A stretch of 64,000 bases of DNA from Leucoraja erinacea (taxonomy: Eukaryota): the NCBI RefSeq assembly GCF_028641065.1, contig NC_073414.1, positions 1,426,001 to 1,490,000 of the forward strand, given 5' to 3'. This document shows positions 1 through 64,000 of the stretch, piece after piece. The position numbers were made by a program, and so were the translations under genes. The notes beneath the pieces are model-generated. The model saw nothing but the letters and a program-made list of their open reading frames with translations, was not told where the DNA came from and made no database searches. The number at the start of each line of letters is the position of its first letter. Within the stretch, counting starts at the first letter, position 1.

Positions 1-12730: not shown

Positions 12731-13029
12731 CCATCTTTAAATTCCATTTGGAATATTTTGGAGGGCCAAGAAACCAAGAACCAAGCCGAGAATTCTATTC
12801 CTAGGAGCGCAGGAGGATGAGGGGTGATCTTATGGAGGTGTACAAAATCATGAGAGGAATAGATTGGGTAAACATGCAGAGTTGGGGAATCGAGGACCAG
12901 AGGAAGAAGGATCAAGAAGGAACTGCAGATGCTGGAAAAATCGAAGGTAGACAAAAATGCTGCAGAAACTCAGCGGGAGAGGCAGCATCTATGGAGCGAA
13001 GGAATAGGTGACGTTTCGGGTCGAGATAG

Positions 13030-15360
13030 CACTTAACAGTTGGAAAACATCTCTACCATGCACTGTAGATGGAATCTCTGGAGCAGCTAATATCACGGAG
13101 TTATGGGGAAAATATTATAGTACTTGATTCAACTGTGTCCAAGGTGACTTGTATCGGGTGGACAATATGGAGAATAATGACTCAATGGTGATTATGTCAC
13201 ATGAGGTGTAGCATGCCATGAACAAGCTGTCCAACAACAAAGCAAGTGGCTTGGATCATATCTCTGCTGATCATCTTAAGCATGCGAGTATGAGGATAGC
13301 TCCTCTCCTTGCTATTTGTTTCACTGGCTTTATGATTCATGGCTTGTTACCAGACTCAATGTTGTCTGTCCTGTTAGTGCCGGTCATTAAGGACAAAGCT
13401 GGTAAACTAGGCAGCCTAAATAATTACAGGCCCATAGCTTTAGCCAGCATATTGTCAAATGTTTTAGAGAGAGTTCTGCTGGAGTAAATGAGTTTGTTAA
13501 CTCCACAGATAACCAGTTTGGTTTTAAAGCTAAACATGGCACTGACTTATGCGTATATGCCCTAAAGGAGATTGTAAACAAATATAGAGGCAAAAACTCT
13601 ACAATCCTCATGTGCTTTATTGATGCTTCCAAAGCCTTAGACCGTGTTAATTACAGAAAGCTGTTTGGTAAAATGAGTCAAGGAGGGGTGCCTAAATACA
13701 TTGTTAGAATTCTGGCCTACTGGTATGCCCACCAGACTATGCAAATAAAATGGAGCAAGAGGGTATCAGCCCCATTTGGGGTTAGCAATGGTGTTAGACA
13801 AGGGGGAATTTTGTCCCCAGTCCTTTTTAATCTATATATTGATGATCTGTCTAAACAATTGAAAGCCTGCAACACTGGGTGCGTGATTGGTAATATTTTA
13901 GTGAACCATATTATGTATGCAGATGATCTTGTGGTCTTTAGTTCATCTAGCGCTGGTCTCCAGCACCTCCTTACTATATGTTCTGTGTATGGTGTGGAAC
14001 ATGACATTAAATCTAATGCTAGTAAGAGTGCTGTTATGATCTGTAGAACCAAAGAGGATAAATGTCTAAAATATCCTGATTTTAAATTGTCTGACAATAA
14101 TCTTAGTGTCTGTAATAAGGTTAAATATCTAGGGCATATTATTACAGAACAAATGACAGATGATATAACCATATAACCATATAACAATCACAGCAATTTT
14201 TTTCCCCTCAGTCCCACCTGCCTGCACTCATACCATAACCCTCCATTCCCTTCTCATCCATATGCCTATCCAATTTATTTTTAAATGATACCAATGAACC
14301 TGCCTCCACCACTTCCACTGGAAGCTCATTCCACACCGCTACCACTCTCTCAGTAAAGAAGTTCCCCCTCATATTACCCCTAAACTTCTGTCCCTTAATT
14401 CTGAAGTCATGTCCTCTTGTTTGAAACCTCCCTATTCTCAAAGGGAAAAGCTTGTCCACATCGACTCTGTCTATCCCTCTCATCATTTTAAAGACCTCTA
14501 TCAAGTCCCCCCTCAACCTTCTGCGCTCCAGAGAATAAAGACCTAACTTATTCAACCTATCTCTGTAACTGATGGTGGGATATTTATAGGCAACGACGCA
14601 TGATGTATGTACAGGCGAATATTCTCTTGCGTAAATTTGGAGCGTGTACAGATGTGGTGAAGATGTCGCTGTTTCGAGCATATTGCACATCACTCTACAC
14701 TGCGCACCTGTGGTCAAACTACGGAAAGACAAGCTTACAGAGACTAAAGGTGTCATATAATGATGCCATGAGAACACTGCTCAAGGAACCTAGATGGTGT
14801 AGTGCTAGTAATATGTTTGTGGCTGCAGGAGTCAGCACTCCTAAGTCAGCTATCCTAAGAAATCTTACGTATAAATTCATCTGCAGGATAAATGACTCTA
14901 AAAATGTAATTATTGTGGCCTTGTCAAACATAAAGTTTAGCACCACATGCTACCAATCCCAGCTGTGGAGACACTGGTATCACTGTCTCAATAGACAATA
15001 GACAATAGGTGCAGGAGTAGAGGCCATTCGGCCCTTTGAGCCAGCACCGCCATTCAATGTGATCATGGCTGATCATCCCCAATCAGTACCCCGTTCCTGC
15101 CTTCTCCCCATATCCCCTGACTCCGCTATCTTTAAGAGGAGTTTTAAGTCTCGTTGTAGGACATTGATCATTCTTTTTTATTCTGGATTTTAATTAACGT
15201 ATTGTGTTTTTAAAAAAAAATGTAATTTATAATGCTTTTATAAGTGATATACTAAGATTTTAAATGTACTTGATGGTGTTTTTATATGCAATGTATTTTA
15301 ATGTAATGTTGTCCCTTGTCTGAACCTTGAGTCCGAAAAAATTAATTAACTAATTAATGA
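13030..15360 (+). mobile_element. RTE/RTEX-like non-LTR retrotransposon, 5'-truncated and frameshifted, with nested insertions
   Basis: RT motifs KASGLD.I, NYRPIAL, QFGFK..HGT, CFIDASKA.DRV, GVRQGGILSP.LFN.YIDDL, YADDLV and KYLG. Continues at 14577-15000 after an inserted LINE piece. Confidence 0.8.
14165..14570 (-). mobile_element. HER1/CR1-type LINE 3' fragment nested in the RTE-like element
   Basis: Encodes YRDRLNKLGLYSLERRRLRGDLIEVFK...FFTERVV.VWN.LP; (ggttatat)n tail. Confidence 0.85.
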
Positions 15361-16162
15361 ATTAATTGGGGGGGAAAAAATAGGAGCAGGATTCAGCCAT
15401 TCGGCCCATCAAGTCTACTCCACCATTCAATCATGGCTGATCTATCTCTCCCTCTCAACCCCATTCTCCTGCCTTCTCCCCATAACCCCTGACACCTGTA
15501 CTAATCAAGACCCCATCGATGGTGCAGCCAAAGCAATTCTATACAAAGAAAGGCATTTGGCTGTTTGATCTCTGAACACCAAACTCCAGACTACAGTTTG
15601 GTTTGGTAGTAAATCTGAAAATGGGAATCTATTGACAGTGAAAAAGCATTTTGTAACTAGGCATAGAATAGTTTAAATTCACCTCCAGTTTAAATTCCAT
15701 TTGGAATATTTTGGAAGACCAAAAAAACAAGATCTCCACTTTAAAAATACCCAATGACGTGGCCTAGACTGCCGTCTGTGGCAATCAATTCCTCAGATTA
15801 ACCAGCCCTTTGTATTTCTCCCTTCAATCTCATTCCCAATTGACAAACCATTTTCATTTGGGGGCTGCGGACCCCCAGCAGGACCAAATACAAGACCCGT
15901 CAAAGGTCGGATGAGCTCCTAGCGAGCCAACGGCCATCCACACCTCAGTAGAAGTTGTGATCACTGTTGTACATAGCACAACTGTCATAGACAACATGAA
16001 ATGTAATTCTTCCCTCTCCTTGAGAAGTCGTGAATTTAATTTTAAATGGTTACGTTTTTGATTTTGTAAAATCAGAATATCTTAACCCTGACTCATCGCT
16101 ACAAGAAAACGTACAATATGAATCTTTTGCTGAGCGCGAAAAATAAATGTTTTAGTCAGTAC

Positions 16163-16400
16163 CTTGTGGAGCTGTGAGGTTGGAGAAGGCTGCGGTGTGG
16201 GTCTGGTCTGGTCTATAGTCCGTATACAAACTCCGGCCAGTTGTGTCCAAGTGTGATGCTCAGCGCAGGCAGGGTGGAACAGTCTCCTCAGTGATTGTGT
16301 TGTTTGCTGATGCTGTAAGTCACGCACACACTGTCTGCATCGGTGGCAGGAAGCTGACGTGAGGAGGTTGGTTGCAACCCCACATGACGTGCAGCAGTTT
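16163..16400 (-). promoter_or_regulatory. Candidate non-coding first exon/promoter of the G2A-like gene
   Basis: Repeat-free island with a minus-strand donor AAG|gtactg at 16163/16162, two TGACGT CRE-like sites (16355-16360, 16385-16390) and a GGAAG ETS core. Inferred only. Confidence 0.35.
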
Positions 16401-18276
16401 CGCTCAGTGCTCGACAGAGACCTAACGCTGGTCAGAACGCACGCCAGCTTCTCAATTCATCTGTGGCTTCTCGATGCACCACTGCACAAAGCCACAGGTT
16501 GAGTCAGGGCAAGCTGTCGAGTTGTCAACATGAGGGAGGAGTTCTTACACACACATGCCCCCTGTGGGCACTGCCCTTCAATCTCTCGCCCACTCCTNNN
16601 NNNNNNNNNNNNNNNNNNNNNNNNNNNNNNNNNNNNNNNNNNNNNNNNNNNNNNNNNNNNNNNNNNNNNNNNNNNNNNNNNNNNNNNNNNNNNNNNNNNN
16701 NNNNNNNNNNNNNNNNNNNNNNNNNNNNNNNNNNNNNNNNNNNNNNNNNNNNNNNNNNNNNNNNNNNNNNNNNNNNNNNNNNNNNNNNNNNNNNNNNNNN
16801 NNNNNNNNNNNNNNNNNNNNNNNNNNNNNNNNNNNNNNNNNNNNNNNNNNNNNNNNNNNNNNNNNNNNNNNNNNNNNNNNNNNNNNNNNNNNNNNNNNNN
16901 NNNNNNNNNNNNNNNNNNNNNNNNNNNNNNNNNNNNNNNNNNNNNNNNNNNNNNNNNNNNNNNNNNNNNNNNNNNNNNNNNNNNNNNNNNNNNNNNNNNN
17001 NNNNNNNNNNNNNNNNNNNNNNNNNNNNNNNNNNNNNNNNNNNNNNNNNNNNNNNNNNNNNNNNNNNNNNNNNNTGCCTGGGTGCGTGTGTGCGTGTGTC
17101 CAGACCAGCCTATGGTGCATCCTGCAGTCAAATAGCCAGGACACCAAAGCTGGATTGAACATTGATGACAATATCAGCCCCTTCCACAACTGCAGGGAGA
17201 GGCAATCAGGCAACTGAACCATCCTACCCCAACTAGAGAGCAGTACTGAACTACTATCTACCTCATTGGTGACCCTTGGACTATCCTTGATCGGACTTTG
17301 CTGGCTTTACATTGCACTAAACATTATTCCTTTTATCCTGTATCTGTACACTGTGGACGGCTCGATTGTAATCATGTATTGTCTTTCCTCTGACTGGTTA
17401 GCACGCAACAAAAGCTTTGACAATATAGATTGAACTGGGGAAGGAGGGGGGGAGATTTACAAAAAATCCCATCTGAAGGTCAGATCCAGTGACTGAGATC
17501 AGAAACCCACTGAGGAGATATTTTTCGTCATTCAGAGCATGGAGAGTTTGTAGATTTCCCAGACTTACGCACAATATTCAAGAACCTATCAAACTCCACT
17601 TTAATGTCCCTCAGGTACACAACAAGATTAATCTTAGGACGTGAATAATGAAAGAATATTTTCCCCTGACGTTCCAGAAAAACGTCGGGAGTTTTTAACC
17701 ACAGGACCGACATGTTTGACCCGCCCACCCCCTCTCCCCACCAACATCCAAGGTGACATGGAGTGACTGTGCAGATCGCAGTCTGTGCAGATCACATCCG
17801 TTTGTGGTCAACTATCAGATGGCAACAGATGGACACAAAATGGTGGAATAACTCAGCTGGGCAGGCAGCATCTCTGGAGAGAAGGAATAGAAACATAGAA
17901 AACATAGAAATTAGGTGCAGGAGTAGAGGCCATTCGGCCCTTCGAGCCTGCACCGCCATTCAATATGATCATGGCTGATCATCCAACTCAGTATCCCGCA
18001 CCTGCCTTCTCTCCATACCCCCTGATCCCCTTAGCCACAAGGGCCCACATCTAACTCCCTCTTAAATATAGCCAATGAACTGGCCTCAACTACCCTCTGC
18101 GGCAGAGAGTTCCAGAGATTCACCACTCTCTGTGTGAAAAAAGTTCTTCTCATCTCGGTTTTAAAGGATTTCCCCCTTATCCTTAAGCTGTAATAGGTGA
18201 CTTTTCGGGTCGAGACCCTTCTTCAGACTGAGAGTCAGGTCAAGCCAAGTCACATTTATTTCTATAGCACATTTAT

Positions 18277-18748
18277 TTGTTATTTGTTTTTAAATCTCTC
18301 AATGGGCTCGCCCCGCCTTACCTCTCTGAGCTGCTCCACCCATACGCTCCTGCCCGGTCCCTCAGGTCAGCTGGTCAGCTGCTCCTGGAGGTACCGAGGT
18401 CTAGTCGGAGGCTCAGAGGGGATAGAGCCTTCTCTGTTGCTGCTCCGGCACTCTGGAACACCCTGCCGTTGCACATCAGACAGGCCCCCTCACTGTCCAT
18501 CTTCAAATCCAGTGTTAAAACACATTTGTACTCCCTGGCTTTTGACCATGCCTGAGGCTTTGCTTCTGTTTTTGGTGTTTTTGATGTTTCTTTATTTTAC
18601 TTGTCTTTTCCCACTATTTCTTTTGATTGTTATTTTTGGTGTGTATTAACTTTTTTGTCAATGATTAGTGATGTACAGCACTTTGTTGCAGCTATGATTG
18701 TTTTTAAAGTGCTCTATAAATTAAATTATTATTATTATTAATTATTAT
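18277..18748 (+). mobile_element. L2-clade LINE 3' end
   Basis: Encodes FKSLNGLAPPYLSELL..Y.PARSLRS...LL.VPR.....GDRAFSVAAP.LWN.LP..IR....LS.FKS.VKTHLY; (att)n tail. Confidence 0.85.
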
Positions 18749-19199
18749 TTAAAAAACAACTCTCATTGCCCAAAGTGCTTTACATTGGTGGAGGTACTAA
18801 CGCTATACAACATTGGTTCATAGATTAAATACACACATCATTTCTGGGGAGAGGGGACCGAGATGTATGTAAAGATACATAGAATAAATTAATGAAGATA
18901 AACAAACTGACAGATCAAGTCAAGATTCAAGAGTCATGGGTCCCAGATAGGACAATGAAATTCTTGCTTCCTGCGGCACAACAGGATATGTAGTCATAAA
19001 TACAGAACAGATCAGTGTGGCCATATACCATATCTATACACACATCAGAAAACAGATAAAGAGTTCATCAGTTCAAGTGAGTTCATTGTTATGTGTCCCT
19101 GATAGGACAATGAAATTCTTGCTTTGCTTCAGCACAACAGAACATAGTAGGCATGAATACAGAACAGATCAGTGTGTCCATATACCATTATGTACGTAT

Positions 19200-19600
19200 A
19201 TACACACATGAATAAATAAACTCATAAAGTGCAAATAACAGATAATGGGCTATTAATGTTCAGAGCTTTGTCCGAGCCAGATTTAATAGCCTGATGGCTG
19301 TGGGGAAGTAGCTATTCCTGAACCTGGACGTTGCAGTCTTCAGGCTCCTGTACCTTCTACCTGAAGGTAGCGGGGAGATGAGTGTGTGGCCAGGATGGTG
19401 TGTGGGTCTTTGATGATACTGCCAGCCTTTTTGAGGCAGCGACTGCGATAGATCCCCTCGATGGAAGGAAGGTCAGAGCCGATGATGGACTGGGCAGTGT
19501 TTACTACTTTTTGTAGTCTCTTCCTCTCCAGGGCGCTCAAGTTGCCGAACCAAGCCACGATGCAACCGGTCAGCATGCTCTCTACTGTGCACCTGTAGAG
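19200..19600 (-). mobile_element. Rex1/Babar-type LINE 3' fragment
   Basis: Encodes YRCTVESMLTGCIVAWFGN....RKRLQKVV.TAQ.IIG..LPSIE.IY..RCL.KA.SIIKDP.H. Confidence 0.8.
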
Positions 19601-20959
19601 GTTAGAGTTCAAGCCCCACCACAGCTGCTGAACATCTGTCTCATCCTCCAGCTTGGAGCAGAAACGTCACCTATCCATGTTCTCCACAGATGCTGCCTGA
19701 CCCGCTGAGTTACTCCAGCACTTAATGTAGTTTTTGTAAACCAGGATCTGCAGTTGCTTGTTTCTGCATCACAAGTACCTACATGGGGCGCTACCTTATA
19801 AAGGATCATCACGGATGCCCGCTGTCTGGGCCATGTCTTGTTCTCACTGCTACTGTCGGCAGGAGGTGCAGAAGCCTCAAGTCCCACATCACCAGGTTAG
19901 AAATATAGAAACCTAGAAAACAGGTGCAAGAGGAGGCCATTTGGCCCTTCACGCCAGCATCGCCACTCGATATGATCATGGCTGATCATCCAAAATCAGT
20001 ACCCCGTTCCTGCTTTCTCCCCATATCCCTTGCTTCCGTTAGCCCTAAGAGCTAAATCTAACTCTCTCGAAAACATCGAGTGAATTGGTCTCCAGTGATG
20101 GAGATTTCCGCAGATTCTAAAACTCTCTAGGTGAAAAAGTTTTTCCTCATCTCGGTGCTAAATGGCCAGGCTCTCATTCTTAAGCTGTGTGTGACCCCAG
20201 GTTCTGGACTCCCCCAACATGGGGAACGTGTTTCCTGCAATTCCTTGTGACAATATGACACTACCCTTGACTTGAGTTGACTTGGTTCTGGCCGTTGTTC
20301 AAGAACGTCATGGTGTTGATGACATTACTTCTGTTAACTAACATTACCGGTAAGTTAGAATTGAAAAATAAATACCCATGCAAATACCTTGGTCTAGTTG
20401 ACTAGATCATTCATAATCACCTCACCACAAAGCACAGGATGAATTGAGAAAAGTGAGCAGCGCTCAGTTTCACTTTGTCAGAAAGTTAGTCTACACAGCA
20501 AACTCATTCCTTGCTAATTCAAGTGAAAGGAACTGCAAATGCTGGTTTATACCAAAGATAGACACAAAATACTGGAGTAACTCAGCGGGTCAGACACAAA
20601 AGTGCTGGAGTAACTCAGCGGGTCAGACACAAAATACTGGAGTAACTCAGCGGGTCAGGCAGCATCTCTGGAGAACATGAATAGATTAATAAAAATAATA
20701 TTTGAATTGAAAAAATAAGATTTGAAGAAGAACTATCTTTAATTGGACATTATCATATTTCAATATTATATCTTTGCACTAATTGCTGTATACTTGATCC
20801 TGTCTGTACACTGGGGAAGGCTTGATTGTAATCATATAGTCTTTTCATTGACTGGATAGCAAGCAAAGAAAATCTTTTCACTGTATCTTAGTGTGTGTGA
20901 CACTAATAATCTACAGTAAACTAAAACATGTAGGAAGGAACCGCAGATGCTGCTTGACA

Positions 20960-21860
20960 CCGAAGATAGACACAGAGTGCTGGAGTAACTCAGCGGGTCA
21001 GGCAGCATCTGTGGAGAACATGGATAGGTGACGTTTCACAGAGTGCTGGAGTAACTCAGCGGGTCAGGCAGCATCTATGGAGCTAAGGAAATAGGCAACG
21101 TTTCGGGCCGAAACCCGTAAGGGTTTCGGCCCAAAACGTTGCCTATTTCCAGAAGGATTTCGGCCCGAAACGTTGCCTATTTCCATAGCTCCATAGATGC
21201 TGCTGCACCATAACTCAGCGGGTCAGGCAGCATTTGTGGAGAACATGGATAGGTGATGTTTCACAGAGTGCTGGAGTAACTCAGCGGGTCAGGCAGCATC
21301 TGTGGAGGACATGGATAGGTGACGTTTCACAGAGTGCTGGAGTAACTCAGCGGGTCAGGCAGCATCTGTGGAGAACATGGATAGGTGACGTTTCACAGAG
21401 TGCTGGAGTAACTCAGCGGGTCAGGCAGCATCTGTGGAGAACATGGATAGGTGACGTTTCACAGAGTGCTGGAGTAACTCAGCGGGTACAGCAGCATCTA
21501 TGGAGCTAAGGAAATAGGCAACGTTTCGGGCCGAAACCCTTCCGGGTTTCGGCCCGAAACGTTGCCTATTTCCAGAAGGGTTTCGGCCCGAAACGTTGCC
21601 TATTTCCTTAGCTCCATAGATGCTGCTGCACCATAACTCAGCGGGTCAGGCAACATCTGTGGAGAACATGGATAGGTGACGTTTCACAGAGTGCATAACT
21701 CAGTGGGTCAGGCAGCATCTGTGGAGAGACATGGATAGGTGACGTTTCACAGAGTGCTGGAGTAACTCAGCGGGTCAGGCAGCATCTGTGGAGAACATGG
21801 ATAGGTGACGTTTCACAGAGTGCTGGAGTAACTCAGCGGGTCAGGCAGCATCTGTGGAGA
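20960..21860 (-). repeat. Tandem array of a 66-bp PLE terminal-repeat unit
   Basis: Unit cacagagtgctggagtaactcagcgggtcaggcagcatctgtggagaacatggataggtgacgttt repeated ~9 times, interrupted twice by the same fold-back insert. Confidence 0.9.
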
Positions 21861-24164
21861 GAAGGAATGGAAATGAAATGGAATGAAATTAAAACAGTTT
21901 TGCCACTTTCAAAGAACCATGTGGTTGGACTCTCGGTCTCACTAATGTCCTGTTTCCTTGAACAGAATCTTTTTACTCTGTCTTGCAGAATTAATGTATC
22001 ATTTATGCTTTGTGTGTAGTCTGAGTCGATGTGCCTGAGATGCTGCAGCAAGCAAGGTTTTCATTGTACCTGTATCTCACCGTACCTGTACAGGTGACGA
22101 TAAACTCCACCTGACCTAGTCACTACCATTTACTGATCACCCTCAACACCCCAAACTTGTCAGGGTTAAATTATGAAGCCCTCAAGCCATGCTGCCTCTC
22201 CCTAACCTGTCCCAATAACAGGTGCTTAGCTGCAGAAAATGTTGAACCATTAAGTTTGTAGATACAGCATGGAAACAGGCCCTTCGGCCCGCTGAGCCCA
22301 TGCCAACCATCGATCACCCGTTCACACTAGTTCTATGTTAGCCCACTCCTTCATCCACTCCCTACACACCAGAGGGGGCAATTTGCAGAGGGACCATTTC
22401 CCTACAAACCCGCACATCTTTGGAGTGTGGGATGAAACCGGAGCACCCGGAGGAAACCCACGTGGTCACAGGAAGAACGTGCAAACACCACACAGACAGA
22501 AGCTGAGGTCAGGATGGAACCTGGATCTTTGGCGCTGTGAGGCAGAGGCTCTACCCGCTAAACCACCACCCTGCCGGTCTGGCAAGAATATTGGCAATTT
22601 CTGGTGTTAATTTTGCCAGTAAGTAGCTTGCCAATTTCTGAGTGCACATGGCTGTTAATATATCATTGAGTTCAGTGAAACTGTCCCTGTTAAAGTGGAA
22701 GTTCATTTCAGTTTATCCACACTTGCAAACTCACTGAAGTCTGTTTCTCGGAAGAAATGATTCATAACCGTTCCAACTCAGCCAGCAACGGTTCAGAAGT
22801 GCTCATTCATTGTGTGAAGACTGTCGTGAGGCATTTTGTCTGTGAAACTCACCAGTCCCACCCCAGTCACTCCCTCCTCCCCTCTCTCATCCAGCAAGAG
22901 GTACAGAAGTGTGAAAACAAACGCACACACCTCCAGATTCAGGGACAGTTTCTTCCCGGCTGTTATCAGGCAACTGAACCATCCCACCACAACCAGAGAG
23001 CAGTCCTGAACTCCCATCTACCTCATAGGAGCTTTAATCAGACTTTATCTTACACTAAACATTATTCCCTGTAGACTGTATCTTCTTCTTGTGTATGGCG
23101 TGCATAGCCTAAAGTTGTAGGACAACTTGTTCTATTTCATCATATTTGATTGTGCATGCCAGGTTGATTGCATTCGTCGAAACTGGGTGGACCACGTGGA
23201 GGTTGCAATCTCCCACCCTAGGCCCCCCTCTATCCTGTATAAGTACACTGTGGATGGCTTGATTGTAAACATACAAACATAGACAATAGGTGCAGGAGTA
23301 GGCCATTCAACCCTTCGAGCCAGCACCGCCATTCAATATGATCATGGCTGATAATCCACAATCTGTACCCCGTTCCTGCTTTTTCCCCCATATCCCCTGA
23401 TTCCGTTAGCCCCAAAAGCTAAATCTAACTCTCTCTTGAAAACATCCAGTGAATCGGCCTCCACTGCCTTCTGTGGCAGAGAGTTCCACAGATTGGTGCA
23501 AAACAAAATCATGAATAATCTTATAGAAACTTACAAAATTCTTAAGGGGTTGGACAGGCTAGATGCAGGAAGATTGTTCCCGATGTTGGGGAAGTCCAGA
23601 ACTAGGGGTAACAGTTTAAGGATAAGGGGGAAATCTTTTAGGACCGAGATGAGAAATACATTTTTCACACAGAGAGTGGTGAATCTGTGGAATTCTCTGC
23701 CGCAAAAGGTAGTTGAGGCCACAGTTCATTGGCTATATTTAATATGTGGCCCTTGTGGCTAAAGGGATCAGGGGGTATGGAGAGAAGGCAGGGATGGGAT
23801 ACTGAGTTGGATGATCAGCCATGATCATATTGAATGGCGGTGCAGGCTCGAAGGGCTGAATGGCCTCTACTCCTGCACCTATTTTCTATGTTCCGATGTT
23901 TCCGCTGACTGGTTAGCATGCAACATAAAGCGTTTTACTGCACCTCGCTGTATGTGTAAATAAGTGTGTGTTCAGGGGTGTCTTTGAAGAACTATCCCTG
24001 CCCCAATAGCACAGGGTGGTACAACTCCACTCTCCCAAAAAATATGTTTTCCTCTTCCTGTAACGTTGGTCTCAGTATGGACTCAGTGGGCCGAAGGGCC
24101 TGGTTCCATGCTGTACACTACAGTATCTCTAAACTAAATTAAACACTAAGAGAATGGGGAATTT

Positions 24165-24460
24165 TTTTCTCATCCTGGGAGCAGATGCGGCGTAGACGGA
24201 GGAATTGGGAGCAGGGGATGGAGTCCTTACAGGAAGCAGGATGGGAGGAAGTGTAGTCCAGATAGCCATGGGAGTCAGTGGGTTTATAGTGGATGTCAGT
24301 CAGTAGTCTATCATCTGCGGTGGAGATAGTGAGGTCAAAAAATGGTAGGGAAGTGTCAGAAATGGTCATGGTGTATGTTTTTCAGTGCTGGATGGAAGTT
24401 AGTGGTGAAATGGATGAAGTTAGTGAGTTGTGTGTTTTCTCATCCTGGGTCCAGATGAGG
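24165..24460 (-). mobile_element. Penelope-like element reverse transcriptase (C-terminal/thumb) fragment
   Basis: Encodes LPFFDL.I......TDIHYKPTDSHGYLDY.SSHP.SCK.SIP.SQFLRLRRICS, characteristic of PLE RTs. Confidence 0.85.
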
Positions 24461-24472
24461 AGGAGACAGAGT

Positions 24473-24500
24473 CTGAAGAAGGGTCTCGACCCGAAACGTT
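24473..24500 (+). ncRNA. Minimal type I hammerhead ribozyme motif (PLE-associated)
   Basis: CTGAAGA-A-GGGT-CTCG-ACCC-GAAAC-GTT: core boxes, stem II hairpin and palindromic AACGTT stem III. Confidence 0.6.
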
Positions 24501-24564
24501 GCCTATTTCCTTCGCTCCATAGATGCTGCCTCACCCGCTGAGTTTCTCCAGCACTTTTATCTTA

Positions 24565-24840
24565 TGCCCCTGTCCCACTTAGGAAACCTGAACGGAAACC
24601 TCTGGAGACTTTGCGCCCCACCCAAGGTTTCCGTGAGGTTCCCGGAGGTTTTTGTCAGTCTCCCTACCTGCTTCCACTACCTGCAACCTCCGGCAACCAC
24701 CTGCAACCTCCGGGAACCACCTGCAACCTCCGGCAACCACCTGCAACCTCCGGCAACCTCTGGGAACCGCACGGAAACCTTGGGTGGGGAGCAAAGTCTC
24801 CAGAGGTTTCCGTTCAGGTTTCCTAAGTGGGACAGGGGCA
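24565..24840. mobile_element. PIF/Harbinger-type MITE
   Basis: ~70-bp near-perfect TIRs (tgcccctgtcccacttaggaaacc...), TTA duplication at 24562-24564 and 24841-24843, and an internal 20-bp tandem cctgcaacctccggcaacca. Confidence 0.85.
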
Positions 24841-25300
24841 TTACTTAGAGATTGGAATGACTTTTGTTCAATATTGCCACCTACAGGAAGGGGGCAGCAC
24901 AGAAGGACACATACATGGCAATGAAGACCACATCAATGTATTAGAAAACAAGGTCACAGACCCATAGAACATCACTAACTCAGAGTACTTTCAATTGTGG
25001 CCACTGTGGCAGATTCTGACGTTCTAGGGTGAGTTATTGAATCATCGAGTCAAGTGCAGGTACAATGTTGTCTCACTAAAGGTGGAGGTCCCATAGCAGG
25101 AGCGGCCATGTGGCAGGGCGGGAGACTGGAAGTATCCTGAGCTAATTCTGCTACCACCATCATCTATTGCAACAAGTGATGGCTCCCACTGATTGTCACC
25201 GAAATGGCACTGGTTTAGATGAGGCATCTTGGTTGGGATGGAGTAGTTGGGCCGAAGGGCCTGTTTCCATGCTGTATCACTCTACGATCTTATAACTTGT

Positions 25301-25600
25301 GCGGCATGGTGGTGCAGCGGGTAGAGCTGCTGCCTCACAGCACCAGAGACCCGGGTTCCATCCTGACTACAGGTGCTGTCTGTGTGGAGTTTGCACGTTC
25401 TCCCCGTGGGTTTTCTCCGGGCGCTCCGGTTTCCTCCCACACTCCAAAGACGTGCAGGTTTGTAGGTTAATTGGCTTTGGTAAAAAGTGTAAATTGTCCC
25501 TCGTGGGTGTGGGATAGTGTTAGTGTGCGGGGATCGCTGGTCGGCACGGACTCAGTGGGCTGAAGGGCCTGTTTCCGCGCTGTATCTCTAAACTAAACTA
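25301..25600 (+). mobile_element. HE1-type V-SINE
   Basis: Same structure with a (ctaaa)n tail. Further copies at about 8925-9205, 11625-11900, 22255-22575, 30808-31050, 39080-39300, 47615-47870, 49385-49610 and 55060-55338. Confidence 0.85.
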
Positions 25601-25604
25601 AGTG

Positions 25605-25925
25605 ATAGACACAAAAAGCTGGAGTAACTCAGCGTGTTAGGCAGGCAGCATCTCTGGAGAACATTGAACATTGACTTCTCTAACTTCAAGTAGCTCTTGC
25701 TTTCCCTCTCTCTCCATCCGCTTTCCCAGTTCTCCCACCAGTCTTACTGTCTCCGACTACATTCTATCCATGTCCCGCCCACTCCCCTGACATCAGTCTA
25801 AAGAAGGGTCTCAACCCAAAATGTCACCCATTCCTTCTCTCCAGAGATGCTGCCTGTCCCGCTGAGTTACTCCAGCTTTTTGTGTCTATCTTCGGTTTAA
25901 ACCAGCATCTGCAGTTCCTTCCTAA
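25605..25925 (+). mobile_element. Short PLE derivative with an inverted 5' terminal repeat
   Basis: Minus-oriented terminal repeat (25605-25660) followed by a plus-oriented endonuclease end, UTR and terminal repeat. Confidence 0.75.
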
Positions 25926-28271
25926 ACTTTATAATATATTTGTTCTCTGGTTGTTCCCCGACTGATGTCTGCTTGGTTTGTCCTGGCTCATCTCCCAGAG
26001 ATATCCTTCAAGAAATTGTTTGAGAAGGAACTGCAGATGCTGGAAAAATGAAGGTAGACAAAAATGCTGGAGAATCCTTCAAGGAATCTCTTTGGATCGG
26101 AGAGATTCTAGCCAGTGTCCCTTAGATATAACGCCACAAACTCCTCCCCCTCTTTGGCCTTTATGTTGGGACTGGTATCTGGGGACGGAAGAGAAAGGTT
26201 TCCCACTTCAGAGAAGTCTCTCATGGTTCGTTCTACAAATCCAATCAACTTCACTCAGCCAGCCCCAACCCACTGTCAAGAAAAGAGATTTATTTCTGTG
26301 TCGTTACTTACGTTCAGTTGTGCCTTTTAGTCACTGTGGGTTTTCCCCTAAAGTGTGTTAAAACTCCACGGTTCCAATCTCGGCAAGCCTTCCCAGCAAG
26401 TATCGTTGATGTATCAAATGCTGAAAATAGCAGAATTCATTACTCAGTCTTTCCCTGCCACTTGCCCATGCTGACTTGTGATGCAATGCCGGTGGCAAGA
26501 GACAGTCACATCAGTGCAACACTAATGATCACAAACCCCACACCACGGAGTTTGCACGTTCTCCCGGGACCTGCGTGGGTTTTCTCCGGGTGCTCCGGTT
26601 TCCTCCCACACTCCCCAAGACGTACAGGTTTGTAGATTAATATAACCACATAACCATATAACAATTACAGCACGGAAACAGGCCATCTCGGCCCTACAAG
26701 TCCGTGCCGAACAACTTTTTATCCCTTAGTTCCACCTGCCTGCACTCATACCATAACCCTCCATTCCCTTCTCATCCATATGCCTATCCAATTTATTTTT
26801 AAATGATACCAATGAACCTGCCTCCACCACTTCCACTGGAAGCTCAACTGGAATATAACTTTCTACACTTACAATAGACAATAGGTGCAGGAGTAGAGGC
26901 CATTCGGCCCTTCGACCCAGCACCGCCATTCAATGTGATCATGGCTGATCATCCCCAATCAGTACCCCGTTCCTGCCTTCTCCCCATATCCCCTGACTCC
27001 GCTATCTTTAGGAGCCCTATCTAGCTCTCTCTTGAACGCTTTCAGAGAACCTGCCTCCACCGCCCTCTGAGGCAGAGAATTCCACAGATTCACAACTCCC
27101 TGGCTGATCTTCAATCAAGCATTAGAATCTCAACACTCTTTTAAACCTCCGTTCCTACAGATACATAGTGAAGGGCTCGATTATAACCATGTTCTCATAG
27201 ACAATAGGTGCAGGAGGAGGCCATTCGGCCCTTCGAGCCAGCACACCCATTCAATGTGATCATGGCTGACCATCCCCAATCAGTACCCCATTCCTGCCTT
27301 CCCCCCATATCCCCTGACTCCGCTATCTTTAAGAGCCCTATCTAGCTCTCTCTTGAACGCATCCAGAGAACCGGCTTCCACCGGCCTCTGAGGCAGAGAA
27401 TTCCACAGACTCACCACTCTCTGTGTTACCTTTTTTTAAACTTCCCCACCCTGGCTACAAACTCTGTACAGACAGCGCCCATAGTCAGGATGGAACCCGG
27501 GTCTCTGGCGCTGTGAGGCGCTATCGTGCTCCAGTTTTCTCCCACATTCCAAAGACGTGCAGTTTTATAGGTGAATTGACCTCAGTAATTTGACCTTGGG
27601 TTTTTGGGTGTGAACGGGTGGAGAACCTGTCCCACTTACGCAACTTTTTCGGCGACTGCCGGCACCCGTCATAGGTTGCAGCAGGTCTCCGAAACTTTTC
27701 AACTTGTTGAAAATCCAGCAGTGTTTTTCCGGAGCTCCCGCAACAACAGCTTTGTCCGCTGGACTGGAGGGCGGCAGATTCAACCGCGGGACGCATCCAG
27801 TTCGGATTCAGCCGCGGGTCTTGCTCACCGTTACCCAGCGGGATCACAACATCGCAGGCCTGGATCGCCTCAGCACAGAGGGATAGCAAGGAGGGAAGAG
27901 ACAATGACTTTGGGACTTTAAACTGTGTTGAGTGTTTGTATTGTATTGTATATCTTTATTGTCATTTCCTGAGTATTCACATACCCAGAGGAAACAAAAA
28001 AACGTTTCTCAACCAGTGTCCATTCAGTGTGCATTAAAAATAAATAGAAATAAAAATACATATATCATGAACAAATTTAACACTCTACTAAACATTCAAC
28101 AGGCATTCCGATCGGCAGCGGCACAACAGTGGCTCTGCTGCAGTGTGTCCAGGTTGGGGGTTTGTGCGCGATACTTGGCAGGGGGCAAAGTCCGTTTATC
28201 AGTCTTATAGCCTGCGGGAAGAAGCTGAGGAGCATCCTGCTGGTTTTGCAGCTAATGCTCCTGTACCTCTT

Positions 28272-28750
28272 AGAAACATAGAAACATAGAAATTAGGTGC
28301 AGGAGTAGGCCATTCGGCCCTTCGAGCCTGCACCGCCATTTAATATGATCATGGCTGATCATCCAACTCAGTATCCCGTACCTGCCTTTTCTCCATACCC
28401 TCTGATCCCCTTGGCCACAAGGGCCACATCTAACTCCCTCTTAAATATAGCCAATGAACTGGCCTCAACTACCCTCTGTGGCAGAGAGTTCCAGAGATTC
28501 ACCACTCTCTGTGTGAAAAAAGTTCTCCTCATCTCGGTTTTAAAGGATTTCCCCCTTATCCTTAAGCTGTGACCCCTTGTCCTGGACTTCCCCAACATCG
28601 GAAACAATCTTCCTGCATCTAGCCTGTCCAACCCCTTAAGAATTTTGTAAGTTTCTATAAGATCCCCTCTCAATCTCCTAAACTCTAGAGAGTATAAACC
28701 AAGTCTATCCAGTCTTTCTTCATAAGACAGTCCTGACATCCCAGGAATCA
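28272..28750 (-). mobile_element. HER1/CR1-type LINE 3' fragment (little decayed)
   Basis: Open 123-aa frame LSYEERL..LGLYSLE.RRLRGDLIETYKI...RTRGH...FFTQRVVNLWNSLP with (tttctatg)n tail. Similar copies at ~17890-18190, 23520-23890, 41530-41900, 42530-42960, 43670-44295 and 58255-58480. Confidence 0.85.
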
Positions 28751-29502
28751 GGGATGGCAGGATGGAGAATATGTCATGCGATGGGTGGTAGGGGTCTTTG
28801 ATGATGGAGATGGCTCTGCTGATACATCTCTTCCTGTATATGTCCAGCAGGAAAGGGAGTGGAGCACCAATAATCCTGTTTGTTTGTTTTGTTATTTATT
28901 CTATGTAATGACTGCAGGCAATGAAAAGTGCAATGACAATAAAAATGAATCTAATCTAATCTAAAAAAAAGTTATGATTATAATCGAGCCGTCCACAATG
29001 AACAGATACACGACTACTCACGACCATCCAGACTTCACCCCGCGACATGTCGCCTGTACGGTCATGAGTCGTCTCCTCAGTCGCCCAAAGAGTCGTTGCG
29101 TCTTTCTGGTCACTGCCGGATTTTCAACGCTTTGAACATTTTCGCCGACCTGCAATGACCTACGACGGATGCCGGCAGTCTCCGAAAAAGTTGCGTAAGT
29201 GGGACAGGCCAGGCATCTCATTCTTACCCGTCAGATCGAGACAATGGTAGAAATATGACTGGATATAATCATGAATGGAAAATAATACGAATCTCACTGA
29301 AACATCACTGAAAAATCTCAAAGGTCAGATCCTCAAAATGAAACACATTGTGTCTGAACTTGGTTTCTAACAAAGGAATTCCCTGAGACATCGCCCGTAT
29401 CTGCCTTCATTGCCTTTTCTTAGATACAGAGTATTCCCTAACCCGAAATGGACACTTTAAGCATTGATAAGGAAATTAGAGACGCCTTTGTGAGCAGAAT
29501 AA

Positions 29503-29810
29503 GGGCCGGCACGGTGGTGCAGCGGGTAGAGCTGCTGCCTCACAGCGCCAGAGACCCGGGTTCCATCCCGACTACGGGTGCTGTCTGTACGGAGTTTGCA
29601 CGTTCTCCCCGTGGGTTTTCTCCAGGTGCTCCGGTTTACTCCCACACTCCAAAGACGTGCAGGTTTGTAGGTTGATGGGCTTGGTAGGATTGTAAATTGT
29701 CCCTAGTGTGTGTAGGGTAGTGTAAGTGTGCGGGGATCGCTGGTCGGCACGGACTCGGTGGGCTAAAGAGGCTGCAAATGTTTCAGTGTTGTATCTCCAA
29801 ACCAAAACTA
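29503..29810 (+). mobile_element. HE1-type V-SINE
   Basis: tRNA-like head, V-domain and tail. Confidence 0.8.
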
Positions 29811-29899
29811 GGAGGGAAGGAGAGAAATTGGACAAATAATAGACGATATATTCAAAGCGGCATTGAGCTGTAAAGGATGAAATCCTCGTGACCTGATGT

Positions 29900-30500
29900 C
29901 AAAATAAAAACCTTTCTCTCAATGTCAGCGAGACTAAGGAGATAGTGATCAACTTCAGGAAGTGAAACATACATACACACCCCGGTATACTTTGGCAGCA
30001 CAGAATAGAGTTGAAAGTTGCACGTTCCTTGGAGTAAATATCACCAACAATTTGTCCCCATTGAAGCTGTGGCCAAGAAGCCAAACCAACGCCTCTACTT
30101 CCTTAGAAGGTTTAAGAAGTTCAGCATGTCCCCAACAACTCTCGCCAACTTCTACAGATGGGTCGTAGAAAACATTTTATCCGGATGCATCACAGCTCGG
30201 TTTGGGACCAGCTCCACTCAAGACCGCAAGAAATCGCAGCGAATTGTGGACGCAGCCCAGACCATCGCACACACAAACCAACCTCCCTTCCATTGACTCC
30301 ATCTACACCTCACGCTGCCTCGGCAAGGCCAGCAGCATCATCAAGGACCAGTCTCACCCCCGGCCACTCCCTCTTCTCCCCTCTCCCATCGGGCAAGAGG
30401 TACAGAAGTGTGAAAACAAACGCACACACCTCCAGATACAGGGACAGTTTCTTCCCGGCTGTTATCAGGCAACTGAACCATCCTACCCCAACCAGAGAGT
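29900..30500 (+). mobile_element. Rex1/Babar-type LINE 3' fragment
   Basis: Encodes KK.NQRLYFLRRFKKF...LANFYR...ILSGCIT and LPSGKRYRS...DSFFP. Confidence 0.8.
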
Positions 30501-31084
30501 GGTCCTGAGCTACTACCTACCTCTGGAGACCCTCAGACTAACTGACTGAAGAAGGGTCCCGGCCCGAAACGTTGCCTATTCCTTCTCTCCATAGATGCTG
30601 CCTCACTCGCTAAGTTTCTCCAGCATTTTTGTCTACCTCAGACTATCTTTGATCAGTCTTTACTGGACGATATCTTGCCTTAAACATTATTCCCTTAGCA
30701 TGTATCTGTACACTGTGGACGGCTCGATTGTAATCATATATTGTCTTTCCGCTGACTGGATAGCATGCAGCAAAAGCTTTTCACTGTACCTCGGTACACG
30801 TGACAATGAGATACAGTGCGGAAACAGGCCCTTCGGCCCACCGAGTCCGCGCTGACAAGCAATTACCCTGTATACTAGCACTCTGCTACACACTGGAGAA
30901 AATGTACAATTTTACCAATTCCAATTAACCTACAAACCCGCAAGTCTATGGAGTGTGGGAGGAAACCGGAGCACCCAGAGAAAACCCACGCAGATCACGG
31001 GGAGAACGTGCAAACTCTGTACAGACAGCACCCGTAGTCAGGATCGAAACTGCCCCACTGAACTAATCTAAACTCTGAGAGCCA

Positions 31085-31465
31085 GGATAGACACAAAATG
31101 CCGGAGTAACTCAGCGGGACAGGCAGCATCTCTGGAGAGAAGGAATGGGTGACGTTTTGGGTTGAGACCCTTCTTCAGACTGACGTCAGGGGAGTGGGCG
31201 GGACAAGGATAGAATGTAGTCGGAGACAGTAAGACTAGTGGGAGAACTGGGAAGGAGGAGGGGATGGAGAGAGAGGGAAAGCAGGGGCTACTTGAAGTTA
31301 GAGATGTCAATGTTCATACCCCTGGGGTGTAAACTGCCCAGGTGAAATATGAGGTGCTGTTCCTCCAATTTGCGCTGGGCCTCACTCTGACAATGGAGGA
31401 GGCCCAGGACAGAAAGGTCAGTGTGGGAATGGGAGGGGGAGTTGAAATGCTGAGCAACCGAGAGC
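31085..31465 (-). mobile_element. Penelope-like element 3' fragment
   Basis: Endonuclease C-terminus (LEEQHLIFHLGSL.P.GMNID), pyrimidine-rich UTR and terminal repeat. Similar pieces at ~32900-33510, 40905-41130 and 50500-51065. Confidence 0.8.
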
Positions 31466-31780
31466 CAGCATAGCCCTCAATGGGCTGAATGGCCTCCTTG
31501 TTCGTGGGGGGCGAGGTAGAGAGTGGGGTGTTAGTTATAAACGGAGGCTGCAAATGCACGCTGCCGCACCAACGTTACAACAACAGGAAGTGCTTGTTCT
31601 GAGGTGAAGCAGGAGTGGTGAAAGTTGTGCTGAGATATTGTCTACCTGCCCCGATCCACAAAGTGTGTGTGTGTGCAGACAAGTGACTGCTCATGCCCAG
31701 ACAGATTATAATCTAAATTAAACTCAGTAGATAGAACACAGAACAGTACAGTACATGAACAGGCCCTTCAGCCTGCAATC

Positions 31781-32085
31781 TTTAGTTTAGTTTAGAGATA
31801 CGGAGCGGAAACAGGCCCTTCGGCCCACCGATTCTGTGCCTACCAGCGATCCCCGCACACTAACACTATCCTACACACACCAAGGACAATTGTGCATTTA
31901 TACCAAGCCAATTAACCCACGAATCTGTACGTTTTTGGAGTGTGGGAGGAAACCAGTGCACCCCGGAGAAAACCCACGCAGGTCACGGGGAGAACGTGCA
32001 AACTCCGTACAGACAGCACCCGTAGTCAAGATCGAACCCGGGTCTCTGGCGCTGTGAGGTAGCAGCTCTACCCGCTGCACCACCG
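31781..32085 (-). mobile_element. HE1-type V-SINE
   Basis: Reverse-complement copy with box A/B and a (ctaaa)n tail. Confidence 0.8.
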
Positions 32086-32329
32086 TTCCGTGCAACATTT
32101 CCTACATGTTGTGATAGTCCCAGCCTCAACTACCTCCTCTGGCAGCTCGTTCCATACACCCACCACCCTCTGTGTGAAAAAGTTACCCCTCAGATTCCTA
32201 ATTAATCTTTTCCCCTTCACCTTGAACCTGTGTCCTCTGGTCCTCGATTCCCCTACTCTGGGCAAGAGACTCTGTGCATCTACCCGATCTATTCCTCTCA
32301 TGATCTTATGCACCTATTTAAGTGACCCC

Positions 32330-32330
<1 letters not shown>

Positions 32331-32381
<51 letters not shown>
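32331..32381. repeat. (GATA)n microsatellite
   Basis: About 12 perfect units. Confidence 0.95.
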
Positions 32382-32382
<1 letters not shown>

Positions 32383-33559
32383 CCTTTTATTGTCATTCAG
32401 ACCGAAGTCTGAACGAAATCCTCCTGCGCTCCATGGATTAGAGACCCAGCCTACTCAACCTCTCCCTGTAGCTCACACCCTCTAGTCCTGGCAACATCCT
32501 CGTGAATCTTCTCTGAACCCTTTCAAGCTTGATAAAACATCTTTCCTATAACACGGTGCCCAGAACGGAACACAATACTCTAACTGCGGTCTCACCAACG
32601 TCTTATGCAACTGCAACGTGACCTCCCAACGTCTATACTCATTTCACGACGAGGTGAACCTCTGACCTGGTTCTCCACAGATGCTAATCTGATTCGTTTT
32701 TACCCACCCAATGTTGCTCACTAACGACAAAATGAATTACAATAACAGCTCGTATGGTTTATGTTCGATTTTACCACGCAACCACGGAAGAACCGCATGG
32801 CCACACGACAAGCAAAGAGACACGAGAGAAGTATGAAATATTCACGATTTGTCACCTCCCTCCATGAAACTGTGACAGGGATCGATAACGTTTGCTGAAG
32901 ATAGACACAGAATGCTGGAGTAACTCAGCGGGACCGGCAGCATCTCTGGAGAGAAGGAAATAGGCGACGTTTCTGGTCCAAACCCTTCTTCAGACAGAGT
33001 CAGGGGAGAGGGAAAGGAGACATCTAGACGGTGATGCAGAGAGATAATGAACAATGAATGAAAGAAATTAAACAAAAGTAACAATGAAATAAAGGAAAGA
33101 GGCCATTGTTAGCTGTGGGCGAGGTAAAAACAGGTAACAGACAATGAGACTCAACAAGATAACTTTGAAGGTAGACAAAAATGCTGGAGAAACTCAGCGG
33201 GTGCAGCAGCATTTATGGAGCGAAGGAAATAGGCGACGTTTCGGGCCGAAACCCTGAAGGAAATAGGCAACGTTTCGGGCCGAAATCCTTCTTCAGACTT
33301 TGAACATGGTACACCTTGGGTGGGGGAGGGATGGAGAAGGAGGGGTGATTCAAGGATTACTTGAAGTTAGAGGAATCAATATTCAGGACTCTCAGTCTGA
33401 AGAAGGGTCTCGACCCTACTCCTTTTCTCCAGAGATGCTGACTGTCCCGCTGAATTACTCCAACTTTTTGTGTCTATCTTCAGTTTAAACCAGCATCTGC
33501 AGTTCCTTCCTACACAAGAAAATGTTCTGCATTTCTTTAGGACCTTAGTGTGCAGGGTT

Positions 33560-34240
33560 CCCAAAAAGTTAATTTGTGAGTGGAATCGATATTAAGGAAG
33601 GCAAACGCAATGCTAGCGTTTATTTCGAGAGGACTAGAATATTAAAACAGGCCGAGGTTTGATAAGGCACTGGTCAGATCGCAGTTGGAGTACTGAGAGC
33701 AACTTTGCGCCCCCATATCTGATGAAGGATGTGCCGGCTCTGGAGAGGGTCCAGAGGAGGTTTACAAGAACGATCCCAGTAATGAGTGGGTTAACATATG
33801 ATGAGCGTTTACCAACACTGGGCCTGTACTCGCTGGAGTTTAGAAGAATGAGGGGGACCTCATTGAAACTTACTGAATAGTGAAAGGCCTGGATAGAGTG
33901 GATGTGGAGAGGATGTTTCCACTAGTGGGAGAGTCTAGGACTAGAGGGCACAGCCTCAGAATTAAAGGACTTACCTTTTGAAAGGAGATGAGGAGGAACT
34001 TCTTTAGTCAGAGGGTGGTGAATCTGTGGGATTATTTGCCACACAGACGGCTGTGGGGGCCACAAGTCAGTGGATATTTTTAAGGCAGAGGTAGATAGAT
34101 TCTTGATTAGTGCGGGTGTCAGGGGTTATGGGGAGAAGGCAGGAGAATGGGGTTGAGAGGGAGAGATAGATCAGCCATGATTGAATGGCGGAGTAGACTT
34201 GATGGGCCGAATGGCCTAATTCTACTCCTATCACTTATGA
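33560..34240 (+). mobile_element. HER1/CR1-type LINE 3' fragment
   Basis: Encodes APPYLMKDVPALERVQRRFTR..P.MSGLTYDERL..LGLYSLEFRRMRG, followed by 3' UTR. Confidence 0.85.
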
Positions 34241-35062
34241 ATCTTCCTAACCCCAGTGTGTCCCAAAGACTATATGGCTAAGGACTAACTTGGTACAGCT
34301 GGTGAGGCCACTGGCCCACATCTCCATTCCCCCCGTTCAATCTCCCCACTGGATAAAACATAGGTAGAAAGACGATGAACGTGCAAACTCCCCATAAAGA
34401 GCGTGGGTTTCCTCCGACTGCCCGGTTTCCTCCCACAACCCAAAGGCACTCGAGTTTGTAGGTTCATCGTCTTCTGCAAATCGCCCCTGGTGTGTAGAGA
34501 GGGGGTGGTCAAATCTGGAACATCGTAGACTTACAACATCCCGAGGGAAATTAAGAACCAGACAACTAGGTTTTAAGTGAGAGGGGAAAGATTTAATAGG
34601 AATCTGAGGGGTAACTTTTTCACACAGTGGGTGCATGGAACGAGCTGCCAGAGGAGGTAGTTGAGGCAGGTACATCAACACCTTTGAACAGACAGGTAGA
34701 TAATAGACAATAGACAATGTGAAGGAGTAGGCCATTAGTCCCTTTGAGCCAGCACTTACTCCTTAGTCTTAAACTGTGTGTGTGGCCCCTGGTTCTGGAC
34801 TCCCCCAACATCGGGAACATGTTTCCTGCCTCTAGTACATGGATAGATATGAAAGTTTTAGAGGGACATGGGCCAAATGTTGGCAGGTGCAACTGTTGTA
34901 GATGGGACATCTTGGTCAGCATGGACAAGTTGGGCTGAAGGGCCTGTTTCCAACGCTGCATGCCTGTATAAACCCAGCGATCAGGCAGCATCTTTGGAGA
35001 AGGTTTGGGATCTGGACCCATCTTCATGCTGTACAGTTTCCCAGAAGATCCACCCCTATTCC

Positions 35063-36091
35063 TCAGTTCCCCGGCAACACATCACACCTGTTGCCCAATG
35101 GGATGCCGGTAAAGTCGGGCTTGAAGTGTTTGCTGAAGACGCCCAGGCAAGGGAAGAGGTCCCGGAACGCATCCCAGAAGGTCCTTATCCTGAAGACGTA
35201 GACTATGGGGTTGACCACCGAGTTGGCGTGGGACAAGATGATGGTGGCGAGCATGAGAGGGGTCGGGATGTGGTAATGTGGGCAGAACAGCTCGATGCAG
35301 TTGAGGATGTGGATAGGGATCCAACTGAGGGTGAAGCAGAAAAGAAGAATGAAGAGGGAGGTGGCCGTCCGCAGTTCCTTCCGGACAACCCTCCGGCGCT
35401 TCTCCTCCACGCTGATGTTGACGTGTCTCTCGGCTATTCTCCTGATCTGCCTGCGGGCCTCGGTGAAGATCTTGGCGTAGATGACAAACATGGCCAGCAG
35501 TGGGAGCAGCATGCAGAGGATGAAGTTGAAGTAGACCATGTAGGTCTGGTCAATGATGTTGTAGAAGATGCACGTCTCGTTGGGCGTAGCCGCCTTGCGC
35601 CAACCCATCAGCGGCACCAGGCCGATGACCACCGCCAGCGCCCAGGAGCCAAAGATGACCATGGCCGCGGACCTGTTGGTCACCAGCTGCTGGTAGCGGA
35701 AGGGAGCTAGCACGGCGATGTACCGCTCCACCGCCACGGCAAACAGCCCGAAGATGGAGGCTTGGGTCAGCACCAACATGCTGCACAACATGAGGACACA
35801 CAGGTAGTACCTGCACACCGGGAGGCCGAGATCAGACAGTAGGGCACAGGGAATTGCAATAGCGCCCACCAACATGTCCGCAACAGCCAACGACACCAGG
35901 AAGAAATTAGTCACTGTCCTCAACTTTCGTCTCCTGACCACGACAAAACAGATAAAAATGTTCCCCAGGACGGCAAAGAAAGCTGTGAAGACTTCCACGA
36001 AAAAATACCCTGCCTTGATGTGGAGAAAATCAGTGGTACAATTGATTTTACCGTGGGACAAATTGGATGGGACATCAACAAACACATCCAT
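35063..36091 (-). CDS. Adenosine-receptor-like GPCR with intronless CDS (candidate adorb/A2c-type, not clearly A1/A2A/A2B/A3)
   Basis: 342-aa ORF with perfect Kozak ccaccATGg. Adenosine-receptor motifs: TM1 Y...E, TNFFLVSLAVADMLVG..AIP, VLTQASIF, IGLVPLMGW, YMVYFNF, WIPIHILNC, LSHANSVVNPIVY.FRI. Acceptor tttttctcag ends at 36235. Confidence 0.9.
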   Translation of the reverse strand: MDVFVDVPSNLSHGKINCTTDFLHIKAGYFFVEVFTAFFAVLGNIFICFVVVRRRKLRTVTNFFLVSLAVADMLVGAIAIPCALLSDLGLPVCRYYLCVLMLCSMLVLTQASIFGLFAVAVERYIAVLAPFRYQQLVTNRSAAMVIFGSWALAVVIGLVPLMGWRKAATPNETCIFYNIIDQTYMVYFNFILCMLLPLLAMFVIYAKIFTEARRQIRRIAERHVNISVEEKRRRVVRKELRTATSLFILLFCFTLSWIPIHILNCIELFCPHYHIPTPLMLATIILSHANSVVNPIVYVFRIRTFWDAFRDLFPCLGVFSKHFKPDFTGIPLGNRCDVLPGN

Positions 36092-37627
36092 GGTGGAACG
36101 TCAACACACAAACTTCTTACTCCTTCTTATCTCATCTTCTTCTTCGTCCAATTCTTCATCGTTTCCACTGCTCGCAGTTCTTCATCCCCTCTCTCCACCG
36201 TGGATCAATCCTCAACCAGTGGATCCAGCCCCACCTGAGAAAAATGATAACAAAACAATTCAATCTTCAATCGGTTTCTAACCCTATCGCTAATCCCACC
36301 ATCCAATTCCTCCCGATCCCAGGCCGAGAAACAAATATCAACAAGCCACACCTTTCTAGGTTTGTAGGAAGGAACTGCAGATGCTGGTTTAAACCGAAGG
36401 AAGACACAAAATGCTGGAGTGACTCAGCGGGACAGGCAGCATCTCTGGAGAGAAGGAATGGGTGACGTTTCGGGTCGAGACCCTTCGTTAGAGGAAAAGG
36501 ACAGAGAGGAAACGGGTTGAGACTTCACAGTTTCAGGCACCAAACGGACTCAAGCAAACAGAGATAGACCCAAAAAACTGAGTTACTCCAGCACTCTGTG
36601 AAACGTCACCTATCCATGTTCTCCACAGATGCTGCCTGACCCCCTGAGTTACTCCAGCACTCTGTGTCTATCTGCGGTATAAACCAGCATCTGCTGTTCC
36701 TTGTTTCTCCAATGTTCATACCATTGGGTTTTAAGCTGCTCAAGTGGAATAAGTAGGAAGAAACTGCAGAGTTGGGTGTGGCCTCACTCTGGCCATGGAG
36801 GAGGTCCAGAACACAATATCAATACCCATTGTAAGGCTGTGTTTGCATCTGTGATCATCATGCATTAAAAAATATCATTTTCCTGAGATTGTGCTGTCAG
36901 TATAACTTGTGCTGTCAAGAAGGAACTGCAGGTGCTGGTTTACACTGAAGACAGACACAGAGTGCTGGAGTAACTCAGCGGGTCAGGCAGCATCTGTGGA
37001 GAACATGGATAGGTGACGTTTCACAGCGTGCTGGAGTAACTCAGTGGGTCAGGCAGAATCTGTGGAGAACATGGATAGGTGACGTTTCACAGAGTGCTGG
37101 AGTAACTCAGCGGGTCAGGCAGCATCTGTGGAGAGAAGGCATGGTTGAAGGTTGGATGGGAAGAGAAGGTTTCAACATACTGCTGAGTTGCTCCAGCATT
37201 TTGTGTCTGTCTTCAGTAGAATGTATAGCTGACCTCAATGAACTTCAGCATGCTAATCCTTTATGTAAACATCTTCTTCTTGCATATGACGTGCAACTTG
37301 TAGGACACCTTGTTCTATTTGATCTTGTTTGTTTGTGCACGTCACGTTGATGTCAGGGTGGACCACGCAATCTCCCACCTAAAGTCTAAATAATTCACGT
37401 CAAGACAACTTCCACTTTTGGGACCGAGGTAGATGCAACTCATCGCAGAGCTCAAGTAAGAGCGGGGAGTGGAAGCAAGGGAAACCACACGTTCCACAGC
37501 CGTGACGCAGGCTGGACAGGAACTACAGATGCTGGCTGAGACCAAAGGTAAACAAACGTTAAGGTAGACAAAAGTGCTGGAGAAACTCAGCGGGTGCAGC
37601 AGCATCTATGGGGTGAAGGAAATAGGC

Positions 37628-37655
37628 AACGTTTCGGGCCGAAACCCTTCTTCAG
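37628..37655 (-). ncRNA. Minimal type I hammerhead ribozyme motif (PLE-associated)
   Basis: Minus strand reads CTGAAGA-A-GGGT-TTCG-GCCC-GAAAC-GTT; identical copy at 50711-50738. Confidence 0.55.
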
Positions 37656-37737
37656 ACTATACGCCACATGCTGGCCGAGATCAGGTTGAGTTGAGCCTCA
37701 GCACCTTTACCTGCCTCAGCAAAAAAATATCACTTAC

Positions 37738-37781
37738 CTGTGCTGCTTTTCACCGTGATGCCATCTTCAGTCAACGTCACC
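37738..37781 (-). other. Candidate 5'-UTR exon of the adenosine-receptor-like gene
   Basis: 44-nt unique segment bounded by atgttgcag| and |gtaagt. A further strong donor CAG|gtgagt lies at 38140/38139. Confidence 0.35.
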
Positions 37782-40700
37782 CTGCAACATGGATGGCTAA
37801 AGTTGTGTTGGGAGGAACTGCAGATGCTGCTTTATACCGATGATAGACACAAAGTACTGGAGTAACTCAGCGGGACAGGTAGCATCTCTGGAGAAAAAGG
37901 ATGGGTGACATCTCGGGTCGAGACTCAACTTCACACCTGGTTACATTTATACCCTGTGCAAGGAATTAACACCGTCAAAAAAAAATATATATATATATAT
38001 ATAAGACATTCCTTAATTAATTGAAAATTATTCCTACACACCTGACCTCCAATTCTAGTTACCTGCAACAGGTAACTAGAATCTGCCACTGATTAAAAAC
38101 ATCTCAGGGAACGTCTATTGAAAGAAGTAAAGTACTCACCTGAATTTGCAAAAGCATTTTCCCCACAATGTTCTGCAGTTCCAGTGACGGGGGGTGTGGG
38201 TGCATTTAATTTTTGGTTAGTATTTTCTTTGCAGGATGTTTTCTGTGTCTCTCCCCCTCCCCTCTCCCTCCCCTCTCCCCTCCCTCTCCCAACTCCCCCC
38301 CTCTCCTCTCCCCCTCTCCCCCCCCCCTTCCCCTCCTCTCCTCTCCCTCATCTCCCCNNNNNNNNNNNNNNNNNNNNNNNNNNNNNNNNNNNNNNNNNNN
38401 NNNNNNNNNNNNNNNNNNNNNNNNNNNNNNNNNNNNNNNNNNNNNNNNNNNNNNNNNNNNNNNNNNNNNNNNNNNNNNNNNNNNNNNNNCCCCCTCCACC
38501 CCTCTCCTCTCCCCCCCCTCTCCTCCCCTCTCCCCTCTCCCCTCTCCCTCATCTCCCCCCCTCCCTCCTCTCCCCTCTCCCCATCCCCTCTCCTCTCCCC
38601 CTCTCCCCTCCCACTCCCCTCCTCATCTTCGACTCTCCTCTCTCCCCCTCCCCCCTCCCCCCTCCTCTCTCTCCCTCTCTCCCCTCTCCCCCTCCCCTCC
38701 CTCTCCCTCCCCTCTCCCCATCCCCTCTCCCCTCCCCCTCTCCTNNNNNNNNNNNNNNNNNNNNNNNNNNNNNNNNNNNNNNNNNNNNNNNNNNNNNNNN
38801 NNNNNNNNNNNNNNNNNNNNNNNNNNNNNNNNNNNNNNNNNNNNNNNNNNNNNNNNNNNNNNNNNNNNNNNNNNNNNNNNNNNNNNNNNNNNNNNNNNNN
38901 NNNNNNNNNNNNNNNNCCCGCAGCTCGGTCAACAAGGTGGGAACTGTCCGCAGGAACAGTGTTGGATAATGGTGGAGCGACTGGACACTCTCGCAGCGTG
39001 TAGAGGGGACTGGGGGTGAGGGGGGTGAGGGGGGAAGGAGGGATATTGTCGCGTTTCCTTTACCGATCCCGCACATCAACACCACCCTAAGGACAATTTA
39101 CACATACACCAATTAACCTACAAACCTGCACGTCTTCGGAGTGTGGGAGGAAACGGAAGATCTCAGGAGAAAACCCACGCAGGTCACGGGGCGAACGTGC
39201 AAACTCCGTACAGACAGCACCCGCAGTCGGGATCGAACCGGGGTCCCCGGCGCTGCAAGTGGGCGATGTGAGGCAGCAACTCTGCCCGCTGCGCCCTTTT
39301 GTGCGCCCGTGTGTGATATGATGCGGTTTAATTGGACAGCAAGCAAACAAAAGCCTTTCACTGCACCTTGTGCGTGTGAGAATCATAAACCAATATGCAT
39401 CTTAATGGTGTTGACACAGTTATAATATATGATCCCATAACCACAATGCGCTTGATTCTAAAACGTCCCTTTAGAGATAGGGATGAACAATATTTGCTGG
39501 GTTAGTTTAGAAGAACAGCATGGAAACAGGCCCTTCGGCCCACCGAGTCCATGCTGGCCAACTATCACTCGTACACTAGCACTATCCTACACGGGGAGAA
39601 CGTGCAGACTCCGTGGAGACAGCACCCATAGGCAGGATGGAACCCGGGTCTCTGGCGGTGTGAGGCAGCAGCTCTACCCGCTGCACCACCGTGGGCCGGA
39701 GAATGGGGTTAGGAGGGAGAGATGGATCAGCCGTGGTTGAATGGAGGAGTAAACTTGATGGGCCAAATGGCCTAATTNNNNNNNNNNNNNNNNNNNNNNN
39801 NNNNNNNNNNNNNNNNNNNNNNNNNNNNNNNNNNNNNNNNNNNNNNNNNNNNNNNNNNNNNNNNNNNNNNNNNNNNNNNNNNNNNNNNNNNNNNNNNNNN
39901 NNNNNNNNNNNNNNNNNNNNNNNNNNNNNNNNNNNNNNNNNNNNNNNNNNNNNNNNNNNNNNNNNNNNNNNNNNNNNNNNNNNNNNNNNNNNNNNNNNNN
40001 NNNNNNNNNNNNNNNNNNNNNNNNNNNNNNNNNNNNNNNNNNNNNNNNNNNNNNNNNNNNNNNNNNNNNCTGTTTGAATCACACATCGGATCAAACATTG
40101 CAGAAAGCTTCCTTATCAAAGCAAAGACGGACAACAATTGATTCCGGCTTCAGGCGACATTTCAGGTTTGCATTATCAAGCAGTTCACTTGACTTTAGAA
40201 AACGATTCCAATTCTGGAGCATGGTTCCTGAAGCCACTTTCAGCTGAATTTGAAAGTTGGTGGGGTTAAATTCCCCCTCCCTCCTCCCCCTCCCCCTCTC
40301 CCCACCCCGCCCCATGCAAAGATCAGGATTTATACCCGGTCAGATGCCCCTGTTTAGAACGGAGACGAGGAAACACTTTTTCTCACAGAGAGTGGTGAGT
40401 CTGTGGAATTCTCTGCCTCAGGGGGGGAGAAGGTGGAGGCCGGTTCTCTGGATGCTTTCAAGAGAGAGCTAGATAGGGGGATCTTAAAGATAGCGGAGCC
40501 AGGGGATATGGGGAGAAGGCAGGAACGGGGTGCACTGATTGGGGATGATCAGCCAGGATCACATTGAATGGCGGTGCTGGCTGGATGGGCCGAATGGCCT
40601 CTACTCCTGCACCTATTATCTATTGTCGATTATGGATGAAACCTTATATCATAGCCCGCCGATGCAGAGACTGGATGGGTTGCTACTGGGAGAGATGTGC

Positions 40701-42010
40701 AGGAGTAGAGGCCATTCGGCCCTTCGAGCCAGCACCGCCATTCAATGTGATCATGGCCTGATCATCCCCAATCAGTACCCCGTTCCTGCCTTCTCCCCAT
40801 ATCCCCTGGCTCCGCTATCTTTAAGAGCCCTATCTAGCTCTCTCTTGAAAGTATCCAGAGAGAACCTGCCTCCACCGCCCTCTGAGGCAGAGAATTCCAG
40901 AGAATTCCACAGATATAGAACAAATGAACGAAAGATATGCAAAAAAAGTAGTGATGATTAAGGAAACAGGCCGTTGTTAGCTGTTCGCCAGGTGAGAACG
41001 GGAAGCTGGCGTGACTCGGGTGGAGGAGGGATAGAGAGGGAGGGAATGCAGGGGTTGGATAAATCAATTTCCATACGACTGGGCTGTAAGCTGGCCAAGT
41101 GAAATATGAGATGGTGTTCGTCCAATTTGCGTGTTTTGTTTGTGTGTTGTTACGGGAGGGTTTTAATCAGTAATGATGGACCCATTTACATCAAGCCTGG
41201 TGCTGTTGACACAGCTGGCTCCAGCCTCGACTTCCACGCTCAACGCTTCCCCTTCGATAAACATTGCGGCCGCCACGGGTAGCCAGACGCCTGCCTGTTG
41301 TCCGTGTAAATCCTGGACTTCCTGGCCTGCCACATCACACAGACAAAGCCCAGACCAGCAAAATCTCAGTCTCCAATGTCTGTGCCCAACATAATGCAGA
41401 TCATGTTTAATTTAGTTGAGGAAGGAACTGCAGATGCTGGTTTACACCGAAGACAGGCACAAAATGCTGGAGTAACTCAGCGGGACAGGCAGCATCTGTG
41501 GAGCGAAGGATAGACAAAAATGCTGGAGAAACTAGGGGTTGGGCAGGCTAGATGCAGGAAGATTGTTCCCGATGTTGGGGAAGTCCAGAACAAGGGGCCA
41601 CACAGTTTAAGGATAAGGGGGAAATCTTTTAGGACTGAGATGAGGAAAACGTTTTTCACACAGAGAGTGGCGAATCTGTGGAATTCTCTGCCACAGAAGG
41701 TAGTTGAGGCCACACAGTTCATTGGCTATATTTAAGAGGGAGTTAGATGTGGCCCTTGTGGCTAAAGGGATCAGGGGGTATGGAGAGAAGGCAGGGATCG
41801 GTTACTGAGTTGGATGATCAGCCATGATCATATTGAATGGCGAATGGTGCAGGCTCGAAGGGCCGAATGGCCTCTACTCCTGCACCTATTTTCTATGTAT
41901 GTTTCTGTGTATGTTTCTAAATTCAGCGGGACAGGCAGCATCTATGGAGAGAAGGAATGGGTGACGTTTCCAATCGAGACCCTTCTTCAGACTCTGAATT
42001 CTTAAGGAGT

Positions 42011-42038
42011 CTGAAGAAGGGTCTCGACCCGAAACGTC
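42011..42038 (+). ncRNA. Minimal type I hammerhead ribozyme motif (PLE-associated)
   Basis: CTGAAGA-A-GGGT-CTCG-ACCC-GAAAC-GTC. Confidence 0.6.
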
Positions 42039-43471
42039 ACCCATTCCTTCTCTCCAGAGATGCTGCCTGTCCCGCTGAGTTACTCCATCATTTTGTGTCT
42101 ATTTTTGGTTTAAACCAGCACCTGCAGTTCCTTCCTACACACAAACAAAAAATGTGTTCATGCATTTGGAGTTATTTGCCTGGATGTTTAGTTTAGAGAT
42201 ACGGCGTAGTAACAGGCCCTTCGGCCCATCGAGTCCGTGCCGACCAGCGATCCCCGCACATTAACACCATCCTACACACACTAGGGACAATGTATAATTT
42301 TACCCAAGCCAATTAACCTACAAACCTGTAAGTCTTTAAATTATTTTTTAAAGTAGGAACTGCAGATGCTGGAAAATCGAAGGTAGACAAAAGTGCTGGA
42401 GAAACTCAGCGGGTGCAGCAGCATCTATGGAGCGAAGGAAATAGGCAACGTTTCGGGACGAAACCCAAAGGAAATAGGCAACGTTTCACCCGCTGAGTTT
42501 CTCCAGCACTTTTGTCTACCTCCAGTCTTTAGAAACATACAAACATAGAAAATAGGTGCAGGAGTAGGCCATTCCGCCCTTCGAGCCTGCACCGCCATTC
42601 AATATGATCATGGCTGATCATCCAACTCAGTATCCTGTACCTGTTGGATGATCAGCCATGTGGCAGAGAATTCCCAGGATTCAGTCATATAGAGAGAGGG
42701 AGGGAGAGAGGGGGCTCAGTATTCTCTCCATACCCCCTGATCCCTTTAGCCACAAGGGCCACAAGGGCTAACTCCCTCTTAAATATAGCCAATGAACTGT
42801 GGCCTCAACTACATTCTGTGGCAGAGAATTCCACAGATTCACCACTCTCTGTGTGAAAAAATGTTTTTCTCATCTCGATCCTAAAAGATTTCCCCCTTAT
42901 CCTTAAACTGTGACCCCTTGTTCTGGACTTCCCCAACATTGGGAACAATCTTCCTGCATATTAAACTAATCTCCTCTGCCAGCATGTGATCTATATCGCT
43001 CCGTTCTCTGCTTGAGGGCAAACCCTCTCCACAATTTAATAGAGTCTAGAATCTGGACATTGCAATTGCCGACAGCGCTGGTAAAAAATGGTCTTTGCCT
43101 CATCATCATCTTTGGGCTGCAGTGTTTATGTCTAAAGCAACATTAGAATTTGCATAAAGAGGATAGGAAAAATGCAATTGATCTGATTTGCAAAACCATA
43201 CACAATGTCCACATGGACAAAACAAAGCCCTCTGAAACTGTCAGAGAAAAAAATGAATATCTTTTATCCAAACAGCTTTGACTATGTTTTTTTTGCATAA
43301 GGCAAATCACTCCACACGTGTACTTAAATGCACTTAACCCTGGGGGACAGGTTGCATTTGGAGAGAGAGAGTTGCTCTTTGATATCTGGACAGTGTCTGG
43401 TGTTTTGGGAACTCTTGGCTGTTGGCTGTGGTTTCTGCTGCAAGGGACCAGCCGCTGTCCACTTCAGCACC

Positions 43472-43565
43472 ATGCCCAGGGCATTCCTGGTCAAACGGCG
43501 TGCGTGTGTGGGCCGTGACTGGGGCCTGGTGTGTGATCATCATCGCGGGGATTTCTACATTCCTG
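43472..43565 (+). CDS. OVOL3: OVO-like zinc finger transcription factor, exon 1 (SNAG domain)
   Basis: Encodes MPRAFLVKRRACVGRDWGLVCDHHRGDFYIP (SNAG motif plus the OVOL W...D..RGD.YIP motif); Kozak caccATG; donor G|gtaagt, phase 1. Confidence 0.85.
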
Positions 43566-44474
43566 GTAAGTTCTGTTTAGAGTGCAACCTCAAACCTCAC
43601 CCTGGCTCAGGGGGGGATGGGAGGGGGGTGAGAGAGAGAGGGGGGGTGAAAGAGAGGGGGGAGAGAGATATAGAAACATAGAAAATATGTGCAGGAGTAG
43701 AGGCCATTCGGCCCATCGAGCCTGCACCGCCATTCAATATGATCGTGGCTGATCATCCAACTCAGTATCCTGTACCTGCCTTCTCTCTATACCCCCTGAT
43801 CCCTTTAGCCACAAGGGCCACATCTAACTCCCTCTTAAATATAGCCAATGAACTGTGTGGCCTCAACTACCTTCTGTGGCAGAGAATTCCACAGATTCAC
43901 CACTCTCTGTGTAAAAAATGTTTTTCTCATTTCGGTCCTAAAAGATTTCCCCCTTATCCTTAAACTGTGTGACCCCTTTTCTGGACTTCCCCAACATCAG
44001 GAACAATGAGTCTGAAGAAGTGTTTCGGCCCTAAGGAAATAGGTAACGTTTCGGGTCGAAACCCTTCCGGGTTTCGGCCCGAAACGTTGCCTATTTCCTT
44101 CGCTCCACATAGATGCTGCTGCACCCGCTGGACTTCCCCAACATCGGGAACAATCTTCCTGCATCTAGCCTGTCCAACCCCTTAAGAAGTTTGTAAGTTT
44201 CTATAAGATCCCTCCCTCAATCTTCTAAATTCTAGCGAGTTCAAGCCGAGTCTATCCAGTCTTTCTTCATGTGAAAGTCCTGACATCCCAGGATTCAGTC
44301 AGATAGAGAGAGGGAGGGAGAGAGGGGGCTTAAGAGTGGGTGGGAGACTGAGAGGGTGTGAGGGGGAGAAAGAGGGAGAGAGAGGGGGTTGAGAGAGGAG
44401 GGACATAAGCCAGTTGTGAACTTGGATGGAAGTAAGGGGAGAGATTGGAAGGAAGTTAGAAATCGAGAAGTATC

Positions 44475-44855
44475 TCAGATTCAGATTCAGATTCAATTTT
44501 AATTGTCATTGTCAGTGTACAGTACAGAGACAACGAAATGCATTTAGCATCTCCCTGGAAGAGCGACATAGCAAACGATTTGAATAAATAATAATAAGTG
44601 TCCAGGGGGGGGGGGGGGGGGTGATTGGCAGTCACCGAGGTACGTTGTTGAGGTAGAGTGACAGCCGCCGGAAAGAAGCTGTTCCTGGACCTGCTGGTTC
44701 GGCAACGGAGAGACCTGTAGCGCCTCCCGGATGGTAGGAGGGTAAACAGTCCATGGTTGGGGTGAGAGCAGTCCTTGGCGATGCTGAGCGCCCTCCGCAG
44801 ACAACGCTTGCTTTGGACAGACTCAATGGAGGGGAGCGTGGAATCGGTGATGCGT
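44475..44855 (-). mobile_element. Rex1/Babar-type LINE 3' end
   Basis: Encodes RCLRRA.SI.KD.SHP.HGLF.LLPSGRRYRS...RSRNSFFP; (tctgaa)n tail. Confidence 0.8.
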
Positions 44856-46100
44856 TCTATCAGATAAAGTGCTGGAGGAAGCTGCAGGGAAGGCAGCATC
44901 TGTGGGGGGAGTGGACAGACCACCTTTCAGGAGAGGAACCTTCTTGAATCTGAGGAAGGGTCCCGATCCAAAACACCACCCATCCGCTCCTCCAAGGATG
45001 CTGCCTGACCCACCTGCACTTTGTGTTTTGTTCAGCATGGCAGCATCTGCAGTTAATTGTGTCTGAGGGACTATTAGCTCAGTGGTGAATATTAAAGACC
45101 TCAGGGTAAGTGGCACTCACCAGTCAGTTATCAACAGCAACTCTTTTAGGCTTAGATTGTGTACGAGGTACAGGGAAAAGTATAGATAGACACAAAATGC
45201 TGGAGTAACTCAGCGGGACAGGCAGCATCTCCGGAGAGAAGGAATGGGTGACATTTCGGGTCGAGACCCTTCTTCAAACTGGTTAGGGATGATATAGTGT
45301 GGGAGAACTCTCGTTGGAGAGAGAACTTCTACAAAGTAGACATACGTTGAGGAGATTTGGCAGTGGAGCAGACAAAATGTGTAGGAAGGAACTGCAGATG
45401 CAGGTTTATATCGAAGATAGACTCAAAGTGCTGGAGTAACTCAGCGGGACAGGCAGCATCTCTGGAGAGAAGGGATGGGTGACGTTTCTGGTCGAGACCC
45501 TTCTTCAGACTGGTTTGGGGCAAGGGAAACGCTGTTATCAGGCAAATGAACGATCTTCTCATCAGCTAGAGAGCGGTCTGACTTTCCATCTATCTCATTG
45601 GAAACGTTTAAACTATCTGTAATCGGACTTCAATGATATAAAGTCATACAAGAGTCAGTCATACATCTTGGAAACAGGCCCTTTGGCCCAACTTGCCCAC
45701 ACCGGCCAGCTACATTAGTCCCACCTGCCTGCGTTTGGTCCATATCCCTCTAAACCCATCCTATCCAATGTACCTGTCTGAATTTTTCTTAAACAAGAGT
45801 GGGATAATCTTGACACTAAATGTTGTATTCTGTATCATGTATATGTACACTTTGGACGGTTTGATTGTAATCATGTATTGTCTTTCCGCTGACTGGTTAG
45901 CAGACAAACTGAAGCCTTTTACTGTACACAGGACAACAATAAGCAAATTGTATTATGCTGAAAGGAGCAGCAGATGCTGGTTTACACTGAATATAGACAC
46001 CGCTGAGTTACTCCGGCATTTGTGTCTATTTTCAGTGTAAACAGCATCTGCAGTTCCTTCCTGCACAAGTGCTATAAATACCTGTTAATTGTACCTACAG

Positions 46101-46258
46101 AACGGACAGGTGGATATATTGTGCAACATTTGCCGGAACAGGATGCAGCGATTAATCTAGAGGGGAAATCCCAAAATGGGAGAGCAAACCTGCTTGATGC
46201 AACAGTCCATGATGGGCTAACCCACTTGGAAAAACCACCCGCGATTCACACAGCCCAG
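46101..46258 (+). CDS. OVOL3: OVO-like gene, exon 2 (linker)
   Basis: ctacag| acceptor and CAG|gtacaa donor; 158 nt open reading whose phase 1 start and phase 0 end join exons 1 and 3 in frame. No conserved motif, so less certain. Confidence 0.65.
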
Positions 46259-46509
46259 GTACAATTTTAGGAGTTACATTTTGAGTGGCCTTCCACAACC
46301 ATCACTTCGATATCAATTGGCGAAAAAAACAAAAATGAATTACAAATATTTGTTGAGTTGCATTGAGGGCCCCTCAGAAGTCAGCGTTCAAACTCACTTA
46401 GAACATTGAAGATAGACTCAAAAAGCTGGAGTAACATAGCCCCCCTTCTGGCTGTCAGGTGAGAGAGAGCAGCGTGCAGAAGTGTGCAGAACTGGGATCT
46501 TTTCATTGG

Positions 46510-47075
46510 AGATAGACACAAGAAGCTGGAGTAACTCAGCGGGACAGGCAGCATCTCTGGAGAGAAGGAATGGGTGACGTTTCGGGTCGAGATTAGGGAT
46601 AGGGGGAAACGAGAGATACAGACGATGATGTAGAGAGATAAAGAATGAACGATTTGCAAATAAAGTAACAATGAGAAAGGAAACGGGCTGTTGTTAACTG
46701 TTTGCTGGGTGAGAACGAGAAGCTGGTGTGACTTGGGTGGGGGAGGGATGGAGAGAGAGGGAATGCCGGGGTTACCTGAAGTTGGAGAAATCAATATTCA
46801 TACCACTGGGGTGTAAGCTGCCCAAGCGAAATATGAGATGCTGGTCCTCCAATTTGCGTTTGGCCTCACTCTGACAATGGAGGAGATTGAGGACAGAGAG
46901 GTCAGTGTGGGAATGGGAAGGTGAATTAAAGTGTTTGGCAACCGGGAGATCAGGTAGGTCCAGGTGGGCTGAGTGAAGGTGTTCAGCGAAACGATGGCCC
47001 AGTCTATGTTTGGTCTCGTCGATGTATAAGAGTCCACATCCTGAACACCGGATACAGTAGATGAGGTTGGAGGAG
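46510..47075 (-). mobile_element. Penelope-like element 3' part: GIY-YIG endonuclease (46772-47074) plus 3' terminal repeat
   Basis: Hand translation (absent from the ORF track): SSNLIYCIRCSGCGLLYIDETKHRLGHRFAEH...PVAKHFN..SHS..DLSV......E..LIFRLGSLHPSGMNIDF*. Confidence 0.85.
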
Positions 47076-47913
47076 TTTGGCTCAGGAAGGTTCCCGACCC
47101 AAAATTCTGCCTATCCATGTCCTCCAGACATGTCGCCTAACCCACTGATTTTCTCCAGCTTGTTCTGTTTTATACAGGAACAGGCCCTTCCGCTCACAAT
47201 GTCCATTACAAACCTGAAGCCAAGTTAAATAATCTCCTGGGTCATGTTTTAAGGGGACTGCCCCAGATGAAAACCAAGGCAATATAGACAATAGGTGCAG
47301 GAGTAGGCCATTCGGCCCTTTGAGCCAACACCGCCATTCATTATGATCATGGCTGATCATCCCCAATCAGTACCCCGTTCCTGCCTTCTCCCCATATCCC
47401 CTGACTCCACTATCTTTAACAGCCCTATCTAGCTCTCTCTTGAAAGCATCCAGAGAACCTGCCTCCACTGCCCTCTGAGGCAGAGAATTCCACAGACAAG
47501 GCAGAGGGGAAGCAAGAAGGAAATAATAGAGTGGGAAAGATTTAATAGCAACCAGATTACACAAATGGTGATGGGTAAATGGAACAAGTAGCCAGAGGAG
47601 GTAGTTTAGACCAGACATACAGTGAGGAAACAGGCCCTTCAGCCCACACCCGTTCTATCCAACACATCAGGGACAATCCAGAGGCCAAATAACCTACAAA
47701 CCTGCAAGTCTTTAGAATGTAGGAGGAAACCGGAGCACCCGGAGAAAACCCACGCAGTCACAGGGAGAACGTACAAACTCCGTACAGACAGCACCCGTAG
47801 TCGGGATGGAACCCGGGTCTCTGGCGCTGTGAGGCAGCAGCTCTACCCGCTGCGCCACCGTGCCGCCCCACGTTGTAAGCCCTTCGTGGAAGATTGTCTC
47901 ATCTGGTTTCTAA

Positions 47914-48123
<210 letters not shown>

Positions 48124-48349
48124 TAGGGACACTGGCTAGCAGTCCATCCGGCGAAGGGCCACTCCTTGTTACAACAACCAACATTTATGCAGTGTCTTCA
48201 AGTGTAACAAAGCTCTCAATAAGAATGGAGGCACAAGAGGAGTTAATGTTAGCGTTTATTTCAAGAGGGTTAGAATACAAACACAGGGAGTTTACAATGG
48301 TGTCTTCATTTATGAAGAATTAATTTATTATATTTCACGGGTCTATTTT

Positions 48350-48990
48350 AATGTGTATCTGTGTGCATATGTGACTGTGTATGTGTACATGTGTATGTGT
48401 GCACGTGCGTGTGTACATGTGACTGTGTGCACATGTGTGTGTGTGCATGTGCTTGTGCGTGCGTATCTGTGTGTGTGCGACTGTATGTGTGCACATGTGT
48501 GTGCATATCTGTGTGTACGTGTGACTATGTGTGCACGTGTGTGCGTGACTATGTGTGCACGTGTGTGTGTACATATGACTGTGTGCACGTGCTGTGTGTG
48601 TGCACGTGACTATGTGTGCACGTGTGTGTACGTGTGACTGTATGTGTGCACATGTGTGTACGTGACTGTGTGTGTGCACGTGTGTGTGTGCACATGTGTG
48701 ACTGTGTGTGCACGTGTGTGCGTGTGTATGTGCACGTGTGTCTGTGTGTGCATATCTGTGTGTACGTGTGACATGTGTGCACGTGTGTGTGTGACTATGT
48801 GTACACGTGTGNNNNNNNNNNNNNNNNNNNNNNNNNNNNNNNNNNNNNNNNNNNNNNNNNNNNNNNNNNNNNNNNNNNNNNNNNNNNNNNNNNNNNNNNN
48901 NNNNNNNNNNNNNNNNNNNNNNNNNNNNNNNNNNNNNNNNNNNNNNNNNNNNNNNNNNNTGTGTGCGCACATGTGTGTGAGGTGTGCACA
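48350..48990. repeat. Degenerate (TG)n/(CA)n low-complexity tract spanning an N-gap
   Basis: Alternating purine-pyrimidine sequence; similar tracts at 457-555, 8600-8725 and 52676-53100. Confidence 0.9.
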
Positions 48991-49076
48991 TTTCCGTGCT
49001 GTATCTCTAAACTACACGTAGGAAGTAATGAAATTGCACCAGGGTTCAGACAGGCTCTTTGCCTCTGTTTGTTTGA

Positions 49077-49367
<291 letters not shown>

Positions 49368-49917
49368 GGAAATTATCAAAGACACGGTCGGGTAGAGCTG
49401 CTGCCTCACAGCGCCAGAGGCCCGGGTTCGATCCTGACTGCGGGTGCTGTCTGTACGGAGTTTGCACGTTCTCCACGTGACGTGCTCTGGTTTCCTCCCT
49501 CATTCCAAAGACGTGCGGGTTTGTAGGATAATCGGCTTCTGTGTGTGTGTGTGTGGGCGAGATGGTTGGTCGGCATGGATTCGGTGGGCTGAAGGGCCTG
49601 TTTCCACACAGTCCTCTAACACTGAAACTTAATAAAGCGTACAGTGTGTAACATAAAAATCAAAGACTAAGAAGTCAGCTTTCGTCATCGCAAGGAACTA
49701 CAGATTGTACAAAGGTAGGGCAAAAATACTGGAGAAACTCAGCGGGTAAGGCAGCATCTATGGAGCGTCACCTATTCCTTCGCTCCATAGATGCTGCCTC
49801 ACCCGCTGAGTTTCTCCAGCATTTTTGTATACCTTCGATTTTTGCAGCATCTGCAGTTCTTTCTTAAACAGATGGTATAAGCGTGAGCAAAACATGATGG
49901 TGCAGCGGTAGAGTTGA

Positions 49918-50175
49918 ATGTTAAATGGTCAGCTCGACATCGACTACACCAAACCCAAACCAATTAGGAGCAGACGAGGGCATTCGATCCAATTTGTGAT
50001 CCCAGCTACAAAGACAGATGTGTACAGCAATTCATTCTTCCCCCGCACAATTAAAGCACGGAATAAAGTAATTATTTCTTCCCAATAACCCTTTCTGGCT
50101 TAAGTCCTCCCTTCACCACCTCCAGTTTGAATTCCATTTGGAATATTTTGGAGGACCAAGAAACCAAGAACCAAG
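49918..50175 (+). mobile_element. CR1-group LINE 3' end of a different family
   Basis: Encodes RRGHSIQF....KTDVYSNSFFPRTIK; tail tccatttggaatattttggaggaccaagaaaccaagaa recurs at ~12740 and ~15695. Confidence 0.6.
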
Positions 50176-50978
50176 AGGTGTTTCCGCACAGCGCCAAAGA
50201 CCCGGGTTCCATCCTGACCACGGCAGCTCTCTGTGGAGTTTGTATGTTCCCTCTGTGACCTGCGTGGGTTTTCTCCGGGTGCTCTGGTTTGCTCCCACAC
50301 TCCAAAGACGTGCAGGTTTGTAGGTTTATTGGGCCTGTAAACTTTCCCCCAGCGGATGAGGATGTCAGGAGTTTAATGACCACACGTACCGACAACTGAA
50401 AGTGGCAAATACACGGAGCAGGCATCAACAGGTGATCGATGGCCGGCGTGGACTCAGTGGGCCGAAGGGCCTGTTTCCCTGCTGTACCTCTATCAACATA
50501 AGAAACCTCCACACCTGAATCCACCTGCCACTTGCTCGCTCTTGCCCCACCTCTCTTTACCAGCTCCAACATAGCAGTTGAGGAAGGGTCCTGACTTGAA
50601 TATTTCACTTGGGCAGCTTGCACCCCAGCAGTATGAATATTGAAGGTTACACAAAAGTGCTGGAGAAACTCAGCGGGTGCAGCAGCATCTATGGAGCAAA
50701 GGAAATAGGCAACGTTTCGGGCCGAAACCCTTCTTCAGTATGAATATTGATTTCCCTAGCTTCAAATAACCCCAGCTTTCCCTCTCTCCATCCCTCCCCC
50801 TTCCTAGTTCTCTGAACACTGACTGTCCCGCTGATTAAATGTTATATTTGCCTTGTTGTCACCTCACAGTTAACAATGATCTAATCTACATTTTCCTTGA
50901 ACTGCTTCTCTTTTGATGTTTCGTTTTCACACCTTGCCCTTCTTTATCTCTGTGTCACCCTCTCCCCTGACTCTCAGT

Positions 50979-51006
50979 CTGAAGAAGGGTCCCGACCCGA
51001 AACGTC
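50979..51006 (+). ncRNA. Minimal type I hammerhead ribozyme motif (PLE-associated)
   Basis: CTGAAGA-A-GGGT-CCCG-ACCC-GAAAC-GTC. Confidence 0.55.
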
Positions 51007-51424
51007 ACCAGTTCCTTCTCTCCGGAGATGCTGCCTGTCCCGCTGAGTAACTCCAGCATTTCTTTGGAACATCGACTGTCTGTTTCCTTCCACAGATGCT
51101 GCACGACCCGCTGAGTTCCTCCAGCACTGTATTATTTTGTTTACTCATGCTTTCCGCATCCGCTGCCTCCAATAGGTTTGCCAACACAGCTGGGCAGGAC
51201 ACAAATGAGATGCAAACTCAGAGTACAGGAGCAAGGAAGTACTGAACTGACATCCAAATCCAGCAGGACACATTTGCAATTCAGACCTGAACCATTAGTA
51301 TTTTTTTGTTGAGCACTTTATGTACATAATGGATGGTCAGATTCAACTCCTTCTCCCATCATGACAAGTTAAGTGCGACTGCTGGCAGCATGTGGAGAGA
51401 TAGCTGGACAGTTAGATCACAAGA

Positions 51425-51930
51425 GGGAGTGAGTGCAGCGTAGGTTCACCAGGTTAATTCCCGGGATGGCGGGACTGTCATATGCTGAGAGAATGGAGCA
51501 TCTGGGCTTGTACACTCTGGAGTTTAGAAGGATGAGAGGGAATCTCATTGAAACATATAAGATTGCTAAGGGCTTGGACACGCTAGAGGCCGGAAATGGG
51601 TTCCCGATGTTGGGGGAGTCCAGAACCAGGGGCCACACACAGTTTATGAATAAGGGGTAAGCAATTTAGAATGGAGACGAGGAAACACTTTTTCTCACAG
51701 AGAGTTGTGAGTCTGTGGAATTCTCTGCCTCAGAGGGCGGTGGAGGCCGGTTCTCTGGATGCTTTCCAGAGAGAGAGATAGATAGGGCTGTTAAAGATAG
51801 CGGAGTCAGGGGATATGGGGAGAAGGCAGGAACGGGGTACTGATTGTGGATGATCAGCCATGATCGCATTGAATGGCGGTGCTGGCTCGAAGGGCCGAAT
51901 GGCTTCTACTCCTGCACCTATTGTCTATTG
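51425..51930 (+). mobile_element. HER1/CR1-type LINE 3' fragment
   Basis: Encodes QRRFTRLIPGMAGLSYAERM..LGLYTLEFRRMRG, followed by tail. Confidence 0.85.
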
Positions 51931-52338
51931 TTCAAAATGGAGTAAATCAGCTTCTCTGGAGAGAAGGAGTGGGTGACGTTTCAGGTTGAGACCCTTCTTC
52001 AGACTGATGGTTGTAGCATATAGATGATAGTGTACAAGAGGTTAGGGGGGGGATAAAGTGCTGATCCCCATAGACACCACCTGTGGTGAAACAAATATCA
52101 CGGCGAGCAGATAAAATGATTACAATACGTCACTCCAACACTTCAAGACTTTATTTCATTTATAAAATTAGAAACAAACTAGGAACAGAGCTTTAAAAAA
52201 ATAATAGACTATTTACCGCACTATTTATTTCTGCTGTCACTTCCACGTTATCTCTGAAGTGACCTGTTGAAGAACCTCAGGGGCAGTGAAGGAAGGGCAC
52301 GGCAGGCACCTTGCCAGAGGGGGGTCAGTGGGGAGTCC

Positions 52339-52431
<93 letters not shown>

Positions 52432-53133
52432 TCACTGTCAACTGGCCCTAGTGTACAGGATGGTGTCAGTGTAAGAGCATCGCTGGTACAGGCAGTGAAA
52501 GGCCCGGATAGAGTGGATGTGGAGAGGATGATTCACTAGCGGTGAATCTGTAGAATGTGTTGCCACAGGTGGCTGTGGAGGCCAAGTCAGTGGGCAATGT
52601 TAATGCCGATAAACTGCTTCATGACATGCAGTGGGAATGAATTCTTGTTAAAGGGGTCACATGTATAGTGAATGGGGGTGTGTGTGCACGTGCGTGCGTG
52701 TGCGTGGTGTGTGCTTGTGGTGTGTGTGTGTTGTGTGTGTGAGCGTGTGTGTGTGTGTGTGTGGTGTGTGAACGTGTGTGTGTGCATGTGTGTGGTGTGA
52801 GTGTGTGTGGGCGTGGGCATGTGTGGTGTGTGTGAATGTGCGTGTACTTGAGCGTGCGTGTGTGTGNNNNNNNNNNNNNNNNNNNNNNNNNNNNNNNNNN
52901 NNNNNNNNNNNNNNNNNNNNNNNNNNNNNNNNNNNNNNNNNNNNNNNNNNNNNNNNNNNNNNNNNNNNNNNNNNNNNNNNNNNNNNNNNNNNNNNNNNNN
53001 NGTGCGCATGTACGCATGTGTGTGTGTGTGTGTGCGCGGGTGTGTGTGCATGTGCGCATGTGCGTGTGTACGCATGTGCGTGCGTGTGGGTGTGAACGTG
53101 CACCACAGCAGGTGTGCGACTAACTGGCCTTAC

Positions 53134-53185
53134 CTCAGCTTTGGCGCTGTGAGACTGGAAGAACACGGCCTCCTTGTGTCCACAC
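53134..53185 (-). CDS. POLR2I: RPB9 exon 5
   Basis: Encodes CGHKEAVFFQSHSAKAE; cccag| and |gtaagg. Confidence 0.95.
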
Positions 53186-53574
53186 CTGGGGAAATTAACA
53201 AAAACAAATCAGACTCCGTGGACGAGCAAAGCAACTCGACCCATTCCTTCTCTCCAGAGATGCTGCCTGACCCGCTGAGTTACTCCAGCATTTTGTGTCT
53301 ATCTATGGTGTAAACCAGCATCTGCAGTTTCCTCCGACCCATTTAACCTCTCTTTCTATCATGAAAACAATCTGCTTCCAATTGAGTGCAGGAAGTAGAT
53401 GAGAAGCACACACCGCGCTCTACACCACAGGCGATCGATAGACGATAAGGAAACAGACGGGGAAAGTTAGTGGGGAAAGATTAATGCTCACAACCAGCCT
53501 TCCTCCCCTCACACATCACTTTCACAAGATGAGACATGGACCTGGCTCTTCAGTAAAGCAATGATTCTACTTAC

Positions 53575-53649
53575 TTCGGACAGGGATGATCCTCAGTCCG
53601 GGGCAGCGTCGGGTCCTGAGCCACATCTGCGATGATTTGCGTCAGTTCA
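53575..53649 (-). CDS. POLR2I: RPB9 exon 4
   Basis: Encodes [24 protein letters not shown](K); aacag| and |gtaagt. Confidence 0.95.
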
Positions 53650-54769
53650 CTGTTTGAAGGAACCAAAATATTAATAGAAACGTAGAAAACAGGTGCAGGA
53701 GTAGATCATTCAATATGATCATGGCTGATTATCCACAAGCAGTGCCCCGTTCCTGCTCTCTCCCCATAACCCTTGATTCTGTTAGACCCAATAGCTAAAT
53801 CTAACTCTCTCTTAAATACATCAATATTTCAAAGAAAATTATGCTGAGTGGGCTGGACTAAAGGACAATTTTGCCTTCCGTTTGTAGGGTAGGACCCGAA
53901 ATGTCACCGATCCACGTTCTCCCTGGATGCTGCCAGACCCGCTGAGTTACTCACAGACATTTTGTGTCTCATAAAGTCGAGTTTATTGTCACGTATACCA
54001 AGGTACAGTGAAAAGCTTTTGTTGCGCGCTAACCAGTCAGCGGAAAGACAACACATGATTACAATCGAGCCGTCCACAGTATACAGATACATGATAAGGG
54101 GAATAACGTGATTAACGTTTACTGCAAGCTAAAGTCCGATCAAAGATAGTCAGGGGGGTCTCCAATGAGACAGATAGTAGTTCAGGACTGCTCACTATTT
54201 GTCGCTAGGATGTTTCAATTGCCGATAACCGAATGGTGCCTGGCAGCAGCTATAAGGCATGCTGAACACAAAAACATTCAGTGTAAAGTCTAGAGGATCT
54301 ATTAAAACAGTCTTATGTCACCAAGGTTTATATCTTAGAGTAGCTCTCAGTGGCTCTCTAGTGGCACAACCCAACACTGCACCTATTCTAGGCTTTGGAT
54401 AACATTAAAGTCATGAGCATCCTGTGTGCGGATTAACCAATAGTCTGAAGAAGGGTCTCGACCTGAAACGTCACCCATTGCTTCTCTCCAGAGATGCTGC
54501 CTGTCCCACGGAGTCACTCCAGCATTCTGTGTCTATCACCAAGTCATTTCTGATAAGAGGTAGACAAAAGTGCTGGAGAAACTCAGCTGGTGCGGCAGCA
54601 TCTATGGAGCGAAGGAAAGGGACAGGTCACACATGCAGCAATTCAGTTTCCTCTGATGGCTTTAATGTGATAATGTACAAGAGCTTCACAAGGCGAGGAA
54701 GAACTATAAATAACCTCTAACCAGAGTTACGACATTGAAACCTGTACACAGTAGATGACCTTCACTTAC

Positions 54770-54843
54770 TCGACTTCATGTGTGATTTTATTGACGTAGA
54801 TGCAGCTATTATCGGCTTCTTGTTGGTAGTCACAGTTTCGACA
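54770..54843 (-). CDS. POLR2I: RPB9 exon 3
   Basis: Encodes CRNCDYQQEADNSCIYVNKITHEV(D); tacag| and |gtaagt. Confidence 0.95.
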
Positions 54844-54981
54844 CTGTAATTAAAACAAAAGTTTCAGCATAAAGATCTTGTTTCTGTAGTTTAGTTTATT
54901 GTATTGTATTGTATTGTATTCAATTTATTGTCATAGTCTCAATTTGAGACAACGAAATGAATTTTCCTTACAGGCAGTATC

Positions 54982-55016
<35 letters not shown>

Positions 55017-57576
55017 ACAAAGAAATTATAAAAATAAATAATAAATAATAAAGATTTAAAGATACAGTGTGGAAACAGGCCCTTCAGCCCACTGATCCCA
55101 GCACACTAACACTATCCTACACACATTAGGGACAATTTACACATACACCAAGCCAATTAACCTACGATCCTGCATGTCTTTGGAGTGCGGGAGGAAACCG
55201 GAGCAACCGGAGAAAACCCACGCAGGTCACGGGGAGAACGTGCAAACTCCGTACAGACAGCACCCGTAGTCAGGATTGAACCCGGGTCTCCTGCACTGTG
55301 AGGCAGCAACTCTACCGCTGCACCACCGTGGCTGCCCAAGTATATAGTATTTTAATGCATGAAAAGATAGGGGAACACACAATCTTGCACTGCACCCCGG
55401 CACACGTGACAATAAACTAAACTGAACCAGACCCTCTATCAAGAGTCAAGAGTTGTTTTATTGTCATATGTCCCAGAGGGAACAATGAAATTCTTACTTG
55501 CAGCAGCACTGCAGAATATGTAAACATGGTACAGTGTGAACAATAGAATATAAAATATCAGTGTGTGTGTGTAATAGTGTTAATGTACAGAAAGATCATG
55601 GAATGCAAGTCCATAACTCCCTGACAGTAACAATACAAGTAGATACAGCAGTAATGGTGTGTGTGTGCTTGCCTCCATCAGTCAGAGCAATAAGAGTCAG
55701 GAAGTCACAGACAATAGACAATAGGTGCAGGGGTAGGCCATTCGGCCCATCCAGCCAGCACCGCCATTCAATGTGATCATGGCATGTTGTAGCTTTATGA
55801 AATGTTGTTCAGCCCACGTTTGGAGTGTTGCATGCAGTTCTGTGCACCATATTACAGGAAAGATCTTGTTTAATTTTGTCTATTATTGTCACGTGTGGTA
55901 CAGTAAAAGGCTTCTGTTTGCACGCTACCCAGTTAAAGAAAAGTCTACACACGGCCACAATCTCATTGGCCGCAGTGTACAGATACAGGATAAAGGATGC
56001 AACATTTAGTGCAAGATAAAACATTTTAAAAGACAAAAAACATAGTTCAAGGTTCTACATTGAGGTAGATGGGAGGTCAGGACTGCACACAAATTGGTGA
56101 GAGGGACAGTTCAGTTGCCTGATAACAGCTGGGATGAAACTGTCCGTGAATCTGGAGGCTTTGGAAAGAGCGCAGAAGAGGTATAGCAGAATGCTGCCAA
56201 GATCAGAGGGTATTAACTACAAGGAGAGGTTGGATAAACCTGGAATGTGGATGGCCGATAGAAGCAATATTATAAGATGCTCAGATAGGGGAGACAGTCA
56301 AAACCTTCTTCTCCAGGGTGGACATATCAACGGTCTAAGATTTTTAAGGGTTTGGATACACTAGAGGTAGGAAACATGTTCCCGATGTTGGGGGAGTCCA
56401 GAACCAAGGTCCACAGTTTAAGAATAAGGGGTAAGCCATTTAGAACGGAGACGAGGAAACACTTTTTCTCACAGAGAGTGGTGAGTCTGTGGAATTCTCT
56501 GCCTCAGAGGGCAGTGGAGGCCGGTTCTCTGGGTGCTTTCAAAAGAGTTAGATAGGGCTCTTAAAGATAGTGGAGTCAGGGGATATGGGGAGAAGGCAGG
56601 AACGGGGTACTGATTGGGGATGATCAGCCGTGATCACATTGAATGGCGGTGCTGGGTCGAAGGGCCAAATGGCCTCCTCCTGCACCTATTGTCTCGTGTC
56701 TAAAGGACTGGAGAGCAGAGCTTGAGGTCTGAGGGGGAAAAGTTTAAAGTAGATGTGTGGGAGATTTTGTTTTAAACACAGCGGGCGATGGGTGCCTGGA
56801 ACGCACTGCCAACGGTAGTGGTGGAGGCAGATACGATCGGGCATTTCGGAGATTTTCGGATAGGCAGGCACCTGGATCAGGAGTCATGGGTGAAAATAGA
56901 CACAAAATGCTGGAGTAACTCAGCGGGACAGGCAGCGTCTCTGGAGAGAAGGAATAGGGGACGTTTCGTGTCGAGACCCTCCTTCAGTCTGACTGTTTTA
57001 TCTTGGATTTAAACCAGCATCTGCAGTTCTTTCCTACACATGAGTCAAGAGTGTTTATTGTCAAATGTTCCAGACAGAATGATCAAATTCTTACTTGCAG
57101 CAGCACAACAGAAACAAGAAAAATAGTTCAGTGTGTGTAACTTGCCCACATAGGCCAACATGCCCCATCTACACTAGTCCCACCTGCCCACGTTTGGCTC
57201 ATGTCCCTCCAAACCTGTCCTATCCATGTACCTGTCTAACTGTTTCTTAAATGTTGGGATCGTCCCAGCCTCAACTACCTCCTCTGGCAGCTCGTTCCAT
57301 ACACCCACCACCCTTTGTGTGAAAAGGTTACCGCTCAGGTTCCTATAAAAAATTTTCCCCTTCACCTTAAACCTGTGTCCTCTGGTCCTCGATTCCCCAC
57401 TCTGGGCAAGAGACTCTGTGCGTCTATCTGATCTATTCCTCCAATTATCTTATACACCTCTATAAGATCACCCCTCATCCTCCTGCTCTCCAAAGAAATA
57501 GGTCCCAGCCCGCTCAACCTCTCCCTGTAGCTCACACCCTCTAATCCCGGCAACATCTTTGTAAGCTCATACTTAC

Positions 57577-57631
57577 CGCATAAAGCAGGATTCTGTTCTC
57601 CTTGTCCTCCTTTGGGTACAACATGTTGTTG
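57577..57631 (-). CDS. POLR2I: RPB9 exon 2
   Basis: Encodes NNMLYPKEDKENRILLYA; ttcag| acceptor and |gtaagt donor. Confidence 0.95.
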
Positions 57632-58839
57632 CTGAATCAAGAGGACAAAACGTCACCAATATTGTTTGCGAAATGCCCAAAGAGTCACAGAACCCACAAA
57701 TAATAATAATAATATATCTTTATTGTCATTGCGCAGAGGTACAACGAGATTTGGAATGCAACTTCCATCCGATGTAATTACTTAATTAGCTAAAAATTTA
57801 TACACCCAGAGAAACAAGATTTAAAAAAGTTAAAGCAGTATAAAGTGCAAATGTGTCTGTGCCGGGTCGATGTGCGACGTGACCATCCGAGGGAGACAGT
57901 TCATGGGTGGGGGGGGCACTCAGCAGGACCGGTTCAGAGCAGCTATAGCTCTGGGGATGATACTCCCTGATCTGCCGAGTGTTTCAAACATTGACTATTT
58001 CTATTTTGGGTTTCCAGATTTACTCCTCTCTGCTGCCTGTTGCTGTCACCGCTCTGCGCCCCCACTCCTGACACCAACACCATTGTAACGCTTTCACCCC
58101 CCCCCCCCTCCACATTCTCTCCCCCTCCCACATTCCACATGGGTCCACACACCACAACAAACCCGAACACAAAGGGGGAGGATGGGGGCGGGGAGGAGAG
58201 AGAGGGGGCAGTGACTCACTGAGTGAGAGGGGGATGAGGAGCAGAGAGAGATGGAAGAATCTCTGGAACTCTCTGCCGCAGAAGGTAGTTGAGGCCACAC
58301 AGTTCATTGGCTATATTTAAGAGGGAGTTAGATGTGGCCCTTGTGGCTAAAGGGATCAGGGGGTATGGAGAGAAGGCAGGTACGGGATACTGAGTTGGAT
58401 GATCAGCCATGATCATATTGAATGGCGGGGCAGGCTCGAAGGGCCGAATGGCCTACTCCTGCACCTATTTTCTATGTTTCTATGTTTTCTATCTATTCTG
58501 GGCAAAAGACTCTGTGCGTTTACCCCTGATCTATTCCTCTCATGATTTTGTACATCGAGATGGGAAGATGGTTAGATATTAAAAGAATTGGGGGACAAGG
58601 GGGGAAAAATGCTGAGGTGGAAGACCGAGGTGAATGGCGGTGCAGGCTCGAAGGGCCGAATGGCCTCTACTCCTGCACCTATTGTCTATGTTTCTATGAA
58701 GAGAGGAGGGGGTAAAAGGGAGAGTGGGGAGGGGGAGACAGAGGGAACTGGGGGAGAGGGAGAAGGGGTGGAGGAATGGAGGGAAGGGGGGGGAGGAAAT
58801 CTCCAAGCAGGAGGTATGATCCCCCCCCCTTCTCCCCTC

Positions 58840-60720
58840 CCCCCCCCTCACGTTGAGGGGGTCCACACACACCCCCCCCCCCCCCACCTCACGTTGAGGG
58901 GTCCACACCCCCCCCCCCCCTCACGTTGAGGGGTACACACCCCCCCCCCCCCCTCACGTTGAGGGGTACACACACACACCCCCCCCCTCACGTTGAGGGG
59001 TACACACACACCCCCCCCCCCTCACGTTGAGGGGTCCACACCCCCCCCCCCCCCTCACGTTGAGGGGTACACACCCCCCCCCCCCCCCTCACGTTGAGGG
59101 GTACACACACACACCCCCCCCCCCCCCCTCACGTTGAGGGGTACACACACACACCCCCCCCCCCCCTCACGTTGAGGGGCCACTACACACACCCCCCCCC
59201 CTCACGTTGAGGGGTACACTACACCCCCCCCCCCTCACGTTGAGGGGTACACACACACCCCCCCCCCTCACGTTGAGGGGTACACACACACACACCCCCC
59301 CCCTCACGTTGAGGGGTACACACACACACACACCCCCCCCTCACGTTGAGGGGTACACACCCCCCCCCCCCCTCACGTTGAGGGGTACACACACACACAC
59401 ACACCCCCCCCTCACGTTGAGGGGTACACACACACACACACCCCCCCCCCTCACGTTGAGGGGTACACACACACACCCCCCCCCCCCACGTTGAGGGTAC
59501 ACACACACCCCCCCCCCCTCACGTTGAGGGGTACACACCCACCCCCCCTCACGTTGAGGGGTACACACACACCCCCCCCCCCCACGTTGAGGGGTACACA
59601 CACACCCCCCTCACGTTGAGGGGTACACACACACACCCCCCCCCCTCACGTTGAGGGGTACACACACACACCCCCCCCCCCTCACGTTGAGGGGGTACAC
59701 ACACACCCCCCCTCACGTTGAGGGGTACACACACACCCCCCCCTCACGTTGAGGGGTACACACACACACCCCCCCCCCCCTCACGTTGAGGGGTACACAC
59801 ACACACACACCCCCCCTCACGTTGAGGGGTACACACACACACACACCCCCCCCCCCCCTCACGTTGAGGGGTACACACACACCCCCCCCCCCCCCCTCAC
59901 GTTGAGGGGTCCACACACACCCCCCCCCCACCCTCACGTTGAGGGTTACACCCCCCCCTCACGTTGAGGGGTACACACACACCCCCCCCCCCCCCTCACG
60001 TTGAGGGGTACACACACACCCCCCCCCCTCACGTTGAGGGGTACACACACACCCCCCCCCCTCACGTTGAGGGGTACACCCCCCCCCCCCCCTCACGTTG
60101 AGGGGTACACACACACACACCCCCCCCCTCACGTTGAGGGGGTACACACACACCCCCCCCCCCCTCACGTTGAGGGGTACACACACACCCCCCCCCCCCC
60201 TCACGTTGAGGGGTACACACACACCCCCCCCCTCACGTTGAGGGGTACACACACCCCCCCCCCCTCACGTTGAGGGGTACACACACACACCCCCCCCCCC
60301 TCACGTTGAGGGGTACACACACACACCCCCCCCCCCCTCACGTTGAGGGGTACACACACACCCCCCCCCCCTCACGTTGAGGGGTACACACCACCCCCCC
60401 CTCACGTTGAGGGGTACACACACACCCACCCCCCCCCTCACGTTGAGGGGTACACACACACACACCCCCCCCCCTCACGTTGAGGGGTACACACACACAC
60501 CCCTCCCCCCTCACGTTGAGGGGTACACACACACACCCCCTCACGTTGAGGGGTACACACACACACCCCCCCCCTCACGTTGAGGGGCACACACCCCCCC
60601 CCCCCTCACGTTGAGGGGTACACACCCCCCCCCCCCCCCCCCTCACGTTGAGGGGTACACACACACCCCCCCCTCACGTTGAGGGGTCCACACCCCCCCC
60701 CTCACGTTGAGGGGTCCACA
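58840..60720. repeat. Minisatellite with an invariant palindromic core CCCCTCA-CGT-TGAGGGG and variable (AC)n(C)n spacers, in POLR2I intron 1
   Basis: More than 50 units of ~28-40 bp seen directly. Confidence 0.95.
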
Positions 60721-61156
60721 CACAGATGCACCCCTAACTCTAACACTGGAACACCCCTCAGCATGAGAGAAGGGAGGCAGAGAGAGAGGGGGGGAAGAGC
60801 GGAGGGGGAACATGAATACATTGAGGAAAGAGAGGAGGGGAGAAAAGTGAGAGTGGGAAGGGGGAGAACGGGGTGGAGGAAGGAAGGGGGGGGGAGGAAA
60901 AATCTACAAGCAGTAGGTATGATATGATCCCCTCCCCCTCTCCCCTCCCCCCCCCCCCCCCCCCTCACGTTGAGGGGTCCACACACACCCCCCCCCCCTC
61001 CCTCCTCCTTCTCCCCTCCCCTCCCCCTCTCATGTTGAGGGGTACACCCCAGTGAGGGGTCCACACCCCCTCCCCCCTTCTCCCCCCTCACCCCCTCTCC
61101 CTTTCCCTCACGTTGAGGGGTACACACCCCCCCCCCCCCCCCCCCCCCCCACTCAC

Positions 61157-61218
61157 CATTCCTGACAGAACCGGATCCCCACGAACCCGGGGCCTCCATG
61201 TCCCGCCTCAAAGTCCAT
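61157..61218 (-). CDS. POLR2I: RNA polymerase II subunit RPB9, exon 1
   Basis: Encodes MDFEAGHGGPGFVGIRFCQE(C); donor TG|gtgagt. Confidence 0.95.
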
Positions 61219-61219
61219 C

Positions 61220-61420
61220 CCCGGCTCAAGATGGCGGCGGCGGCGGCGGCAGCGTCAGCGCGGTGGCCGCCGGGAGTTGTAGTTCCGCTTCCGCCCCCTC
61301 CCCCCGCCCCCCCGCTTCCGCTCCCGCCGCGGACTACAACGCCCACAATGCACCGGGCTACGGGTCCCCCGCCTGCCGCGCGACGCGACGCGACCCCGGC
61401 GTCGAAACCCGCAGCTGATG
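61220..61420. promoter_or_regulatory. CpG-island promoter of POLR2I with YY1, ETS/GABP and two ZNF143-type motifs
   Basis: CpG-rich. AAGATGGCGGC (YY1) at 61228; minus-strand ACTACAACTCCC at ~61272-61283; plus-strand ACTACAACGCCCACAATGC at ~61333-61351; CGGAAG cores on the minus strand. Confidence 0.8.
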
Positions 61421-61985
61421 AGGAGGTTGTTACAGTCAAGGTCAGGTCACATTTATTGTTTAAGAGGGAACTGCAGATGCTGGAGAATCGAAGGTTACAC
61501 AAAAAAGCTGGAGAAACTCAGCGGGTGCAGCAGCATCTATGGAGCGAAGGAAATAGGCAACGTTTCGGGACGAAACCCTTCTTCAGACTGGTCACATTTA
61601 TTTACTTGCCCACACCAGCCAACATGCCCCAGCTACACCTGTCCCACCTGCCCACGTTTGGCCCATATCCCCCCAAACCTGTCCTATCCATGTACCTGTA
61701 TAGCTGTTTCTTAAACGTTGGGATAGTCCCAGCCTCAACTACCTCCTCTGGCAGCTCGTTCCATACACCCACCGCCCTCTGTGTGGAAAAGTTACCCCTC
61801 AGATTTCTATTATATCTTTTCCCCTTCACCTTGAACCTATATCATTCTGGTCCAGTCAGGGAGGTTACCAGTGGTATTAAATGTAAGGACACAGTGGGCC
61901 GAAGGGCCTGTTTTCGCGCTGTATCTCTAAACTAAACTCAGTCCAGAGGTCTCCTCACTAACACTGACCCCCCCTCTCGTTCCAG

Positions 61986-62118
61986 GTGAAGAAGATGGCG
62001 CCTGAGTTTTACGAGGACTTGTCTCAGCACCACTCTTGGTCGCGGGTCTTGTGGGACTTTGTCTCTCTGCCCTTGCTCCCGGGTGAAACGGCCGTGCAAG
62101 GTGGTGAATGACGAGTGA
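61986..62118 (+). pseudogene. Orphan, frameshifted terminal exon of a sphingolipid delta-4 desaturase (DEGS2-like)
   Basis: Acceptor ctctcgttccag|, then VKKMAPEFYEDLSQHHSWSRVLWDFV and, in a shifted frame, SRVKRPCKVVNDE*. Recalled DEGS2 C-terminus: [43 protein letters not shown] at 62161-62166. Confidence 0.75.
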
Positions 62119-62379
62119 GGGGACCCTCAGGGCTCTTTACTGCCCTCCCCCTGAACCCCAATTAAACCCCTGTGTATCCCGTGGGTTAATCATCGTCTTG
62201 TGTGAAGGGTCCGGCTGATGGGGTCGTGTCTGCTGCACCCGCCTATCAGACCCAAGCCCAGCGACACCTTGACAATCTGCGTGTATTTGGTCTCAAAACC
62301 AGCATCTTAGCTCTGCTGGAAATGTTCACTGTATCCCTCTTATACCAGCTGTGGCTTGGAGTCAAAATAACTGATGTAC

Positions 62380-62702
62380 AACACTGGGGTACAGTATCGG
62401 TGGGGACAGGTGTGTGTGTGTGTGTGTGTGTGCTGTGTGTGTGTGAGTGTCTGTGTGTCTGTGTGTGTCTGTGTGTGTGTATATGTGTGTGTGAGTGTGT
62501 AACACTGGGGTACTGTATCGGTGGGGACGGGTCTGAATGAATGAATAAGTTTATTGGCCAAGTATTCACATACAAGGAATTTGCCTTGGTGCTCCGCCCA
62601 CAATGGCCAACATGACATAGTGTGACAGTTAGGAATGACACATAAAATATTAATAATAAAACATTTGTGTGTATAACACTGGGGTACAGTACTGGTGGGG
62701 AC

Positions 62703-62742
<40 letters not shown>

Positions 62743-62945
62743 CAGTGGTGTACAGTACCAGTGGGGACAGGTCTGTGTGTGTGTGTGTAACAGTGGTGTA
62801 CAGTACCGGTGGGGACAGGTCTGTGTGTGTAACAGTGGTGTACAGTACCGGTGGGGACAGGTCTGTGTGTGTAACAGTGGTGTACAGTACCGGTGGGGAC
62901 GGGTGTGTGTGTGTGTGTAACAGTGGTGTACAGTACCAGTACGGA
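62380..62945. repeat. Minisatellite (gtaacagtggtgtacagtaccggtggggacaggt + (GT)n)
   Basis: About 8 units of 41-70 bp, interrupted by a LINE tail at ~62535-62665. Confidence 0.9.
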
Positions 62946-63279
62946 CAAGTTGGGCCGAAGGGCCTGTTTCCCTGCTGTGTCACTACCACTTCCCACAGTG
63001 ACGGGGAACGCATTTGAAGAATGAATTGAAAACGGAGTCACATCAGAATCAAAACCAAAAGCAGTTATATTTTAATATAAAGGCATCCAGTGTTTACACT
63101 TTATATAAAATAATGTAAAAAACGCAAGCCAATAAACTGGTCAACCTACAGGGTGTTGCCAGTGCCAGTGGGCGATCACACAGACGTACAACGTGAACTA
63201 ACATTCCTCCCAATCCCACCCTGATCAGCTGATACACCCCGCATCTGCCCACCTGACATGGCCCAACATGCTAGACTCC

Positions 63280-63568
63280 AAGTCTGGTCCTCCCAACATG
63301 TCTGGTCCTCCCGGCAAGTCTGGTCCTCCCAGCAAGTTTGGTCCTCCCAACATGTCTGGTCCTCCCAACAAGTCCGGTCCTCCCAGCAAGTTTGGTCCTC
63401 CCAACAAGTCCGGTCCTCCCAGCAAGTTTGGTCCTCCCAACAAGTCCGGTCCTCCCAGCTAGTTTGGTCCTCCCAACATGTCTGGTCCTCCCAGTAAGTC
63501 CGGTCCTCCCAGCAAGTTTGGTCCTCCCAACATGTCTGGTCCTCCCAACATGTCCGGTCCTCCCAGCA
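63280..63568. repeat. 18-bp minisatellite (tctggtcctcccaacaag)n
   Basis: About 16 units with no indels. Confidence 0.9.
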
Positions 63569-64000
63569 CAGGGAACTGAATATGTTTCAGCCCCTTGACC
63601 GATGGGCAGCGAGTTGGAGGAGTTTCCTGACCGTTGGACAAAGAGGCTTCAGTTTGACTTTGAGGAGGTGGTCTGGCCCCTACACGCCTGTGCTGGAGGA
63701 GGGTGGACAATGGCGGGTCTCCCCCCCTCCCCCCCTTCCCCTCCCCCTTCAATGGTCCACAGACGTGAGATGGGAAAGATGATTGTGGGGGGGGGGGAGT
63801 AATGGGGCTTTCTATTGTTCAAGTTAATGCCTTGGTTCCCAAGGACATCTCCAAGATGGGGCCAAACCCAGTGACCACTTGCGCGCTGGCCACTGAACCA
63901 GATCGACAATCGCATCTTACAATCGCTCCACACTCTTATATCTCTACTCATACAGTAACATTTCTTCTGGCTTTACCTAGCAGTGAACTATCTTCCCTTA

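Follow-up and report, generated by a model that had tools for sequence, protein, structure and literature searches.

Why does a hammerhead ribozyme motif recur every few kilobases along this part of the Leucoraja erinacea genome, and do the copies that carry it still act as ribozymes? The question was addressed in a window of 64,000 nucleotides (the whole stretch of DNA analysed, in whose coordinates all positions are given), which the sequence-only reading had interpreted as seeded by a self-cleaving, retrozyme-like derivative of Penelope-like elements (PLEs). Minimal hammerheads dispersed as single copies have been described in the pseudo-LTRs (pLTRs) of metazoan PLEs (Cervera and de la Pena 2014, PMC4209133), and both points are restated in a review (PMC6765202); the kind has been known since 2014, and the motif itself is not news. 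Taken together, our results make it probable that the repeat is the 3′ end of a PLE pLTR with a minimal hammerhead and that its short copies are likely inert run-off cDNAs.

The repeat was, as had been proposed, the most abundant short repeat of the window, with a self-match depth of ~50 versus no more than 24 for other dispersed families. It comprised 78 BLAST pieces totalling 5,915 bases, and the most frequent short repeat of this skate window (9.6% of non-N sequence) is now identified as PLE ends. Three sequence types were distinguished and named A, B and C after their 3′ parts. The motif was present in all nine places listed in the sequence-only reading (24473, 30546, 42011, 50979 and 54445 on the plus strand; 37628-37655, 50711-50738, 33269-33296 and 61559-61586 on the minus strand). 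A loose core pattern (CTGANGA-N5-25-GAAA) occurred 19 times in the window versus 3.73 expected, a count that none of 100 shuffles reached; a 27-nt fuzzy pattern gave 31 matches versus none in 20 shuffles, and a structural descriptor (core, stem II of at least 4 bp and a 2-bp stem III) gave 8 versus a mean of 0.02 over 200 shuffles. An Rfam scan, which had been suggested as a check, returned no hammerhead among 127 matches up to E 10. In viral contigs, the motif pattern scan gave 0 matches and the protein scan none among 21 candidates.

The copy that was originally flagged lies next to a piece of PLE reverse transcriptase (RT):

24470-24562 (+): flagged copy, made up of AGT, a minimal hammerhead and the 3′ part without the long tail
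24166-24375 (-): PLE RT thumb fragment facing the flagged copy in head-to-head orientation; matches a skate protein at 84% and P0007 at 77% (E 5e-28)

Within the flagged copy, C3 falls at 24473, stem II at 24481-24492 and the cleavage base N17 at 24500; a stem II of subfamily A is combined with a 3′ part of subfamily B. Similarity of the RT thumb fragment likely extends to ~24445. Copies of a 15-nt direct repeat (24153-24168 and 24433-24447) lie on either side of this fragment and overlap its coding end; the fragment may therefore have been inserted on its own by microhomology priming. Directly behind the flagged copy, a 278-bp element (24564-24841; single in the window) carries inverted ends of 87 bp that are 97% alike and, between them, a 10/20-bp tandem repeat; its TTA-like flanks we take to be of Harbinger type, and it looks like a MITE.

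Several longer copies retain parts of the element from which the repeat derives:

31086-31491 (-): 5′-truncated PLE with endonuclease C-terminus, stop, ~110-nt UTR, hammerhead (G12A) and short tail
46505-47110 (-): PLE GIY-YIG endonuclease domain and pLTR, hammerhead minus its 5′ half, in intron 1 of an OVO-like gene
25665-25927 (+): whole pLTR with endonuclease end, UTR, mutated hammerhead and long tail
50600-51064 (+): endonuclease end and pLTR, split by a short copy in inverse orientation; the hammerhead at 50979 is intact
50639-50738 (-): short subfamily B copy inside the preceding pLTR, with a 12-15-bp target-site duplication
32896-33385 (-): pLTR with a hammerhead at 32993 (one stem II pair broken)

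The PLE origin that had been proposed was confirmed: the repeat occurs downstream of GIY-YIG endonuclease ends, and next to the flagged copy lies a piece of PLE RT in inverse orientation. The repeat was found behind all three endonuclease ends that had been named, with G12A in the copy at 31291, loss of CUGA and half of stem II in that at 46772, and a second copy inserted between end and pLTR at ~50600. The order of endonuclease C-terminus, stop, UTR (~110 nt) and hammerhead is unbroken at 31491-31086 (-) and, apart from the deleted 5′ half of the motif, at 47110-46505 (-); it recurs, interrupted, at 50600-51064, 25665-25927 (head-to-head with a short copy at 25604-25667) and 33385-32896 (where a subfamily B copy, flanked by an 8-bp duplication, occupies 33167-33296). 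That the repeat is the 3′ end of PLE pLTRs carrying a minimal hammerhead motif is, in our estimation, nearly certain, and subfamily A is the end of the PLE itself.

The closest named relatives of the transposon pieces in the window are from skate. The RT and endonuclease fragments, which are separate pieces in the window, both match P0012 and P0028, proteins that carry both domains; Pfam gave no match for the 112-aa endonuclease piece itself. Neptune PLEs have a C-terminal GIY-YIG endonuclease, and a CX2-5CxxC linker is typical of Neptune and Nematis (PMC8557442). Such a linker occurs in the skate and shark relatives P0002, P0003, P0012 and P0028, in a region lying outside the window fragments, and the skate element appears Neptune-like by this linker of its closest relatives. 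The window contains no full-length PLE, the parent being known here from fragments. A junction between a PLE end and a LINE-like RT occurs twice (2944-3086 (+) and 46434-46575 (-), 96% alike), as a composite repeat or a local duplication, and LINE-type RT frames at 13424-15001 (+; RVT_1, E 4e-28) are broken by another repeat.

The remaining motif-bearing pieces are mostly short:

41920-42140 (head-to-head, no single strand): pair of short subfamily A copies, that at 42011 (+) intact and with a long tail
30546-30635 (+): short copy of subfamily B that lacks stem I, flanked by a 13-bp duplication with 1 mismatch
37561-37658 (-): short copy of subfamily B in which both core and stem II are intact
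54442-54536 (+): short subfamily A copy, C11.1U
51948-52005 (-): short subfamily A copy, C11.1U, 3′ end cut, absent from the sequence-only reading
61457-61589 (-): full-size short copy of subfamily B that has the long tail, a 13-bp duplication and U-U at 10.4-11.4

The suggestion that the motif also lies inside introns applies to copies within intron 1 (43568-47916) of one gene; none of the eight intact copies lies in this intron.

43472-49364 (+): OVO-like zinc-finger gene with three exons, 43472-43567, 47917-48120 and 49077-49364

Over 62 aa, the zinc-finger exon shows 100% identity to an OVO-like protein of Leucoraja erinacea. Exon 1 (MPRAFLVK...) matches ovo-like 3 of rays and sharks and is absent from the matching skate protein P0038, the N-terminus of which instead matches repeat-like DNA at 47806 and 41176; this suggests a misannotated start. 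The window also holds two single-frame rhodopsin-family GPCR genes at 9936-11024 (-) and 35063-36100 (-) (Pfam 7tm_1, E 2e-50 and 7e-52), presumably a proton-sensing-type and an adenosine-type receptor when judged by eye, and a 36-bp minisatellite of ~55 copies (58839-60724), closely followed by GC-rich, exon-like sequence that includes an alanine run (61200-61430).

Among the 25 copies that reach C3, the core was intact in 13, and core and full stem II were intact in eight, in which the minimal type I hammerhead of the sequence-only reading (core CUGANGA / GAAA / NUH plus stem II) is whole. The extra base noted between A9 and G10.1 was indeed A in 24 of 25 copies, the 10.1-11.1 pair was G-C in 20/25, and the palindromic 15.2-16.2 pair was C-G in 17/22. 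The description of the nine listed copies as intact or near-intact stood with regard to the motif, but a stem II pair is broken at 33269-33296 and 61559-61586; the copy at 54445 has G-U at the conserved 10.1-11.1 pair. A stem I of about 2 bp had been noted, and this length was found in seven of the nine, stem I being absent at 30546 and 50711-50738. In the eight intact copies it did not exceed 2 bp, no longer stem I register common to the repeat family was found, and extra pairing at 24462-24515 draws on the host flank. A reading as type III, based on TGAC(G)TC upstream, was rejected: stem I would have no space, and only 31178 has the G.

No two-sided change was seen among the 25 window copies, so the covariation that had been proposed as a check did not appear at this scale; subfamilies differ in the window by one-sided U-A to U-G changes at 10.4-11.4 and 2.1-1.1. 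Together with the lack of an Rfam match, this is what could be said for an accidental likeness to hammerheads. Related PLEs from other animals speak against it. Two of these loci (L001 and L002) were fetched by pattern and the others (L003-L008) by protein. The motif lies ~100-130 nt after the endonuclease in all five protein-found loci that include the endonuclease end (L003, L004, L006 and L007, which form one family with U4C, and L008). Two-sided changes at 10.4-11.4 and 2.2-1.2 were present in L003/L008, a cross-family comparison from which L001 and L002 were excluded because the pattern that found them fixes stem II. The same core thus stands at the same place in PLEs with 42-50% protein likeness and with compensatory stem changes, and all four published hallmarks of minimal hammerheads are present; the probability of an accident is negligible. 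Conservation across families with two-sided changes implies that selection acts, or acted, on the motif in parent elements. The animal PLEs L003-L008 were located in contigs of two bacterial metagenome-assembled genomes and are most likely host DNA; L007 also holds a second PLE family (1838-1871), whose hammerhead likewise stands behind a TATA box and has a stem II of 6 bp, an inserted U and CAUG as a palindromic stem III.

Inserted skate copies showed a different pattern from that of the parent elements. Non-CpG mismatches affected 8/198 positions in the core (4.0%), 7/147 in stems II and III and 42/1004 downstream (4.2%; p = 1.0), as counted in 21 of 23 rows of alignment A1 after leaving out two rearranged or old copies, and these similar rates indicate that inserted copies decay neutrally. 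When five intact copies were folded in four contexts, the pairing probability was at most 0.015 for stem I and mostly below 0.25 for stem II, and a rival helix was predicted in which GAAGAAGGG pairs with bases after the cut. A simple co-fold of two monomers did not yield the hammerhead dimer. The label 'self-cleaving' therefore appears doubtful, the hammerhead fold of the monomer being disfavoured and the copies decaying neutrally, and the accompanying caution that activity was unproven was right. The scattered short pieces are likely decaying and inactive.

The term 'retrozyme-like' raises a further possibility, namely an active retrozyme in which tandem hammerhead repeats are cut, circularise as RNA and reinsert. 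Tandem arrays do exist in the family:

21211-21860 (-): 66-bp units in tandem, confined to the 3′ part from GAAAC onward and free of CUGA, mixed with stem II fold-back junctions
36956-37134 (-): 66-bp tandem array, 3′ part only

One chondrichthyan genome is reported to hold retrozymes, and the repeat is contained in public runs guessed to be RNA. The 66-bp arrays, however, comprise only sequence from GAAAC onward, without CUGA or stem II, and the window has no two consecutive units with a complete hammerhead. Since retrozymes are defined by tandem units each with a whole hammerhead, the family, as represented in this window, does not belong to them. Intact copies are single, the nearest same-strand tandem neighbours lying at least 6 kb apart and nearer ones being on opposite strands; the ends of copies do not fall at the cleavage site, unlike those expected from circles. 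The 2-bp stem I with its low predicted pairing probability and the failure of 8/9 tested Xenopus dimers to cleave point the same way, and we consider an active retrozyme very improbable. Palindromic fold-back junctions of subfamily B, centred in stem II (-19..-23) and mixed with type C 66-bp arrays, were observed at 20935-21870, 44033-44130 and 6438-6665; Rfam scores them, below threshold, as mir-722-like hairpins.

The ends of the copies, counted from the cleavage base N17 as 0, were far from random. On the 3′ side, 35 of 78 pieces ended at +58..+72 (some of these being tandem units) and 23 at +95..+108, with none at +73..+94, which gives clusters ~64 and ~102 nt after the cleavage site, ~38 nt apart. 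The two 3′ end classes are the optional 30-40-bp PLE tail, a tail that has been tied to two internal reverse-transcription starts (PMC11167929). On the 5′ side, 17/25 copies started no more than 7 nt from C3, three within 10-13 nt, and five ran into the pLTR; three gapped long copies (32993, 45508 and 50979), the length of which ungapped extension underestimates, were classed by hand. The rate at which hand-picked copies stop was 8.5% per base near the core versus 0.55% at +8..+45. In 6/21 copies the target-site duplication was clear; it measured 8-26 bp and its end lay 0-4 nt from C3, and two of these six copies sit inside older pLTRs; AGT or CTG is shared with the target in some copies, blurring the 5′ end.

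The same boundaries recurred in 351,406 and 301,665 matching contigs from two large public runs (X1 and X6), which are only guessed to be RNA and carry no expression or RNA-end information. At least 988 and at least 1,173 loose contig ends were placed at 25801, with a consensus of AGTCTG and nothing shared before it; as the position is forced by reference mismatch, the consensus letters alone are informative. Loose 3′ ends at 25892/3 and 25924 agree with the end clusters of the window. Insertions and inversion junctions also recur at GAAYATTG, ~25 nt before the endonuclease stop (50635-50750, 33384, 25659-25675 and 36710), as if the endonuclease preferred its own ORF-pLTR junction.

We judge the chance that the short copies are inert run-off cDNAs, reaching from an internal RT start to the 5′ end of the RNA, to be even or slightly better. 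In long copies the motif is placed after the endonuclease stop; the two observed 3′ clusters would match the two internal starts described in the literature, and the majority of 5′ ends precede the core by 0-7 nt. Transcription would begin at the A of YCAGTC, 3 nt ahead of the core, and from such a start priming at the tail of the 5′ pLTR would give run-off products of 95-135 nt and priming at the 3′ pLTR longer, randomly cut copies. Duplications in 6/21 copies point to endonuclease-primed insertion, while the fact that only this number is clear counts against the proposal. Copies then decay neutrally once inserted, and only the hammerhead of the parent element would cleave, as a dimer or helped by the element's protein. 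Published minimal hammerheads cleave weakly and as dimers only (PMC4209133), and the PLE hammerhead of Anolis needs the element protein and is dispensable for insertion in vitro (PMC11167929). If the short copies are run-off products, this would account for the single minimal hammerheads scattered by the thousand in animal genomes.

Promoter-like signals are compatible with a start at this point in part of the material. YCAGTC precedes the core, its A being the common start, in 4/5 long skate pLTRs and resembles the initiator consensus. A TATAWA box (chance of ~0.015 per 12-nt window) lies 34-41 nt before C3 in 3/4 related PLE families with upstream sequence. L001 has its TATA box 31 nt before the A of TCAGTC, ~31 nt being the usual spacing from TATA to start, and L008 has TTTAAA only, without TATAWA. 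None of the five skate pLTRs has a canonical TATA box; TATC at -33/-34 is present in three and missing from the other two. TATA and initiator in a pLTR are known from rotifer PLEs (PMC3846280), and our search, mostly outside the subscription literature, found no publication that links a PLE hammerhead with a TATA box or transcription start. The same rotifer work argues that the PLE template is possibly antisense, which counts against run-off synthesis. Penelope of D. virilis starts ~120 nt upstream and has an intron ending at helix I (PMC2377424, PMC4209133), so a start just before the hammerhead is not universal, and the skate CAG before the core could alternatively be a splice acceptor.

The sharp 5′ end might accordingly arise in another way, either by RT stalling or template switching at the hammerhead or by processing of the RNA, with the CAG before UCUGA acting as a 3′ splice site. 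Fold-back junctions clustered within stem II (-19..-23) favour stalling or switching; splicing is favoured by the pyrimidine-rich UTR, CTRAC-like motifs and CAG before the core, by GT after the endonuclease stop in 4/5 pLTRs and by the D. virilis intron. Spliced copies, in which the endonuclease end is joined directly to UCUGA, were nevertheless absent from the window, and L003 and L008 have no AG before the core. A stalled RT should stop where it meets a helix, at the 3′ foot, and not beyond the motif, and the hammerhead helices are only weakly populated in predicted folds. We regard this pair of explanations as rather unlikely.

A separate question, raised by the non-autonomous derivative of the sequence-only reading, is whether subfamily B, perhaps with part of A, forms a SINE-like non-autonomous element of ~135 nt with its own masters, using PLE protein in trans. 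All eight B copies start at the core edge versus 9/17 A copies (Fisher p = 0.026, a comparison chosen post hoc), none is attached to a pLTR or endonuclease within the window, and B copies hold five of the six clear duplications. Yet the same sharp start is seen in A copies, although A is joined to the endonuclease, and the absence of a full-length parent for B cannot be established from one window; a promoter situated upstream of the start would, moreover, be missing from short copies. An independent element of this sort seems unlikely to us, and run-off synthesis from the PLE remains the preferred reading.

In its strongest form, run-off synthesis would mean that the skate PLE transcript starts 3 nt before the hammerhead, that strong-stop-like inserts map RNA 5′ ends and that 5′ starts at +1..+7 are a footprint of germ-line cleavage, a tentative proposition that we would not expect to hold in full. 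The cluster at +1..+7, immediately after the predicted cut, consists of eight hand-picked copies at ~5x background (binomial p 7e-5, chosen post hoc); a duplication accompanies only one of these, and its junction contains shared letters. The +1 start of 2944 and the short form at 33394 look like deletions between two ACCC words, and 49771 is a fold-back, so all three were rejected as signs of cleavage. No RNA reads end at the cut site in Anolis (PMC11167929), and the parts of the literature examined gave no demonstration of germ-line hammerhead cleavage in vivo for any PLE. If the short copies are run-off products, whether PLE hammerheads cut RNA in cells becomes testable from genome sequence, through insertion starts at the cleavage site in a copy-rich genome.

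Our search, with the subscription literature and Repbase mostly outside it, found no publication on retrotransposon hammerheads of cartilaginous fish, and the accessible parts of PMC4209133 gave no mention of skates or of a sharp 5′ boundary, although such a boundary may already be known elsewhere. The skate motif shares with the minimal hammerheads of that paper the type I topology, the absence of a stem III loop, the palindromic 15.2-16.2 pair, the extra base between 9 and 10.1 and the G10.1-C11.1 pair, as well as a position in the pLTR, mostly single dispersed copies 'probably related to truncated PLEs' and pairs on opposite strands. Its stem II of 4 bp and stem I of 2 bp are shorter than those of Schistosoma (7-8 and 4-5), helix I of D. 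virilis having 2 bp (PMC4209133), and its density is very high in comparison, at 25 motif-bearing copies in 64 kb.

Non-LTR retrozymes (PMC7229834; bioRxiv 10.64898/2026.07.22.740005) resemble the skate repeat in their type I hammerhead, PLE pLTR ancestry and lack of coding capacity; the skate repeat differs from them in having no tandem whole-hammerhead units, a minimal instead of a canonical motif and no evidence of circles. PAc, the Poseidon PLE of Anolis (Frangieh et al. 2024, PMC11167929), likewise has two adjacent 3′ ends downstream of the hammerhead and inserts at its own ORF-pLTR junction near an ATT motif, as does the skate copy at 50639-50738. Its ORF begins in stem II, whereas no ATG-led frame starts in the hammerhead in the skate window, and PAc is a Poseidon element while that of skate appears Neptune-like by its linker and is known from sequence alone. 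With the Neptune clade (PMC8557442) the skate copies share 5′ truncation, inverted head-to-head arrangement and a 30-40-bp tail.
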